Shown piece by piece: positions 1 to 64,000 of a stretch of 64,000 bases of DNA. Location of the stretch: NCBI GenBank assembly GCA_965223705.1, contig OZ245015.1, positions 1,216,001 through 1,280,000 on the forward strand, written 5' to 3'. Each line of letters opens with the position of its first letter. Position 1 is the stretch's first letter. This stretch comes from Myxococcota bacterium. Lineage in GTDB: Bacteria; Myxococcota_A; UBA9160; UBA6930. The notes beneath the pieces are model-generated. The model was not told the origin of the DNA and searched no databases. It saw only the letters and a program-made list of their open reading frames with translations. Both the position numbers and the translations under genes were made by a program.

Positions 1-2416
1 TCGTCGTGTTCGATTCGACGAGCGTGATGCCGCGGATGTTGTTGCCGCCAGCGGGGGATTCGAGGAGCATCGCGAAGGTCCCGTCGCTGTAGTCGCCCGG
101 CGCGACGGGTCGATAGACGAACACATCCTCATCGGTCTGCGGAAGCGAGTTGGAAAAGCCCGGGTCGAGGACCGGTGCCGTCGACGACAACGTCCCATTC
201 GACGAGAGGGACATCAGAAGGTCGCCCGCCTTCAACTGAAAACCGGCGACCACCATATCCCGACTGACGTAGTGGACGGCGTTCGTCTCGGCACCGTTCG
301 CGAAATCGACGGCGACCGAAAAGTTGCCGCCAGAGACGCCCGGTTCGATCTGGACGTCGGAAATTTGGACAACGTCGTCGCTGTCCCACGACGTCGCGCC
401 GTTCGTCGGCGCACCGGACACGTTGCCTTTCGTGGAGATCCAGAACGACTCTCCGGAGCTTCCGACCGGACTGTCCTGATCCCACAGGAACAAGAAAGGC
501 TGGCCGATGATGGTTCCGGCGCCCCCCTCGACTTCGGTGGGGGTCCCCCAGGTGCTCCCGTCCCACAGGGTGAAGTTTACGTCCAGCAAGCTGTCGAGTG
601 TCGAGGCCATGATCCGGTCCGAGTCCGGATCGGAGCTCAGCGTGATCGTGCTCGTGACGGCGAAGCTGCCGAGATCGAATGCGACGGATTCACCCGACCA
701 GGTGCCTCCGCTCCAGGTCTTGTAGTAGACGGTCGAACTGAATTCGGAGTACAGCGCCATCGCGTCGCCACTCTGGCTCTCAAACGCGACAGCGATTCCG
801 TACGTGCTCGTGCCGGCACCATCGGTGGTTCCCAACTCGGAAGCTTCCCAGGTACTGCCGTCCCAGACGCTGAAGAACTTGTCGCGATCACTGGTCGTCG
901 CGCCCATGATGATGCGGTCGCTGTTGGGGTCCGACGCAGCAACGGTCCATTGCGTGACGCCCGTGACACTCGCGTGGGCGGGAATGCTGGATTCACCGCC
1001 CCAGGAGCTCCCGTTCCACATCCGGTAGTAAGCGTTCTGGTCCGCCTTGCCGTAGATGACCATGGCGTCGCCACTTTGTTGCTCGTATGCGACCGAAATA
1101 TCGGTGTTGCCCACGGCGCCGGTGCCGTCGCTTAGATAGGTCCCGTTGCCCCAGCTGTCTCCGTCCCATACCAGCGCGTAGTCTTCGTTGGATGCGTTGG
1201 TCACCGCGAGCACCATCTCGTCGCTCCCCGGGCTTGTGGCGAGCTTCATATGGCTCATCTCGCCGTTGTAGGAGGGAGTGTTGATGGCAGTTGCCGCGGA
1301 CCACGATGTTCCGTCCCACGTACGGAAGCTGAGGCCGTTGCTCCCCGTCGTGCCGTTGTTGTAGACGAGCATGGCATCGCCGCTCGATGACTCGTAAGCG
1401 ACGGCGAAACCCCAGCGGTTGGCGTCCGTAACGGTGGCGAAATCGTTGAACGCGAACGCCGTCCAGTTCGAGCCGTCCCACATCTGGCCGCTCAGGTTCC
1501 CGCTCGAGTCGACGCCGACGACGATTTTTTCGTCTCGCGTGGGCGCTTCGGCGCCGTCCATGGTGCGCCACGGCCCGCCGATGTTCGCGGTATTGGTTTC
1601 CGGATCGAGGGCCGCACCATTCAGCTCGCTCGTCTGAGGGGTCGGCACGCTGTTTTCGGACCAGATCGCCGTTCCGTCGAGCGTTCCGACAAAGCCGGCT
1701 TGCGCTGCTGCACTGAGCGCGTTCGAGGTCTCGACGCTCCCGTACTGGAACTCGAGCTGCCAATCGCCACCGCGGGTTGTGGCGCCCGTGAGGTCATCGC
1801 TCGCTGCGACATCGGCGCCGGTGACTTCCGCCAGGTCCGAAAGGAACGCGCGTCCGTCGTCGGTCGACGCGAGGTTGCAGCCGTAGAGGAGGAGGTCCGC
1901 TTCGCCCGTCAGCGCGCGCTGCCACGTTCCAACCCCCGCATTCGGATCTCCGAGATCCGCGTGCGTGAACCAGTCGTTGCCGAGCAGCAAGCCCTCTTCA
2001 CTGCCGTGAGAAAGGATGTGAAGCGCATCGAGGTCGCCCGCGTAGCCGGCCAGCACCCGACTGATCTGTGCCGTGCCCGATTCTTGATCGTTGAGCAGAA
2101 GGACGTCGAATTCGACGTTACTCGTGCTCTTCGATCGCAGGTCCGCGAACAGCGCGTCGGCATTGTCGAGACGTCCATCGATCACGACGAGCTCCCGCCG
2201 GGGCTCCGTTTCTGCGGACACGACCGAAGTTCCGTGCTCGCTCTCGATGGGCGCCGTTCCGATCGGGTCGCTCGGCGGCGCCGCGATCTCCGCGGGCAAC
2301 ACCGGGAGATCGGCCGAAAGGAGGAGCCTCGGCTCGAGCGGCTCGAGAAGCGGGCGCCGCCGGCGGGTCGGGTTCCGGCGGGGTGAGGGAGGGCGCGTGC
2401 GTCGTTTCCTGGACAT
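1..2416 (-). CDS. Large secreted/surface protein, LEPR-XLL + DUF4347 + W[DN]GxxW repeat region (3' end outside window)
   Basis: Not in the ORF track because it has no stop in the window. Hand translation from ATG 2416 gives MSRKRRTRPP...LEPLEPRLLLSAD (LEPR-XLL motif), then DUF4347 signatures (HILSHGSEE, ADLLLYGCNLA, TGADVAASDDLTG...GGDWQLE). The frame is open to position 1. Confidence 0.88.
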   Translation of the reverse strand, partial: MSRKRRTRPPSPRRNPTRRRRPLLEPLEPRLLLSADLPVLPAEIAAPPSDPIGTAPIESEHGTSVVSAETEPRRELVVIDGRLDNADALFADLRSKSTSNVEFDVLLLNDQESGTAQISRVLAGYAGDLDALHILSHGSEEGLLLGNDWFTHADLGDPNAGVGTWQRALTGEADLLLYGCNLASTDDGRAFLSDLAEVTGADVAASDDLTGATTRGGDWQLEFQYGSVETSNALSAAAQAGFVGTLDGTAIWSENSVPTPQTSELNGAALDPETNTANIGGPWRTMDGAEAPTRDEKIVVGVDSSGNLSGQMWDGSNWTAFAFNDFATVTDANRWGFAVAYESSSGDAMLVYNNGTTGSNGLSFRTWDGTSWSAATAINTPSYNGEMSHMKLATSPGSDEMVLAVTNASNEDYALVWDGDSWGNGTYLSDGTGAVGNTDISVAYEQQSGDAMVIYGKADQNAYYRMWNGSSWGGESSIPAHASVTGVTQWTVAASDPNSDRIIMGATTSDRDKFFSVWDGSTWEASELGTTDGAGTSTYGIAVAFESQSGDAMALYSEFSSTVYYKTWSGGTWSGESVAFDLGSFAVTSTITLSSDPDSDRIMASTLDSLLDVNFTLWDGSTWGTPTEVEGGAGTIIGQPFLFLWDQDSPVGSSGESFWISTKGNVSGAPTNGATSWDSDDVVQISDVQIEPGVSGGNFSVAVDFANGAETNAVHYVSRDMVVAGFQLKAGDLLMSLSSNGTLSSTAPVLDPGFSNSLPQTDEDVFVYRPVAPGDYSDGTFAMLLESPAGGNNIRGITLVESNTT
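548..1546 (-). repeat. Protein-level tandem repeats (~100 aa period; seven W-x-G-x-x-W motifs), probable beta-propeller
   Basis: WDGSNW, WDGTSW, WDGDSW, WNGSSW, WDGSTW, WSGGTW, WDGSTW. VA[YF]ExxSGDAMxxY recurs three times about 300 nt apart, alternating with P[GND]SD[ER] segments. Confidence 0.75.
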
Positions 2417-2563
2417 ACAGGGGGGATATCGACCCGACAAACCGCACTGCTAAGACATATCGGGTGACTAAAGCCACGTTCGCTGCAGTCCGTCGGGAGA
2501 TTCGCATCGGCCTTACGCATGAGTTGCTCCAGTTCTGCCGATCACCGACCGAAACCGAGAACT

Positions 2564-4165
2564 ATGAACCGGACCGCCGGAAGATTCCGCGTGCTGGCTG
2601 CGCACGGCGGAGTTTTCGCCCTTGCGACGTTGCTGGGCGTCAGTTGCGCGTGGGGCCCCCGGGAAACGACTCCCGAGGAAGTCCGCGAACGAATCGCGCG
2701 GGATCGCGAGGCCTTGGCGTTGGCCGAGCCCGTCCCGGACGAGCTCACCCTGTACGAGGCCGTCGCGCGCGCCGTCTACCAGAACCTGGAGTTCCGCGCG
2801 GCGCTGCTCGAAGAAGCCCTGGCCCACGCCGAGTTTGAGGAAGGACGCCTCGACCTCCTTCCCAGTGTTGTCGCGACGAACGAGTACTACGGACGGAACA
2901 ACCGACTCGCGTCCGTGAGCGAGTCGGTGCTCACTGGGAACCAATCTCTCGAACCTTCTACATCATCCGATCGCCACGGCTGGCGATCCGATGCGACCGC
3001 CGCGTGGAGCGTTCTCGATTTTGGCGTCGGCTACTTGCGATCGCGTCAGGCGGCAAACGAGGCATTGCTCGCCCGGGAACGCCGAGCCAAGGCGCTGCAG
3101 GATCTTGTTCTCGATGTGAGCGTGGCGTATTGGCGGGTCGCGGCGTCGCAGCGGCTGCTCGAGGATATCGGCACGGTTCGGGCCGACCTTCGCGATGCCG
3201 CGCGCCAGTCGCGAGAGCTGTCCGACAAGCGCCTGCTCGACCCCGCCAACGCGACGGGGTATCAGCGCGACATTCTCGAACAGATGCGGACCTTGGATGC
3301 GATCGAGCGCGACGCGGCGAACGCGCGAATCGAGTTGGCGCGCGCGATCAATGCGCCGGCGAACGCGCGCTTGCGCGTCCGCTCGCTCGACCCGGCGCGC
3401 GCCCGGATTCCCGAACTGAAGGTGCCCGTCGAGCAGCTCGAGTACGACGCGTTGCGCCTGCGTCCCGAGTTGCGCGGCGCCGACTACGAGCACCGCATCT
3501 CACGGCTCGAGGTTCGCCGGGCGCTGCTACAGGCATTGCCCGGATTGGAACTTCGCGTCGGTTACAACCGCGACACCAACGACTTCCTCGTGAATGACGG
3601 CTGGTGGAACTACAGCGGCACCCTCTCGAAAAATCTCGTCGAACTGGTCACCGCGCCGAAGCGCATCGAAGTCGCCGAGGAGCGCTCGACACTGGCCGAG
3701 GCACGACGCTTGGCGCTCAGCACCGCGGTGATGGCTCAGGTCCAACTCGCGTATCGAGACTTCCGCCACGCCCAGGCACAAGCCGAGATCGCTGCTCATC
3801 GGAGAGCGCTCGAAGCGGACGCCAGCGCGGTCACCGAGCTGCGCTTCGCGGCGGGGACGGCTTCGGGGCTCGACGCCGCCCGCGCTGCCGGACGCCGCCG
3901 CGTTGCGGACCTGCAATACGCGAACAGCTACGCCCGGGTGCGCGAGTCGTTTGCCCGTCTCCAGAACGCGGTGGGGGAGGCGCCGGCGCCGCGCTTCGAG
4001 CACCTCGAAGACCTCGCCGCGCTGACCGCCTGGGCCGAGGTCTGCCTCTCGGATTGGGAGCGCCGCGCGGCGTACGGGCGTGGCTCGGCTCGTCTGGCCT
4101 ACAGGAATCTCGCGCCGTTCCGCTGGCACTACGGCGCGCAGCAACCCGCCGTCTCCTCGAAATAA
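2564..4165 (+). CDS. TolC-family outer membrane efflux protein (lipoprotein)
   Basis: Start moved to ATG 2564. Signal peptide ends in a lipobox-like LGVSC. OEP features: LTLYEAVARAVYQNL, WSVLDFG, VAYWRV, ALRLRPEL, LPGLEL. Confidence 0.85.
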   Translation: MNRTAGRFRVLAAHGGVFALATLLGVSCAWGPRETTPEEVRERIARDREALALAEPVPDELTLYEAVARAVYQNLEFRAALLEEALAHAEFEEGRLDLLPSVVATNEYYGRNNRLASVSESVLTGNQSLEPSTSSDRHGWRSDATAAWSVLDFGVGYLRSRQAANEALLARERRAKALQDLVLDVSVAYWRVAASQRLLEDIGTVRADLRDAARQSRELSDKRLLDPANATGYQRDILEQMRTLDAIERDAANARIELARAINAPANARLRVRSLDPARARIPELKVPVEQLEYDALRLRPELRGADYEHRISRLEVRRALLQALPGLELRVGYNRDTNDFLVNDGWWNYSGTLSKNLVELVTAPKRIEVAEERSTLAEARRLALSTAVMAQVQLAYRDFRHAQAQAEIAAHRRALEADASAVTELRFAAGTASGLDAARAAGRRRVADLQYANSYARVRESFARLQNAVGEAPAPRFEHLEDLAALTAWAEVCLSDWERRAAYGRGSARLAYRNLAPFRWHYGAQQPAVSSK

Positions 4166-4233
4166 CGGGTTTCGCACGAGCCCTCACGGGTCTGGCATAC
4201 TAGGTCGCTCGCAACGACCTAGAAGGAAGACCC

Positions 4234-5133
4234 ATGAGACTCGACGGAAAAGTGGCGATTGTGACCGGCGGCGGACGCGGCATCGGGAAGACCGAGTGCG
4301 AGCAGCTCGCGGCGGCCGGCGCGGCCGTGGTGGTGAACGATTTCGGTGGCGGAGCCGACGGTTCCGGAACAGGCGAGGGCCCGGCGAACGAAGTCGCGGA
4401 CGCCATCGTGGCCGCAGGAGGCAAGGCTACCCCGCACTACGGCGACGTGTCGAAGATGGAGACCGGCACCGATCTCGTACAGACGGCACTACGCGAATTC
4501 GGCCGCGTCGACATCCTGATCAACAACGCCGGCATTCTGCGCGACCGCATGCTCCACAAGATGAGCGAAGCGGAGTGGGACGCCGTGATCGCCGTTCACT
4601 TGAAAGGCACCTTCGTCTGCACGCGCGCTGTCGCCGAGGTCTTTCGCGAGCAACGCTCGGGCGTCATCGTCAACACGAGCAGCGAGTCCGGGCTCGGCAA
4701 CATGGGGCAGTCGAACTACGCCGCGGCGAAGGAAGGCATCGCCGGTTTCACGCGCACCGTCGCACTCGATCTCGGCCGCTACGGCGTCCGGGCCAACGCG
4801 ATCCGGCCGCGCGCCGCAACGCGGATGACGCTCTCCGATCAATTGCGTGAAGCCGTCGAGCGCGCGAAGAAAGCGGGCGAGCCCCACGTCGATCTCGATC
4901 GCCTCGAATCCTGGACGCCGGACGTGGTGGGCGCCTTCGTCACGTGGTTGTGCACGGATGCGGCGAAGGATCTCACCGGCCAGGAATTCCTCGTCAGCAG
5001 CGAAGGCATCGCGCTGATGACGCAACCTCGTCCGACGAGCAACGTGACGCTCGAAGGCGGCTTCGATCTCGGCGAGCTCGACAAGAAGCTCGTCGGGGCC
5101 TGGAAGCCCATCGCGCCGTACCACGGCGGTTAG
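4234..5133 (+). CDS. SDR family NAD(P)-dependent oxidoreductase (MFE-2/3-hydroxyacyl-CoA dehydrogenase-like)
   Basis: TGGGRGIG, VVVND, NNAGILRD, YAAAK motifs; SD AGAAGGA upstream. Confidence 0.92.
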   Translation: MRLDGKVAIVTGGGRGIGKTECEQLAAAGAAVVVNDFGGGADGSGTGEGPANEVADAIVAAGGKATPHYGDVSKMETGTDLVQTALREFGRVDILINNAGILRDRMLHKMSEAEWDAVIAVHLKGTFVCTRAVAEVFREQRSGVIVNTSSESGLGNMGQSNYAAAKEGIAGFTRTVALDLGRYGVRANAIRPRAATRMTLSDQLREAVERAKKAGEPHVDLDRLESWTPDVVGAFVTWLCTDAAKDLTGQEFLVSSEGIALMTQPRPTSNVTLEGGFDLGELDKKLVGAWKPIAPYHGG

Positions 5134-5147
5134 GACCGGGAGAACGC

Positions 5148-6038
5148 GTGGCGCGCCGAGACGGACCCGTTGTCATCGAAGTGGCGCTAAACGGCGTCGC
5201 CACGAAGGGAAAGAACCCGCACGTACCGATCGGAGTCCAGGAGATCGTCGAGGATGCGCGTGCGTGCCTCGCCGCCGGCGCGCAGATCGTCCATCAACAC
5301 GACGAAATCGGAGAGGCCGGGAAGCTTGGCGGAACCTCGCCCGACGAGATGGCACAGCGCAGCGCTGCCGTCTATCGCGAGGTCCTCGCCGAAGCTTCCG
5401 ACGCGGTGCTCTACCCGACGACGAATTGGGGTGGCACCCACGAAGAGCGCTGGCGACATCAGGAAATCCTGGCCGAAGCGGGGCTCCTGCGAATGGCGTT
5501 TCTCGACCCGGGCTCGGTCAACCTCGGCGGCCTCGGTGCGGATCGTCTGCCCGCCGGCAACTTCGTGTACGACCACAGCTTCGATGAGATCCGCCGACTG
5601 TTCGACCGGTGTCGCGAGCTGAAGCTCGCTCCGAGCATGGCGATCTTCGAGCCGGGTTTTCTGCGGGTCGCGCGCGTGTACGAACGGGCCGGCGCGTTGC
5701 CCACGGGCGCATTCGCGAAGCTCTATTTCGGGGATCGCATGCTGTTCGGTCTTCCGCCCACGCGCGCTGCGCTCGCAGCCTACTTGGAACTTCTCGAGGG
5801 AAGTGAGATGCCGTGGGCGGTTGCGGTGCTTGGTGGCGACGTCGTCGAAAGTGGCCTCGCTCGCGCGGCCCTCGAAGCGGGCGGGCATTTGCGGGTCGGC
5901 CTCGAAGATTTCGCGGGCGACGGGCAACCGTCGAACCGGGAGCTCGTCGAAGCGGCGGTCGCGCTGTGCGCCGAGGTGGGCCGACCGGTCGCAACGCGCA
6001 AGGAAGCGGCTCGGCTGCTCGGTATACCGCGGGCCTAG
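5148..6038 (+). CDS. BKACE (3-keto-5-aminohexanoate cleavage enzyme family, DUF849)
   Basis: Start moved to GTG 5148. VVIEVALNG...NPHVP, AGAQIVHQH, DPGSVN, GGHLRVGLED, GRPVATRKEAARLLG. Confidence 0.88.
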   Translation: MARRDGPVVIEVALNGVATKGKNPHVPIGVQEIVEDARACLAAGAQIVHQHDEIGEAGKLGGTSPDEMAQRSAAVYREVLAEASDAVLYPTTNWGGTHEERWRHQEILAEAGLLRMAFLDPGSVNLGGLGADRLPAGNFVYDHSFDEIRRLFDRCRELKLAPSMAIFEPGFLRVARVYERAGALPTGAFAKLYFGDRMLFGLPPTRAALAAYLELLEGSEMPWAVAVLGGDVVESGLARAALEAGGHLRVGLEDFAGDGQPSNRELVEAAVALCAEVGRPVATRKEAARLLGIPRA

Positions 6039-6053
6039 GGCCTCGCGCGGAGG

Positions 6054-7529
6054 ATGACGATGGCGGAAGATCTCGGAGCGAAACTCGCGGCGACCGTCGG
6101 GGAGGAACACGTTCTTCGCGAAGACGGCGACCGGGCGTACTACTCAAACGACCTCAGCATGGAAACCCGGGAGCTCGCCGCGTGGGTCGTCAAGCCCGGC
6201 AGCGCGGAGGAAGTCGCGGCTGTCGTCCGTCTCGCGGCGGACGCGTCCGCTCCTGTCGTGCCGCGCGGCGGCGCCATGTCCTACACCCACACCTTCGTGC
6301 CGGGATCCGCGGGCTCGGTGCTTCTCGACATGCGGCGGCTCAACACCGTGCACGACGTATCGATCGAAGACCTGGTCGTCGTCGCCGACACCGGTGTGAC
6401 GTGGGAAGAGATCTACCTGGCCGTCAGCGAGCAGGGCGGTCGCACCCCGTATTGGGGGCCGCTGTCCGGGCGCTTCGCGACCGTGGGCGGCACGCTCTCG
6501 AACAACAGCTCCTTCTTCGGCTCGGGTCGCTACGGTCTCGCCTCGGAAGCGGTTCTCGGCCTCGAAGTCGTGCTCGCGGACGGTCGGCGCATCAAGACCG
6601 GTGCCTGGTCCCACCGCAACAGCGGCCCCTTCATGCGCTACCACGGGCCGGATCTGACGGGCCTGTTCCTGGGTGACGCCGGAGCGATGGGCGTCAAGAC
6701 AAAAGCGGCGCTCCGCCTCATCCCCTTGCCCGAAGCCACGGTCGGCTTGTCCTTCGAAGTACCCGATGTCGATGCGTCGAACGCCTGCATCCTCGAGATG
6801 GGGCGCACCGAGCTCGCGACGGAAGTCTACGGGTTCGATCCCCTCTACAACGGCGTCTTCGCGGACGCCGGTTTCTCGTTCTTGGAAGGCGTCGATTGGA
6901 CGGTCTTCGTCGCGATCGACGCCGCGGACGACGCGCTCGCCGAAGCGGCTGCGGATCACTTGCGGGAGATCGGGCTCCGCTACGGCAAGGAGATCGATCC
7001 GAGCGTGCCCCTGGCGGTGCGGGCGGATCCCTTCGGAGCCGTACCACAAGTGCTCACCGGGCCGAAGGGCGAGTTGTGGATTCCCCTCCACGGCCTCTTC
7101 CCGCCGTCGAAAGCGAAAGCCGCGACGGACGTCACGCTCGCGTTTCTCGACGAGCACGCCGCGCTGATGGCGGAACACGGCATTCAATACTCGCTGCTCA
7201 CCGCAGCGAACGGAAAAGACTTCTTGTTCGAGCCGAGTTTCTACTGGTCCGACGCGCTGGGACAGTTTCGGCTGGAGAAGCTCACGCCCGAACGCGCGGA
7301 GAAGCTCCGCGACGTGCCCGACAATCTACCGGTTCGCGAAATCGCGCTTCGGCTCAGGCGTGAGCTCACGACGAGACTCGATGAGCTCGGCGCGATCCAT
7401 CTCCAGATCGGAAAATGGTACGAGTACGGTCGCTGGCTCCACGACGACAGCATGGACTTGCTCCGCACCGTCAAGCGCGGGCTCGATCCGATGTCGCTTC
7501 TCAATCCGGGTGCCCTGGGAATCGACTGA
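6054..7529 (+). CDS. FAD-binding oxidoreductase (GlcD/D-lactate dehydrogenase, FAD_binding_4 family)
   Basis: PRGGAMSY, ATVGGTLS, VLGLEVVLADG, GPDLTGLFLG..GAMGV, C-terminal KRGLDP..LLNPG. Confidence 0.88.
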   Translation: MTMAEDLGAKLAATVGEEHVLREDGDRAYYSNDLSMETRELAAWVVKPGSAEEVAAVVRLAADASAPVVPRGGAMSYTHTFVPGSAGSVLLDMRRLNTVHDVSIEDLVVVADTGVTWEEIYLAVSEQGGRTPYWGPLSGRFATVGGTLSNNSSFFGSGRYGLASEAVLGLEVVLADGRRIKTGAWSHRNSGPFMRYHGPDLTGLFLGDAGAMGVKTKAALRLIPLPEATVGLSFEVPDVDASNACILEMGRTELATEVYGFDPLYNGVFADAGFSFLEGVDWTVFVAIDAADDALAEAAADHLREIGLRYGKEIDPSVPLAVRADPFGAVPQVLTGPKGELWIPLHGLFPPSKAKAATDVTLAFLDEHAALMAEHGIQYSLLTAANGKDFLFEPSFYWSDALGQFRLEKLTPERAEKLRDVPDNLPVREIALRLRRELTTRLDELGAIHLQIGKWYEYGRWLHDDSMDLLRTVKRGLDPMSLLNPGALGID

Positions 7530-7532
7530 TCG

Positions 7533-8069
7533 ATGCTCCTCGATCGCGTGGCGCCCGAGGGCGCTTACGAGCAGACCGACACGCGCACAATGGCCGCGGC
7601 GCCGGGCGACGTGTTCGCGGCGCTTCAGCAAATCGCGCCCGGCGAGCTTCCGACGCTGGGGCACTTCTTCCGGCTAGTCGGTCCGGTCGCGCCGTTCAAA
7701 GCGGGGAAGCCCCTTTACGCGCAGATGCTCGACGCGGGTTTCGTCGTCATGGGTGTGACCCCGCTGCGCGAAGTCGTATTGGCTCGGCCCGCAAAGTTGC
7801 TGGGCCTCTTTCGACCGGAGCCGCGCGTGAAGAACCGTCGCGAGCTCGCGGCGTTCGACACGCCGGGCCACGTCAAAGTCGCGCTCGGCTTCTCCCTCCG
7901 AGCGGCCTCGGAAGGAGAAGCCACGTCGGTGACCGCGGCGCTCCGCATGTGGCCCGTCGAGGACCGCTCGGCGCGTCGCCTGCGTCTCGTCTGGCCGCTG
8001 CTGCGCGCCGGAGGAGGCGTGTTTTCCCGAGCCTGGCTCAAGGCGCTCGCCGAGCGAACCCGCGGCTAG
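7533..8069 (+). CDS. Hypothetical protein
   Basis: ATG 3 nt after the upstream stop, coding-like composition; no catalytic motif recognised. Confidence 0.6.
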   Translation: MLLDRVAPEGAYEQTDTRTMAAAPGDVFAALQQIAPGELPTLGHFFRLVGPVAPFKAGKPLYAQMLDAGFVVMGVTPLREVVLARPAKLLGLFRPEPRVKNRRELAAFDTPGHVKVALGFSLRAASEGEATSVTAALRMWPVEDRSARRLRLVWPLLRAGGGVFSRAWLKALAERTRG

Positions 8070-9241
8070 CTCGGTACGGGACCGCCGACGGCGATCCCCT
8101 CTTCGATGATGTCGCCGAGCTCCCGCGCGAGTCGCTTTCGACGAGGGGGGCGCCGGGCCGAACCCGCGAGTGTCGCGACGCGGTGCTGCCAGTAGAACTG
8201 ATCGAGCAGGTGGGGGACGATGCGTTGCGGAGCGCGCGCTCGGAACGCGGTGTGTGTGGATCCCGCGCCGCCGTGGTGGATGACGAGGGAGCAGCGCGGA
8301 AACAGCGCGGCGTGAGACAGCGAGCCGGCACGATGCGCGAAGGTCGGCAACGCGACCCTCCCGAGCTCAGCCCAACCGGAGCCGATCAGGACGCGCTGTC
8401 GTGTTCGGGCCGCCGCTTCGACGATGGCCTGGGTCGTCGCGATCGGATTCGGGTCCGGCATGCTTCCGAAACCGATGTAGACCGGTGGCGGCCCGGCCTC
8501 GAGGAAGCGCTCGATGTCCTCGGACAGCGTCGCGTCGCCTTCATCCGCGTAGAGAAAACCCAGGCGAACCACTTCGTGCGGTAGTTCCGCCGGGATCGGA
8601 GCCAGTTCTTCGTCGGCCGCCAAACGCGGCACGTCCGTCAGCAAATGTCGATAGATGTCCCGCACGGGAGCCAGCCCGAGCCGCGCGCGGCGGCGGTTGA
8701 TGAAGCGACGAAAGATCGGCGAGAACACGACGTCGAGTAGCGTCCACGAAAGACGATTCGCGACGCGACCCCAACCGGCGCCGGGAACGTAAAACGGCGT
8801 GACGTCGGGCGAACGCAACAGGTTCGGGCAGTAGATGACGTACTCGTAGGTCAAGCCGTGAAGCTCTGCGCAGCTCGGTCCGGCGGCTTGTGCACCGGCG
8901 CCCACGATGTGGTCGACGTCGCTCGTCGCTTCGGCCAACCGCTGGAACTGCGCGTCCAACGAAGCCTCGAGGTATCGAATGAAGGTGTGTAACTGCCTGG
9001 GATTCGACCGGGTCGCCGCACTCGCGTTGTCCGAGAGGAAAGCCTTCGCGTCGCTTCCCACCTCGCGGAATTCGAACGCGCGCCCTTGTGCGAATGCTTC
9101 GAAACCCGGCGGTGCGCAGAGGACGATCTCGTGCCCCTTCGCGGCGAGCTGTTCTCCCAAGGCGACGAGGGGCTGTACGTCGCCGCGTGTTCCTTCCGGA
9201 CAGAGGGCGATACGGCGCGGCGCTTCCATAGCCGACTTCAT
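8066..9241 (-). CDS. Family 1 glycosyltransferase (GtfA/sterol-glucosyltransferase-like)
   Basis: GTRGDVQP, PPPVYIGFGSM, HAALFPRC..VIHHGGAGS, PHLLDQFYW. Start is 9241 or 9229. Confidence 0.88.
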   Translation of the reverse strand: MKSAMEAPRRIALCPEGTRGDVQPLVALGEQLAAKGHEIVLCAPPGFEAFAQGRAFEFREVGSDAKAFLSDNASAATRSNPRQLHTFIRYLEASLDAQFQRLAEATSDVDHIVGAGAQAAGPSCAELHGLTYEYVIYCPNLLRSPDVTPFYVPGAGWGRVANRLSWTLLDVVFSPIFRRFINRRRARLGLAPVRDIYRHLLTDVPRLAADEELAPIPAELPHEVVRLGFLYADEGDATLSEDIERFLEAGPPPVYIGFGSMPDPNPIATTQAIVEAAARTRQRVLIGSGWAELGRVALPTFAHRAGSLSHAALFPRCSLVIHHGGAGSTHTAFRARAPQRIVPHLLDQFYWQHRVATLAGSARRPPRRKRLARELGDIIEEGIAVGGPVPS

Positions 9242-9251
9242 CGGCGAGCTC

Positions 9252-9953
9252 TCAGAGTTGGTCGAGTGCGAGGTGCGCTTCACCAAGCTCCGCAAACGCC
9301 TTCGGTGACCGGCAACGTTCCGGCAACACGTACGGAAGGTGGCCGAAAAAAGGGAGGTTCGAGAATTGTTGGATCATGGCTCGATGGGTTTTATGGGCGA
9401 GGGATTCGTCGGGCGAAGGGAGCACTTCATTGAGGATCCAACCCGCGATCGGAAGGCGGCGGGACGCTAAGGCGTCGAACGTCAAGAGCGCGTGATTGAT
9501 GCAACCGAGCTTTGCGCCGACGACGACGATGACCGGGAGGCCGAGCTCGGCGGCGAAGTCGGCATAGGTGACACCTTCGCCGAAGGGGACGAGTAAGCCG
9601 CCGGCACCTTCCACGAGTACGGGATCGAAGCGTTCGGCGAGGCCGCGAGCCATCGACACCAGGTGGTGCGTGTCGACTTCCGCGCCCGCGGCGCGCGCGG
9701 CAGCGAGGGGCGCGGCGGGGTCCGGAAAACGGACGGGACACACCTCGGCGTCGGACTGCCCGCTCTCGCTCATCGCGAGCAGTTGCGCTCCGTCGGCTGC
9801 GTAGTAGCCGCCGCCGAGTTTCTCGCAGCCGGTTTCGGCGGGTTTGAAGACGCCTACCGGGCGTCCTCTTCGTTTCAGCCCGGCCGCAATCGCGCAGGTC
9901 GCAAACGTCTTCCCCACGCCCGTGTCCGTTCCCGTGACGAAAAACCCAGGCAC
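9252..9953 (-). CDS. bioD: Dethiobiotin synthase
   Basis: GTG 9953; FVTGTDTGVGKT, KPAETG, VEGAGGLLVP, LGCINHALLT. Confidence 0.95.
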   Translation of the reverse strand: MPGFFVTGTDTGVGKTFATCAIAAGLKRRGRPVGVFKPAETGCEKLGGGYYAADGAQLLAMSESGQSDAEVCPVRFPDPAAPLAAARAAGAEVDTHHLVSMARGLAERFDPVLVEGAGGLLVPFGEGVTYADFAAELGLPVIVVVGAKLGCINHALLTFDALASRRLPIAGWILNEVLPSPDESLAHKTHRAMIQQFSNLPFFGHLPYVLPERCRSPKAFAELGEAHLALDQL

Positions 9954-9955
9954 CG

Positions 9956-11326
9956 CTAGCCCTCGGTGACTCGCGCGATCGCGCGCGCGGTCACTTCGAC
10001 CACCCGTTCGACGAGTTCCGCCGGCATCCCGGGCGCGGGCATGAGCACCATGGTGTCTCCCAGGGGACGGATCACGACGCCGTCTTCGCGGGCTGCGAGG
10101 ACCGCGCGGTGGGCGATACGCAGATCGGGGTCGTAGCGCTCGCCAGCCTCGGGATCGCGCTGGATGTCGAACCCCACCATGAGGCCCACCTGACGAACGG
10201 GCCCGGTGTGGGCGAGCGGTTCGATGCACTCTGCGAGGGCTTTCGCCATTCGACCGGAGCTGTGGCGCGCGTTCTCGAGGGTGCCCTCGCGTTCGTACAC
10301 CTCGAGGTTGGCGAGCGCGGCGGCACAACCGAGGGGATTTCCGCCGTAGGTGTGGCCGTGGAAGAGGGCGCGATACGACGAGTAGGGGCCTTGAAACGCT
10401 TCGAAGATCTCTTCGCGAGCGAGGGTCGCGGCGACGGGCACCATGCCTCCCGTCAATCCTTTCGCCAAACACAGGATGTCGGGCGCGATGTCCGCTTGGT
10501 CGACGGCGAAGGTCGAGCCGGTTCGGCCGAAGCCCGTTGCGACTTCGTCGCATACGAGAAGGACGTCATGGGCGTCGCACAACGTCCGCACCCGCCGCAG
10601 GAACGAGGGCGGTTGCGGCCAGATACCGGCGGCGCCCTGGACCAAGGGCTCGAGAAACACCGCCGCCGTTTCGTCGGCGTGGGTTTGCAAATGACGCTCG
10701 AGGACCGCTTCGCTTCGCCGCGCCGCTTCTTCGAGTGCATCGGGGGTGATCTCGCCGAGGCCCGACAACGGCTCGCACAAGAACGGCGGCGGAATCTTTG
10801 CCACGGGAAACACGAGCGGCTCGTAACCGCGGTGGAACGGCTCGGAAAAGCCCAGGCTCACCGAGCCGATCGTGTCCCCGTGATACGCCTCGTCGAGGGT
10901 GACGAAGCCTTTTTTCTCCGGCCGACCTCGCTGAATCCAGTACTGGAACGCGATGCGGAGCGCTGCTTCGACGGCGGTGGCGCCGGCGTCGGTGAAGAAC
11001 ACGCGCGTCAGCGGTTCGGGCGTCCATCGGCAGAGAACTTCGGCGAGCTCGATCGCCGGCGCGTGCGATAAACCGAGCAACGTCGAGTGGGAGACCCGAT
11101 CGAGCTGCGCCTTCATGGCTGCGACGATGTGGGGATGGTTGTGCCCGTGAACGTTGCACCAAAGGGAGGAGACACCGTCGAGGTAGCGGCGCCCCTCGGT
11201 GTCGATGAGCTCGTAGCCGTCCGCGCGTTCGACGATCAGCGGATCGTACGAAGCCCATTCCCGATGCTGCGTAAAGGGGTGCCAGAGGTACTTGCGATCG
11301 GCTTTGACGTACTGCGCGTGTTTCAT
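9956..11326 (-). CDS. bioA: Adenosylmethionine-8-amino-7-oxononanoate transaminase
   Basis: ATG 11326 overlaps the bioF stop (ATGA); LWHPFTQ, SSLWCNVHGH, YHGDT, DEVATGFGRTG, LAKGLTGG, HGHTYGGNPL. Confidence 0.96.
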   Translation of the reverse strand: MKHAQYVKADRKYLWHPFTQHREWASYDPLIVERADGYELIDTEGRRYLDGVSSLWCNVHGHNHPHIVAAMKAQLDRVSHSTLLGLSHAPAIELAEVLCRWTPEPLTRVFFTDAGATAVEAALRIAFQYWIQRGRPEKKGFVTLDEAYHGDTIGSVSLGFSEPFHRGYEPLVFPVAKIPPPFLCEPLSGLGEITPDALEEAARRSEAVLERHLQTHADETAAVFLEPLVQGAAGIWPQPPSFLRRVRTLCDAHDVLLVCDEVATGFGRTGSTFAVDQADIAPDILCLAKGLTGGMVPVAATLAREEIFEAFQGPYSSYRALFHGHTYGGNPLGCAAALANLEVYEREGTLENARHSSGRMAKALAECIEPLAHTGPVRQVGLMVGFDIQRDPEAGERYDPDLRIAHRAVLAAREDGVVIRPLGDTMVLMPAPGMPAELVERVVEVTARAIARVTEG

Positions 11327-12510
11327 GTCGGCTCGTTGACGCACTCGGGGAGTGCCTTGACCAGGGTTTCGAGGTGATCTTCCCGGTGGCTCGCCATCAC
11401 GCTCAAGCGAAGCCGCGCGGTGCCGGGGGGCACGGTGGGTTCGCGAATCGCCGCTACGTAGAGGCCGCGTTCGAGAAGCCTTTCGGCGGCGCGCACGGCG
11501 CGGCGCGCGTCTCCCACAAGAACCGGCAGGATCTGGCTCTCGCAGTGCGGGACGTCGAGGCCTGCTGTACGGAGGGCCGTGCCCAATTTCGCCACTCTCT
11601 GCCGGAGGCCCGAAGCTCGCTCCGGTTCGCGCTGGCAAAGCGCAATGGCCGCGTCCGCGGCGGCCGCCGCGGCGGGGGGCAGGCCAGTCGTAAAGATGAA
11701 CGAGCGCGCGCGATTGATGAGAAGGTCGATGAGCTCGCGACTTCCGGCGACGTAGGCACCGAAGGAGCCGAGCGCTTTTCCGAGGGTGCCGATTTGAACA
11801 TCGACCGCGTCGGTCAAGCCGAGTTCGTGAACCAAGCCGGCGCCGGTCTTTCCGAAAACGCCGACAGCGTGCGCCTCATCCACCATGAGCCACGCGCCGT
11901 GCTTCTGACACACGGCGACCATATCGGCCAAGGGAGCGCAATCGCCGTCCATCGAGAACACAGATTCGGTGACGACCAGCAATCGCCGAGCCGCGTTCGC
12001 GTGCTGTTCAAGGAGAGATTCCAGGTGCGACACGTCGCTGTGTCGAAAGATCTCGATCTGTGCCTTCGACAGACGACAGCCGTCGATGATGCTCGCGTGG
12101 TTGAGGCTGTCGGAAAGCACCAGGTCGCCGGAGCGCACCAGGCTTCCAATGACGCCTAAGTTGGCCTGAAAGCCCGTCGAAAAGGCGAGCGCGGCGGCGG
12201 AGCCCTTCCAATCGGCGAGACGTTCTTCCAGGTTTGCGTGCGGCGTCATGTGGCCGGAGATGAGACGCGAGGACACGCTGCTCGTTCCGTAGCGCGACGT
12301 CGCGTCGAGAGCGGCTTGAACGACCTCGGGGTGATCCGCCAGTCCCAAATAGTTGTTGGAGCAGAAGAGCAGAACTTCGCGCCCGGCCAACGTGACCGAC
12401 GGGCCTTGGGCGCTTTCAATTTCTCGGAGATGGCGCCACAAGCCCCGCTCACGGGTCGCGTCGAGCTCGCTGCGAGCGGCGCTCACGAGGTCGGGTCGGA
12501 ATTCCGGCAT
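11323..12510 (-). CDS. bioF: 8-amino-7-oxononanoate synthase
   Basis: FCSNNYLGLA, NHASIIDG, ESVFSMDGD, DEAHAVG, GTLGKALG, IREPTVPPGTARLR; adjacent to bioA and bioD. Confidence 0.95.
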   Translation of the reverse strand: MPEFRPDLVSAARSELDATRERGLWRHLREIESAQGPSVTLAGREVLLFCSNNYLGLADHPEVVQAALDATSRYGTSSVSSRLISGHMTPHANLEERLADWKGSAAALAFSTGFQANLGVIGSLVRSGDLVLSDSLNHASIIDGCRLSKAQIEIFRHSDVSHLESLLEQHANAARRLLVVTESVFSMDGDCAPLADMVAVCQKHGAWLMVDEAHAVGVFGKTGAGLVHELGLTDAVDVQIGTLGKALGSFGAYVAGSRELIDLLINRARSFIFTTGLPPAAAAAADAAIALCQREPERASGLRQRVAKLGTALRTAGLDVPHCESQILPVLVGDARRAVRAAERLLERGLYVAAIREPTVPPGTARLRLSVMASHREDHLETLVKALPECVNEPT

Positions 12511-12539
12511 CTCGGCGTGGTAAGCCAGTCACGGCGCTC

Positions 12540-12571
12540 CTGTCAACTCATCGTTTGTGGCGGGTTGACAG
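12540..12571. promoter_or_regulatory. BirA-type biotin operator overlapping the bioF promoter
   Basis: Perfect inverted repeat CTGTCAAC-N16-GTTGACAG 30 nt upstream of bioF, matching the TGTnAAC-N14-16-GTTnACA BirA architecture. One arm reads TTGACA (-35) on the bioF strand. Confidence 0.82.
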
Positions 12572-12595
12572 AGGGCAGCGCCCCCGAGGGGCTGG

Positions 12596-13603
12596 CTAGC
12601 GGCGGCGAAGTACGAGCCACGCCATGCGCACGCCGAGGAGTAGTACCAGCAGGGCGGCGACGAAGAAGCCGCGCTGAATGTTCAGCAGTGTCGCGACGGC
12701 AGCGGCATTGCTCCGGGTCGGGAGTGGCGCGATTCGCGGGTGCTGCCCGCGCAGAATCGCGACGAGAATCTCGGCGACGCGCGACCACCGTGCGGCCAGC
12801 GCTACGAGCGCATCGCCTTCGTAGCTGAACACCGCGTTGCTTGTATACAGGTAGAAATAATCGACCGCGCGCGCGTAGTAGTCGATGGCGCCGGCGGCAT
12901 CCTTGAATCCGAACTGGTCCGCGTCCAGCGGCACGACTGCGATCACGTCCGCCGGGCGCTCCGACCGCAGACGCTTGTTGAATTCGGCAACCGAGAGCGG
13001 GATCCGGCTCACCGGGTCGACGACGCGGAACGCGTTGAAGACGTCGAAGAACACCCACTTCGAGAAGCGACGTGAATAGATCTCGTTGAACGCGTGGCCG
13101 GCACCGAAACCACCGAGGCCGTAGCCCCATTCGCGCACGGGAATATCCGCTGCCAGCGCGAGTCCCATGAAGGTCTGGCTGTAATCCGCGCAGTAACCGC
13201 GGCCCTCGTTTCGGATTTCGTCCAGCGCCCTCACGGTGTCGGCGCGGATTGGGCTTCCCACGCGCGGGTTGTCGCCGAGCGCGACACCGAGCCGAAGGGC
13301 CTTCTCGAGCGGGGTGATGTGCGGGCCGTCGTCACCGACCATCGCGTCTGCGGCCGAGCGCAGCGCCGGCGGCGCCAACTGGGTTTCTCGTGTGAAGGCG
13401 GGTGGGCCTTGGCCCGGAACCCAGTCGAAACGCTCGATTGACGCAGTGTTCAGGGAAAGGCTGTTACGGGCCAGGGTGCCGTAGCGATCGGAAGTGCCGA
13501 ACGCGATGACACCGACGGTGACGATCATCGCGAGTGGGGCATCAACCCATAGTTCTCTCGGTATCACGCCGCACCAGAAGGCCCCCCGAGTACTCGCCGG
13601 CAT
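12596..13603 (-). CDS. Membrane-anchored transglutaminase-like domain protein
   Basis: Cys-His-Asp order GYCADYS...GHAFNE...WVFFD, with hydrophobic segments at both ends. Start uncertain; GTG 13567 is possible. Confidence 0.72.
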   Translation of the reverse strand: MPASTRGAFWCGVIPRELWVDAPLAMIVTVGVIAFGTSDRYGTLARNSLSLNTASIERFDWVPGQGPPAFTRETQLAPPALRSAADAMVGDDGPHITPLEKALRLGVALGDNPRVGSPIRADTVRALDEIRNEGRGYCADYSQTFMGLALAADIPVREWGYGLGGFGAGHAFNEIYSRRFSKWVFFDVFNAFRVVDPVSRIPLSVAEFNKRLRSERPADVIAVVPLDADQFGFKDAAGAIDYYARAVDYFYLYTSNAVFSYEGDALVALAARWSRVAEILVAILRGQHPRIAPLPTRSNAAAVATLLNIQRGFFVAALLVLLLGVRMAWLVLRRR

Positions 13604-13700
13604 CCAGTATATCCGAGCCGTCTGTTCGGAGTTCGATCAAAGCGAGCGTGCGACCTCGATCGCTCCGGAACCCCCCTAGGGGCGTGTTAGACTTTTCTCC

Positions 13701-14867
13701 ATGGACTTCAGACTCGACTCCGAACTCGAAAGCATTCAGCACGAGGCTCGTCGCCTCGCGCACAAGTTCGACGACGACTACTGGCGCGATCACGACGAGA
13801 AACACGAATTCCCCTGGGAGTTCTACAACGCGTTCGCCGAGCAGGGCTGGATCGGAATCTTGGTGCCGGAGGAATACGGCGGCGGCGGCCTCGGCGTGAG
13901 CCACGCGGCGGTTTTGCTGAATGCCGTCGCGCACAGTGCCGGCGTGCAGAATGCCGCGTCGGCGCTGCATCTATCGATCTTCGGCATGGGGCCGGTCATC
14001 CATCACGGCTCCGACGAGCTCAAGCAGCGGACGTTGCCTCCGACCGCGACTGGCGAGCTTCACGTTTCCTTCGGTGTGACGGAAGACGATGCCGGAACCG
14101 ACACGTCGAGGATCCGAACGTTCGCGAAGCGCGACGGCAACCGCTGGATCGTGAACGGGAAAAAGATCTGGAACACGAAGGCTCAGCAGGCCCAGAAAGT
14201 GCTGTTGCTCACGCGGACGACGCCGCGTGAAGAATGCGCGAAGCCCCTTCAAGGCATGACGCTCTTCCTGGCGAATCTCGACCCGAACCACTGCGAGATC
14301 CGACCGATCGACAAGTGCGGTCGCAACGCCGTGAATTCGAATGAGCTCTTCATCCACGACCTTCCCGTCGAAGACGCCGACGTCGTCGGAGAAGTCGGTC
14401 GCGGCTTCTACTACCTCCTCGATGGTCTCAACCCGGAGCGGATCGTGATCGCGTCGGAATGTTGCGGTATCGGTCGTCAGGCGATCGACAAGGCCGTTCA
14501 CTACGCCAAAGAGCGAGAAGTGTTCGATCGACCCATCGGGATGAACCAGGCCATCGCCCACCCACTGGCGGACGCGTACTCCGAACTCGAGGCGGCGGAT
14601 CTCCTCTGGCAGAAGGCCGCTTGGGCCTACGACAACGGCGAACCCTGCGGTCCGCTCGCCAACATGGCGAAGCTCCGCGCGAGTGAGGCTTCGTTCAAGG
14701 CCTGCGATCGCGCAGTCCAGACGTTCGGCGGCATGGGCTACGCGAGAGAGTGCAATGTCGAGCGCTACTGGCGGGAGTCGCGGATGTCGCGCATTGCGCC
14801 GATCTCGAACGAGATGGTTCTGAACTTCGTCTCGGAGCACGTGCTCGGGCTACCCCGAAGCTACTGA
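13701..14867 (+). CDS. Acyl-CoA dehydrogenase
   Basis: PEEYGGGG, FGVTEDDAGTD, NGKKIW, LNPERI, REVFDRPIG, QTFGGMGY. Confidence 0.93.
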   Translation: MDFRLDSELESIQHEARRLAHKFDDDYWRDHDEKHEFPWEFYNAFAEQGWIGILVPEEYGGGGLGVSHAAVLLNAVAHSAGVQNAASALHLSIFGMGPVIHHGSDELKQRTLPPTATGELHVSFGVTEDDAGTDTSRIRTFAKRDGNRWIVNGKKIWNTKAQQAQKVLLLTRTTPREECAKPLQGMTLFLANLDPNHCEIRPIDKCGRNAVNSNELFIHDLPVEDADVVGEVGRGFYYLLDGLNPERIVIASECCGIGRQAIDKAVHYAKEREVFDRPIGMNQAIAHPLADAYSELEAADLLWQKAAWAYDNGEPCGPLANMAKLRASEASFKACDRAVQTFGGMGYARECNVERYWRESRMSRIAPISNEMVLNFVSEHVLGLPRSY

Positions 14868-15607
14868 GCGGCGCGCTTCCTCCGGGAAGCGACCGAACGC
14901 GGGCGCGCCGCTGCGGCGAGTTCGACGAAACGCGCCGCGAACTTCGGCCCGGCGCCCGCGTCCTCGTGTTTGAAGAACACGAACGTCTCGGCGACTTCCG
15001 ACCGACGGATCCGCTTCACCCAGTCGCGAAGCTCGCCCGCCTCGTATCCGGAGCGACGCAGGCGTAGGTAGCTCCAATCGGCCGTAGGCTCGAACGTCAC
15101 GGCCGGCTCCTCCTCGGCGTCGACCGCGACCCGGGCAAAGTTCCGGGCGCGAAGGCGTTCGTCGACGGCGGTGTCGCGCCACGACGGGTGCCGGAACTCG
15201 AAGGCGCAGCGGGCCGTTTCCGGCAGAGCGTCGATAAAGCGATCCAAACGCTCGAGATCGAGCTTCAGGTTGGGCGGGAGTTGGAACAACACGCAACCCA
15301 AGCGCTCGCCCAGTGCCGCGAGGTTGCCGAGGAGAAACTCGAGCTCGTCGCTCGTGTCCTTGAGCCTTTTGTGGTGCGTGATCCTCCGCGATGCCTTCAC
15401 CGCAAAGCGGAACGTTTCGGGAACCTGCTCCGCCCAACCCGCTAGGACCTCGCGCTTCGGCATGCGATAGAAGGTGTTGTTGACCTCGACCGAATCGAGC
15501 CGCGCCGCGTAGTAGGCGAGCATTTCCCTCGCCGGAAGCTTCTCGGGGTAGAAGGGACCCTTCCATTCCTTGTAGCTGTAGCCGCTGGTACCGACGTGGA
15601 GATCCAT
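14861..15607 (-). CDS. DUF72 (YecE-like) domain protein
   Basis: VGTSGYSYKEWKGPFYP, SVEVNNTFYRMP, FAVKASRRITH, LFQLPP, FEFRHPSW, YLRLR, FVFFKHE. Start 15607 is supported by TAGAAT 7 nt upstream. Confidence 0.9.
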   Translation of the reverse strand: MDLHVGTSGYSYKEWKGPFYPEKLPAREMLAYYAARLDSVEVNNTFYRMPKREVLAGWAEQVPETFRFAVKASRRITHHKRLKDTSDELEFLLGNLAALGERLGCVLFQLPPNLKLDLERLDRFIDALPETARCAFEFRHPSWRDTAVDERLRARNFARVAVDAEEEPAVTFEPTADWSYLRLRRSGYEAGELRDWVKRIRRSEVAETFVFFKHEDAGAGPKFAARFVELAAAARPRSVASRRKRAAQ

Positions 15608-15624
15608 CGCTCGCATTCTACCGG

Positions 15625-16392
15625 TCAACGCATCGTCGTGTAACCGCCGTCGACGGCGAGTGTCTGGCCCGTGACCATTCGTGCGGCGTCACCGGCGAGG
15701 TAGATCACCGCCGCCGCCATTTCGTAGGGCTCCGCGAGACGGCCCATCGGGACTTTCTCGAGATGGCGCGCGAAGTCCGGGTTCTTGACGGCCTCTTCGA
15801 GGAGCGGCGTCCGCGTAAAGGTGGGAGCGACACAATTGACGGTGATTTGGTGGGTCGCCCACTCGCCGGCGAGAGACCGCGTCATTTGGTGGACCGCACC
15901 TTTCGCGGCGCCGTAAGGCACGCGCTGCGGCGCGCCGATAATGCCCGCCTGGGACGTGATCGAAATGACGCTTCCGGGAATGCCCGCCTCGATCATGCGT
16001 CTGCCGTTCGCGAGGGTCATGCGCAGGGTGCCCTTGAAGTTCACGTCGATGATTTCGTCGAGTTCGTTGTCGTCGTACGCGATGGCGTCTTTGGGCGTAT
16101 TGATGCCGGCGTTGTTGACGAGCACGTCCACGCGGCCGAACGCGCTCCACGCGCTTTCCGTAAAGGACGCGATACTCGCCGCGTCTCCGATATCGAGTCG
16201 AAACGCCTCGGCCCGGACACCCGCTTCCCGGCAGCTCTTCGCGACGGCTTCGCATTCGGAGACGTTCCGGCTCCCCAGAACGACGTCGCCTCCAAAAGCC
16301 GCCACTTCTGTGGCGATGGACTTACCGATTCCCCGGCCGGCACCGGTGACGATGACGGTCTTTCCCGAGAGATCAAAGCGCACTTGATTCAA
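15625..16392 (-). CDS. SDR family oxidoreductase
   Basis: TGAGRGIG, NNAG, YGAAK, VTGQTLAVDGG; the TTG start overlaps the ligD stop. Confidence 0.9.
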   Translation of the reverse strand: MNQVRFDLSGKTVIVTGAGRGIGKSIATEVAAFGGDVVLGSRNVSECEAVAKSCREAGVRAEAFRLDIGDAASIASFTESAWSAFGRVDVLVNNAGINTPKDAIAYDDNELDEIIDVNFKGTLRMTLANGRRMIEAGIPGSVISITSQAGIIGAPQRVPYGAAKGAVHQMTRSLAGEWATHQITVNCVAPTFTRTPLLEEAVKNPDFARHLEKVPMGRLAEPYEMAAAVIYLAGDAARMVTGQTLAVDGGYTTMR

Positions 16393-18929
16393 TTCGTTGC
16401 TCCTTCGGCTGAGACACCTTCGAGGTGTTCGACGAGCGACTGAAGTAGGCGCCCGAGATCGAGCGACGCCGACAACAGATCCTGCATCGGGTCGCCGCGC
16501 TGCGCCATTTGGCGGGGCGTGCGGACCACGTTCCAGCGGTTCGGATCGAGACGGCGCGTGACCTGCCCCCAGGTGAGCGGCGTCGAAACCGGCGCACCGG
16601 GGAGCGGCCGAACGGAGAACGGCGCGGCGATGAGCTTACCGCGGCCGTTTTGCAGGTAGTCGACGTAGACCTTGTCCCCGCGCGCCGCCACGGGTCGCGT
16701 CACCGTCGCGATCTCCGGAAGCTCCGCGCACAACACCCGCGCGAGAATTTCGGCGAGGTGCTTCGCTTCTTCGTGACCGATCGCTTCCGCTCCAGCCAGC
16801 GGAACGAGGATGTGGAGGCCCGCCTGGCCGGAAGTTTTCACGAAGTGGGGTGTCGCGAGTTCGGTCAGCAAGCGGTGTGCGACACGAGCGATCTCGACCA
16901 CGTGACGAAACGGCGCCTCCTTCGGATCGAGATCGAGGATCAACCAGTCGGGGCGGTCGAGCCGCCCGCGGCGGGCGGTCCAGACGTGGAGCGGGATCGC
17001 GCCGGAGTTGATGACATAGAGCAGGGTGCGAAGATCGTTGCAAATGAAGTAGTCGGTGTCGTCGATAGGTTCTCGCGTCACCCACGGCGGAGTAAACTCC
17101 GGCGCATTCTTTTGATAGAAGTGCTTGCCGTCGATGCCGTCCGGGTAGCGGGTGAGAACCACCGGTCGGTCGCGCAAGTATGGGGCGAGCCAGGGCCAGA
17201 TCGTTTCGTAGTAGCGAAGGAGATCGCCCTTCGTGTACCCGTCGACTGGCCAAAACACTTTATCGAGTCGCGTGAGGTTGGGCTCCGCGGGTTCTGACTT
17301 CGCAATCGGAGAAGCATTGCGATCGGCGGCGCGGGTTTCCGGGGCCGCGCACGTCTCCGGCGCAACGTCGTCGCGCCACTCGAGGAACACCGGGTGGCGC
17401 ATGACGCCGGCGTTCGTGAGCTCCGTATAGCGGCCTTCGCAGACCAGAAGTGGCTCGAGGAGCCGCGTGCCGCGCGGCAGGGGCGCAGGGAGCCCCTGCA
17501 CCGTCGAAGTGTCTCGCTCGTGATCCGCTGCGAACGACAAGGCGCGGGAAACGGAATCTTCGCTGAGTCCCGATCCCAAGTTCCCGGCATACGTGAGCAC
17601 GCCGTCGCGGTACCAGCCGCACATGAGGGAGCCGAGTGCCTTGCGCGAGCCTTTGCCGGGCGAAATGCCGACGACCACGAGATTCGCGGTGCGCGGGATC
17701 TTGAGTTTTTGCCAATCGGGGGATCGTTGACCGGATCGATACGGAGAATCCATCCGCTTCGCGACGACGCCTTCGAGGCCAAAGTCTCGTGCGGCTTCGT
17801 ACAGGCGTTCGCCATCGACTTCGACGTGATCGGCGAAGCGCACAACGCCGCGCTGGGGGCAGAACTCGGCGAGGATTTCCTTTCGCTTGACGAGCGGCAA
17901 CCCGCGCAGATCCCGACCGAGGACAGACAGAGCGTCGAATGCCACGAACGTCACCGGGAGCTCTGCCGCAGCAGCCGCGACTCCATCGGGGTCGGTCTGC
18001 GTAAAACGCCGCTGGATTTTTTCGAATGAGCTGCGCCCCGAGTTGTCAAACACCGCGATCTCACCGTCGATGGCGAACTCGTCGATGGGTACGTGGCGAA
18101 GCGCATTCACGAGCTCGGGATAGAGCGCCGCGCGATCGGCGCCGCTCCGCACGCGGAGCGTGACGTCATCGCCCCGTCGGATGGCGACCGCGCGCACCCC
18201 ATCGACCTTGAGCTCGAACAACCAACCCGCCCGCGAAAAGGGGCCGTCTCCTCGTGCTGCCAACATGGGCGCGTAGTCGTCACCACCGAGCTCTCGATTG
18301 CGAACGCCTCGCTTCGGTAGAGCCGCTTCGACTTCGTCTTTTCGCGTGACGCCCTGCGCGACTTCCTCGACGCGCAGCCCGCTGAAGACCGACTCCGGTG
18401 CCCGCATGGCTTCCGCAGCGGACGCGTCGAGCGCGCGGCCCTTTCGGAAAAGGAGCCAGTCGCGACCTTCACCGCGCTTCGTCTGCACCAGAGCGAAACG
18501 CCCGCGCAGTTTGTGTCCGTCGATTTCGAGGTCGAGCTTTCCGGCATCGAGAGCAGCGGCGGGACTCCGCCCGTCGACGCTTCGATAGACGCCGCAGTCC
18601 CAGACGATCATCGCCCCGGCGCCGTAGTTTCCTTCGGGGATGACGCCCTCGAAAGCCGCGTATTCGATCGGGTGGTCTTCGGTCCGAACGGCGAGACGCT
18701 TTTCCTCGGGATCGATGCTGGGTCCTTTGGGCACCGCCCAGCTGACCAGAACGTCACCGATTTCGAGACGTAAATCCCAGTGGAGCTGTCTGGCCGCATG
18801 TTGCTGTACGACAAACCGATAAGAAGCGTCGGGGGCGCGCCGCAGGGGAGGGCGCTCCTCGCCGAACGGTTCGGGAGTGCGTGTGGCGTCGCGCTTCGCG
18901 CGATATGCACGGAGATCTCGCGGGCTCAA
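16389..18929 (-). CDS. ligD: NHEJ DNA ligase D (phosphoesterase-ligase-polymerase domain order)
   Basis: PE: YRAKRD..RTPEP, FVVQQHAARQLHWDLRLE, SWAVPKGP, EDHPIEY. LIG: ELKVDG, EGVVAKR..SPY, WQKLK. POL: TRYPDG, FYQKN, DLDP, KTSG..GLH, YVDYLQN. Confidence 0.96.
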   Translation of the reverse strand: MSPRDLRAYRAKRDATRTPEPFGEERPPLRRAPDASYRFVVQQHAARQLHWDLRLEIGDVLVSWAVPKGPSIDPEEKRLAVRTEDHPIEYAAFEGVIPEGNYGAGAMIVWDCGVYRSVDGRSPAAALDAGKLDLEIDGHKLRGRFALVQTKRGEGRDWLLFRKGRALDASAAEAMRAPESVFSGLRVEEVAQGVTRKDEVEAALPKRGVRNRELGGDDYAPMLAARGDGPFSRAGWLFELKVDGVRAVAIRRGDDVTLRVRSGADRAALYPELVNALRHVPIDEFAIDGEIAVFDNSGRSSFEKIQRRFTQTDPDGVAAAAAELPVTFVAFDALSVLGRDLRGLPLVKRKEILAEFCPQRGVVRFADHVEVDGERLYEAARDFGLEGVVAKRMDSPYRSGQRSPDWQKLKIPRTANLVVVGISPGKGSRKALGSLMCGWYRDGVLTYAGNLGSGLSEDSVSRALSFAADHERDTSTVQGLPAPLPRGTRLLEPLLVCEGRYTELTNAGVMRHPVFLEWRDDVAPETCAAPETRAADRNASPIAKSEPAEPNLTRLDKVFWPVDGYTKGDLLRYYETIWPWLAPYLRDRPVVLTRYPDGIDGKHFYQKNAPEFTPPWVTREPIDDTDYFICNDLRTLLYVINSGAIPLHVWTARRGRLDRPDWLILDLDPKEAPFRHVVEIARVAHRLLTELATPHFVKTSGQAGLHILVPLAGAEAIGHEEAKHLAEILARVLCAELPEIATVTRPVAARGDKVYVDYLQNGRGKLIAAPFSVRPLPGAPVSTPLTWGQVTRRLDPNRWNVVRTPRQMAQRGDPMQDLLSASLDLGRLLQSLVEHLEGVSAEGATN

Positions 18930-18993
18930 CGGGCCCTATGTTAGGTTCACCGGCCCGCTTCCCGCGAACTTGCCCCTCCCCGAGGTACCCCGA

Positions 18994-19878
18994 ATGGCAG
19001 CTCGAGCGACGGCCTCCGGAACGATCAGCTTCGGCTTGGTTTCGATCCCCGTAAAGCTCTACACGGCGGCGAGCTCCAAAGCCGTGCGCTTCAACATGCT
19101 CGATCCCTCCGACCATTCGCGGGTGAAGCAGCAGTACGTAAACGCCACGAGCGGGGAAGTGGTCGAACGGACCGCCCTGGTCAAAGGCTACGAGTACGCC
19201 CGCGGCCAATACGTCGTGATGTCGGAAGAGGAGTTGAAAGAGCTCGAAGCGAAGAGCGATCGGTCGATCGAGATCGAAGCGTTCGTCCCGATCGAGAGCG
19301 TCGACCCGGTCTACTTCGAGAAGTCGAACTTGCTCGGTCCGGACAAGGGCGGCCAAAAGGCGTACCGACTGCTCAATCAGGCGATGAACAAGATGGGCGT
19401 CGTGGCGGTGGGGCGCTTTGCGACGCGCGGTCGGCGACAGCTCGTGTTGATCCGGCCGCTCGGCGAGGGCCTGGTGCTCCAGGGTTTGTACTACGCCGAC
19501 GAAGTGCGTCGCTTCGACGATATCGAATTCGGCGACGCCGTTGAGATCAAGAAGACAGAGCTCGACCTCGCCGAACAGCTCGTTGAACAACTCACGCAGA
19601 AGAGTTTCCGAGCCGACGCGTACGAAGACGACTACCGCAAGGCCGTGCTCGACGCCGTCGATCGGAAAGTCGCCGGGGAAGAGTTCGTGGTCGTCCGCGA
19701 AGAAGAAGAACGCGAGCAGATCATCGATCTCGTCGCCGCGCTCAAAAAGAGTATCGAAGAGCGAGGCGACGGGGGCACAGCCACTTCCGCGACCGGTCGA
19801 CCGCGGAAGGCGGCGAAGTCAAAAGGCAAGTCCACGAAGAAAACGGCGAAGGCGAGTCGCAAGCGCGCTGCAAAGTAA
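18994..19878 (+). CDS. ku: Non-homologous end joining protein Ku
   Basis: ATG 18994; GTISFGLVSIPVKLY, LVKGYEY, YYADEVR, IDLVAALKKS, Lys/Ala-rich basic C-terminal tail. Confidence 0.96.
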   Translation: MAARATASGTISFGLVSIPVKLYTAASSKAVRFNMLDPSDHSRVKQQYVNATSGEVVERTALVKGYEYARGQYVVMSEEELKELEAKSDRSIEIEAFVPIESVDPVYFEKSNLLGPDKGGQKAYRLLNQAMNKMGVVAVGRFATRGRRQLVLIRPLGEGLVLQGLYYADEVRRFDDIEFGDAVEIKKTELDLAEQLVEQLTQKSFRADAYEDDYRKAVLDAVDRKVAGEEFVVVREEEEREQIIDLVAALKKSIEERGDGGTATSATGRPRKAAKSKGKSTKKTAKASRKRAAK

Positions 19879-19900
19879 ATCGGCGCGCTAGACTCGCCGC

Positions 19901-20710
19901 GTGAGCCGGACGCTTTCCACGGCCGAGGCCGCCCGCATCACGGGCCTGAGTGAAGTGCAAGTGCGTCGCATCGCCCGCTCCGGGCTGCGGCGGCCGGCGC
20001 GCTCCAGCCGGCGCTACGCGTTTACGTTTCAAGATCTCGTCGTGCTGCGCGCGGCCCAGACGTTGATCGAGTCCGGAGTCGCCCCGGGACGCACCGCGCG
20101 TGTGCTGTCCGATCTCGCCGCCGCACTGCCCGGCGAGCGCGCACTCTCGGCGGTGCGTGTGTACGCCGAAGGACGCCGGGTCGCCGTGCGGGATGAAGCC
20201 GGCGCGTGGGACGCCGAAACCGGGCAAGTGCTTCTCGATTTCGACGTGGCGGATTTTGCCGAGGCGACGGGTCCGGCCTTCCGCGTTGGCGGTGCGGACG
20301 ACGACGCGTCTCCGTTCGATCGTGCCCTCGATCTGGAGGAGTCCGATCCCAAGGCCGCCGCCGAGGCATACCGCGAGGTCCTGCGGCTCGCGCCGGATCA
20401 TATCGACGCTCATGTCAATCTCGGCAGGCTCTGCCACGAAGCGGGCGATCTGGAAGGAGCCGAGGCGCTCTACCGCGAAGCGTTCGAGCTGTGCCCGGAC
20501 GATCCGGTCGTCCTCTTCAACCTGGCCCTCGTGCTCGAGGACGCCCGTCGGCTCGAGGAGGCCGTCGCTTGCTATCGCGAAGTCCTACAGATCGATCGTG
20601 ATTTCAGTGACGCGCACTTCAACATCGCGAGTCTCTTCGAAGAGCTGCAGCGCCCCGCCGAGGCGCTGCGCCACTATCGCGACTACCAGCGTTTGCGCGA
20701 TCGGGATTGA
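19901..20710 (+). CDS. MerR-type HTH + tetratricopeptide repeat protein
   Basis: N-terminal STAEAARITGLSEVQVRRIARSGL...YAFTFQDLVVLR (MerR-like HTH). C-terminal TPRs: AHVNLGRL, VLFNLALVLED, AHFNIASL. Confidence 0.82.
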   Translation: MSRTLSTAEAARITGLSEVQVRRIARSGLRRPARSSRRYAFTFQDLVVLRAAQTLIESGVAPGRTARVLSDLAAALPGERALSAVRVYAEGRRVAVRDEAGAWDAETGQVLLDFDVADFAEATGPAFRVGGADDDASPFDRALDLEESDPKAAAEAYREVLRLAPDHIDAHVNLGRLCHEAGDLEGAEALYREAFELCPDDPVVLFNLALVLEDARRLEEAVACYREVLQIDRDFSDAHFNIASLFEELQRPAEALRHYRDYQRLRDRD

Positions 20711-20756
20711 GCGCGATCCGTTAAACTGATGTCCCCCTCTATAAGGAGCCTCCCCC

Positions 20757-21623
20757 ATGAAGTTCGGCGTCTTCTTCTCCTCCGTCGGTCCGTTTGTTCA
20801 GCCCGACAATCTCGCTCACCTAGCCCGGACGGCAGAGACCACCGGTTTTGAGTCGATGTGGAGCGTCGAGCACGTGGTGATCCCGGTGGGCTACGAGTCC
20901 GCCTATCCGTATGACAAGAGCGGCCGGATCCCGATGCCCGAAGACGTCCCGTTGGCCGATCCGCTGCTTCCTTTCGCCTACGCCGCCGCCGTCACGAAGA
21001 CGCTGAAGTTCGGCAGTGGCGTCTTGATTCTTCCGCAACAGCATCCGCTCTACGTGGCGAAGCAAGCGGCTACGCTCGACCAGCTGACCCAGGGGCGATT
21101 CCTGATGGGCGTCGGGATCGGCTGGCTCGAAGAAGAGTTCGATGCACTGGGCATTCCGTTCTCGGAGCGCGCTCCGCGAACCGAAGAAGCGATTCAGGCG
21201 ATCCGCTCGCTCTGGAAAGACACGCCCGAGGCGTTCGACGGGAAGTTCTACAAGTGGGGGCCGGTACATTCCCAGCCGAAGCCCGCTCAGCAAGGCGGCG
21301 TTCCCATCATCGTCGGCGGCCATGTGGCCGGCGCGGCGCGGCGTGCGGCTCGCTACGGCGACGGCTTCTTCCCCGGAACGTTCGATGCCGAGTCCTTGGC
21401 CAAGGCGCTCGCGGTGATGAAGGACGAGTGCGGCAAGATCGATCGCGATCCTTCCGAGATCGAGATCACGGCGGGTGTCGCGGGAGATGCCGTAGACACG
21501 ATCAAGCGCTGCGAAGACATGGGCGTGTCTCGGGTCCTCATGTTGGATTTTCCCGGTGGTACCCAGGACGAAGTCTCTGCGAACCTCGAGCGCTACGGGA
21601 ACGAGGTCATCGCAAAGGTTTGA
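20757..21623 (+). CDS. LLM-class, probably F420-dependent oxidoreductase (Rv2161c-like)
   Basis: GFESMWSVEHVVIP, DPL, AKQAATLD..GRF..GVGIGW..EEF, PKP, PIIVGG, RRAARYGDG. Confidence 0.85.
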   Translation: MKFGVFFSSVGPFVQPDNLAHLARTAETTGFESMWSVEHVVIPVGYESAYPYDKSGRIPMPEDVPLADPLLPFAYAAAVTKTLKFGSGVLILPQQHPLYVAKQAATLDQLTQGRFLMGVGIGWLEEEFDALGIPFSERAPRTEEAIQAIRSLWKDTPEAFDGKFYKWGPVHSQPKPAQQGGVPIIVGGHVAGAARRAARYGDGFFPGTFDAESLAKALAVMKDECGKIDRDPSEIEITAGVAGDAVDTIKRCEDMGVSRVLMLDFPGGTQDEVSANLERYGNEVIAKV

Positions 21624-21662
21624 TCGCGACCCGAACGTGAGCGACGTACCGAGCGAGCGGAT

Positions 21663-22439
21663 GTGAGCGAAGCACTTTCGGGTGGCGGCTCACCCGGGCG
21701 CCCCTACCGCAATCCCAATCCCGGTGCGGATTGGCCCATCCTCGATTGGTTGTCCGATCTTCGGGGCCGTCTGTTTCGGATCATCCTGCTGGGTCTCGTC
21801 GCCACGGTCGTCGCGTGGGGGTTCCGCGAGGAGATCTTCCGACTCCTCCTCCGTCCGGCGACGCGCGCCCTCGGTAGCGAGGGCGCGCTGCAGGCGATCG
21901 CCCCGACCGAGATCTTCTTCACGTACCTAAAGGCGTCGCTTCTCGCGGGATTCATCGCGATCATCCCGGTCTTCTTCTGGGAACTTTGGCAATTCGTTCG
22001 CAAGGCGACCGGGGGGGGTCGTTCCTGGACGACGCTCGCGTTCGCACTCGCATCGACGATCTTGTTCGCATCGGGGGTGGCGTTCGGCCATTTCTTGGTG
22101 TTCCCCCTGGTCTTCGATTTCTTCGCGTCGTTTTCGTCCTCTTACGTCGAAGCGGCGTGGACGATGCGGGAAGTCTTCAACCTGTCGATTCGACTCATCT
22201 TGGCGTTCGGCATCGGTTTCGAGCTCCCGCTGCTCACCTTCTTCCTCGCCGCAACGGGAATCGTCTCTCCCGAGCGCCTGCTGCGCTTCACGCCCTACGG
22301 CATCCTCGTGGCCTTTGTCCTGGCCGCGATTCTCACGCCGCCCGACGTCATCAGCCAGCTCTTGTTGGCTGCGCCGTTGTCGGTGCTCTACTTGATCGGT
22401 GTCGGCGCCGGAATGCTGGTGGCGCGCCGAGGGTCCTGA
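21663..22439 (+). CDS. tatC: Twin-arginine translocase subunit TatC (divergent paralog)
   Basis: LRGRL, PTEIFFTYLK, AFGIGFELP, AAILTPPDVISQLLLAAP..LY; about six TM helices. Confidence 0.82.
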   Translation: MSEALSGGGSPGRPYRNPNPGADWPILDWLSDLRGRLFRIILLGLVATVVAWGFREEIFRLLLRPATRALGSEGALQAIAPTEIFFTYLKASLLAGFIAIIPVFFWELWQFVRKATGGGRSWTTLAFALASTILFASGVAFGHFLVFPLVFDFFASFSSSYVEAAWTMREVFNLSIRLILAFGIGFELPLLTFFLAATGIVSPERLLRFTPYGILVAFVLAAILTPPDVISQLLLAAPLSVLYLIGVGAGMLVARRGS

Positions 22440-22443
22440 GGCC

Positions 22444-24378
22444 TCAGGCGTCCGAAGGATCGCGGAGTGCGCGCACCGGGGCGAGCCGGCCCGAAGCGGC
22501 GAGCGCTTCGGCAATGCAGCGCCGCAGTGCGACGTCGCCGAAGGGTTTGGGCAAGAAGTGAGGGAACCCATCGGGAAGGGGCCGTTCGCTGGCGAACCCG
22601 CTGGTCAGAATGATTGCCGCTTCGCACCCGTCCCGTCTCAACCGCTCCGCGATAACGAGTCCGGAAATGTCCGGAAGCGTGATGTCGATGAGGATCGCAT
22701 CGAACGCGGCCTGCGGTGCGGCGATGGCTTCCAGGCCTTCGCGTGCGGTTTCTGCGGTGACGACTACACAGCCGGCTAGCTCGAGAATCCGGGAAGCGAT
22801 CTCGCGGACGGAGACCTCGTCGTCGATGATGAGAACCCGCGCGTAGATCTTTTCGTGGCGCTTGGGAGAGCCGGTCTCTTCCGCTTGCGCGTGTTCCGGA
22901 TCGCGAAGCGGGAACAACGCGCGAAAGGTCGTCCCGCGCCCGACCTCGCTTTCGACTTCGAGAATGCCGCCATGGGCCCGAACAATCCCGATCACCGCCG
23001 AAAGCCCGAGACCGCGACCCTGGCCCTTGGTCGTGAAGAAAGGATCGAACATGCGCTCGCGGGTATCGGCGTCGACGCCGTGGCCTTCGTCGCGAACACA
23101 GAGTTCGGCGTACCAGCCCGGCCGCGCGTCCTGGGCGCCCAGGTGGCCGGCCAATCGCGCAGTGCCAACCTCGACGGGCCGGGTTGAAATCCAGACCGCC
23201 CCGTCGCCTCCGGCGAGGGCTTCCGCACCGTTCAAGATCGCGTTGAGTCCCATTTGAAGGACCTCGATCTCGTTGCCGAGAATCGGCAGCGGCGTCGGGT
23301 GAAGATCGATCGAGAGTCGCGTGCCCTTCCCGAGCGAAGGGCGCGCGAGCGAAGCCGATTCGCGCACCACCTGGGACAGGTCGAGGTCCGACGGGCTCTC
23401 GAGTGTCCTCCCGCCGTAGGTCAGGATCCGTTCGCAGAGCTGTCCCGCCCGCTCCGCGAGAACGCCGATTTCGTGCGCGTACCCGGAGGGCTCGGAGTCT
23501 TCGGGAAGCGCGCGCCCGAGCAGATCGGCGTAGCCGAGAATCCCCGTCAAGAGGTTGTTGAAGTCGTGTGCGATACCTCCGGCGAGCACTCCCAGACTTT
23601 CGAGTTTCTGCACCTGTCGCAGGTGACGCTCCGACTCGCGGATCGATTCTTCGCGTTCGCGCTGCTCGGTAACGTCGAGGGCCGTGCTGAGCACGGACCG
23701 AACGTCGCCCTGGGGGCCGAGGCCAAACACGGAATCCCACGTGTGGATGCGGCGCCATTGTCCGTGGGCATTCTGAATCCGGTACTCACTCTCGATGACG
23801 GCGCCTTCCTCGGCCTCGCCGAGTTGTTGGGCGACGGAATAGAAGAGGCCCAGGTCTTCGGGATGAATGCGCTCAGTGAGCAGTCGCAGCCCGCCTTTCT
23901 CCATTTCCGCTTCGGTCAGCCCGTGGAGTTCTTGCCAGCGCACGTTCGCGAAGGCGGTGGTCTGCTTCTCGAGATCGAAGATCGACACCAGGTTGGGACC
24001 CAGATCGGTAATGCGCCGAGCCATCGGTTCTTGGAGGCCTGCGGGAGACGTCGAGACCTCGGAGTAGATCGCGAAGCCGTCGTCGGTTTCCACGCGGTGG
24101 ACGCAGCAGGGAAGCGGCGGGGGCGACGCCCCTTCGCCCGGGCTGTCGTCCGACGCGTGGGGCAGGTGGGTGCGGGCGTAATCGATCAGGGACTGGGTAC
24201 GGGAAGGCCCGAGTTGCGAAAACGCGGCATTTGCGAACGCGAGCTCGCCGTCGGACCGCAGCCAAAAGAGAGGCGCGGCGAGCGCATCGTAGGCGGTACG
24301 CGCGAGCTCGAAAGCTTCGCCGCTGCCCTCGGCGACCACGACTTGCGCCATCACTTCCAGCGCGTTTTCGCCTCTCAT
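22444..24378 (-). CDS. PAS-domain hybrid sensor histidine kinase/response regulator
   Basis: PAS (RIHPEDL...EYRI..HGQWRRI), H-box QKLESLGVLAGGIAHDFNNLL, HATPase (VRDEGHG, FDPFFTTK, GRGLGL), REC (IIDDE, DITLPD, PKPF). Confidence 0.93.
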   Translation of the reverse strand: MRGENALEVMAQVVVAEGSGEAFELARTAYDALAAPLFWLRSDGELAFANAAFSQLGPSRTQSLIDYARTHLPHASDDSPGEGASPPPLPCCVHRVETDDGFAIYSEVSTSPAGLQEPMARRITDLGPNLVSIFDLEKQTTAFANVRWQELHGLTEAEMEKGGLRLLTERIHPEDLGLFYSVAQQLGEAEEGAVIESEYRIQNAHGQWRRIHTWDSVFGLGPQGDVRSVLSTALDVTEQREREESIRESERHLRQVQKLESLGVLAGGIAHDFNNLLTGILGYADLLGRALPEDSEPSGYAHEIGVLAERAGQLCERILTYGGRTLESPSDLDLSQVVRESASLARPSLGKGTRLSIDLHPTPLPILGNEIEVLQMGLNAILNGAEALAGGDGAVWISTRPVEVGTARLAGHLGAQDARPGWYAELCVRDEGHGVDADTRERMFDPFFTTKGQGRGLGLSAVIGIVRAHGGILEVESEVGRGTTFRALFPLRDPEHAQAEETGSPKRHEKIYARVLIIDDEVSVREIASRILELAGCVVVTAETAREGLEAIAAPQAAFDAILIDITLPDISGLVIAERLRRDGCEAAIILTSGFASERPLPDGFPHFLPKPFGDVALRRCIAEALAASGRLAPVRALRDPSDA

Positions 24379-24501
24379 GCTCTTTTTGTTGCGGATAATA
24401 AAGTCATTTAAAAACAGTTACTTAGAAAAAAATTAACGCTTCCGTGAAAGTTGCCGATACGGGGTTTTGTACTGAGTAATTGAAATTCTAAAGGAGCCCA
24501 C
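24379..24501. promoter_or_regulatory. AT-rich divergent promoter region between the hybrid kinase and scyA
   Basis: About 44 G+C in 123 nt (~36%) by hand count, against a GC-rich background; A/T tracts; SD AAGGAG before GTG 24502. Confidence 0.6.
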
Positions 24502-26286
24502 GTGTCCGAGCACCCGAATCCCGAAAGCGTACTGGATCCCGAACGCCCGCTCCCTGGTTGGGATGGGGCCAAGACCGTCTCCGGACTCAAGGACATTCCT
24601 CTCCTCGCGGAACAACAAACGCAGGAGCCTCGAGAATGCCGTGTGGCCGATGCCCTGGTCGGCGCCTTCGCCGACATGGGAATCCGCCGGGCCTACGGCG
24701 TTTCGGGCGGCGCGATGGCGACGTTCTGGGAAGCGCTCACCTTGAGCGACCTCTCGGTGCTCCATTTCCGTCACGAAGGTGGGGCCGCTTTCGCAGCGAT
24801 CGAGGCCCACTTCGCCTCGGACGAACCGGTGCTGCTTTTCACGACGGCGGGTCCGGGCATTACGAACGCCCTGACGGGGATCCTCGCCGCGAAAGGAGAG
24901 GGCGCGAAAATCGTGATGGTTTCCGCGTGCACGCCGGCCGGTCAGCGCGGCCGCTTCGGCACACAGGAAACCGACTTTCAAACCTTGCCCGCATCCGGGA
25001 TTTTTTCGTCCGGTCCACTTTTCGATTGCGCCGAAGTCATCGAGAGCGCCGATCAACTGCCGCAACTGGTGCGCCGACTGAAGAGTGGGCTCGAGGGCCC
25101 GGGCGGGTTCACCGCTCACGTGAGCTTGACGACCCGTGTTCAGACGGAAGCGGCGCCGCGAGAGTTCGCATCGATCACCCGAGCGCCGGCACCTGAGAGC
25201 GATCGCGGTAGTGCGGCCGACGTCGCCGCGCGACTCGCGGGAAAGCGCTTCGCCCTCTGGGTCGGGTTCGGAGCACGTCACGCTTCGCGCGAGATCGTTC
25301 GCTTTGCCGAGCGCTACGGCACGCCTGTGTTCGCTACGCCTCGCGGAAAGGGCGTTTTTCCCGAGTCGCATCTGCTTTACACGGGCGTGACGGGCCTCGG
25401 TGGTCACACCAGTGTCGCGGAGACGCTGTCGAGCTACGCACCGGAGTTCGTGCTGGTCCTCGGCACCCGTCTACACGAATCGAGCTCGTTCTGGTCCGGC
25501 GACTATGCGCCGCCCGGTGGCTTCATCCACGTCGACGTGGATCCTACGGTTCCCGGACAGGCTTACTGCGATCAGCCCACCGTCGTCGTACAGGCCGAGA
25601 TCGCCGCGTTCCTCGCGGTCCTCACCGAAGAGCTCGGCGATGCGTCGCCCGATGATGACTGGCTTCCGCGCAAGCCGATCCCGGCGAACCCCGGCACTTC
25701 GCAACCCGGACGCGTGCGCCCCGAGTTCCTGATGGAGGCGATTCAATCCGGCGTCATCGACGACACGGACGCCATCGTGATCGCAGAGTCCGGCAACTCG
25801 TTCATCTGGAGCCAGCACCACCTGTCGTTCGATCAGCCGCGTCGGTATCGCGCGAGTACCCAGGTCGGCTCGATGGGTCACGCCGTCGCTGGTGTGGTCG
25901 GCGCGGCCCACGCCACGGGTCGGAAGGCCGTCGCCATCACCGGCGATGGGTCCATGCTCATGAACAACGAGATCAGCACGGCGGTCGCGCACGGCATTCC
26001 GGCGGTCTGGGTCATCCTGAACGACGGCCATTACAACATGTGTCGCCAGGGAATGGCGTCCCTCGGTCTGTCGCCTGCGGATACCGCGATTCCGCCGACG
26101 GATTTCGTCGGGATCGCGCGGGCGATGGGGGCGGACGGTCTGCGCGTCGGGTGCGAAGACGATCTCAAGACCGCCTTCGACCGCGCCCTCTCCTCGAACC
26201 GGCCGTTCGTGTTGGACGTCCTGGTAGACGTCGACGCCCAGGCGCCGTCGCACGGTCGCAATCGCCGCCTCGCGGCCCAACGCTAG
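24502..26286 (+). CDS. scyA: ThDP-dependent acyloin synthase, ScyA-type (scytonemin biosynthesis)
   Basis: GVSGGAMATFW, FRHEGGAAFAA.EA, TTAGPGITNALTG..AA.GEGAK, QRGR...QET, ESGNSF.W, GDGSMLMNNEISTAV..IPA.W..LND..YNM, APSHGRN. These track recalled Nostoc ScyA along its full length, and the gene is adjacent to scyC. Confidence 0.82.
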   Translation: MSEHPNPESVLDPERPLPGWDGAKTVSGLKDIPLLAEQQTQEPRECRVADALVGAFADMGIRRAYGVSGGAMATFWEALTLSDLSVLHFRHEGGAAFAAIEAHFASDEPVLLFTTAGPGITNALTGILAAKGEGAKIVMVSACTPAGQRGRFGTQETDFQTLPASGIFSSGPLFDCAEVIESADQLPQLVRRLKSGLEGPGGFTAHVSLTTRVQTEAAPREFASITRAPAPESDRGSAADVAARLAGKRFALWVGFGARHASREIVRFAERYGTPVFATPRGKGVFPESHLLYTGVTGLGGHTSVAETLSSYAPEFVLVLGTRLHESSSFWSGDYAPPGGFIHVDVDPTVPGQAYCDQPTVVVQAEIAAFLAVLTEELGDASPDDDWLPRKPIPANPGTSQPGRVRPEFLMEAIQSGVIDDTDAIVIAESGNSFIWSQHHLSFDQPRRYRASTQVGSMGHAVAGVVGAAHATGRKAVAITGDGSMLMNNEISTAVAHGIPAVWVILNDGHYNMCRQGMASLGLSPADTAIPPTDFVGIARAMGADGLRVGCEDDLKTAFDRALSSNRPFVLDVLVDVDAQAPSHGRNRRLAAQR

Positions 26287-26297
26287 GAGCCCATCCG

Positions 26298-27248
26298 ATG
26301 GAAAAGAACACGTTTGCTACGTCGGCCTACATCGACGCACCGATGGACGACATCTTCGCCTACCTCGGCGATCTAAAGAATCTCGGTGAGTGGACACTGT
26401 TCAGCAAAATGCAGGAGCAGGTCGACGACGACACCTGGATCGGAACCGCGTCGGGCTACCAAAGCGAGCTCTACTACCACGTGCGTCGCTTCGAAAGCTC
26501 GAAGTTCCGTGGCATCGAGTGGCACTGCGGGCTCACCTACAACGAGTACCACCAGGTCTACCCGGTGTTGCTGTTTCCGTCGCAGTACATCGATCCCGCG
26601 TCCACCGAAACCGGTGCGTACTTCCATTGGGTGAGCTTCGTCGATCCCAAACGCCGAACGCGTATGATCAAAGAAGGCATCGATACGGTGCACAATTCCG
26701 AGTGTCGCTCTCTCAAAGCGAACCTCGAGCGCAAGGCCGGCCATAGCGGAGCCGTTCCCGCGAACTACCGCATCGAGACCGACACTATCTTCGTGGACGC
26801 GCCCGTCGCGATCGGCGTCAATTTCCTGCAGGACATCTCGCACGTCGCCGAATGGGCGCATTTGCTGACCCCCGAGAATCCGAACGATCCCGGTGCCGGG
26901 AAGTTTCTCGACGAGTACGGGCAGCGCGTCGAGGCGAGTGTGCATGTGCGCGAGATGGGTGGCTACTTCCTGCTCGAGCAAGACTTCGCCTACACCGACA
27001 GCCACTTCGTGCAGCGCTGCCCGGCGATCCTCATTCCGTGTTCGTACGCGTTCGGCGACAATTCGGCCTTGGGATTCCTGCTGCACCGCATCGCCTTTTT
27101 TCCCGAAGGCGAGAAGCTTCGCAACGGTCACTTGACGATCGATGACTACGGAGCCGAGAGCATCAACATCAAACGCATGATCGAAGCGCGCGCGGGAAAC
27201 CTGAAGAGCTTCGGGGAGGGTCGAAGCTACCGACCGGACTTGCCCTAG
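26298..27248 (+). CDS. scyC: Scytonemin biosynthesis cyclase/decarboxylase ScyC
   Basis: Start moved to ATG 26298 (SD AGGAG). MEKNTFATSAYI, EWTL.S.M.EQVD.DTW.GTASGY, GIEWHCGL.Y, YFHW.SFVDPKR, SECRSLK.NLERKAG, GAES.NIKR..EA.AGNLKSF match recalled cyanobacterial ScyC. Confidence 0.88.
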   Translation: MEKNTFATSAYIDAPMDDIFAYLGDLKNLGEWTLFSKMQEQVDDDTWIGTASGYQSELYYHVRRFESSKFRGIEWHCGLTYNEYHQVYPVLLFPSQYIDPASTETGAYFHWVSFVDPKRRTRMIKEGIDTVHNSECRSLKANLERKAGHSGAVPANYRIETDTIFVDAPVAIGVNFLQDISHVAEWAHLLTPENPNDPGAGKFLDEYGQRVEASVHVREMGGYFLLEQDFAYTDSHFVQRCPAILIPCSYAFGDNSALGFLLHRIAFFPEGEKLRNGHLTIDDYGAESINIKRMIEARAGNLKSFGEGRSYRPDLP

Positions 27249-27499
27249 CGCGGAGGATCGCTCGGCTCAGGTGCTGCGCGGCCTACGGCCCGTTCCGCGT
27301 GCCTCCGGACGGCCGCGAGCCACCGCCGCGCGAAGGCGAACTCGAGGGACAAGATGGCGAGTCCGGCCGGGATGACCACAAACGCGGGGCCCGGCAGCAC
27401 CAGGAGTGCGATCCCCACGAGGAGGACGGTCACGCCTACGACGGTGACGACGACCCGCCGAGCCGTCTTGTAGCTCGCTTCTAAAAACTTCTGGAACAC
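27245..27499 (-). CDS. PGPGW-domain small membrane protein
   Basis: GVTVLLVGIALLVLPGPAFVVIPAGLAILSLEFAFARR; GTG 27499 start is approximate. Confidence 0.8.
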   Translation of the reverse strand: MFQKFLEASYKTARRVVVTVVGVTVLLVGIALLVLPGPAFVVIPAGLAILSLEFAFARRWLAAVRRHAERAVGRAAPEPSDPPR

Positions 27500-27606
27500 G
27501 CTGACCCTGATACGAAATGAGCGGTCGGAACGTTCGTTTCCCCGTGGGGGCAGGGATCTTCCCGCGCCCGCTGCGGTATTATGGGAACTCATCCTGGAGG
27601 AAGCGA

Positions 27607-29013
27607 ATGCGAGGACTCGCCGCTTACGGCGTCTATCTACCCCACTATCGACTCGACCGGAACCGGATCAAGGGCACCTTGGGGCAGGGAGGCGGAAAGG
27701 GGACCCGAGCCGTCGCTTCCTACGACGAAGACACGACGTCGATGGGCGTCGAGGCGGCGCGAGCCTGCCTCTCGAGCGTCGACGTAGTCCCCGAGCGCCT
27801 CTTCTTCGCGACGGCGAACCCGGCGTATCAGGACAAGACGAACGCGACGACCATCCACGCGGCCCTCGATCTCCCCCGCAACGCTTTCGCCGGTGACGCG
27901 ACGGGTTCGGTGCGCTCGAGCGTCGTCGCTGCCATGGCCTCCGTCGGTTCCCAGGGCCCCGCGCTCGCGGTCGCGGCAGACCTTCGCGTCGGCCTACCGT
28001 CCGGCAAAGACGAATCCGAAGGGGGGGACGCCGCCGCCGCGCTGCTCTTCGCCGACGACGGCGACACCCCGGTGATCGCGGAAATGCTCGGTCGGGCGAG
28101 TAGCACCGGGGAGTTCCTCGATCGCTGGCGAACGCCCGGCGACCCGGCCTCGAAGGTTTGGGAAGAACGCTACGGCGAAGCCATCTATCTCGATCACGTC
28201 AAGGAAGCGACGCAGGAAGCGCTCGCTGCTGCCGGGATCAGCGCAGATCAACTGTCGAAGGTGGTCATCTCGGGCCTTCACAGCCGCGCGGTTCGAGGGG
28301 CGGCGCGCACGATTGGGGCGAAGCCCGAGGCGTACGTCGACGACCTGACCGGCGTAATCGGCAATACCGGCTCGGCGCATCCCTATCTCCTGCTGGCATC
28401 CGTCCTCGACACGGCGGAGCCGGGACAGACGATCGCACTGGTCGTCCTCGCCGACGGCTGCGACGTCGCGATCTTGCGCACGACCGATGCGATCGCGAGC
28501 TACCAGCCCGCCCGCACGGTCGCCGAGAGCGTCGCCGGCGGCGGCGACGATCTCGACTACGCGCTCTACCTCTCCTGGCGAGGATTCCTCAACCGCGAGC
28601 CCCCGCGCCGACCCGACCCTGTGCGCCCGGCGGCTCCGCCGGCGGGGCGCGCCGAGGACTGGAAGTTCGCCTTCGTCGGCTCTCGCGACCGGAAGAGCGG
28701 TGCGATCCACTTGCCGCCGCAACGCACGTCGATGAAGGGCGGTAACGTCGATGACATGGAGCGGGTCCGTATGGCCGATGTACCCGCCACGATTGCTACC
28801 TTTACCATCGATCGCCTGGCGTATTCGCCGAGCCCGCCGATGGTGGTGGCCGTGATCGATTTTGACGGTGGGGGCCGGTTCCGCTGCGAGATGACCGATG
28901 TCGATCCGAATCAGGTCAAGATCGGCGATCGGGTACAGATGACGTTCCGCAAGCTCTTCACCGCAGACGGTGTGCACAACTACTTCTGGAAGGCTCGCCC
29001 GATCTCGGGCTGA
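27607..29013 (+). CDS. HMG-CoA synthase-like / DUF35 OB-fold fusion protein
   Basis: ATG 27607 (SD GGAGG). YGVYLPHYRL, EDTTSMGVEAA, GGDAAAA, IGNTGSAH; C-terminal TFTIDRLAYSPSPP..AVIDFDGGGR...IGDRVQMTFRK...NYFWKARP. Confidence 0.85.
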   Translation: MRGLAAYGVYLPHYRLDRNRIKGTLGQGGGKGTRAVASYDEDTTSMGVEAARACLSSVDVVPERLFFATANPAYQDKTNATTIHAALDLPRNAFAGDATGSVRSSVVAAMASVGSQGPALAVAADLRVGLPSGKDESEGGDAAAALLFADDGDTPVIAEMLGRASSTGEFLDRWRTPGDPASKVWEERYGEAIYLDHVKEATQEALAAAGISADQLSKVVISGLHSRAVRGAARTIGAKPEAYVDDLTGVIGNTGSAHPYLLLASVLDTAEPGQTIALVVLADGCDVAILRTTDAIASYQPARTVAESVAGGGDDLDYALYLSWRGFLNREPPRRPDPVRPAAPPAGRAEDWKFAFVGSRDRKSGAIHLPPQRTSMKGGNVDDMERVRMADVPATIATFTIDRLAYSPSPPMVVAVIDFDGGGRFRCEMTDVDPNQVKIGDRVQMTFRKLFTADGVHNYFWKARPISG

Positions 29014-29025
29014 GAGGAGACCACA

Positions 29026-30216
29026 ATGGCTTCTAAGGGAATCAAAGACCGTGTCGCAATCGTCGGTATGGGCTGCACGCCTTTCGGCGAGCACTGGGAT
29101 AAGAGCGCAGACGACTTGCTCGTCGATGCGACGGAAGAATGTTTCGCGAGCTCGGGCATCGATAAGTCCGACGTCGACGCCTATTGGTTTGGCACCATGG
29201 CGTCGGGCGTTTCGGGGCTCGCGCTTTCCGCGCCGCTCCAGCTCGACTACAAGCCCGTGACACGGCTCGAGAACATGTGCGCCACGGGTTCCGAGGCGAT
29301 TCGCAATGCCGCTTATGCCGTAGCGTCGGGCGCGTACGACATCGTGATGGCGGCCGGCGTCGAGAAGCTCAAGGACTCCGGCTACTCGGGCCTCGTCGTC
29401 CAGGATCCGCCGAACGATGGGACGCTCCCGGCGATGACGCCGCCGGCCACGTTCAGCCTGCTCGCCCCGGCGTACCAGGAAAAGTACGGCCTGACGGATG
29501 AAGAGCTGCGCGACGCGTTGGCGCACATCGCTTGGAAGAACCACGCGAACGGCGCACTGAACCCGCGCGCCCAGTTCCAGAAAGAAGTTCCGAAAGACGC
29601 GATCTGCCAGTCACCGTTGGTCGCCGGAAAGCTCGGCATCTTCGATTGCTCGGGCGTTTCCGACGGTTCGGCCTGCGCGATCTTGGTGCGCGAGGAAGAC
29701 GCGCACAAGTACACGGACAAGCCGCTCTACATCAAGGCGCTGTCCTTCGCGTCGGGCCCGGCCACCGGCGGGATCGATTCGAGCTACGACTACACCACGT
29801 TCCGCGAGGTCGTCGCTTCCGCCGAGGATGCCTACCAGCAAGCGGGAGTTACGAACCCCCGAGCAGAAATCGCCATGGCAGAAGTTCACGACTGCTTTAC
29901 ACCGACCGAGATGGTGTTGATGGAGGACCTCCAGTTCTGCCCGCGCGGCACGGCTTGGAAGGAGGCCCTCGACGGTACGTTCGATCTCCACGGCGAGCTG
30001 CCGATCAACCCCGACGGAGGGTTGAAGAGCTTCGGCCACCCGATCGGCGCTTCCGGCCTTCGCATGATGTTCGAAAACTGGCTCCAGCTCCGGAAAGAAG
30101 CGCCGGCGGATCGCCAGATCGACAACGGCAAGACGCTCGGCATGACCCACAACCTGGGCGGCCAGCCCGGCGCCTGCGTCTCCTTCGTTTCGATCGTGGG
30201 AGCCGAGAAGGGCTAA
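29026..30216 (+). CDS. SCP2/archaeal-type thiolase (acetyl-CoA C-acyltransferase)
   Basis: VAIVGMGCTPFG, ENMCATGS (catalytic Cys), EVHDCFT, GGLKSFGHPIGASG, HNLGG. Confidence 0.9.
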   Translation: MASKGIKDRVAIVGMGCTPFGEHWDKSADDLLVDATEECFASSGIDKSDVDAYWFGTMASGVSGLALSAPLQLDYKPVTRLENMCATGSEAIRNAAYAVASGAYDIVMAAGVEKLKDSGYSGLVVQDPPNDGTLPAMTPPATFSLLAPAYQEKYGLTDEELRDALAHIAWKNHANGALNPRAQFQKEVPKDAICQSPLVAGKLGIFDCSGVSDGSACAILVREEDAHKYTDKPLYIKALSFASGPATGGIDSSYDYTTFREVVASAEDAYQQAGVTNPRAEIAMAEVHDCFTPTEMVLMEDLQFCPRGTAWKEALDGTFDLHGELPINPDGGLKSFGHPIGASGLRMMFENWLQLRKEAPADRQIDNGKTLGMTHNLGGQPGACVSFVSIVGAEKG

Positions 30217-30245
30217 AGCGCACGCGACCGTGTGGCAACGAACCG

Positions 30246-30283
30246 GGGGGCCGGAGCGTCGCGCTCCGGCCCCCGTTCTTTTT
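30246..30283 (+). terminator. Rho-independent terminator
   Basis: 13-bp perfect stem GGGGGCCGGAGCG-TCG-CGCTCCGGCCCCC followed by GTTCTTTTT, 30 nt after the thiolase stop. Confidence 0.8.
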
Positions 30284-30297
30284 GACGAGGGGAACCC

Positions 30298-31449
30298 ATG
30301 GCACACCGAAACGCCTACATGACCGATGAGCTGCAAGCGATCTACGATCAGACGGTTTCGTTTGTCGAGAAGGAGGTCATGCCCGAAGGCACGGCGTGGG
30401 AAGAAGCCGGCAAGGTTCCGCGGGATGTGCTCCGCAAGATGGGGAGCCTCGGCATGTTCGGGCTTCGCGTTCCCGAAGAGCTGGGAGGTGTCGGGCTCGG
30501 CCCGCTCGCATCGGCCGCATTCTCCGAGGCCTTGGGCGCTTCGACGTTCGCCGGCTTCGACGTGACCGTGCTGGTTCACACCGACATGGCGGGTCCTCAC
30601 CTGGTCAATTCCGGCAGTCGCGCGCAGTGGGAACGTTATCTGCCGGCGGCGTTGTCCGGGGAGCTCATCCTCTCGATCGCCGTGACGGAGCCCGACGCGG
30701 GATCGGACGTGGCGGGCATTCGCTCGACGGCTGTTCGCGACGGGGACGGCTGGCGGATCAACGGACGCAAGACGTTCATCACGAACGCGGTTTACGGCGA
30801 TCTGACGATCGCAGCGGCGCGAACGGATCCCGACAACAAGTACGGGATCTCCATGTTCTTGGTTCCGGCGGGCACCGAAGGATTCACGGTCGCCAAGAAA
30901 CTCGACAAACACGGCTGGCGCTGTTCGGATACCGCCGAGCTCGTGTTCGATGATGTGTTCGTGCCCGACGATCAACTGCTCGGTACCCCCCATCGCGGCT
31001 TCTACGAGACGATGAAGAATTTTCAGAACGAGCGGATGGTCCTGGTCGGAATGGGGATCGGAGCCGCTCAGGCCGCGATCGACATGACGCTCACGTACAC
31101 ACAAGAGCGGCGCGCGTTCTCGGGACATCTGTTCGATCTCGGCGCCATCCGCCAGCGGCTGGCGATGAATCAGGCCAAGGTCGACGCGGTCCGGGCGAGT
31201 ATGTACCACGCGGCTTGGCTGGGAGAACAAGGCGTCGACAACGTGAAAGAGATGTCGGGCGTAAAGGCGTGGGGCTGCGAAGTCGTGAACCAGGTGATGT
31301 ACGACTGCGTCCAGTTCCACGGCGGCACGGGCTTCATGAGCGAGTCGAATATCGAGCGGATGTATCGCGACGCCCGCGTTCTTCCGATCGGCGGCGGGGC
31401 CACCGAAGTGATGCTCGAAGAAGTCGCGAAACGCTCGTTGCGGGGCTAG
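30298..31449 (+). CDS. Acyl-CoA dehydrogenase
   Basis: VPEELGGVG, AVTEPDAGSDV, NGRKTFITN, DTAELVFD, QFHGGTG, RDARVLPIGGGATE. Confidence 0.93.
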   Translation: MAHRNAYMTDELQAIYDQTVSFVEKEVMPEGTAWEEAGKVPRDVLRKMGSLGMFGLRVPEELGGVGLGPLASAAFSEALGASTFAGFDVTVLVHTDMAGPHLVNSGSRAQWERYLPAALSGELILSIAVTEPDAGSDVAGIRSTAVRDGDGWRINGRKTFITNAVYGDLTIAAARTDPDNKYGISMFLVPAGTEGFTVAKKLDKHGWRCSDTAELVFDDVFVPDDQLLGTPHRGFYETMKNFQNERMVLVGMGIGAAQAAIDMTLTYTQERRAFSGHLFDLGAIRQRLAMNQAKVDAVRASMYHAAWLGEQGVDNVKEMSGVKAWGCEVVNQVMYDCVQFHGGTGFMSESNIERMYRDARVLPIGGGATEVMLEEVAKRSLRG

Positions 31450-31934
31450 AAGAGCTCTTTCTGGCTCGTCTCGCGCTCGTCGACCGCGAGGGGTAAGCCG
31501 CGCAGCTCGTCGAGATACGCGGCGGGCAAGCGATGGTGTCGCGCGCCCCGAAGAAGCAAGTTCAAGTAGCGGCGCGAAGGGCGACGCCCCGGGGTTCTTC
31601 GACCCGAGAAGTACGTGAACGCTTCGACCGCTCCGGCGTCCGTTTCGAGGGAGACGGGGTGGCGAACGTAGAAGCCGCGGTGCACACCTTCGCTTCGATC
31701 GAGACGCCCCGCATCCTCGAAAGCAAGCCAGTATCCGACACCGAACACCCGCTCGCCCGCAGCGGGTTCGAGGTTCGCGACGCCGCGTTCTCCCGAGCCA
31801 ACCGGAAGGTCGAAAACCAGTCGATAGTCATCCAGGCGGGCGCAGGTCGCGCGTGCCGGGCGCATCCTTCGACGCCCGAGGAACGTTCGGGGATCGAGGT
31901 TGCTTCCGTACGCGAAGTACACCAGCTCAGACAA
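31446..31934 (-). CDS. Gamma-glutamylcyclotransferase family protein
   Basis: YFAYGSNL, GVANL, LDRSEG, PSRRYL; start approximate (TTG 31934 or GTG 31922). Confidence 0.85.
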   Translation of the reverse strand: MSELVYFAYGSNLDPRTFLGRRRMRPARATCARLDDYRLVFDLPVGSGERGVANLEPAAGERVFGVGYWLAFEDAGRLDRSEGVHRGFYVRHPVSLETDAGAVEAFTYFSGRRTPGRRPSRRYLNLLLRGARHHRLPAAYLDELRGLPLAVDERETSQKELF

Positions 31935-32778
31935 ACTTCTGCATGTGCTCCGCGGTGGCGTCGATCGTGCGCATCGCTTTGTCTTCACCGTAGTCGGGGA
32001 GGAACATCGCGACGCGATCGATCCCTAGATCTCGATACTGCTCGAACGTATCGGCGTTCGGCTTTGCGGGGAGCATCACCGTGATTTCGATCGTCGACAG
32101 ATCGCGGTCGGCGGCTTTCGCTTTCTCTTTCAACGTGGCGAGTCCCTCGCGAAGGCTTTTGGTCCCGTCGCCGTCGACCACAATCCACCCGTCGCAATAG
32201 TCGACGACCCGTTGCAGACCATACGGGCCGAGGGCGCCCAGAAGAATCGGAGGATGCGGCTCGGTGAGCGGCTTCGGGTCCTGCCAAATCGCTTCGAAAT
32301 TCACGAACTCACCCGAGTAGGAAGCCTCTTTTTCGGTCCAGATCGCCTTCATCGCTTCGATGCGTTCGCGCAGGACTTTCCAGCGTCGCTTGAACGGGGT
32401 CCCGTGGTTTTCCATCTCCTCTGCGTTCCAACCGCCGCCGATGCCAAACAGAAAGCGCCCGCCCGAAAGGCGATCGATCGTCGTGATCTGTTTCGCGAGG
32501 TAGATCGGATCGTGCTCGATGACGAGGCACACGCCAGTGCCCACGTTGAGCCGCTCTGTCACCGCCGCAGCGGCCATCGCAGAGGCGAAGGGATCTTGCA
32601 TGCTCCAATACACTTCGGGAAGGTCGCCGCCGAACGGGTAGGGGCTTTTCCTCGACGCAGGAATATGCGTGTGTTCGGCAAACCAAACCGATTCGAATCC
32701 GCGCTCTTCGAGTGCGCGCGCGAGCGGTTGGGGCTGAATCGAGAAATGGGCGTTTGCGCTGATGGCTCCGAACTTCAT
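31927..32778 (-). CDS. LLM-class, probably F420-dependent oxidoreductase (Rv2161c-like)
   Basis: GFESVWFAEHTHIP, DPF, HDPIYLAK..TIDRLSGGRFLFGIGGGWNAEEM, PKP..PHPPILLG. Confidence 0.87.
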   Translation of the reverse strand: MKFGAISANAHFSIQPQPLARALEERGFESVWFAEHTHIPASRKSPYPFGGDLPEVYWSMQDPFASAMAAAAVTERLNVGTGVCLVIEHDPIYLAKQITTIDRLSGGRFLFGIGGGWNAEEMENHGTPFKRRWKVLRERIEAMKAIWTEKEASYSGEFVNFEAIWQDPKPLTEPHPPILLGALGPYGLQRVVDYCDGWIVVDGDGTKSLREGLATLKEKAKAADRDLSTIEITVMLPAKPNADTFEQYRDLGIDRVAMFLPDYGEDKAMRTIDATAEHMQKFV

Positions 32779-33191
32779 GAATGCTCCTCTGCGGGGCGAA
32801 ACCTCGGAATCGCCGCCTCGTCTTCGGTTTCGTCGAAGGTCACGGCCACGGGCAACCCAACAGTGACGCGTTCCGGATCACAATCGACGATGTTTGTAAG
32901 CATGCGCGGACCTTCCTCGAGTTCGACGTACGCCAAGATGAACGGCGTGTGCTCGCGGAAGCGTCCCGGAATCCGGCGTGTCACGGTGAAGCTGTAGACC
33001 GATCCGCGTCCGCTGCAGGTCGTCCACGTCACGTCCGTCGAACGACATGACGGGCAGCGCCCGCGCGGGTAGAAGATGAAGGACCCGCAGGCATCGCACC
33101 GGGGAATCGATAGTTCACCGCGCGTGGTGGCTTCCCAGAAAGGGCGGTTTTCGTCGTCGATCACGATTTTCGGCCGCGGTAGCTCGCTCAC
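32775..33191 (-). CDS. DUF35 zinc-ribbon/OB-fold protein (ChsH2 C-terminal-like)
   Basis: GTG 33191 overlaps the thiolase stop; PFWEA, CDACG...YPRGRCPSC, SGRGSVYSFT, VELEEGPRMLTNIV. Confidence 0.9.
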   Translation of the reverse strand: MSELPRPKIVIDDENRPFWEATTRGELSIPRCDACGSFIFYPRGRCPSCRSTDVTWTTCSGRGSVYSFTVTRRIPGRFREHTPFILAYVELEEGPRMLTNIVDCDPERVTVGLPVAVTFDETEDEAAIPRFRPAEEHS

Positions 33192-34357
33192 GCGTCGTCC
33201 CTTCCGAGAATCAAGGTGGCGCTCCCCATGCGCGTTGCGAGGCTCCCGCCGGTTCCGTGCGCCAGCGCCAGGCGGCAGTTGGGAACTTGCACGGCGGGGT
33301 GCGCTTCTCCGCGGAGCTGCCTCACGGCTTCGATCACTTTCGTCATGCCACCGCGGTTTCCCGGGTGATTGTTGCACAGCCCGCCGCCGTCGGTGTTGAA
33401 GGGCAGCGCACCATGTGGTGCCTCCAGGGCACCATCGGCGACGAAACGCCCCCCGGCGCCTTTGTCGCAGAAGCCCAGATCTTCGAGTGTGATGAGAACC
33501 GTGATGGTGAAGCTGTCGTAGATCGATGCGTAGTCGATATCCGACGGCTCGACGCCCGCTTCCTCGAAAGCCGCCGGTCCAGACCAGAGTGCGCCGGTGT
33601 GTGTCAAGTCGATGCGGCCGGCATCGGTGTGTTTGATGGCGGTCCCCGTGCCCAAGACGGCCACCGAGGAACGCGTCAGATCGCGTGCGACGTCCGGGCT
33701 GACGACGACGAGCGCACCGCCGCCGTCGGTGATCACGCAACAATCGAGCCGGTGAAGGGGATCGGAGATCATTGGCGAAGCGAGCACCTCGTCGACCGTC
33801 ACGACGTCTCGGAGAAACGCGTGCTCGTTGTGCTGGGCATGGGTCGATGCGGCGACTTTGATCGCGGCGAGTTGCGCGCTCGTGGTTCCGAACTCGTGCA
33901 TGTGACGCTTTGCCGCGAGAGCGTAGGCGCCGGGCACGCTCATCCCGTAGAGACTCTCGTACGAGAGCTCGGGCGCACCCGACACATTGGCGCTTCCGCC
34001 CGGAGAAGCTCCCCCGGTCCGCGGGTTTCCAGCGAGGGTGATCAACGCGACCCGAATATGTCCGGCGGCGATTGCCTCGGCAGCGTGCTGAACGTGAACC
34101 AGATAAGAGGAGCCGCCGGTTTCCGTGTCGTCGATGCCCCGGCAACGCAGTCCCAAGTAATCGACCATCGAGAGTGCGCCGAACCCCGGCGCGTCACCCG
34201 CCGCGTAGTACGCGTCGACATCGTCGAAACCGAGGCCGGCATCTTCGAGGGCGCCGGCCGCGACATCGGCGTGTATCTGCGCGAGTGTGCGGCCCGGCAG
34301 GTGGCGCCCGGGGTGCTCATACGCCCCAGCGATTCGGGCCTTGTTGCGCACGCTCAT
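33188..34357 (-). CDS. Thiolase-domain protein lacking the nucleophilic Cys (Ltp2-like)
   Basis: ETGGSSY in place of C-x-S-G; AAKRHMHEFGTT, DCCVITDGGGA, IYDSFT, NTDGGGL, EAVRQLRG. Confidence 0.87.
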   Translation of the reverse strand: MSVRNKARIAGAYEHPGRHLPGRTLAQIHADVAAGALEDAGLGFDDVDAYYAAGDAPGFGALSMVDYLGLRCRGIDDTETGGSSYLVHVQHAAEAIAAGHIRVALITLAGNPRTGGASPGGSANVSGAPELSYESLYGMSVPGAYALAAKRHMHEFGTTSAQLAAIKVAASTHAQHNEHAFLRDVVTVDEVLASPMISDPLHRLDCCVITDGGGALVVVSPDVARDLTRSSVAVLGTGTAIKHTDAGRIDLTHTGALWSGPAAFEEAGVEPSDIDYASIYDSFTITVLITLEDLGFCDKGAGGRFVADGALEAPHGALPFNTDGGGLCNNHPGNRGGMTKVIEAVRQLRGEAHPAVQVPNCRLALAHGTGGSLATRMGSATLILGRDDA

Positions 34358-34406
34358 CGGAGCTCCTTCGTCAAAGAACCGGATCCTAGCGTGCTAGCCT
34401 ACGGGA

Positions 34407-35453
34407 ATGAAGTTCGGTCTCTACTATCTCCCGAGTTTTGACGCCGATGTCCACAAGAACTCCGAGACGCTCTATCAGCAAATCTTCGAGCAAGTAGAGC
34501 TCGGAGAGGCACTCGGACTCGATTCGGTTTGGGTGGCGGAGCATCACTTTTGTACGTACGGGGGCGACATTCCGAACCCGCCGCTTTTCTTGGCGGCGCT
34601 CGCGCAGCGCACGAAACGGATGCGTATCGGTACAGGCGGTGTCGCCTTGCCGCTCAACAAGCCTCTGCAGACCGCCGAGCAGCTGGCCATGGTCGACGCG
34701 ATGTCCGGGGGACGCCTCGAGATCGGCGTCGTGCGTGCGTTTCTCAACTTCGAGTACGAAGCACTCAACGTCGATATGGGCGAGAGTCGAGAGCGCTTCG
34801 AGGAAAGCCTCGAGATTCTCCGCGGTACCTGGGAGAACGAAGTGTTCTCCTATCAGGGAAAGTTCAATCAGTTCGACCGGGTCGAGCTGCGCCCGAGACC
34901 GGTCCAACCGAAGCCGCCCATCACGGTCGGCTCGGTGATGAGCCCGGAATCGATTATCGCCGCCGGCCGTCAGGGCTTCGACCTGATGGTCATTCCGTAC
35001 GCGGTTCCACCCCAACACGTCCGGGATCAAATCGATCTGCACAGGAAATCTCTCGAAGAAGGTGGCCACGATCCCGCACAGCAGCGCGTGATGGCACCGT
35101 ACCATCTCTACGTTGCCGAAGACGTCGAGGCCGCGAAGCAAACCGTTCGGGAACCGATGCTGCGCTACATCAGCTACCTGCGCGATTCGGTCAGCGAAGA
35201 CAAGTGGTCCGGCGATTATGAGAATTACCGAGGCATGGTGAAGATGATCGAAAAGGTCATGGACTTCGATCTGATCTATGACGGGCGGTCCCTGTTCGGG
35301 GACCCGGCGCATGTCCACGAGTGCATCGAGCTCGCCGCCGACTTGGGCGTCACGGAGATCACCCTCGTGACCATCATGCCGGGCCTGACCCAGGGGCAGA
35401 TTCTCGATTCGCTGCGCTTGTTCGGCCGCGACGTACTGCCCCGCTACGCCTAA
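34407..35453 (+). CDS. LLM-class flavin-dependent monooxygenase (luciferase-like)
   Basis: MKFGLY, DSVWVAEHHF, PNP..FLAALAQRTKRMRIG, AEQLAMVD..SGGRLE.G, PRPVQ. Confidence 0.88.
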   Translation: MKFGLYYLPSFDADVHKNSETLYQQIFEQVELGEALGLDSVWVAEHHFCTYGGDIPNPPLFLAALAQRTKRMRIGTGGVALPLNKPLQTAEQLAMVDAMSGGRLEIGVVRAFLNFEYEALNVDMGESRERFEESLEILRGTWENEVFSYQGKFNQFDRVELRPRPVQPKPPITVGSVMSPESIIAAGRQGFDLMVIPYAVPPQHVRDQIDLHRKSLEEGGHDPAQQRVMAPYHLYVAEDVEAAKQTVREPMLRYISYLRDSVSEDKWSGDYENYRGMVKMIEKVMDFDLIYDGRSLFGDPAHVHECIELAADLGVTEITLVTIMPGLTQGQILDSLRLFGRDVLPRYA

Positions 35454-36589
35454 GCGTCGAGCGCGTAGGCCTCCGTCGCGGCGTCGCCGAGCAGATTGTT
35501 TCGCGAAGTCTCCGAAAGCGGTGCGACGAGCCCCTCGAGCTCTTCCATGTAGTTGCCCGGATGGTCGAAGTGCGGGTAGTCCGTCGCCCAGAAGAAACGA
35601 TCGTTCCCGACGTGATCGACAATGTGGGCCAGGGCCCGCTCGTCGGGATCGCCTGAAATCCAACATTGCCGTCGGAAGTACGTGCTCGGTTTCTCCTTCA
35701 AGGGGACCGTCTCGCCGAGACTCGTCTCGAAGGTCGTGTCCATGCGGTCGAGCGACGCCCCGATCCAACCGGCACCGGATTCGAGGAGCACGATCTTGAT
35801 CGACGGAAACCGATCGAAGAGCCCCCACTGGAACAAGCCGTAGAACGCTTGCTGAGGACCCTGCATGCCGAGCGCGTTCTGGAACCAACCGGCTTTTCGC
35901 ATGCCGTCGAAGCGTTGGTACGTGCGGATCTGCGGATGTTCCGCCATCGGATGAATGGCGATGGGAACACCGAGCTCGGCCGCCCGCGCCCAAAACGCGT
36001 CGTGATCGGGATGGCCGTGTGGGACGCGGGTCAGGGTATACGGAGCGAGGAATGCGCCTTTGGCGCCGGCCCGAACCGAGCGCTCGAGCTCGTCAGCGGC
36101 CTCGGCCGGGTCGGCGAGCGAAATGTGCGCCGCGGCGATCAGGCGCCCGTCGGTGTCGGCGCAGAACTCGCAGATCCACCGGTTGTAGGCGCGCGCGTAG
36201 GCGAGGGAAAGTTCGCCATCCTCGACCTCACATTCCCACGTGAGTCCCAAACTCGGGTAGAGAATCGCCCGGTGAATTCCCTCGCGATCGAGCAGGGTCA
36301 CGCGATCCTTGGGGTCCATCGAGCCGAACGGAGCGTTACCGGGGTAAGACGTTTCCGAGAGCTCGGAGATCTCCGAAGAGTCTTTTCCCATCGCGCCAAG
36401 CGCGGTGAGGAGTCGTACATCGAAGAATCGCGAGGGCTTCCCCGCGATCTCTAATACCTCGCGTCCTTCGTGGGTCGCCAACCGCAGGGCGCGGTCGCGG
36501 TACTTCGGTTCGATGTACCGCTCCCAGGTGTCGGCGGGTTCCAGGATATGGCCGTCTGCGTCTACGATGTTGGCGAAATCGAGTGCCAT
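35450..36589 (-). CDS. Amidohydrolase_2 family protein
   Basis: ATG 36589; VDADGHILEP, AYNRWI.EFC, AIHP, LESGAGW, PSTYFRRQ, WATDYPHFD. Confidence 0.88.
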   Translation of the reverse strand: MALDFANIVDADGHILEPADTWERYIEPKYRDRALRLATHEGREVLEIAGKPSRFFDVRLLTALGAMGKDSSEISELSETSYPGNAPFGSMDPKDRVTLLDREGIHRAILYPSLGLTWECEVEDGELSLAYARAYNRWICEFCADTDGRLIAAAHISLADPAEAADELERSVRAGAKGAFLAPYTLTRVPHGHPDHDAFWARAAELGVPIAIHPMAEHPQIRTYQRFDGMRKAGWFQNALGMQGPQQAFYGLFQWGLFDRFPSIKIVLLESGAGWIGASLDRMDTTFETSLGETVPLKEKPSTYFRRQCWISGDPDERALAHIVDHVGNDRFFWATDYPHFDHPGNYMEELEGLVAPLSETSRNNLLGDAATEAYALDA

Positions 36590-36599
36590 CGATGCCCTT

Positions 36600-37598
36600 T
36601 CAGGAAATGCGATACACGCGCGAAGCGGTGTCGTGGAACAGGAGGGATTGCTCTTCGTCGGTGTACTGCGCGGCGATTCGCTTGAACGCGTTCCACAGAA
36701 CGACGTACGAGCAACCCTGCTTGTCCACGGGGAAGTTGCTTTCGAACATACAACGGGCCGGGCCGAACTGCTCGATGCACCATTCGATCTCGGGACGCCA
36801 CGCTTCGGCGAGCTCCTCGGAGCCCGGAGGGCGGTCGCGTTTGTGCCAGCCCAGCCCGTAGATCGACATCCCGATGCCACCGAGCTTGACGGACACGTTC
36901 TCGCAGCCCGCCAAATCGCGGATCGCGGGGCGCCAGGCCGCCCGCACGTCGTCCCGGCGGTTGGCGTAGGGGCCGATGCCTAGGGGGCCCCCGATGTGAT
37001 CCAGCACGATCGAGGCGTCGGGGAAAGCTCGGGCGAGATCCGTCAGGTCTTCGATCTGCGGGTGGAAGAGCCAGGCGTCGAAGCTGTGGCCGCGCTCGGT
37101 CAACACGCGAAAACCCGCGCGGAAGTCGTCCCGGGCAAGGAGATCTTTCGTGGGGTGGGTGTGTGCATTGTGGATCTTGTCGCTCGCATCCCAAGCCGAC
37201 GCGTGGCGGATACCCCGGAACCGCCCTCCCGAAGCTTTCTCGTGGGCTTCGAGAACCGCGGCGACGTCTTCGCCCAGACAGAGATCCGCCAGGCCCACGA
37301 TACCGGCGATTCGCGCGCCGTCGGAAGCGTCGCTGGCATCGGCAATCGCGGCGACGAACTCGGTCTCGCCCACAGGGCGAAAAGCTTCGGGGCCCGCTTC
37401 CCGGTACTCGGAAGCGCACTCGAGGAACACGGTCTTCTCCACCCGGTGGCCCGAGCCCGTGTCGGCGTGAAGCTCCTCGAGCAAGTAGCGCTGGTTCGGG
37501 TGATCCCACAGATGGTGGTGGGGGTCGCAGATGCGACGATCGGGATCGATCGCTTCTTCCGGGGTCGTGGCGAGCCACGCCGCCAGGTCCTTCGGCAT
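36600..37598 (-). CDS. Amidohydrolase family protein (COG3618 lactonase-like)
   Basis: DPHHHLWD, RPVGETEF, RFRGIRH, FDAWLFHPQ, LDHIGGP, VKLGG, RCMFESNFPVD. Confidence 0.88.
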   Translation of the reverse strand: MPKDLAAWLATTPEEAIDPDRRICDPHHHLWDHPNQRYLLEELHADTGSGHRVEKTVFLECASEYREAGPEAFRPVGETEFVAAIADASDASDGARIAGIVGLADLCLGEDVAAVLEAHEKASGGRFRGIRHASAWDASDKIHNAHTHPTKDLLARDDFRAGFRVLTERGHSFDAWLFHPQIEDLTDLARAFPDASIVLDHIGGPLGIGPYANRRDDVRAAWRPAIRDLAGCENVSVKLGGIGMSIYGLGWHKRDRPPGSEELAEAWRPEIEWCIEQFGPARCMFESNFPVDKQGCSYVVLWNAFKRIAAQYTDEEQSLLFHDTASRVYRIS

Positions 37599-37608
37599 GC
37601 TCTTCTCC

Positions 37609-38526
37609 TTAGAGGGCTTTCACCTTCGGATACTCACCGACGTCGAGCCCAAAGGTTTCGGCTTGGACGAGGAGGTCGAGTGCATTTCGGACATGGGCGT
37701 AGTCGATCATCATGCCGTCGTAGGTGACCGCCGCTTTGCCCGCGCGCTCCGCTTCATCCATCGCGATGAGGACGCCCTTGTTCCATTCGATCTCCTCCGC
37801 CGACGGCGAGAACACCTCGTTGGCGATCGGGATCGCCGTCGGGTGAATCGCGAGGGCGCAGCGGTACCCGATCTCCCGCGCGCGCAACAGCTGCTCGCGT
37901 ACGAGCTCGGTATCGCCGACTTCGAGGGATCCGATCGCCAGCGGGTATTCGATGCCCGCCGCCCGCGCCGCGAGCAGCACGTGCGACGCCATGTAGAGCG
38001 TCTCGAAGCTCGGCCGAGTCCAGCGGTAGCCGATAGCTTTCGTGATATCGCCCGATCGCGCCGCGGCGCCGCCGGCGATATTTCCGACCCGCGGGCACGC
38101 TGTCGCGAGATCGTACGCGTCTTGAATTCCGCGCGCGGTTTCCGGCAGCGCGATGATTTCGACCGTCCCCGGTGCGAGTCCGGCCTTCTTCTCGAACAGC
38201 TCGATCCACGCGTCGACCTTCAGAACCTCTTCGCGGTGCTCGAGTTTGGGGATCGCGATGGCTACCAGCCCCTCGGTCACGACGGCTTCGACGTCTTCCG
38301 CGGTGAGCCCTGTGTCGAGGCCGTTGACACGCACGACGGCGGGAACGCCGCGTTCCGATAGACGCTCGATCCCCGAGCGCACGACGTCGCGCGCTTTTTC
38401 TTTGTCTTCGTTCGGGACGGCGTCTTCGAGATCGAGGATCAGGGCATCCGAGCCGTACTTTGGCGCTTTGTCGATCCAATCCCCGCGGATGCCGGGCACG
38501 AACAGGATCGACCGATAGAGCTTCAT
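37609..38526 (-). CDS. CitE/HpcH-HpaI family CoA-ester lyase
   Basis: RSILFVPG, DALILDLEDAVP..K..AR, VRVN, IPKLE, ETARG, IHP, NEVFSP, GMMIDYAH. Confidence 0.9.
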   Translation of the reverse strand: MKLYRSILFVPGIRGDWIDKAPKYGSDALILDLEDAVPNEDKEKARDVVRSGIERLSERGVPAVVRVNGLDTGLTAEDVEAVVTEGLVAIAIPKLEHREEVLKVDAWIELFEKKAGLAPGTVEIIALPETARGIQDAYDLATACPRVGNIAGGAAARSGDITKAIGYRWTRPSFETLYMASHVLLAARAAGIEYPLAIGSLEVGDTELVREQLLRAREIGYRCALAIHPTAIPIANEVFSPSAEEIEWNKGVLIAMDEAERAGKAAVTYDGMMIDYAHVRNALDLLVQAETFGLDVGEYPKVKAL

Positions 38527-38532
38527 TCGCCG

Positions 38533-39648
38533 CTACGCAGCGGTCTCGAGCGGCGAGCGCAGGGGCTTTAGCTCGGGCATGGCCGGGACGTCCCAGCTTC
38601 GCAGCTCGGGAAGAACGCCCGATGCGAAGCAGCGCATGTTGCGTTCGGCTTCGTCGTAGGGCATGCCCGCGTAGCTGAAGTGACACATGATGCCGTTCAT
38701 TCCGATGACGCTGTGAATGTATTCGAGCTTCTCGAGCACTTGCTGCGGGGTTCCGAAGGGCATGAGCTTTACGAAATCGGCGGCGGCGCCCTCGGTTCCG
38801 TGTTTTTCGATATAGGAACCGACGTTCGAGTAGAACTCGTACCCCTTCGCCTTTCCGAAATGCTCGGCGGTCATTTCGTAGTGCTTCATCGCGGTGTGGT
38901 AGTACGCACCGATGTAGTGGTTCGCGAGTTCCTCGGCGCGATCGGCGCTCTCGTCGACAAAATAGAAGCCGCCGCACAGCGGGGGCGGGGCGTCGGTGCC
39001 GTTCTCTTCGCGGAAGACGTTTTGGTAGATCTCGAAATCTTTGCGCACGACGCTCCAGGGCTTCTGCGGGATGATGAGGAGCCCCGTGCCGAGGCGCGCC
39101 ATGATGGGCATGGACTCCGGCGAAACCGCCGCTGCGTAGGTTCTCCCCCGGAACGACCGCGCCGGGAAGGGCCGGATATCGCGCCGGGGCTGCTTGACGG
39201 AATCGCCGCCTTCCATGTAGCCCTGCTCGAGACCCTCGAGGACGAGCTGCGCGTACTCGACGAATCGATTCCGCCCCTCGTCCATATCGATACGGAACCC
39301 ATCGTACTCGACGCGGCCGAGCCCGCGGCCCAGGCCGAGGATCATGCGACCGTTCGAAACGTGGTCGAGGAGGGAGATCTGTTCGGCGACCCGGATCGGA
39401 TCGTGCCAGGGAAGAACGATCACCATGGAGCCGACTTGAAGCCGTGGGTAGCGCCCCGCCATGTAGGAGAGAAGCTGCACGACGTCGGGACACATCGTGT
39501 AGTCGGTGAAGTGGTGTTCGATCGACCAGATCGAATCGAAGCCCAGGGGATCCGCGAACTCGGCGAGCCTTAGCTCCTGCTGGTACACCTCGCTGTCGGG
39601 CAGTTTCGAACCGGGGTTTTGAAAGAGCGGGGCGTAACCGACGTGCAT
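38533..39648 (-). CDS. LLM-class flavin-dependent monooxygenase
   Basis: GFDSIWSIEHHFTDYTMCPD, LPWHDPIRVAEQI..LD..SNGR.ILGLGRG, AAVSPES. Confidence 0.88.
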   Translation of the reverse strand: MHVGYAPLFQNPGSKLPDSEVYQQELRLAEFADPLGFDSIWSIEHHFTDYTMCPDVVQLLSYMAGRYPRLQVGSMVIVLPWHDPIRVAEQISLLDHVSNGRMILGLGRGLGRVEYDGFRIDMDEGRNRFVEYAQLVLEGLEQGYMEGGDSVKQPRRDIRPFPARSFRGRTYAAAVSPESMPIMARLGTGLLIIPQKPWSVVRKDFEIYQNVFREENGTDAPPPLCGGFYFVDESADRAEELANHYIGAYYHTAMKHYEMTAEHFGKAKGYEFYSNVGSYIEKHGTEGAAADFVKLMPFGTPQQVLEKLEYIHSVIGMNGIMCHFSYAGMPYDEAERNMRCFASGVLPELRSWDVPAMPELKPLRSPLETAA

Positions 39649-39657
39649 GCGGACCTC

Positions 39658-41283
39658 CTAGCGTAGTACGAATCCCTCGTACCCATTCTCGACGACTGCT
39701 TCGCACTTTGCGACGTAGCCTGGCCAATCCGGGTAGGGCATGAACACCCGGGGCTTCCCGGGAATGTTGTCGCCCTGATACCAATTATCGCACGACGTGA
39801 AGAGCGTGCGTTCGGCTGTTTGGCGGACTTGCAGGAGCCAAGGTTCCTCAGCTCCGGGGTCGACGTCGATCGTGTTGAGACCCCGGGCGCGCATGTGCTC
39901 GATGCAGTCGGTGATGAAATTCACGTGCTGCTCGATCGCCGTCACCATGTTGGCCAACACCGAAGGGCTGCCGGGCCCCGTCACCGTAAACAGGTTCGGA
40001 AAGCCGGAGGAGCACAAACCGAGATACGCGATCGGGCCGTCGGACCACTTCTCTTTCAAAGCCTGACCGCCGCGCCCTCGGATATCGATGCGGTTGAGCG
40101 AGCCCGTCATCGCATCGAAGCCCGTGGCGAAGATCACGTAGTCGAGGTCGTATTCTTTTCCGCCCGCCCGCACGCCTCGTTCGGTCGCACACTCGACGCC
40201 TTCTCCCCGGACGTCGACCAGCGTGACGTTCGGGCGATTGAACGTCTTGTAGTAGTCCGTGTCGATGCAAGGCCGTTTGCAGCCGTAAAGATGGTCGGGC
40301 ATCAGGGACGCCGCCGTATCCGGGTCCTTCACGATGGACGCGATCTTCTTCCGCATGTAGCGCGCGATGTCTTCGCCGGCCTCGGGGTTGGTCGAAGAAT
40401 CGCGGAACGCGAGCCAAAAGCTGATACCGCCTTCTTCCCAGCAGCGGTCGTAGACCGCGTCGCGCTCTTCTTCGCTGACCTCGAATGTCTTCGGCCGGGA
40501 TCGATCGACCCGCATATCCATCGCCACCGGGTTCCGATAATTCTGGGCCCGAAAGCTCGCGTAGTTCTCCTTGATTCGGCTTTCGTACGCGGGATCCATG
40601 GGGGCGTTGCGCGCGGGTACGGTGAACTGCGGTGTTCGCTGAAAGACGTACAAGTGCTCGGCGGTCTCGGCGATCACGGGCGTCGCTTGGATACCCGTCG
40701 AACCCGTGCCGATGAGACCGACGCGCTTCCCGGTAAAATCGACGCCGTCGCGCGGCCAGTTGCCCGTGTGAAACGCTTCCCCCCGGAAGGAATCGAGCCC
40801 CCGAAAAGAGGGTTCGTTGCGCGAAGAGAGGCAGCCCGTCGCCATGATGCAGTAGCGAGCGACGAAGCTGTCGCCGCGATCCGTCTCGACCCGCCACGTC
40901 TCGGTCGATTCGTCGAACGCCGCCCGCGTCACGCCGGTCTCAAACTGCATGAGCCCGCGGAGGTCGAACCGATCCACCACGTGGCGCAGGTACCGCAAGA
41001 TCTCGGGTTGCGAGGCGTAGACCTCGGACCAGCTCCACTCCTGCTGGAGCTCGTCGGAAAACTGATAGGAGTACTGCATACTGGGCGCGTCGCAGCGCGC
41101 TCCGGGGTAGCGGTTCCAATACCAGGTGCCGCCGACGTCCGTCCCTCGTTCGATCACCCGCACCGTGAGCCCGAGCTCGCGCACCTTGTAGGCGGCGTAG
41201 ACTCCGCCGAAGCCGGCTCCAACCACCACGACGTCGAAATCGAAGGTTGAGCGTTCGTGTGCGGGCTCGCTTGCTCGGGTCAT
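39658..41283 (-). CDS. Type I Baeyer-Villiger monooxygenase (cyclohexanone/steroid monooxygenase family)
   Basis: GAGFGG, GGTWYWNRYPGARCD, fingerprint FRGEAFHTGNWP (FxGxxxHxxxWP), GTGSTGIQ, ATGFD, GPGSPSVL.NM; start approximate. Confidence 0.93.
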   Translation of the reverse strand: MTRASEPAHERSTFDFDVVVVGAGFGGVYAAYKVRELGLTVRVIERGTDVGGTWYWNRYPGARCDAPSMQYSYQFSDELQQEWSWSEVYASQPEILRYLRHVVDRFDLRGLMQFETGVTRAAFDESTETWRVETDRGDSFVARYCIMATGCLSSRNEPSFRGLDSFRGEAFHTGNWPRDGVDFTGKRVGLIGTGSTGIQATPVIAETAEHLYVFQRTPQFTVPARNAPMDPAYESRIKENYASFRAQNYRNPVAMDMRVDRSRPKTFEVSEEERDAVYDRCWEEGGISFWLAFRDSSTNPEAGEDIARYMRKKIASIVKDPDTAASLMPDHLYGCKRPCIDTDYYKTFNRPNVTLVDVRGEGVECATERGVRAGGKEYDLDYVIFATGFDAMTGSLNRIDIRGRGGQALKEKWSDGPIAYLGLCSSGFPNLFTVTGPGSPSVLANMVTAIEQHVNFITDCIEHMRARGLNTIDVDPGAEEPWLLQVRQTAERTLFTSCDNWYQGDNIPGKPRVFMPYPDWPGYVAKCEAVVENGYEGFVLR

Positions 41284-41443
41284 GAGTTCTCGGGTGGAAA
41301 CGGTTTGCGGGACGCCCATAATTTCGGCTGGATTTCCGGGGCTGTCAAACTCATGCCGAGAAAGGGCTTCCGTCCTTCGCTCGGCGGCTTATCCTCGGGC
41401 GACGCAGGACAGCTACCCTGGCTTGCCGATTCGAAGGAGCACG

Positions 41444-42232
41444 ATGAGTGAGCCGACCCTCCGCGTGGAGACCGTCGATCGGGTTCGCGTCTTTACGCTG
41501 AATCGCCCGGACGTGATGAACGCGTTCGATGAAGCGATGCGCGAGTCCTTGGTCGAGGAGCTCGAAGCGGCGGAAAGCGATTCCTCGGTCCGCTGCGTCA
41601 TGATCACCGGGGCCGGGCGCGCGTTCTGCGCGGGTGGCGACATCGCGAGCATGGCGAAGCTCCAGGCAGAGGAAGACACCAGCGTGTTGCGCAAACGCGT
41701 GGCGCTCGCGGCGCGCGGTGTCCGCGCGCTGCGTCGCATGGAAAAGCCTTCGGTCGCGGCGGTGAACGGCCCGGCCGGTGGCGCGGGGATCAACCTCGCG
41801 CTGGCCTGCGATTTCCGTCTCGCGAACGAGTCGGCCCTCTTTTCCGAGAGTTTCGTGCGCATCGGACTGGTTCCCGATTGGGGTGGCTTCTACTTCCTGC
41901 CGCGACTCGTCGGGCCCGCGAAGGCGCTCGAGCTGATGTCGACCGGCGAACGGGTTGGGGCGGAGGACGCCCTGCGCCTCGGCCTCGTGAACCAGCTGCT
42001 CCCGGCCGAGGGATTCTTCGACGCCGCACTCGCTTTTGCTCGTTCGCTGGCAGAGGGACCGCCCGAGGCGCTCGCCCGAATCAAAGAAGGCGTGTACCTC
42101 GGCGCGGCGTCGGATCTCGACACTGCGCTTGAGTTCGAAGCCACCGCCCAGCTCGAACTCTTCCTCGGGGACGACGCGCGCGAGGGCATGCAGGCATTTC
42201 TCGAGAAACGGAAAGCGAATTTCAGTGGCTAA
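41444..42232 (+). CDS. Enoyl-CoA hydratase/isomerase family protein (PaaG-like)
   Basis: ATG 41444 (SD AAGGAG); LNRPDVMNA, GRAFCAGGD, AAVNGPAGGAG, IGLVPDWGG. Confidence 0.9.
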   Translation: MSEPTLRVETVDRVRVFTLNRPDVMNAFDEAMRESLVEELEAAESDSSVRCVMITGAGRAFCAGGDIASMAKLQAEEDTSVLRKRVALAARGVRALRRMEKPSVAAVNGPAGGAGINLALACDFRLANESALFSESFVRIGLVPDWGGFYFLPRLVGPAKALELMSTGERVGAEDALRLGLVNQLLPAEGFFDAALAFARSLAEGPPEALARIKEGVYLGAASDLDTALEFEATAQLELFLGDDAREGMQAFLEKRKANFSG

Positions 42233-42239
42233 TTTTCCG

Positions 42240-43001
42240 ATGCCGAACTTTGATCTCGATTTGACGGGGCGTGTCGCGCTGGTGACGGGTGCGGGCTCGG
42301 GCCTGGGGCGTCGCTTCGCAGAGGTCCTCGCGGCGAGCGGCGCGGCCGTGGTCGCGACGGGGAGGCGAACCGATCGGCTCGAAGCCGTGGCCGAGGCGAT
42401 CCGAGGGGCCGGCGGCGCGTGCGCTCCCTTGGCGCTCGACATGACCGACACCGAGAGCATCCTGTCCGTGCTCGAGCGCGCCGAAGACGCGCTGGGTACG
42501 GTGGATGTGCTGGTCAACAACGCGGGTCTGCCCGACGCGAAGCGCGCGCACAAGATGCCGATCGACTTGATCGATCGGGTCTTCGACACGAACTTGCGCG
42601 GGCCCTGGGTTCTCTCGTGTGACTTCGCGCGACGCTTGATCGCGAAAGAGCAGCCGGGACGGATCGTCAACATCGCCTCGGCGGGTGCGTTTACGTACGA
42701 CGGACACGGTGCCGCGCTCTACTCGACGACGAAAGCCGGGCTCGTTCGGATGACGCAGACCCTGGCGGTCGAGTGGGCGCGGTATCACATCAACGTCAAT
42801 TGCATCGCACCCGGCGCGTTCTCGTCCGAAATGATGGACGGCATGCTCGAACGCATGGGCGACTTCACGAAGCACTTTCCGCGGCGACGCATGGGCGATC
42901 CCGCCCAGCTCGACAGCACGCTTCTCTACTTGGTGTCTCCTTCGTCGGATTTCGTGACGGGCGCCATCATCCGCGTCGACGACGCACAAATGTCTCACTG
43001 A
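42240..43001 (+). CDS. SDR family oxidoreductase
   Basis: TGAGSGLG, NNAG, YSTTK, INVNCIAPG. Confidence 0.9.
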   Translation: MPNFDLDLTGRVALVTGAGSGLGRRFAEVLAASGAAVVATGRRTDRLEAVAEAIRGAGGACAPLALDMTDTESILSVLERAEDALGTVDVLVNNAGLPDAKRAHKMPIDLIDRVFDTNLRGPWVLSCDFARRLIAKEQPGRIVNIASAGAFTYDGHGAALYSTTKAGLVRMTQTLAVEWARYHINVNCIAPGAFSSEMMDGMLERMGDFTKHFPRRRMGDPAQLDSTLLYLVSPSSDFVTGAIIRVDDAQMSH

Positions 43002-43011
43002 GGAAAACCGC

Positions 43012-43815
43012 ATGATCTACCGCACCCTCGAGGTCGAACGCCGGGGCCAAGTCGACTGGTTGACGCTCAACCGGCCCGATGTGCTGAACGCCATCAACAC
43101 GGAAATGGTGACCGAGCTGCGCGACTACTTCGGCGGCCTTCACGAAGACCCCTCGGTCCGAATCGTCGTCATGCGCGGCGCTGGCCGCGCGTTCTGCGCC
43201 GGGCTCGACATCGAGGCGTTTGCCGGCGACGAAGGCGGCGCTGAGCAGCCGTTCGGCGCGGGCGACGGGTTCCAGGGGTATCTCTCCGAAGTGTACGTGC
43301 GCATGCGGCGTTGCCCTCAGCCCATCATCTCCTTGATTCACGGCCCGGCCTGCGGCGGGGGGTTTTCTTTCGCGTTGGCGTCCGACGTGCGCATCGCCGG
43401 CGAGAGTGCGCGCATGAACGCGGCGTTCATTCGGATCGGTCTTTCCGCCTGCGATATGGGGACGAGCTATTTCCTTCCGCGATTGGTGGGTACCTCTGTC
43501 GCGTCTGAGCTCATGCTGACCGGCCGCTTCATCAACGCCGAGCGGTCGCTCGCCACTGGCCTCGTGTCCGAGGTCGTACCCGATGCCGATCTCCCCGAAG
43601 CGGCCCAGACCTTCGTCGAAGAAATGCTCCGCACCTCGCCCATGGGGCTTCGCTTGACGAAGGAAGGGTTGAACGTCGCGGTCGATGCCGGAAGCCTCGA
43701 AGCGGCCATCGCGGTCGAGAACCGGAATCAGTTGCTGTGCGTACAGTCGCGCGACGCCAAGGAGGGCATGCGCGCGTTCCTCGAGAGGCGAGATCCGGTC
43801 TACACAGGTCGTTAG
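43012..43815 (+). CDS. Enoyl-CoA hydratase/isomerase family protein
   Basis: LNRPDVLNA, GRAFCAGLD, GPACGGG, IGLSACDMG.SY.LPRLVG. Confidence 0.9.
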   Translation: MIYRTLEVERRGQVDWLTLNRPDVLNAINTEMVTELRDYFGGLHEDPSVRIVVMRGAGRAFCAGLDIEAFAGDEGGAEQPFGAGDGFQGYLSEVYVRMRRCPQPIISLIHGPACGGGFSFALASDVRIAGESARMNAAFIRIGLSACDMGTSYFLPRLVGTSVASELMLTGRFINAERSLATGLVSEVVPDADLPEAAQTFVEEMLRTSPMGLRLTKEGLNVAVDAGSLEAAIAVENRNQLLCVQSRDAKEGMRAFLERRDPVYTGR

Positions 43816-43818
43816 CCG

Positions 43819-44931
43819 ATGAAGATTCTCGTTATCGGCGGTACGGGACCCACCGGTCCGTTTATCGTGAACGGCCTGCTCGAGCGCGGGCACGACGTGA
43901 CGATTCTGCATTCCGGAAAGCACGAGATCGACGAGCTCCCGGACGAATCCGTCGTCCCGCACATCCACGCCGACGCCTTCGATGAAGCGTCTTTTCGCGA
44001 CGCGATCCAAGGACTCGCCTTCGACGTCGTGTTTGCGATGTACGGCCGGCTCCGCAGCATCCTGCGCGTCCTCGAAGGACGGGTCGAGCGTCTGTTCACG
44101 ATCGGCGGGATCGCGGTCTACCAGGGCTTCAGCGATCCGGAGCGCGATGTCATGCCGCGCGGTGTTCGCGTTCCGGCGCGCGAGGACGCTCCGCGAGCCG
44201 GGTCGGAGGCGGCCCAGAAAATTCGGCGTATCCGGGAGACCGAAGATCTCGTCTTTGAAACCCACCCGACCGCGACCCATTTCCGCTACCCGCTGATCTA
44301 CGGCCCGCACCAGATTCTTCCGCGAGAGTGGTCGATCGTCCGTCGCGCTCTCGATCGACGACCCGTGCTCGTGTTGCCCGACGGTGGCCTGACGATCATG
44401 TCCGCCGCTTACGCGGCGAACGCGGCCCACGCCGTGTTGTTGGCTTTCGATCGGCAAGAGGCTTGTCAGGGCGAGACGTTCAACGTCGCCGACGACCGCC
44501 AGTTTGACTTGCACATGGTCGCGGAGATCGTCGCCGATGAGCTCGACCACCAGTGGGAGATCGTCAGTCTTCCGCGAGAGGTGGCGTACCCGTCGTACCC
44601 GATGCTTCAGAACCACTCATCGTCGCACCGCCTGGTCGATACCGGAAAAATCCGCGACCGATTGGGCTATCGCGACCTCGTCGATCCAGAAGTGGCGCTT
44701 CGGAGCACGATTCGCTGGGATCGCGACAACCTGTATGGGCGGAGCGAGAGGCTCGACCGCAACCTTCAAGACCCGTTCGACTACGACGCGGAGGATCGAC
44801 TGATCGCTCTCTACCGCGCGTTCGTGCGAAGCTGCGAGGAAGTTCCGTTCGCGAATCGGCCCGGTTACGGCTTCGGCTACTACGGTCCGCGCGAGAACCC
44901 CGGCGGTCGCCGCGGCAGCTATCGCGCCTAG
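43819..44931 (+). CDS. NAD-dependent epimerase/dehydratase family (atypical SDR)
   Basis: ILVIGGTGPTG, RYPLIYGP, FNVAD, DTGKIRDRLGY. Confidence 0.8.
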   Translation: MKILVIGGTGPTGPFIVNGLLERGHDVTILHSGKHEIDELPDESVVPHIHADAFDEASFRDAIQGLAFDVVFAMYGRLRSILRVLEGRVERLFTIGGIAVYQGFSDPERDVMPRGVRVPAREDAPRAGSEAAQKIRRIRETEDLVFETHPTATHFRYPLIYGPHQILPREWSIVRRALDRRPVLVLPDGGLTIMSAAYAANAAHAVLLAFDRQEACQGETFNVADDRQFDLHMVAEIVADELDHQWEIVSLPREVAYPSYPMLQNHSSSHRLVDTGKIRDRLGYRDLVDPEVALRSTIRWDRDNLYGRSERLDRNLQDPFDYDAEDRLIALYRAFVRSCEEVPFANRPGYGFGYYGPRENPGGRRGSYRA

Positions 44932-46034
44932 ATCCCCACGCGCTGGCCCAAGATATCCCGGTGATGGGCCGCACTGCCGAATAGGGTCCCGCTCGATTTC
45001 GCCCGCTTGAAATACAGGTGGATCGGGTGTTCCCACGTGAACCCCATCCCCCCGTGAATCTGGATGGTGTCCGCCGCAGCGCGGAAGTACGTCTCCGAGC
45101 AGTAGGCCTTGGCAAGCGCTGCCGACTCTTCGAGCTCATCGGAGTCCTCCGCCGCGGCGAAGCACGCGGCGTAGGCCGCGGACTTCGCGAATTCGACGGC
45201 GACGAGCATCTCGGCGCACTTGTGTTTGATCGCTTGATAGGAGCCGATCGGGCGTCCGAACTGAAGACGCGTTTTCGCGTACTCCGTCGCAAGCTCGAGA
45301 CAGTGCTCCGCGCCGCCCGCCTGCTCCGCCGTGAGAGCGGCGACGGTGCGCGATAGCACGCGCCGGAAGGCGTTCTGTTGGTCGCCCTGAGAGATCAACC
45401 GGGCGTTCACGCCGTCGAAGCGCAAGTGCGCGAGTTTTCTCGTCAGGTCGAGGGTCGGGACGAGTTCGCGCGAAAGCCCGGGGGCATTGCCGTCGACGGA
45501 AAACACACCGAGTCCGTCGTCCGTCCGGGCCACGACGAGCAGCGCGTCGGCGGAGTGCCCGTCGATCACGAACGTCTTTTCTCCGGTGAGGGAATCGCCG
45601 TCCGCCTTTAGAGCGATCCGCTCGGGATGGAAGCCGGCTTTTTCCTCGCCGTAAGCGACCGCGACCGTCGTTTCTCCCGATGCGATGCCGGCGAGCAGCT
45701 GCTTCTGCTCGGTCTTCTCGGCGCATTCCATCAGCGTGTTCGCGGCGAATACAGAAGAACTCAAGAACGGGGCGCACAGCAGCGAGCGACCCATTTCTTC
45801 CATGGCGATCAAGAGCTCGACGTACGTAAAGCCCGCACCGCCGTGTTCTTCGGGAATGATGAGACCGGCCAGGCCCAGCTCCGAGGCCAGCTGCAACCAG
45901 ACTTCGGCGTCGTACCCGCGCGTCGTCGCCATCTGCTCGCGGACCGCGGTCTCATCGGACTTCTCGGCCAAGAAAGCGCGAATGGTCTCGCGCAGTGCTT
46001 CGTGCTCTTCGGAAAAACTCATGTCGGTGGGCAT
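44928..46034 (-). CDS. Acyl-CoA dehydrogenase (small subunit of a probable heteromeric pair)
   Basis: ATG 46034; IPEEHGGAG, RLQFGRPIGSYQAIKH, QIHGGMGFTWEH, YFKRA. Confidence 0.9.
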   Translation of the reverse strand: MPTDMSFSEEHEALRETIRAFLAEKSDETAVREQMATTRGYDAEVWLQLASELGLAGLIIPEEHGGAGFTYVELLIAMEEMGRSLLCAPFLSSSVFAANTLMECAEKTEQKQLLAGIASGETTVAVAYGEEKAGFHPERIALKADGDSLTGEKTFVIDGHSADALLVVARTDDGLGVFSVDGNAPGLSRELVPTLDLTRKLAHLRFDGVNARLISQGDQQNAFRRVLSRTVAALTAEQAGGAEHCLELATEYAKTRLQFGRPIGSYQAIKHKCAEMLVAVEFAKSAAYAACFAAAEDSDELEESAALAKAYCSETYFRAAADTIQIHGGMGFTWEHPIHLYFKRAKSSGTLFGSAAHHRDILGQRVGI

Positions 46035-46042
46035 AAAGGCTC

Positions 46043-47266
46043 CTAGCTCCGGGGGACGTCTTTCCAGGGAACGTCTTTGTCGACGCGCGGCTCTCCGGGA
46101 AGACCCAAGACGCGTTCGCCCAGGATGTTTTTCATGATCTCGGAAGTTCCGCCTTCGATCGAGTTCGCGCGCGATCGAAGGAACTGGTACTTCGCGATCG
46201 CTTCGAGGCCGTGGACGTCGCCGACGCCCGGCCGCAGTTCGTAGCCCGCTTCGAAGGCCAGGCTCTGGTCCCCGAGAATCTCCATGGCCGTCTCCCAGGT
46301 CCGCTTGTTGATCTCGGCTTGCGCCACCTTGAGGACCGAGCCTTCCGGTCCGGGATTGCCGGCCTTCTGCATCGCTCGGGCCCGTTGTTGGGTCAGCCGC
46401 AGGAGCTCGTTGTCCATGTAGGACTGGATCACGCGATCCCGCAGAGCGGCCTCGGCGTGGGCGTTGTCGCCGGGGGTTCGGTCCGTCCACAGTTTGCGGA
46501 TCTGAGCGTTGATCCCGGCGCCCTTCTTGGCCGCGCCCATCCCGCCGATCGCGACGCGCTCGTTCATGAGGGTCGTGATCGCCACGCGCCAGCCCTGACC
46601 TTCGCGGCCGAGGATCCGGTCGTTCGGGATCCGCACGTCGTTGAGAAACACTTCGTTGAATTCGGCTTCTCCGGTGATCTGGTAGAGCGGCCGGACTTCG
46701 ACGCCCGGGGATTGCATGTCGAGAAGAAAATACGTGAGACCATCGTGCTTCGGGACGTCCGGGTTCGTGCGCGCGACCAGCATGCCCCAACGCGCGACGT
46801 GCGCGACGGTCGTCCACACCTTCTGCCCGTTGACGACCCAATCGTCGCCGTCGCGAACCGCGCGCGTCGCGAGTCCGGCGACGTCGGAGCCGGCGCTCGG
46901 CTCGCTAAACAGCTGGCACCAGATATCCTCGCCCGAGAAGACGCGCGGCAACAGCTCGCGCTTCATCTCTTCGGTCCCGTAGGTGAGGAGCGTCGGCGCC
47001 CCCATTCCGATCCCGATGATGCTGACGAAGGGGTCGTGGTGAACCACTTTCGAGTGTTTCGCGATCTCGTCGTACACGACGGCGTTCAACTTCGGCGAGA
47101 CGCCGAGCCCGCCGAAACCCTCCGGAAAATGCAGCCAGGCGAGCCCGTGATCGTACTGGGCGCGCCGGAACGGAATCGCTTCAACCTGTTCGGGATGCAC
47201 TTCGTCGAGGAGGGTGCGGGTGCGTTCGCGAACTTCCTCTTCTTCCATCGGTCGATAGTCGGTCAT
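46043..47266 (-). CDS. Acyl-CoA dehydrogenase (large subunit of a probable heteromeric pair)
   Basis: ATG 47266; WCQLFSEPSAGSD, NGQKVWT, EFNEVFL, TLMNER, SIEGGTSEIMKNILGERVLGLP. Confidence 0.92.
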   Translation of the reverse strand: MTDYRPMEEEEVRERTRTLLDEVHPEQVEAIPFRRAQYDHGLAWLHFPEGFGGLGVSPKLNAVVYDEIAKHSKVVHHDPFVSIIGIGMGAPTLLTYGTEEMKRELLPRVFSGEDIWCQLFSEPSAGSDVAGLATRAVRDGDDWVVNGQKVWTTVAHVARWGMLVARTNPDVPKHDGLTYFLLDMQSPGVEVRPLYQITGEAEFNEVFLNDVRIPNDRILGREGQGWRVAITTLMNERVAIGGMGAAKKGAGINAQIRKLWTDRTPGDNAHAEAALRDRVIQSYMDNELLRLTQQRARAMQKAGNPGPEGSVLKVAQAEINKRTWETAMEILGDQSLAFEAGYELRPGVGDVHGLEAIAKYQFLRSRANSIEGGTSEIMKNILGERVLGLPGEPRVDKDVPWKDVPRS

Positions 47267-48327
47267 TGAGTTCCTCGTTTCGTTTCGCCGAGCCGGGCGA
47301 CGATGCTCGCGAGCACCGCTCGGTCCGAAGGGCGCTCGAGGGGGATGCTCACTTCGATGCGGTCGATCAGGGCTCCGTAGCGCTCGATCAACCGATCGGC
47401 GAGATCGTCGTAGGTCGCGATCGTAACCCAATGTTCGAGGACATCGTCACCGATTCGGGCCGCCATCGCGGTCCACTTTCCGCTCTTCGAAAGTACGGCG
47501 AGCTCGTCGGCGAGCGCCGACAAGCCCAAATGGTCGAATGCCGCTCGATACGCGGGGGTGCTCACGTAGAAGGCGAGGCGCTGTCTCGCGATTTCGACGC
47601 GCGGAATGAGGGAAGCCTCGTCGGGCGCCGTCGCGAGGAGTGGCTTCAGGCAGATCTCGAAGGGCGCTTCGGCGCCGCTTCGCCCCCGGGCGATGGCGGG
47701 GTGAACAACCTGCTCGATGTATGCGGGAGAGCACACCGGATGGAGCCGGACCCCGTCGGCGATCTCCGCCGCGATCCGACACATATGCGGGTTCACCGCT
47801 GCGATCTGAATCGGGATGTTCGGATGCGCGATCGGGGCCGGCGTGAAGAGCGGCACGTTCAAGTCGAGGCGATAGCGTTCGCTCTCGTACAGGAGCGGTG
47901 TCTCGTCTTGCCAGCTCTTCCAAATCGCGCGCACGGCGCCGACGTAGTCGCGCATCCACGGGCCCGGCGGGTGCCACTCGAGCCCGAAGCGACGTCGAAT
48001 GTGCCCCCGGACTTGCGAACCGAGCCCGAGCTCGAAGCGCCCGCGGGAGATTTTCTGGGCGGTCCAGGCGGCCATGGCTGTCACGAAGGGACTCCGCGCG
48101 AAAGCGATCGCCACCGACGTCCCGAGCCTCACCCGCTGCGTATGGGCGGCGGCGACGGCGAGCACCTGGAAGGGATCGTCCTTCGTCTCCTCCATGAGCA
48201 GACCGTGGTAGCCCAACCGGTCGACGTCCTTCGCGTCTTCTCCGACGGCCGAAAGATCGAGTGGAGCTTCGGGTTGCGCCAACCCCGGATCGAGCTTGCC
48301 GAGTGGCAGCAGCGTCTCCGCCTTCAC
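47263..48327 (-). CDS. LLM-class probable F420-dependent oxidoreductase (MSMEG_2256-like)
   Basis: GTG 48327; ETKDDPF, IAFARSP, GRFELGLGSQVRGHIRRRFG, AAVNP.M, DGVRLHP, FYVSTPAY. Confidence 0.85.
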   Translation of the reverse strand: MKAETLLPLGKLDPGLAQPEAPLDLSAVGEDAKDVDRLGYHGLLMEETKDDPFQVLAVAAAHTQRVRLGTSVAIAFARSPFVTAMAAWTAQKISRGRFELGLGSQVRGHIRRRFGLEWHPPGPWMRDYVGAVRAIWKSWQDETPLLYESERYRLDLNVPLFTPAPIAHPNIPIQIAAVNPHMCRIAAEIADGVRLHPVCSPAYIEQVVHPAIARGRSGAEAPFEICLKPLLATAPDEASLIPRVEIARQRLAFYVSTPAYRAAFDHLGLSALADELAVLSKSGKWTAMAARIGDDVLEHWVTIATYDDLADRLIERYGALIDRIEVSIPLERPSDRAVLASIVARLGETKRGTQ

Positions 48328-49370
48328 CGCCGCGGCGTCTCCACCGCGAGCTCGGCCATCAGCCGGAGCGCCGCGTCCTGGTCCGTCGTGATGTTGAGCC
48401 CCGTCGCGCCGGAGTCGGCCCAGGGGCGGTAGCGCTCGCGAATGCGCTCCGGCGGACCGACCAGAGCCTGCTCGTCGACGAACTCGTCGGGGACCGCTCG
48501 GATCGCCTCGGTGCGAGCCTTGGCGAGATAGAGCTCCTGGATCCGCTCGGCCGCTTCGCCGAACCCGCGGCGAATCATCGCGTCTTTGTGGAAGTTCTTG
48601 TTCTTGTGGCCCATCCCGCCGACGTAGAGCGCAACGCGGGGTTTCATGCGGTCGAGGGCGTCTTGCACGTTCTCGGTGATGCTCACGGACACCATCGGAT
48701 GAATTTCCAGGTCTTCGACCCGTCTTCCGTCCGATCGGCGACGGAGCCCGGCTTCGAGCCACGGCCGAAACGTCTCCATCGATCCCGGAACGAAGCCGAG
48801 CGGTAGCCACCCGTCCGCGACTTCTCCGGTCAACTTCACGTTCGTTTCGGAACCGGTTCCGAGCCAGATGGGGAGCTTTGGGTCGATGTGCAGGATCGAC
48901 GTCAGGGGCTTCCCCACGCCGAGGGCTCCTTCGCCGTGGAACGGAAGCGAGATTTCGGCGCCCTCGTGCGTCACCGGGGCTTCGCGCTCGAACACCTTGC
49001 GCATGATCGAGACGTAATCCTTGATGCGGTGGTACGGCCGGCCCCAGGGCTCGCCGTACCAGCCCTCGACGACCTGGGGGCCCGAGACGCCGACCCCGCA
49101 CACGACACGTCCGCCCCCCGCGAGCGCGTCGAGGGTTCCCATCGCCATGGCGGCCGCGGTCGGCGCTCGCGCGGCGAGTTGGATCACCGCGGTTCCGAGT
49201 CGGATGCGCGAGGTTTGGCCCGCGAGATACGCCAAGGGCGTAATCGCGTCCGAGCCGTACGCTTCAGCGGTCCAGACGGAATCGAAGCCCAGGCGCTCCG
49301 CCAAGCGCACGCGATCGACGGGGACCCGAAGTTCCGAGCCGGAATAGCCGAGCATGAGACCGAGCTTCAT
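48324..49370 (-). CDS. LLM-class probable F420-dependent oxidoreductase (Rv3520c-like)
   Basis: ATG 49370; MKLGLMLGY, SVWTAEAYGSDA, GVSGPQVVEGWYG, EVADGWLP, LYVGGMG..KNFH. Confidence 0.88.
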   Translation of the reverse strand: MKLGLMLGYSGSELRVPVDRVRLAERLGFDSVWTAEAYGSDAITPLAYLAGQTSRIRLGTAVIQLAARAPTAAAMAMGTLDALAGGGRVVCGVGVSGPQVVEGWYGEPWGRPYHRIKDYVSIMRKVFEREAPVTHEGAEISLPFHGEGALGVGKPLTSILHIDPKLPIWLGTGSETNVKLTGEVADGWLPLGFVPGSMETFRPWLEAGLRRRSDGRRVEDLEIHPMVSVSITENVQDALDRMKPRVALYVGGMGHKNKNFHKDAMIRRGFGEAAERIQELYLAKARTEAIRAVPDEFVDEQALVGPPERIRERYRPWADSGATGLNITTDQDAALRLMAELAVETPRR

Positions 49371-49428
49371 CGCTCCCTCCAAAGCGGGAGACACTATCAC
49401 GGTCGCGAGAAGGAGGCGGTGCGGCCCG

Positions 49429-51798
49429 CTAGTCGTCTTTTTCCGGGGCGAGCAAGCGGCTGAAAGCCTCGGGATCGAGGGGGCGACCCGTCAGAAAGCC
49501 CTGGATCTCGTCGCAGCGGAGTTCCCGAAGCGACGCGAGCTGTTGCGGCCGCTCGACGCCCTCGGCGAGGGCGCGGACGCCCATGCGATGGGCCATCGCG
49601 ATGATGGCACCGACCAAGGTCGTGTCCGACTCGCTTGTGGGAAGCTCGTCCGTAAAGGACTTGTCGATCTTGATCCGGGACAATCGAACTTTGCGGACGT
49701 TCGCGAGGGCCGAGCAGCCGGTCCCGAAGTCGTCGAGACAGAGACTCACGCCGAGCTCGTTGAGTCGGCGCAAGGTTTCGTCGACGGCCGGGCTGTCCTC
49801 GACGATGGCGCCTTCGGTGATCTCGAGCTCGATCCAGTCGGGTTCGATTCCCTCCCGGTCGAGTGCCCGACGGATCGAATCGACCAGCTCCGAATCTCTC
49901 AACTGGTGGGGAGACAAGTTGACTGAAACCCGCACCGGATCGAGGCCCATCTCCTGCCAGGCGGCGATTTGACGACAGACGGCTTCGAACACCCATACAC
50001 CGATCTCGGAGATCAAACCGATCTCCTCGGCGATCGGAATGAATTCGTCGGGAGCGACCGGTCCGAGGTCGGCCGAAGTCCAGCGCAGCAGTGCTTCTGC
50101 GGCGCAGAGCTCCTCGGTCACGGCGGAGACGATCGGTTGGTAGTGGACCGCGAGCTCGCCGCGTTCGGCCGCCCGCCGGAGGCCGTTCTCGACACGCAGC
50201 CGCCGTTCGCCCGCTGCGTTCATCGATTCGTCGAAGTAACGAAGGGCATCCCCTCCGCAACGCTTCGCGTGGTACATCGCGGTATCGGCGTTTCGAAAGA
50301 GTGTCTCCGCGTCGGTTCCGTCTTCGGGGAAGAGGGCGATGCCGACACTCGCGGTGCACGTGAGCTCCCTGCCCTCGAAGAGCACGGGTTCTCGGAGACG
50401 TTTGAGGATGCGTTCGGCAATCTTCTCTGCGTCGCGCGCTTCGGACAGGTTGGGGATGACGACGAAGAATTCATCGCCACCGAGGCGGGCCAGCGCGGTG
50501 GGTAGGGTGGCTGAACGAGCGCCTCCCGCCGCGACGAGGTCGAGTGGACGGGTGCAGGACAAGAGAGAGTCGGCCACCGAGCGCAGGATGGCGTCTCCGC
50601 CGGAATGGCCGAACGTGTCGTTCACGTGTTTGAACCGATCGAGATCGAGCAACAAGAAGGCCGCTCGATGTCCCAACGATTCGGACGCAGACACCGTCTT
50701 GTCCGCTACGTGTTGGATGCGCGAGCGATTCGGGAGCCCGGTCAGGGGATCGAAATACGCGAGGTCTTGGATGCGCTCCGCGCTTTCGGCCTGTTCGAGC
50801 GCGAGTCCGATCTGGGTGGAAGCCTCGCCGAGGGTTCGGGCAATCTCGTCGCTGAAGGTCGCGCCGTCGATGCCCCCGAAGAACATCACCCAGCCGATCT
50901 CGCCTTTCCATCGGATGGGAACCGCGACATCGCAGAGGTCTTCGTGCTCTTCGGATCGGACGCACGAGGGCGCGCCGGTGGCGATCGCTCGACGGAGGAG
51001 TGAGGAGCGTCGGCTGTCGAGCTCGGGCGCGACGCCAGCGCGATCCAAGAACCGAGTGTTACTCGCGACCTGATACAGCGTCGTGGGCGGCCAACCGAGG
51101 AACGTGGCGATACACGCCGATGTCCGCGCGAGCGTTTCCTCCCCGGCGCGACTTTGATGGGCGGCTTCCGTGACAGCCTGGAGCAATTCGAGGTGCGTCG
51201 TCTTCTCCGACAGCTCGAGGTTGGCCTGTCGGGTCATGCCCAGCACACGGCGCTGCGCGGTGACGAGCCCGGTCGCCATGACGCCGATGCCGAGCAGGGT
51301 TGAAAGCCGGTTGAGCAGGCTCTGCACCGCGTGGTGCTCCGGCGGAATGCGATCCGGAATCGCGATACCGACCTCGGGGAGCGCCCAGAATACGACCGAC
51401 GTGACCGAGATGATCCCCACCCAGAACCAACACGCTCGAAGATCGGCGACCAGCGTCGCCAAGAGTGGGAAGACGTAGAGCCAACCGAAGTTCGGGTCGT
51501 AGAAGCCACCGGAGTAGATGTTCGAGAGCAGCAGCAGTCCAAACAGGATGCCGCCCGAGCGCACGCTCGCCCGTCGGAGCCCGCCCGGCGAAGTCGCGCG
51601 TCGGATGTTGATGTAGGCGCCCGCCGAGGCGAGTAGGACGGCCGCCGACATCACCGGGAGCTCGAGCTGCCAGTAGCGAAGGGAGAAGGGCAACCCGACG
51701 GCCAACATGCCGTACGAGATCCCCAGGAAAAGGCGTCGGTGATACGCAAATTCCAGTCGGGTTGGATTTACTCCACGCGGTTTTGATAGAGCCGGCAC
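49429..51798 (-). CDS. Membrane-bound diguanylate cyclase/phosphodiesterase (TM-GAF-like-GGDEF-EAL)
   Basis: Several N-terminal TM helices; DPLTGLPNR, DLDRFKHVND, ARLGGDEF, YQP..AEALLRW, LEITE, DDFGTG, KIDKSF, AEGVE, IQGF. Start uncertain. Confidence 0.92.
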   Translation of the reverse strand: MPALSKPRGVNPTRLEFAYHRRLFLGISYGMLAVGLPFSLRYWQLELPVMSAAVLLASAGAYINIRRATSPGGLRRASVRSGGILFGLLLLSNIYSGGFYDPNFGWLYVFPLLATLVADLRACWFWVGIISVTSVVFWALPEVGIAIPDRIPPEHHAVQSLLNRLSTLLGIGVMATGLVTAQRRVLGMTRQANLELSEKTTHLELLQAVTEAAHQSRAGEETLARTSACIATFLGWPPTTLYQVASNTRFLDRAGVAPELDSRRSSLLRRAIATGAPSCVRSEEHEDLCDVAVPIRWKGEIGWVMFFGGIDGATFSDEIARTLGEASTQIGLALEQAESAERIQDLAYFDPLTGLPNRSRIQHVADKTVSASESLGHRAAFLLLDLDRFKHVNDTFGHSGGDAILRSVADSLLSCTRPLDLVAAGGARSATLPTALARLGGDEFFVVIPNLSEARDAEKIAERILKRLREPVLFEGRELTCTASVGIALFPEDGTDAETLFRNADTAMYHAKRCGGDALRYFDESMNAAGERRLRVENGLRRAAERGELAVHYQPIVSAVTEELCAAEALLRWTSADLGPVAPDEFIPIAEEIGLISEIGVWVFEAVCRQIAAWQEMGLDPVRVSVNLSPHQLRDSELVDSIRRALDREGIEPDWIELEITEGAIVEDSPAVDETLRRLNELGVSLCLDDFGTGCSALANVRKVRLSRIKIDKSFTDELPTSESDTTLVGAIIAMAHRMGVRALAEGVERPQQLASLRELRCDEIQGFLTGRPLDPEAFSRLLAPEKDD

Positions 51799-51845
51799 CG
51801 CGCAGACAATCGGCCTATCGGAGGCCGGACGTTAGGCGTGCGTCT

Positions 51846-53279
51846 CTACGCGGCGGGGGCGAAGCTCCCGTGAAAGGTCATGGGCGCGTGGTGCTCGAGC
51901 AGCAGCGTCGCAACCGGCCCCGAGGCCAGGTCTTCGGCCTCGAAAACAGCGAGGGCGCTCTTCTCGCTCTTCTCGTCGTAGGTCAGTGAGAGCAACCAAC
52001 CCGACGCTTCGTCGCCACCGACTTTCGGCGCGAGGACCGCTTCGTGACAACAGACGCCTTCCGGAAACGCGTACGTGCAGGTCTCACCCGACTCTACGTC
52101 GACGCGCGCGAGACCGGTCGGAAGAACCGTGTCTCCCTGCGCGAATCCCACCGTCGTATAGACATAACGGTTCGGGTGACACGCGTGTCCGGGATGAACC
52201 ACGGGAAACTCCGCCGCTCCGCCGACATCCGGCAGCGACTCTTCGCGGAGCGTCCGTTCGCCCGGGTGGATGACGTAGCGCCGCAGTCGCCCGGGATGTC
52301 GCTGGGCGGTGAAACCGCCGTCGTCCCCCATCATGGTCCAGAGGGCGCCGCCCTTCGTGTCGAGAAAGTGATCGGGTTCGTCGTAGCCGACGAAGTCGGC
52401 GACGATCTCGTCACCGCGCTCGTAGGCGTTCGCGCTGTGCCACATCCAGCACGCGTCGGCCTCGAGCCGGATCGGTTCGCGCGCGAGGTCCCGCCGATCG
52501 AAGACCAGGACCGTGGTGCCCCGCCGGTCGCCTTCCCATTGCAGGCTCTCGACGAAGGAGCGCAATCCGAACAACAACCCGAACGGTCGCAGCGAAACGG
52601 GATGTACGTGGCACACGATATGCCGCTCCGTGACGAAGAAGTCATGGATGTAGTCGCCGCCGACGAGCGGCAGCCGCTGGTGGCGGAGCAGCTTGTCGTG
52701 GCGGTCGAGCACGGCGAGGTGGAGGAAGGTCTGCCGCCCGAACTCGGTACCGAAGTGGATCCATTCCCCGGTTTGTCCGTCGACTTTGGCGTGTGCGCTG
52801 TAAACGGCACCGGGCTTTCCGAAGCGCTCGGGACCTCGGGTTTCCAGGGTCAGCGAGTCCATTCGATGGGGGTAGCTGCCGTCCTCGAGGGCGTAGAGAC
52901 CGGTTTCCCGCGGTACGACATTCACGCCGGCGGATGACTTGAAGCGCGGATTCGCGTTCGAGAGAAATCCGCCCGGCCGACGCGTGGTCCACGACGGATA
53001 CAGCCAGCGACCGGCCGCTTCCTCTTCTTCGTACTTCTCCGTCCTCACGAATCGGTTGCGGTAGCGGGGCCGATCCGGATCGAGCGTGAACGCTTGGATC
53101 ATGCCGTCGCCGTCGAGGAGACAGCGCTTGCGGTAGCCCTCTCGCTCGAAGATCCCCGGGCCGTTGCGGTAGAGCGTGCCGCGGAGGCCCTCCGGCAGGG
53201 TGCCTTCCACGCGAGGCTCGTAGTCGTGCTCGGTGGTGAGTGATTCCGAGGGTCCAAAGAAACGACGCGTTCCGGCCAT
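51846..53279 (-). CDS. Carotenoid cleavage oxygenase (RPE65/CCD/lignostilbene dioxygenase family)
   Basis: GTLYRNGPG, DGDGMI, four Fe-binding His motifs (SAHAK, IHDF, WHSANAYE, FHGSF); ATG 53279 with SD AGGGAG. Confidence 0.92.
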   Translation of the reverse strand: MAGTRRFFGPSESLTTEHDYEPRVEGTLPEGLRGTLYRNGPGIFEREGYRKRCLLDGDGMIQAFTLDPDRPRYRNRFVRTEKYEEEEAAGRWLYPSWTTRRPGGFLSNANPRFKSSAGVNVVPRETGLYALEDGSYPHRMDSLTLETRGPERFGKPGAVYSAHAKVDGQTGEWIHFGTEFGRQTFLHLAVLDRHDKLLRHQRLPLVGGDYIHDFFVTERHIVCHVHPVSLRPFGLLFGLRSFVESLQWEGDRRGTTVLVFDRRDLAREPIRLEADACWMWHSANAYERGDEIVADFVGYDEPDHFLDTKGGALWTMMGDDGGFTAQRHPGRLRRYVIHPGERTLREESLPDVGGAAEFPVVHPGHACHPNRYVYTTVGFAQGDTVLPTGLARVDVESGETCTYAFPEGVCCHEAVLAPKVGGDEASGWLLSLTYDEKSEKSALAVFEAEDLASGPVATLLLEHHAPMTFHGSFAPAA

Positions 53280-53302
53280 GGTCGAAGCTCCCTGCAAGAA
53301 GT

Positions 53303-53341
53303 ATGTTTACATGAGTAACATCAGGAGTTGACATTGTCAAC
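53303..53341. promoter_or_regulatory. Tandem TetR-type operators between the oxygenase and its regulator
   Basis: Perfect GTTGACA-T-TGTCAAC (53327-53341) and imperfect ATGTTTACA-T-GAGTAACAT (53303-53321); centres are 22 bp apart. Confidence 0.78.
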
Positions 53342-53939
53342 ATCACCCACAGATCGCACCTACCACCACGGAGACCTGCGGGAGGCGCTCCTGCGCGCCT
53401 CCCGGGAGCTCATCGCAGAGCGGGGCCCGGAGGCCTTTACGCTGCGAGAAGTCGCGCGTCGCGCCGGGGTCTCCCACACCGCTCCGTATCGGCACTTTCG
53501 AGACCGCGCGGCGATTCTCGACGCCATCGCGGCGGAGGGATTCGCGGCCCACCGCGATGCCGGGCGCCGGGCTGCGGCGGCACACGAGGATCCACGAGAA
53601 CGGCTTCGGGCGGCGGGTCGTGCCTACGTCGAATTCGCGCTCGAGCAGCGAGCCGCGTTTCAGGTGATGTTCCGCCGTAGCTCCGACAACCCCGAAGTGG
53701 CCGCCCTCGGCGCGGAGTCCTTCGCCGAGCTGCTGGCCCGTGTCGGCGAGGGGCAGGCCGCGGGAATCATCGGTCCGGGGGATCCGCGCCAAATCGCCGG
53801 CGTCTTGTGGGCGGGCGTGCACGGGATCGCCGAACTCGCCGGCGCCGGCTCGCTCTCTCTCGTCTCGGGCGGTGACACCGACGCGATGATCGATTTGGTG
53901 TTGACCGCGCTGCTCCGCGGTCTCGCCCCCGAAGGCTAG
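53334..53939 (+). CDS. TetR/AcrR family regulator (WHG-type C-terminus)
   Basis: YHHGDLREALL, FTLREVARRAGVSHTAPYRHF, WAGVHGIA; TTG 53334 lies 6 nt after SD AGGAG (TTG 53328 is an alternative). Confidence 0.92.
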   Translation: MSTSPTDRTYHHGDLREALLRASRELIAERGPEAFTLREVARRAGVSHTAPYRHFRDRAAILDAIAAEGFAAHRDAGRRAAAAHEDPRERLRAAGRAYVEFALEQRAAFQVMFRRSSDNPEVAALGAESFAELLARVGEGQAAGIIGPGDPRQIAGVLWAGVHGIAELAGAGSLSLVSGGDTDAMIDLVLTALLRGLAPEG

Positions 53940-55504
53940 AGAAGCGGCGCCCCGCTCATGTAGGAAGACAAAGAACGCGCCGCCGTCGCCTTCTCGCCTT
54001 CATGACCGAGCGCCGCGAGGGCGCCGCGGCGAACGTCTTCGAAGATCCGGTGCGTCTCGACCAGGAGTTCTTTCTGCGTGCGGTGGCGTCCCACTTCGTG
54101 AAGGAAGCCCAGCGCGTCGCGCCCGTCGAGATACTCGCCGAGGTTCCGCTCGTAATAGCGCCCTCGCGCTCGCAGCTCGCCCTCGAGCTCGCGGAACATC
54201 GCGCTGAAACTTCCGAGCGCCCGCTGGATGTACGGCTGATGGAGATTCTGCCGGCGCAGGAAGTCGGGATCGAGATGCTGATCGCGCATATAAGGCGACA
54301 CCCACAGGTTGTAGTAGGAAGCGATGTCGAGATCCCACTTGAGCTTCGTCACCTCGAAGCTTCCCAGCGTTCCGTAGAGGTCGCGATACAGGCACATCAC
54401 CGCGTCGTGCCGGTTCCTCAGAAACTGATCGTAGAGAAGCGCGCGTTCCTCGAGAGACGCGTGGTCGCAGCCGTCGTTGTCTCGCGCGATGAGGTCGACG
54501 AGAAAGTCGTTTTCAAGGGCGATGAAGTCGCTCCCCGGGCTGTACAAAGGGTCGCTGAACGCCGCGGCTTCACCGACCAAGCCGAAGCGTTCGGCGGACA
54601 GGAACTTCTCCGTACCGAAGGCGAGCTTGCGGTAGCGGCCGAAATCGACCGGCTTGACGTCACGGAGCAGTGTTCCCAACGCGCGGTGCCCGCGCAGGAA
54701 ATCGAGAAACGATTCGGTGTCGCGGCAACTTTCGATCCGATCGGTTTCGCCGACGACACCGATGCTCGTGAGACCACCGCGCAGGGGAATGAGCCAGATC
54801 CAGTAACCGCGGCACATGAAATGAATGGTCGAGAGGCGTCGCGTGGTGTGGCGAACGCGCTCGCGAAAGGCCGCTGCGCCTATGTCGTCGATGTCCGCGA
54901 CGCTCTCGAAGCGCCCCCAGGCTGCCGAGATCGCGTGGGAGGGTTCTTTCGTTCGAAGCCCGAGTCGTTTTGCGAGGATCCGGGCGCGCCCCGACGCATC
55001 CGCTACCCAGCGCGCTCGCACACGATGCTCGGAATCGTCGCGGCGCACGGTGAGTACATGATCGGCATCGTCTCGACCGAGCGCGACGTCGGTGACCCGC
55101 GCCCCGATTTGGACGTCGACGCCCGCCTGTTCGGCCATCACCAAGAGATCGCGGTCGAACTGATCGCGATCGATCTGAAACGCCGGATGAAAAGGCAAGG
55201 AGTCGGAGCCGATTTCGCTCAGTTCTTCGAGGGCGCCGTCGTGCTCCTCGCGGTCAAAGAAAAACCGCAAGCCGTTTTTTGGATAGTGGCGCTCATATAA
55301 GTACCGGGTGAGCCCCAGCCGTTTCGTGAGGTAGTGACTGGCGATCTCCACGAGGGATTCGCCGACGCGGTAACCGCGCTCGGCCGACGCTTCGAAGAGG
55401 CCGACGCGGAGCTCCGGTAACGCACGGGAGAGGTGGCGGGCCAACAATCCGCCGGCCATCCCGCCCCCGAGAATCGCAACATCGAGACGTTTCTCGCTGC
55501 CCAC
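53936..55504 (-). CDS. Flavin-dependent halogenase (xanthomonadin halogenase-like)
   Basis: GGGMAG, VGESLVEI, YPKNGLRFFF (Lys at the catalytic position), QIDR, DASGR, WIWLIP (WxWxIP), FSDPLYSPGSDFI. Confidence 0.78.
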   Translation of the reverse strand: MGSEKRLDVAILGGGMAGGLLARHLSRALPELRVGLFEASAERGYRVGESLVEIASHYLTKRLGLTRYLYERHYPKNGLRFFFDREEHDGALEELSEIGSDSLPFHPAFQIDRDQFDRDLLVMAEQAGVDVQIGARVTDVALGRDDADHVLTVRRDDSEHRVRARWVADASGRARILAKRLGLRTKEPSHAISAAWGRFESVADIDDIGAAAFRERVRHTTRRLSTIHFMCRGYWIWLIPLRGGLTSIGVVGETDRIESCRDTESFLDFLRGHRALGTLLRDVKPVDFGRYRKLAFGTEKFLSAERFGLVGEAAAFSDPLYSPGSDFIALENDFLVDLIARDNDGCDHASLEERALLYDQFLRNRHDAVMCLYRDLYGTLGSFEVTKLKWDLDIASYYNLWVSPYMRDQHLDPDFLRRQNLHQPYIQRALGSFSAMFRELEGELRARGRYYERNLGEYLDGRDALGFLHEVGRHRTQKELLVETHRIFEDVRRGALAALGHEGEKATAARSLSSYMSGAPLL

Positions 55505-55546
55505 GCAGCGAACGGTAACGCATGGCGATCAGCTATCCTCGGCGTC

Positions 55547-56731
55547 ATGGGAAACGGGTGCGCGTGGGTCGCCGCTGGTGCGGTAAGCGCCCTCGGAGAT
55601 TCTCTCGACGACATGATGCCGCGGATCCTGGCGTGCGATCCCGGCGGGTTGTCGGTCCGGAACGATCTCGTCGCGGGATGCGATCTGACCGTCGCGGACG
55701 TCACGTCGAGCCTCCCGGCTCTCCCACCATCGGTGGCACACCACAACACGCGAAACAACGCGCTCCTGCTTCGCGCCCTCGAGCCACTGCGACCCGCGCT
55801 CGACCGCGCGGTAGCGAGCTTCGGTCCCCACCGCATCGGGATCGTCATCGGGACCAGCACGTCCGGCACGGCGGAGGGCGAGCGGGCGATTTTCGAGTGT
55901 TACGACAACGGCGCGCTCCCGGCCGACTTCGATTACGGAATGCTCGAGTTCGGCGGTCCGGCGGCGTTTCTCCGCGAATACTTGCAGACCACCGGACCGG
56001 CCTACGCGATTTCGACGGCGTGTTCTTCCGGCGCTCGCGCGCTCGCGTCGGGGCGCTCGCTGATTCGCGCCGGCTTTTGTGACGCGGTCATCGCAGGCGG
56101 CGCCGACACGTTGTGTCGCCTCACGACGAACGGTTTCTCCGCGCTCCACGCGGTTTCTCCGACGGTGAGCAATCCGTTCAGCCGCAATCGCTGCGGGTTG
56201 ACGCTCGGGGAGGGCGCGGCGCTGGTGTTGATGACGGCGGAAGAGACGGGGATTCAACTCCTCGGCGTGGGAGAATCGAGCGAAGCCCATCACATGTCCG
56301 CGCCCGATCCCGAAGGGCGTGGCGCCGAAGCATCCATGCGCGGCGCGCTCGACGATGCAGGCATCGACGCAAAGGCCATCGCGTATTTGAATCTGCACGG
56401 CACCGGGACAGAGCTCAACGACGCGATGGAAGCGAAAGCGACCTCGCGCGTCCTCGGGCGCGAGGTCCCGTGCAGCTCGACGAAGCCCCTCGTCGGGCAC
56501 ACGTTGGGTGCGGCCGGCGCACTCGAAGCCGTGCTTTGCTGGTGGCTCTTGCAGCGGGGAACGGCCGCCGCGCCACCGCCGCATTGCTACGACGGAGACT
56601 ACGACCCCGAGATCGAACCCATTCGAATGGCCGATCGCGAAACACGCGTGGCGCTCGATGACGGCGCGGCTTTGATGACGAATTCGTTCGGGTTCGGCGG
56701 GAACAACTGCACATTGGTGATCGGGCGATGA
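55547..56731 (+). CDS. Beta-ketoacyl-ACP synthase (aryl polyene KS)
   Basis: ATG 55547; TRNNALL, IGTSTSG, ISTACSSG (Cys), LTTNGFSAL, LNLHGTGTELND (His), GHTLGAAG (His), NSFGFGGNN. Confidence 0.92.
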   Translation: MGNGCAWVAAGAVSALGDSLDDMMPRILACDPGGLSVRNDLVAGCDLTVADVTSSLPALPPSVAHHNTRNNALLLRALEPLRPALDRAVASFGPHRIGIVIGTSTSGTAEGERAIFECYDNGALPADFDYGMLEFGGPAAFLREYLQTTGPAYAISTACSSGARALASGRSLIRAGFCDAVIAGGADTLCRLTTNGFSALHAVSPTVSNPFSRNRCGLTLGEGAALVLMTAEETGIQLLGVGESSEAHHMSAPDPEGRGAEASMRGALDDAGIDAKAIAYLNLHGTGTELNDAMEAKATSRVLGREVPCSSTKPLVGHTLGAAGALEAVLCWWLLQRGTAAAPPPHCYDGDYDPEIEPIRMADRETRVALDDGAALMTNSFGFGGNNCTLVIGR

Positions 56732-57453
56732 AAGTCGGTGTCGCCGGTGTGGCCGCTTGGTCGAGCGAGTTCGAGACCGAAGAGGATTGGTCGCGGTGGG
56801 CGCACAACCCGACGCCCATTTCGGGAGACAGCGTTCCCGAGCTCCCCGACGTGCCGCCCATTCTTCGCCGACGCTGTTCCCCCCTCACGAAGGCCATGCT
56901 CGCCGTCTCTTTCCGCGCGGCGCAGGAATCGGTCCGCTCCCGGGCGCGGACGGTGTTTTCTTCGCGACACGGCGCGATTCATCTCGCTGTTCGCGTCATC
57001 GACACCCTGTATGCGAAGCGCCCGGTGTCGCCGATGCAGTTCAGCCATTCCGTGCACAACGCGTCCGCGGGGCAGTTCTCGCAGATCGTGGGCAACCGCG
57101 CGGCTTCGAGCTCGATCGCAGCCGGATCGGCCAGTTTCGGCGCCGCGTTTCTCGAGGCGATGCTCTTTCTCGAGCGAGATCCCGAGACACCGGTGTTGCT
57201 GGTGCACGGCGACGAACCCGTGCCCCCGCTATTTCTGCCTTTGGTTGCCGAGCCGGACGCGCGTTACGCGGTGGGGTTGTGCTTGACCGCGTCGGAAGGA
57301 TCGACGATCGAGTTCGAACCGACTCCGCTTTCCGACGCGGGTACGGAAGGGCGCAAATGGCCCGACGCGCTCGAGTTCGTGCGCTGGTGGTATTCGGACG
57401 AACCGTCCCTGGTGCTCGGTGCCCGTCCCCAGGGCTACCGCTTTACGCGCTAG
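56728..57453 (+). CDS. Beta-ketoacyl synthase chain-length factor (ApeC-like)
   Basis: [42 protein letters not shown] overlap with the KS. Confidence 0.85.
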
Positions 57454-58175
57454 GCGAGCCCGCCATTGACCGAAAGCACTTGACCGGTGATGTAGCCGGC
57501 GCCGGGTGAGAACAGGAACGCAACCGCGGAGGCGACTTCTTCCGGGCGGCCCATCCGCTGCATCGGGATGAGCTGCCGCAACGTCTCCTGCGGCAGGTCT
57601 TCAGTGAGATCGCTCTCGATGAGCCCCGGGGCGACACAATTCACGGTGATCTTCCGCTTGGCCAGTTCGAGAGCGAGGGACCGACTGGCACCGATCAGGC
57701 CGGCTTTCGACGCTGCGTAGTTCACTTGGCCGCGATTCCCCATTTGTCCGGAGACCGACGAGATCGCGACGATGCGTCCGCCGCGATGGGCGCGCACCAT
57801 CGGCATGACGAGCGGCTGCACCACGTTGTAGAACCCGTCGAGGTTCGTGCGGAGCACCCGGTCCCATTCTTCCCCGCGCATGGCGGGGAACGCCCGATCG
57901 GCCGTCACGCCGGCGTTGCTCACCACTCCGTAGAAAGGCCCCTCCGCTTCGACTTGCTCCGCGAGAATGCGGGCGCAGGCCGCGCGGTCGGCGACGTCCA
58001 AGGCGAGCGGTTGTGCTGCTCCACCGTGGGATTCGATTTCTTTCGTCACCGCGTCGGCCGCTGCGCGCTCACGGCGGTAGCCGACGGTGATAGCGAACCC
58101 CGCCGACCCGAGTGCTACTGCGATCGCTCGGCCAATACCGCGGCTCGCGCCGGTGACGAGCACTCGGTCAGCCAT
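57450..58175 (-). CDS. fabG: 3-oxoacyl-ACP reductase (aryl polyene ketoreductase, ApeQ-like)
   Basis: [66 protein letters not shown]. Confidence 0.9.
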
Positions 58176-58620
58176 CGGCATCGACTCCTTCTCGCGTGAC
58201 ATAGACCTGCAGCGTTCCCGACGCGACGATCGCTGCGCTTTCCGCGTCGGAGACGGTGCAATCGAAGACGTGCAAACCCGACGCTCGGCCCGTCGTTTGC
58301 GCGCGAACCCGGTATTCCCTTCCGGCCTTCAGCGGATCCGGCGAGAAGGTGACGGAGCGAGCGCCGACGACGTAGCCGACCGCGGGCGCACTTTCATCGA
58401 GCTTCTGGGTGAGCCCCCCGTGAGCCGCTGCGCACTGCGCCATGTGTTCGACGGCGAACCAGGCGGGCGTGTCGCCGCCGATATCGGCGAACGGCGCCGT
58501 CGGTCGCGGAACGAACCGGCAGACGGTCGCTTCGGGATCGTGCGCGATGACTTCATCGAGTAGGCGCATCGCGCCTCCGTGTGGAACGAGGGAAGCGAGC
58601 GGCGGCCACGCGTCGGTCAC
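58168..58620 (-). CDS. Hotdog-fold dehydratase (ApeP-like)
   Basis: GTG 58620; [35 protein letters not shown]. Confidence 0.87.
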
Positions 58621-59558
58621 GGCTTTTTCCAGAAATCGAAAAAATTGAACCACTGCATGGGTTCGCGCCGACACCACACTTCGAGCCAAGCGGCGTAGCC
58701 GGCCACGAGCTCCCGAATTCGCGCGTCGCGTCCACGCCGCTCGACGCGCTTGCCGTCGTAGAGGGGGGCGGCCGTTACTTCGTAGGTAGTGGGCCCGACC
58801 CGTACGCCGGTGGTCATGAGGATCGGTACACCGAGGAGTGTGGCGATCTCGAAGGGCCCGCGGGCGAATCTCGCTTCTTCGCCAAAGAACACGGCGGTTT
58901 CCGCCGCGTGGCCGCCTACCGGGGGCACGCGGTCGCCGAGGATCCCGACGAGTTCTCCGCGCTCGAGTCGCTTGCGAATCTCGAAGGTCGACGCGAGCGA
59001 GCCCGTATTCATGCTGATGACCCGAAGATCGACCGTCGGATCGAGCGCGCGCAGCACGGACTCGAGACGCGCGGCGTTGCGCGTATACATCACGACGTTG
59101 ATGACGACCCGATGGCGGCTGGCCAAGGCGCGCAGCATGTCGAAACTTCCGAGATGCGAACCCAGGAGGATGCCGCCTCGCCGGTTCTCAACGAGCTCGC
59201 GAAGGTGCTCGTCGCCGCTGTAGGTGAACTCGTACAGATGGCCGGAGCCGAGGAGAACACTCAGCCGGTCGTAGACCGAACGTGCGAACGCGAGCATGTG
59301 CCGAAAGGTGTCGACCCGCTGCGGTTCGCGGCCGAGAGAGCGGCGGAGGTAGTCCTGCGACGCATGCCTCGCGGTGCGGTCTGCGAGAAAGAAGTACGCC
59401 GCCGTCGGATACAGCAGCAAATACGTGATGCGGCGACCCAGGGTCCGATACACGAACAGGCCGAACCGGAGCCACCCGCTCGTGCCGCGCTCCGGTGTTT
59501 GGGTCCACTCGGGCTCGCGATGCGTGGCCTCGTGACTCGTGTCCGTTCGCGCGTTCAT
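58617..59558 (-). CDS. LpxL-like lipid acyltransferase
   Basis: ATG 59558; W...PERG, SHLGSFD (HxxxxD), ILGDR, FFGEEARFARGPF, PMQWFNFFDFW. Confidence 0.87.
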   Translation of the reverse strand: MNARTDTSHEATHREPEWTQTPERGTSGWLRFGLFVYRTLGRRITYLLLYPTAAYFFLADRTARHASQDYLRRSLGREPQRVDTFRHMLAFARSVYDRLSVLLGSGHLYEFTYSGDEHLRELVENRRGGILLGSHLGSFDMLRALASRHRVVINVVMYTRNAARLESVLRALDPTVDLRVISMNTGSLASTFEIRKRLERGELVGILGDRVPPVGGHAAETAVFFGEEARFARGPFEIATLLGVPILMTTGVRVGPTTYEVTAAPLYDGKRVERRGRDARIRELVAGYAAWLEVWCRREPMQWFNFFDFWKKP

Positions 59559-60295
59559 CGCGAACGAGCGTAGCGCCTCGCCAGAAGTGTAGGAGCCCGG
59601 GGGATCATGCCCGCGACCAGTCGCCCGTGAACGCCGGCGATGCGCAGCGTGTCCCACCAGGGATCGAAGTTCGAAAGACCGTCGCTGAAATAGCGAACGG
59701 CGATCGGGACATTGCGCACCGGAGTACCGGCCCACAGGAGACGGACGGCGATCTCCGGCTCGAACTCCATTCGGTCGCCCAGCTCGGTCTTCGCAAGCAC
59801 CCGGAGGGTCGGCGCGAGAGGCATGCAGCGCATGCCGCACAAGGGGTCGCGAATGTCGAAGGAAAGGCTCTCGAGCCACACCAGGACGCGGGAGAACTGG
59901 CGACCGAACATGCGCGAGGCGGGTGCAGACGCGTCGAAGACCGGCTCGCCGAGGATCAGGGCCTCGGGCTCGGAACGCGCGGCGTCGAGCAGTCGTATGG
60001 CATCCGCCGGATCGTGCTGTCGATCGGCGTCGATTTGCAGGCTGTGGCTGTAGCCGAGCTCCCCGGCCAGTCGATAGCCGTAGCGAAGGGCGGCGCCGCG
60101 ACCGCGATTCTCGTCGAACCGCTCGAGACGGACCCAGGGTGTTTGCGCGGCGAGCTTGTCGAGAATTTCCGCGGTGTGACCCGCACTCCCGTCGTCGATC
60201 ACGATGCACGGGAGTTCGAGGGGCGCCAATCCCGCGACGACTTCACCGACGGTATCGCCGTGGTCTTTGACCGTGATGAGCAGCGACGGTTTCAT
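59555..60295 (-). CDS. Glycosyltransferase family 2
   Basis: IDDGS, NRGRGAAL, QIDADRQHD (DxD), DPLCGMRC, RMEFEPEI.VRL.W.G. Confidence 0.9.
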   Translation of the reverse strand: MKPSLLITVKDHGDTVGEVVAGLAPLELPCIVIDDGSAGHTAEILDKLAAQTPWVRLERFDENRGRGAALRYGYRLAGELGYSHSLQIDADRQHDPADAIRLLDAARSEPEALILGEPVFDASAPASRMFGRQFSRVLVWLESLSFDIRDPLCGMRCMPLAPTLRVLAKTELGDRMEFEPEIAVRLLWAGTPVRNVPIAVRYFSDGLSNFDPWWDTLRIAGVHGRLVAGMIPRAPTLLARRYARSR

Positions 60296-61929
60296 GCGAA
60301 CTGGATCCGACCCGACGAAAGTAGCGTGTCGCCCTGACGGAACGAGAAGCGCAAGCTGCGGCGAGCCGCGTCGGCCTCGATCTCGAGTTCAAAGGTCTCG
60401 CCGGGGAGGAGCGGACGTTTCCACCGCACCCGCGGAACACCCGACGGCACCGCACCCCCCATTCTGGGCGCGCCATAGTGAATGACCCAGCCGAGTTGCG
60501 CGACGCCCGGCACGATGGGGCGTCCGGGGAAATGTCCTGCGAGAGCGGGCAGGGTGTCGGGAACGCGCGCGCGCAAGATCAGTCGCCGGCCGGTCTCGGT
60601 GCGTTCCAAAACCGTTGGAAGGCCGGCGTCGGCGGCCTCGTCTTCGCGCTCGAACAACTCGAGGAGCGAGGCCCGCGGGACCTTCCCCTGAGAGTTCTCG
60701 GGAAGTCTCGCGACGTAACGCCAGGCGCGGGGCAGGAGCACCGGCGCGCAATGTTTGCCCAGGTGGTCGCGAAGCGTTCGCCCGAGGCGGCGCCTCGTGT
60801 CGCGATCGCCCGGTACCGAACGCGCGGGCACGACGACCGCGCCGATCCTTCCGGTGTCGAGCTGGACCAATGCAGCACGCGCGACTTCCACGTGCTCTTC
60901 GAGGAGCGCTTCGAGATCCCCCAACGCGACGCGGTGCTCACCGACGTTGATGACGCGATCCGCGCGGCCCAGCAGGACGAAACTGTCGCCATCGATGCGG
61001 GCGCGGTCTCCCATGACAAACGGATGGGCGTCTTCGCTGACGAACGGCGAATCGACCGCGAGTCGGCCACTCCCCGCTTCGATCTCGATACGGACACCGG
61101 GGAGGGTGTGCCACACGGAAGCAGCTTCGGTTCCAGAATTGCGCCACGCGACGCCCCCGGTTTCGGTCGAGCCGAAAATCTCCGTGGGTTCGCGCCCGGT
61201 GAGAGCGGCGATACGGGCGGCGTCTTCGCGCTCGAGGGGGCCTCCCGAAGAAAAAATGCGCGCACAACGGGGAGCGACGGCCCGCCAGGTCGCCTCGGTC
61301 ACCCGCTTGAGAAACGCCGGCGAGGAAATGAGCGCGAACGGTTCGTTGCGGTCGCGGCACCGGAAGAGCTCGCCGTCGCTTCGCAGATTCTCGCTGGCAA
61401 AGTCGCGGCCGCTTCGAAGCGGCCAGAGCAACCGGAAGAGCAGACCGTAGAGGTGGTTGTGGGAAACCGTCGACACGATGTCGAGTCCTGTCATGGAAGG
61501 CCCGAACGTCCCCTCGAGCGCTTCGACCTCCGTCGCCAAGTGCGCGAGCGTTTTGGGCACGCGTTTCGCGGCGCCCGTCGAACCGGACGTGAAGAGCTCG
61601 AGGACGGTCGATTCGCTGTTGAGCGGTGCCAGCTGACGTTCAGCGCCCCCGTCGGGTTGGAGAAGCGCCACCGTTCCCGCGCCGTCATCCGAGAGCTGCC
61701 CCAAGATGCCGTCACCGAGCTCTCGCAGCGTCCCGGGGCGGGTGTTCGGCGGCACCACGGCGATGGCGTTCGCGTGAGCCACCGCGAACAAACCCACGGC
61801 CATCGCGTAGGGATCTTCGGTCGTCAGGAGCCACCGTCCGGGACGGATTCGTTCCGCGAGCCGGGCGACGTGCCGCGCGAAACCGGCGAGGGATGGCGCC
61901 GGCTGCACGGTGAGCCGGGCGAGGTCCAT
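60292..61929 (-). CDS. AMP-binding acyl-ACP synthetase fused to a hotdog dehydratase (ApeH/ApeI-like)
   Basis: FTSGSTG..K, TVSHNHLYGL, SSGGPL, EIFGSTETGG, GRADR, LPENSQGK; C-terminal LAGHFPGRPIVPGVAQL. Confidence 0.87.
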   Translation of the reverse strand: MDLARLTVQPAPSLAGFARHVARLAERIRPGRWLLTTEDPYAMAVGLFAVAHANAIAVVPPNTRPGTLRELGDGILGQLSDDGAGTVALLQPDGGAERQLAPLNSESTVLELFTSGSTGAAKRVPKTLAHLATEVEALEGTFGPSMTGLDIVSTVSHNHLYGLLFRLLWPLRSGRDFASENLRSDGELFRCRDRNEPFALISSPAFLKRVTEATWRAVAPRCARIFSSGGPLEREDAARIAALTGREPTEIFGSTETGGVAWRNSGTEAASVWHTLPGVRIEIEAGSGRLAVDSPFVSEDAHPFVMGDRARIDGDSFVLLGRADRVINVGEHRVALGDLEALLEEHVEVARAALVQLDTGRIGAVVVPARSVPGDRDTRRRLGRTLRDHLGKHCAPVLLPRAWRYVARLPENSQGKVPRASLLELFEREDEAADAGLPTVLERTETGRRLILRARVPDTLPALAGHFPGRPIVPGVAQLGWVIHYGAPRMGGAVPSGVPRVRWKRPLLPGETFELEIEADAARRSLRFSFRQGDTLLSSGRIQFA

Positions 61930-61934
61930 CGGCT

Positions 61935-62201
61935 TTACTGACTCCGGTTCGCGGCGACGAACTCGGCCAAGCTGCGAACCGAAGCGAAGATGCGAGCGTT
62001 CTCTTCCGAATCTTCTTGGATCTTGACCCCGAACCGGCCCTCTAACGCAATGGCCATCTCGAGCGCGTCGATCGAGTCGAGCCCCAACCCTTCACCGAAC
62101 AGCGGGTCTTGGCTGACGATCTCCGCCGGCGTGATGTCTTCCAACATGAGCGACTCGATGATCAGCGCTTTGATCTCTTCTTCGAGTTTTGCATCCGTCA
62201 C
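61935..62201 (-). CDS. Acyl carrier protein (aryl polyene type)
   Basis: LFGEGLGLDSIDALE (phosphopantetheine Ser), acidic 88 aa. Confidence 0.93.
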   Translation of the reverse strand: MTDAKLEEEIKALIIESLMLEDITPAEIVSQDPLFGEGLGLDSIDALEMAIALEGRFGVKIQEDSEENARIFASVRSLAEFVAANRSQ

Positions 62202-62953
62202 GCGGAACGCCCTTCAAGCTCTCGGCGGAGCACGCTCCGCACCTCGTCCATCAGCACCCGGGCGTTCACTCCCGCGCTGCGGTTGTCATCCCAGAATCGT
62301 TTCGCAGTGATCGGAGGGAGTGCGCGCAGGTGGAATTCGCCTCGAGAAGGCGGGACTTTGTACCACTTCTGACCCTTCCGCAACATCGGCGGATCGACAG
62401 AGATCGCGATCGGTACGATCTCGCAGCCGGTGCGAAACGCCAGGTGCGCCGCGGCTCGTCGGAAGGGGCCGAGGCCCGAGGCGGGCGAGCGCGTGCCCTC
62501 GGGAAACAGGAGTAGGGACCGCCCCTTGCGGAGCCGTTTTTCGCAGATGTCGACGACGGACGCCCCGGCGCCGGCGCGCGTGTAGTGCGCCGCCGCGATC
62601 GCGTCGCGGAGTGCCCAAGAGCGCGCGTGATTCTCAGAGACGACCACGTCTCCCTGAGGCAAGCGCGACAGGACGAGAACCGCATCGATCAGTGTCGGAT
62701 GGTTCGCGACATAGATGCGCGGCTCATCCCCCAAAAGATCGTCCGCCCCGCTGAAGCGTACGCGAATGATGCCGAGGAACGTCGCGACGCGGATCCAGAG
62801 TCGAAACCAACGTCGGATGAGGCGTTGTGTCGGAAGATCGGGTTCGGGGTGGCCCAGCCAGGCGATGAGACGCCCGATTTGTCCGCCGGTAAACGAGAGA
62901 AAGCCAAAAAGGATCCAGCCGACGCCGGTCGCGACGACGCGATAGCCCTTCAC
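62198..62953 (-). CDS. 1-acylglycerol-3-phosphate acyltransferase (PlsC/ApeD-like)
   Basis: VANHPTLID, LFPEGTRS, PFRRAAA, KWYKVP; start placed at GTG 62953, downstream of a -10 element (ATG 63010 is an alternative). Confidence 0.87.
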   Translation of the reverse strand: MKGYRVVATGVGWILFGFLSFTGGQIGRLIAWLGHPEPDLPTQRLIRRWFRLWIRVATFLGIIRVRFSGADDLLGDEPRIYVANHPTLIDAVLVLSRLPQGDVVVSENHARSWALRDAIAAAHYTRAGAGASVVDICEKRLRKGRSLLLFPEGTRSPASGLGPFRRAAAHLAFRTGCEIVPIAISVDPPMLRKGQKWYKVPPSRGEFHLRALPPITAKRFWDDNRSAGVNARVLMDEVRSVLRRELEGRSA

Positions 62954-62972
62954 GAGACCATTACCCCACTCG

Positions 62973-63005
62973 GTCGAGGCTACCACAGATCTTGGTAATC
63001 TCGAC
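62973..63005. promoter_or_regulatory. Symmetric back-to-back divergent promoter
   Basis: GTCGAGGCTACCA-N7-TGGTAATCTCGAC is an imperfect palindrome (11/13). Each arm reads TGG-TAnnnT-CGAC outward. Confidence 0.6.
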
Positions 63006-63008
63006 GGC

Positions 63009-63656
63009 ATGAGAAGACCCCTCGGGTTCATGCGCGCGCTCATCGCATGCGCCGCCGCGCTCGCGGCGGCTCCGGTCGGCGCCGAAGTGACCGACGACCC
63101 GGGGGTGAGCCTCGCGTCGGTGATGGAACGGCTTCGAGAATCCCCCGGTTTTCGCGCGGATTTCGTCGAGGTGAGGGAGATCGCCCTCCTCAAGGAGCCG
63201 CTGCAAACGGAGGGAACGCTCTACTTCGTTCCACCGGATCGGTTGGCGCGCGTCACGCACGAGCCGGAACCCGCGTTGATGGTGATCGAAGGCGACCGCT
63301 TGCTCACGCGCGACGCGCTCGGCGTCGAGGAGCTCGATTTAGCGGCGCAGCCGCGGGCGCGCCGGCTCGTCGATCAGTTGACGGTGCTTCTGCGTGGCGA
63401 TCTCGAAGCCCTTCACGAGGCGTACGAAGCGCGCTTTTCCTCCGAGAATGCGACTTGGCAGCTCGACCTGACGCCGCGTGACGTCGTTGCGCGCGAAGTG
63501 ATCGGTCGGGTGAGCCTCCGCGGCGAACGAGAGCGCCTCGAAGAGATGCAGTTCATCGACGCGAGCGGCGACCGCACGCGCACGCGCTTCCACAACGTCG
63601 ACGCTCGCTACGTTTTCGGCGAGGAAGAGCTTCGTCAAATTTTCCCCGCTCCGTGA
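63009..63656 (+). CDS. LolA-family outer membrane lipoprotein carrier-like protein (ApeL-like)
   Basis: Signal peptide; FRADFVEVREIALLKEPLQTEGTLYF, WQLDLTP, SGDRTRTRF. Confidence 0.85.
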   Translation: MRRPLGFMRALIACAAALAAAPVGAEVTDDPGVSLASVMERLRESPGFRADFVEVREIALLKEPLQTEGTLYFVPPDRLARVTHEPEPALMVIEGDRLLTRDALGVEELDLAAQPRARRLVDQLTVLLRGDLEALHEAYEARFSSENATWQLDLTPRDVVAREVIGRVSLRGERERLEEMQFIDASGDRTRTRFHNVDARYVFGEEELRQIFPAP

Positions 63657-64000
63657 AAGGCGTATTCGGGTTCCTCGGAGTGCGCGGCGTCCTGCTGATC
63701 GCAGTCGCCGGGATCGCCGGTGCGGTGTGCGCGACGTCTCTGCGCGTGAGCAGCGATATCACGCACTTCATGCCACGCGGCGGCGACGCTCTCGGCCAGG
63801 CGTTGTCCGAGCGTCTCGTGCAAGGCGCCCTATCTCGAACGCTGGTGATTGCGGTGGGGACCGACGATCCGACCGACTGCGTCGAAGCCGCGCGTTGGCT
63901 CGAAAGCGAACTCGCCCGGAACGACGCCGTCGAACGCGTGCGGGGAGGACTTGATCCCGACGCGATCGAGACGTTGGGAAGGCTCTACCTGCCGCGGCGG
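63653..64000 (+). CDS. MMPL/RND-family exporter, N-terminal part (ApeM-like; runs off the window)
   Basis: GTG 63653 overlaps the LolA stop; a TM helix then LRVSSDITHFMP...SRTLVIAV; frame open to 64000; typical position after lolA in these clusters. Confidence 0.78.
   Translation, partial: MKGVFGFLGVRGVLLIAVAGIAGAVCATSLRVSSDITHFMPRGGDALGQALSERLVQGALSRTLVIAVGTDDPTDCVEAARWLESELARNDAVERVRGGLDPDAIETLGRLYLPRR

Follow-up and report, generated by a model that had tools for sequence, protein, structure and literature searches.

Cyanobacterial scytonemin loci comprise scyABCDEF, ebo and trp/aro/tyr genes, and ScyA, ScyB and ScyC have been used as diagnostic of scytonemin capacity, including in Paleoproterozoic dating, in which one Methylocaldum sequence served as a tentative outgroup (PMC9796282). 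In published experiments, the monomer accumulates both in E. coli carrying scyABC and in Nostoc lacking scyE or ebo (PMC6282210, PMC4870267), and scyB was included in every E. coli reconstitution found in the literature. Related chemistry is described for carquinostatin and neocarazostatin in Streptomyces, where a ThDP enzyme (CqsB3/NzsH) acts on indole-3-pyruvate and a cofactor-free Bet v1-fold cyclase (CqsB2/NzsI) then closes a ring onto the indole; there, indole-3-pyruvate comes from an aminotransferase rather than a dehydrogenase (PMC7466098). Unlike scy, the carbazole pathway needs a KASIII-like enzyme and acyl-ACP and forms a six-membered ring.

The locus analysed here lies in a 64,000-nucleotide stretch of a Myxococcota bacterium genome (the window) and resembles the scy core of Nostoc punctiforme and other cyanobacteria in its ScyC family member, its ScyA-clade enzyme, the order of the two genes and a divergent upstream kinase (Table 1). 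It differs from cyanobacterial scy in having no scyB between A and C, in a ThDP enzyme that scores below the ScyA cut-off, in a host without a reaction centre, and in that neither the locus nor the genome yielded scyD/E, ebo or genes dedicated to precursor supply. The scyAC operon also holds no KASIII-like CqsB1/NzsJ.

Table 1 Features of the scyAC locus (window coordinates)
Feature	Coordinates	Strand	Evidence
tatC, left flank of indel site	21663..22439	+	profile, genome comparison
Cytoplasmic hybrid histidine kinase PAS-HisKA-HATPase-REC, 644 aa, divergent from scyA	22444..24378	-	domains, indel comparison
Divergent intergenic region, 123 nt, AT-rich (36% GC)	24379..24501	.	composition; AGGAG before scyA
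ScyA-clade ThDP-dependent acyloin synthase, 594 aa, GTG start	24502..26286	+	profile, alignment, tree
scyA-scyC gap, 11 nt, AGGAG overlapping scyA stop codon	26287..26297	+	sequence
ScyC cyclase/decarboxylase, 316 aa, predicted tandem START/Bet v1 (SRPBCC) domains	26298..27248	+	profile, alignment, model
PGPGW-family small membrane protein, right flank of indel site	27245..27592	-	domains, genome comparison

The two-gene operon described in an earlier, sequence-only reading, with AGGAG ahead of both starts, was borne out, as were the N-terminus given there for the second protein, MEKNTFATSAYI, and the host-like, GC-rich codons (GC3 of 0.775 for scyA and 0.801 for scyC, the genome averaging 0.754 +/- 0.057; ranked by codon adaptation among 3860 long host ORFs, the two genes fall at the 71st and 92nd percentiles, respectively). 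The overlap of the second AGGAG with the scyA stop codon suggests translational coupling of scyC. The divergent intergenic region is the likely promoter region of both scyAC and the kinase; a promoter scan returned no match to the sigma-70 consensus. No P450 directly follows or is fused to scyC at the locus, the opposite-strand PGPGW gene coming next.

The second protein passed the ScyC model NF035924 over all its positions (1-312 of 312; 495.2 bits against a cut-off of 400), was 58% identical to ScyC of N. punctiforme NIES-2108 and, in an alignment, kept 104 of the 110 residues invariant across 21 cyanobacterial ScyC, the six changed positions all looking non-charged or peripheral. Relatives at 80-82% identity have intact reading frames. 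From this strong family conservation, we infer that it cyclizes and decarboxylates the beta-keto acid formed by ScyA. A PDB sequence search with ScyC gave no match; in a structure search with the model, a predicted tandem START fold, the nearest entry was the carbazole synthase CqsB2 (Z 17.1, rmsd 2.3 A over 145 residues; runner-up Z 13.8). CqsB2 has one domain whereas ScyC has two, and the proteins share 17% identity. Because the single-sequence model of the C-terminal half was too poor (pLDDT 44), the second domain is assigned from the full model together with a half-to-half profile match. Searches of the openly accessible literature found no description of a link between ScyC and CqsB2.

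Assignment of the first protein as ScyA held in part: the enzyme falls in the ScyA clade but scored 747 against the NF035923 cut-off of 1020, and 697 against the cut-off of 1000 of the ScyA-related model NF035927. These were nonetheless its two best models, with the next family far lower at 190, and four other scyB-less ScyA-like enzymes also scored under the NF035923 cut-off (799-846; Nostoc control, 1132). 'ScyA-like' is thus exact and 'ScyA' a slight overstatement. The enzyme is 50% identical to ScyA of N. punctiforme NIES-2108 over 602 columns and keeps 150 of the 169 positions invariant across 20 cyanobacterial ScyA; relatives at 77% identity are intact. All three ThDP domains are present with intact motifs, including the HE92 glutamate and the G481-D482-G483...N507 cofactor motif, and trees placed the enzyme with ScyA, apart from acetolactate synthases. 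The nearest solved structures are the stand-alone acyloin synthases BbmA and CsmA (PDB 8x3x, 8x3z). Two stretches stand out: F152-G153-T154-QE, where most ScyA have W-A-I-QE, and H325/S327/S328, where most have G/P/T. They are likely substrate loops, and these changes, with scores below both curated cut-offs, imply that the substrates may differ; coupling of p-hydroxyphenylpyruvate to indole-3-pyruvate is a putative activity.

The host genome is 95% complete and not closed, and we searched its two contigs, totalling 4.56 Mb, for missing partners. In keeping with the minimal pathway inferred in the sequence-only reading, no complete scy cluster was found elsewhere. The best ScyB match reached 217 bits against a cut-off of 600 and is a 36% Leu/Phe/Val-type dehydrogenase 0.62 Mb from scyAC and unlinked to it; ScyD/E reached 29 bits at best against a cut-off of 80, with no tblastn match; and tblastn with one cyanobacterial query each found no EboA, B, C, E or F, the EboD match falling in the same place as the AroB match. 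ScyF had only a 30% partial match. The host appears non-phototrophic, with no PF00124 match in the genome (a Synechococcus control matched); a rhodopsin search gave no match in the genome or in its controls. The proposed supply of precursors from primary metabolism was upheld by trp and aromatic genes, with trpE-D-C-F-B-A, pheA, hisC and a tyrA-family gene together in one cluster, and by 12 class I/II PLP-enzyme matches. The class I/II PLP enzyme within the window, considered as an aromatic aminotransferase, was rejected as BioF. Neither a 4-HPP dioxygenase nor an IorA-type enzyme above cut-off was found in the genome, which encodes 14 P450s 26-33% like cluster P450s; one of them might act in trans on the product.

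Spanning contigs from two samples, host-like codons and silent scyA variants ruled out a chimera with cyanobacterial DNA. Single contigs cross the locus at even depth (X1, 19500-30575; X3, 19500-31326; X4, 23348-31326), and all 7 scyA and all 3 kinase variants were silent; the sole scyC variant seen was non-synonymous (N255D) and lies at a variable column. Neighbouring proteins cluster with records named Myxococcota or Myxococcales. The kinase, which had been overlooked in the sequence-only reading, belongs to the scyAC indel block. In G001 and G002, the two genomes of the same genus, this 4.8-kb block is lacking at the corresponding position and tatC directly adjoins the PGPGW gene. ScyC was found in 1 of the 193 genomes of the order, a rarity from which we take the pair to be dispensable. 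Signs of a mobile element were not seen: the window held no tRNA, a search for flanking repeats found none, and ScyC matched no plasmid. Relatives without scyAC keep the nearby HMG-CoA-synthase-like/thiolase pair.

The earlier view that ScyC is nearly confined to cyanobacteria did not survive. ScyC is annotated in Polyangium aurulentum (WP_136921529.1; 57% identical, on another tree branch), and Methylocaldum marinum has a published scyABC, differing from the window in that homologues of all three enzymes are reported (PMC9796282). Furthermore, 34 of 80 metagenome scyC loci were GC-rich and without scyB; none of these 34 carried ScyB, ScyD/E or EboA/B/C/E/F, whereas scyB was present at 126 of 126 other loci. 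A ScyA-clade gene lay within about 110 nt of scyC in 21 of the 34, and a P450 occurred in 22, in some cases fused to ScyC. ScyA-like enzymes were also present in 12 of 400 other genomes of the phylum, none of which had a ScyC over the cut-off; the four placed in a tree formed a clade separate from the window's enzyme. Pairs of scyA and scyC without scyB thus recur, and many uncultured bacteria may likewise make one-unit indole alkaloids. We found no description of such pairs in the same openly accessible literature.

Our best explanation, held with moderate confidence, is that the intact operon, joining a ScyA-clade enzyme to a true ScyC, would yield a cyclopenta[b]indol-2-one monomer, with either the skeleton of the scytonemin monomer or one closely analogous to it, and not scytonemin. 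A housekeeping aminotransferase, either HisC of the trp/aro cluster or one resembling AspC, would convert tryptophan to indole-3-pyruvate, a step that the Leu/Phe/Val-type dehydrogenase might perform instead; the tyrA/pheA genes would supply p-hydroxyphenylpyruvate or phenylpyruvate. By homology, the ThDP enzyme would decarboxylate the aryl-pyruvate donor and join it to indole-3-pyruvate, giving a labile beta-keto acid; ScyC would then shut a five-membered ring onto the indole and decarboxylate the intermediate before it decays to the open acyloin. Oxidation in air might produce a fluorescent ene-one monomer. With no ScyE dimerase and no Ebo export genes found in the genome, the product would be expected to remain monomeric. 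Least certain is the identity of the donor, because loops close to the conserved QE motif are altered in the enzyme of this lineage. As to its biological role, a precursor supply that is not boosted suits a low-level signal or an antimicrobial better than a sunscreen.

Should the altered ThDP enzyme take a second indole-pyruvate or a branched-chain 2-oxo acid as its donor, or should a P450 encoded elsewhere in the genome oxidize or couple the ScyC product, an alkaloid unlike the scytonemin monomer would result. The lineage-specific loop changes, common to P0001 and P0290 and partly to P0135, point in that direction, as do the sub-threshold ScyA score, the proximity to BbmA and CsmA structures and the P450s of the GC-rich loci. 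However, ScyC is very conserved, the best genome P450 is at most 33% identical to the cluster type and the indel block carries no tailoring gene, and we regard this outcome as possible but unlikely. A role for scyAC as a signal synthase, its product sensed like an autoinducer by the PAS of the divergent kinase, is compatible with the favoured chemistry and would suit a kinase that shares one indel block and one intergenic region with the pair; in the clade L152, L154, L156 and L158, too, a large hybrid kinase lies next to a receiver-fused ThDP enzyme and a ScyC-like gene. Yet the window kinase and those of that clade are only 29% alike, the nearest orthologue of the window kinase in the sampled genomes (G428, 45%) has no scy neighbours in a genome without ScyC, and a 69% orthologue in a named Myxococcales record lacks the PAS part and is so close to the thiolase, at three accession numbers, that two annotated scy proteins could not fit between them. 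Upstream kinases regulating transcription also occur in cyanobacterial scy clusters (PMC7997468). We consider this role doubtful.

An unclosed genome could accommodate unrecognized or unassembled genes for the ScyB, ScyE and Ebo functions, and with them production of true scytonemin; a photolyase gene suggests exposure to light. Such production is nevertheless very improbable: ScyB, ScyD/E and EboA/B/C/E/F were found neither in the two contigs nor at any of the 34 GC-rich loci, and scyE and ebo are required in Nostoc (PMC6282210). We give as little credence to misassembled cyanobacterial DNA or a dead remnant. Absence from the 192 other genomes searched in the order, and bridging runs that may be source samples, would fit such an origin, but the spanning contigs are even in depth, GC and codon use are host-like, frames are intact with silent scyA variants, the proteins match their cyanobacterial counterparts at only 55-62% and occupy a separate branch, and independent relatives are known at about 80%.

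Trees were run in 'quick' mode on subsets of 80 genome loci (21 ScyC, 20 ScyA), with further rows left out of the second ScyA tree and of the tree with scyC-less Myxococcota enzymes. Sister groups were congruent between ScyA and ScyC (P0001+P0290 with P0135; P0002+P0004+P0124 with P0014), pointing to long co-inheritance. In two ScyA trees, 15-20 cyanobacterial enzymes formed one clade within a non-cyanobacterial grade; non-cyanobacterial monophyly survived an AU test (p 0.098), and the cyanobacterial enzymes no longer formed a single clade once scyC-less Myxococcota enzymes were added, the outgroup being very long. On these grounds we rejected the ScyA trees as a guide to the direction of transfer. 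The scyB-less pair could be a mobile unit of two enzymes, ancestral in origin and making cyclopenta[b]indole alkaloids across heterotrophs, fold kin to carbazole synthases and with varied add-ons (P450-SRPBCC-cytochrome c, a ScyC-P450 fusion, trp genes, histidine kinases), to which cyanobacteria added scyB, scyE and ebo to reach scytonemin, the barest form persisting here with a product that is maybe a signal for the neighbouring kinase; as a whole this scenario is rather unlikely, and we offer it tentatively.

Because scyB-less pairs occur broadly outside the cyanobacteria, the presence of ScyC is not by itself diagnostic of scytonemin capacity, and these pairs provide better outgroups for the origin of the pathway. 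They point to a family of indole alkaloids that has yet to be explored, the two-gene form being the easiest to test. The fold predicted for ScyC connects the ring closures of scytonemin and carbazole, and the invariant polar residues H61, E74, Y84, Y88, H110, H132, E135, H263 and E287 are candidates for mutation. A first genome-contig scan with a single-protein query found no match; among the best 80 of 279 matches in the genome-contig search, 78 were named cyanobacteria and two were AT-rich scyABC contigs in bins with non-cyanobacterial names.

Two frames 11 nt apart, each behind an AGGAG, were confirmed where the sequence-only reading had placed a scyA–scyC operon. The downstream product is ScyC, as that reading proposed (495 bits on the curated model against a cut-off of 400), and keeps 104 of the 110 positions that are invariant in 21 cyanobacterial sequences. 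The upstream product, read as ScyA, held its place in the ScyA clade but could not be filed under the ScyA equivalog, because its best scores, with the ScyA and ScyA-related profiles, both fell below cut-off (747 against 1020 and 697 against 1000); acetolactate synthase models scored at most 190.

Coordinates of the pair and its neighbours in the window
Feature	Position (strand)	Length	Upstream motif
tatC	21663-22439 (+)		
PAS-HisKA-HATPase-REC hybrid histidine kinase gene	22444-24378 (-)		
ScyA-clade ThDP enzyme gene	24502-26286	594 aa	AGGAG
scyC	26298-27248	316 aa	AGGAG
PGPGW-family small membrane protein gene	27245-27592 (-)		

The host genome (4.56 Mb, 2 contigs, 95% complete, 0.6% contaminated, 65% GC) holds one scyC copy, and no photosynthetic reaction centre was found in it. 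The host is probably a member of Myxococcota: records named Myxococcota and Myxococcales bacterium share a 90% cluster with the adjacent thiolase, and the best match of the kinase carries a name of the same type. A contig chimeric with cyanobacterial DNA was unsupported: GC is flat across the window, scyA and scyC codon use is host-like, bearing out the earlier remark on GC-rich codons, and contigs of four runs (two samples of one study, possibly the source of the assembly) cover the locus at even depth, single contigs bridging 19500–30575, 19500–31326 and 23348–31326. The pair is real and intact, its parts ordinary; the novelty lies in the stripped arrangement and the host.

The genus has two other genomes (87% and 75% complete). 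In each, the PGPGW gene directly adjoins tatC, with the same HMG-CoA-synthase-like and thiolase genes next in order; in the window, kinase, scyA and scyC stand between tatC and the PGPGW gene as a 4.8-kb indel. Adjoining the site, 16389–20710 holds a MerR-HTH/TPR protein gene beside two non-homologous end joining genes, which from their sequence we take to be LigD and Ku. Searches for ScyC gave one positive genome among 41 close relatives, one among 193 genomes in the order and, above the cut-off, one among 401 in the phylum; in each set it was this genome. Database relatives of the pair include ScyC at 80–82% (P0004, P0123 and P0124) and a ScyA-like protein at 77% (P0290), and P0278 is a thiolase in the same 90% cluster as that of the window; the equal size of the contigs carrying P0004, P0290 and P0278 (14,117 bases each) suggests that another organism shares this gene arrangement. 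NNL87312, a 69% kinase orthologue lacking the PAS part on a 7,999-base contig of a record named Myxococcales, is three numbers from thiolase NNL87315; deletion of scyC, scyA and the kinase 5′ end would explain this arrangement, and so would a kinase whose neighbourhood had at no time included scy genes. Both the host-like codons and the 20% divergence seen between relatives favour a long-standing residence of the pair.

The pair belongs to a scattered family for which the open literature gave no description. We fetched 160 scyC loci, 80 from named genomes (the best 80 of 279) and 80 from metagenomes. scyB was present at all 126 loci comprising the named-genome set and the 46 metagenome loci below 50% GC, and at none of the 34 metagenome loci of at least 50% GC, many of them short contigs; scyD/E and ebo were likewise found at none of the 34. 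A ScyA-clade gene lies within about 110 nt of scyC at 21 of these and 725–828 nt away, with no scyB match between, at two; five have a farther ThDP enzyme and six none on the contig. A P450 occurs at 22; frequently an SRPBCC protein, a 220-aa unknown and a cytochrome c come next. The six-gene cassette scyA–scyC–P450–SRPBCC–220-aa unknown (no Pfam match)–cytochrome c is found at L116, L127, L132, L142, L147, L148 and L165, ScyC–P450 fusions at L148, L169, L170 and L171, and trp plus DAHP synthase genes at one GC-rich locus; L148 gives a cyanobacterial impression by its neighbours. In ScyA and ScyC trees the window's pair forms a separate branch, which falls neither among the sampled cyanobacteria nor in the P450 clade, and its sister groups match between the trees. 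Cyanobacteria may have been either donor or recipient: for ScyA, the AU test did not reject non-cyanobacterial monophyly (p = 0.098), and the topology was unstable once scyC-less Myxococcota enzymes were added.

Of 400 other genomes searched in the phylum, 12 have ScyA-like ThDP enzymes without ScyC (loci L211–L223; genomes G080, G398, G276 and others); the enzyme genes of three, in the same class, lie behind an LLM-type oxidoreductase gene, near a receiver-domain gene. L031 (Scytonema sp. PCC 10023) and its metagenome match L098 have a cyanobacterial order scyA–scyB–P450–scyC, with no scyD/E/F or ebo match within the 19-kb locus; the Crocosphaera-type L087 and L108 read scyB–scyA–scyC, so scyA adjoins scyC in some cyanobacteria. 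L076 and L079, full AT-rich scyABC contigs from bins labelled Gracilibacteria and Tatlockia, are probably misbinned cyanobacterial DNA. In a 2022 phylogeny, Methylocaldum marinum has homologues of ScyA, B and C, and Myxococcales and Acidobacteria have divergent sequences that are ScyA-like (PMC9796282); the EvoMining study, as far as consulted, describes scyA+scyB variants in cyanobacteria only (PMC6939163). A Polyangium protein already carries the ScyC label at NCBI. A search of the open literature yielded no description of scyB-less scyA–scyC pairs.

ScyC matched no PDB entry by sequence. Two START/Bet v1 domains in tandem are indicated by its structure model (pLDDT 88) and by a profile match between its halves (probability 97.8, E 1e-12). 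Foldseek ranked di-domain aromatase/cyclases and CqsB2 highest for the model, and in a wide structural search carbazole synthase CqsB2 was the top match of the N-domain (Z 17.1, rmsd 2.3 Å, 145 residues; next 13.8). CqsB2 is reported to act once a ThDP enzyme has used indole-3-pyruvate, and to close a ring onto indole (PMC7466098). ScyC resembles it in its predicted fold and in the indole ring closure expected of it after such a step; the parallel is close, a common fold being no proof of common mechanism. No description of the likeness turned up in the open literature searched.

In published work, ScyA couples p-hydroxyphenylpyruvate, the donor, with indole-3-pyruvate, the acceptor (PMC9822442); ScyC diverts the labile product from spontaneous decarboxylation, cyclising and decarboxylating it to a ketone one oxidation short of the monomer (PMC4870267); and only the monomer is obtained from E. 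coli with scyABC or from Nostoc lacking scyE or ebo (PMC6282210, PMC7997468). We infer, with somewhat better than even confidence, that the ThDP enzyme and ScyC would turn housekeeping keto acids into a monomeric cyclopenta[b]indolone or close analogue. Primary metabolism can supply precursors: trpE, D, C, F, B and A form a single cluster with hisC and with genes of the pheA type and the tyrA family. Aminotransferases of HisC or AspC type can deaminate Trp; the genome has 12 class I/II PLP-enzyme matches, 9 of them classified, and no 4-HPP dioxygenase was found in it. Scytonemin itself is a most improbable product. As the notion of a minimal pair implied, no complete scy cluster lies elsewhere in the 95%-complete genome: genome-wide, ScyB is matched best by a Leu/Phe/Val-type dehydrogenase of 335 aa far from the pair (217 bits against a cut-off of 600), and the best match for ScyD/E reaches 29 bits against 80. 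With one cyanobacterial query apiece, ScyD, ScyE and EboA, B, C, E and F found no match in the genome, EboD matched the AroB gene, and ScyF gave only a partial 30% match.

A different alkaloid is a less likely product than the monomer, at perhaps one chance in a handful. Of 169 invariant positions the ThDP enzyme retains 150, together with the cofactor motifs, and it carries FGTQE in place of the usual WAIQE and LHESS in place of LGEPT; judged by acetolactate synthase structures, these loops presumably line the substrate site, so its donor may be other than p-hydroxyphenylpyruvate. A signalling role together with the divergent kinase is more doubtful still. Among the 34 GC-rich metagenome loci, four (L152:876-7925, L154, L156 and L158) hold in one run a ThDP enzyme that is acetolactate-synthase-like (with a receiver domain fused to it in L152 and L158, where complete), a divergent ScyC-like gene (350–370 bits for the two that were scored) and a hybrid kinase of 900 aa that has two HATPase domains, possibly a small-molecule synthase wired into phosphorelay signalling. 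That the pair is an artefact or relic is hardly credible: of the 18 variants listed, 16 lie inside genes, and those in scyA (7 of 7) and the kinase (3 of 3) are all silent. The sole scyC variant, N255D, falls at a variable column.

Other genes of the window include an aryl-polyene-type cluster (53936–63656) with ketosynthases, FabG, ApeP and ApeI dehydratases, ACP, acyltransferases, a glycosyltransferase, a LolA-like protein and a tryptophan-halogenase-family gene, whose product may be a halogenated polyene pigment. A gene of the RPE65/carotenoid-oxygenase family lies at 51846–53279, and biotin genes at 9252–12510, where bioF was confirmed and its neighbours are presumably bioA- and bioD-like.
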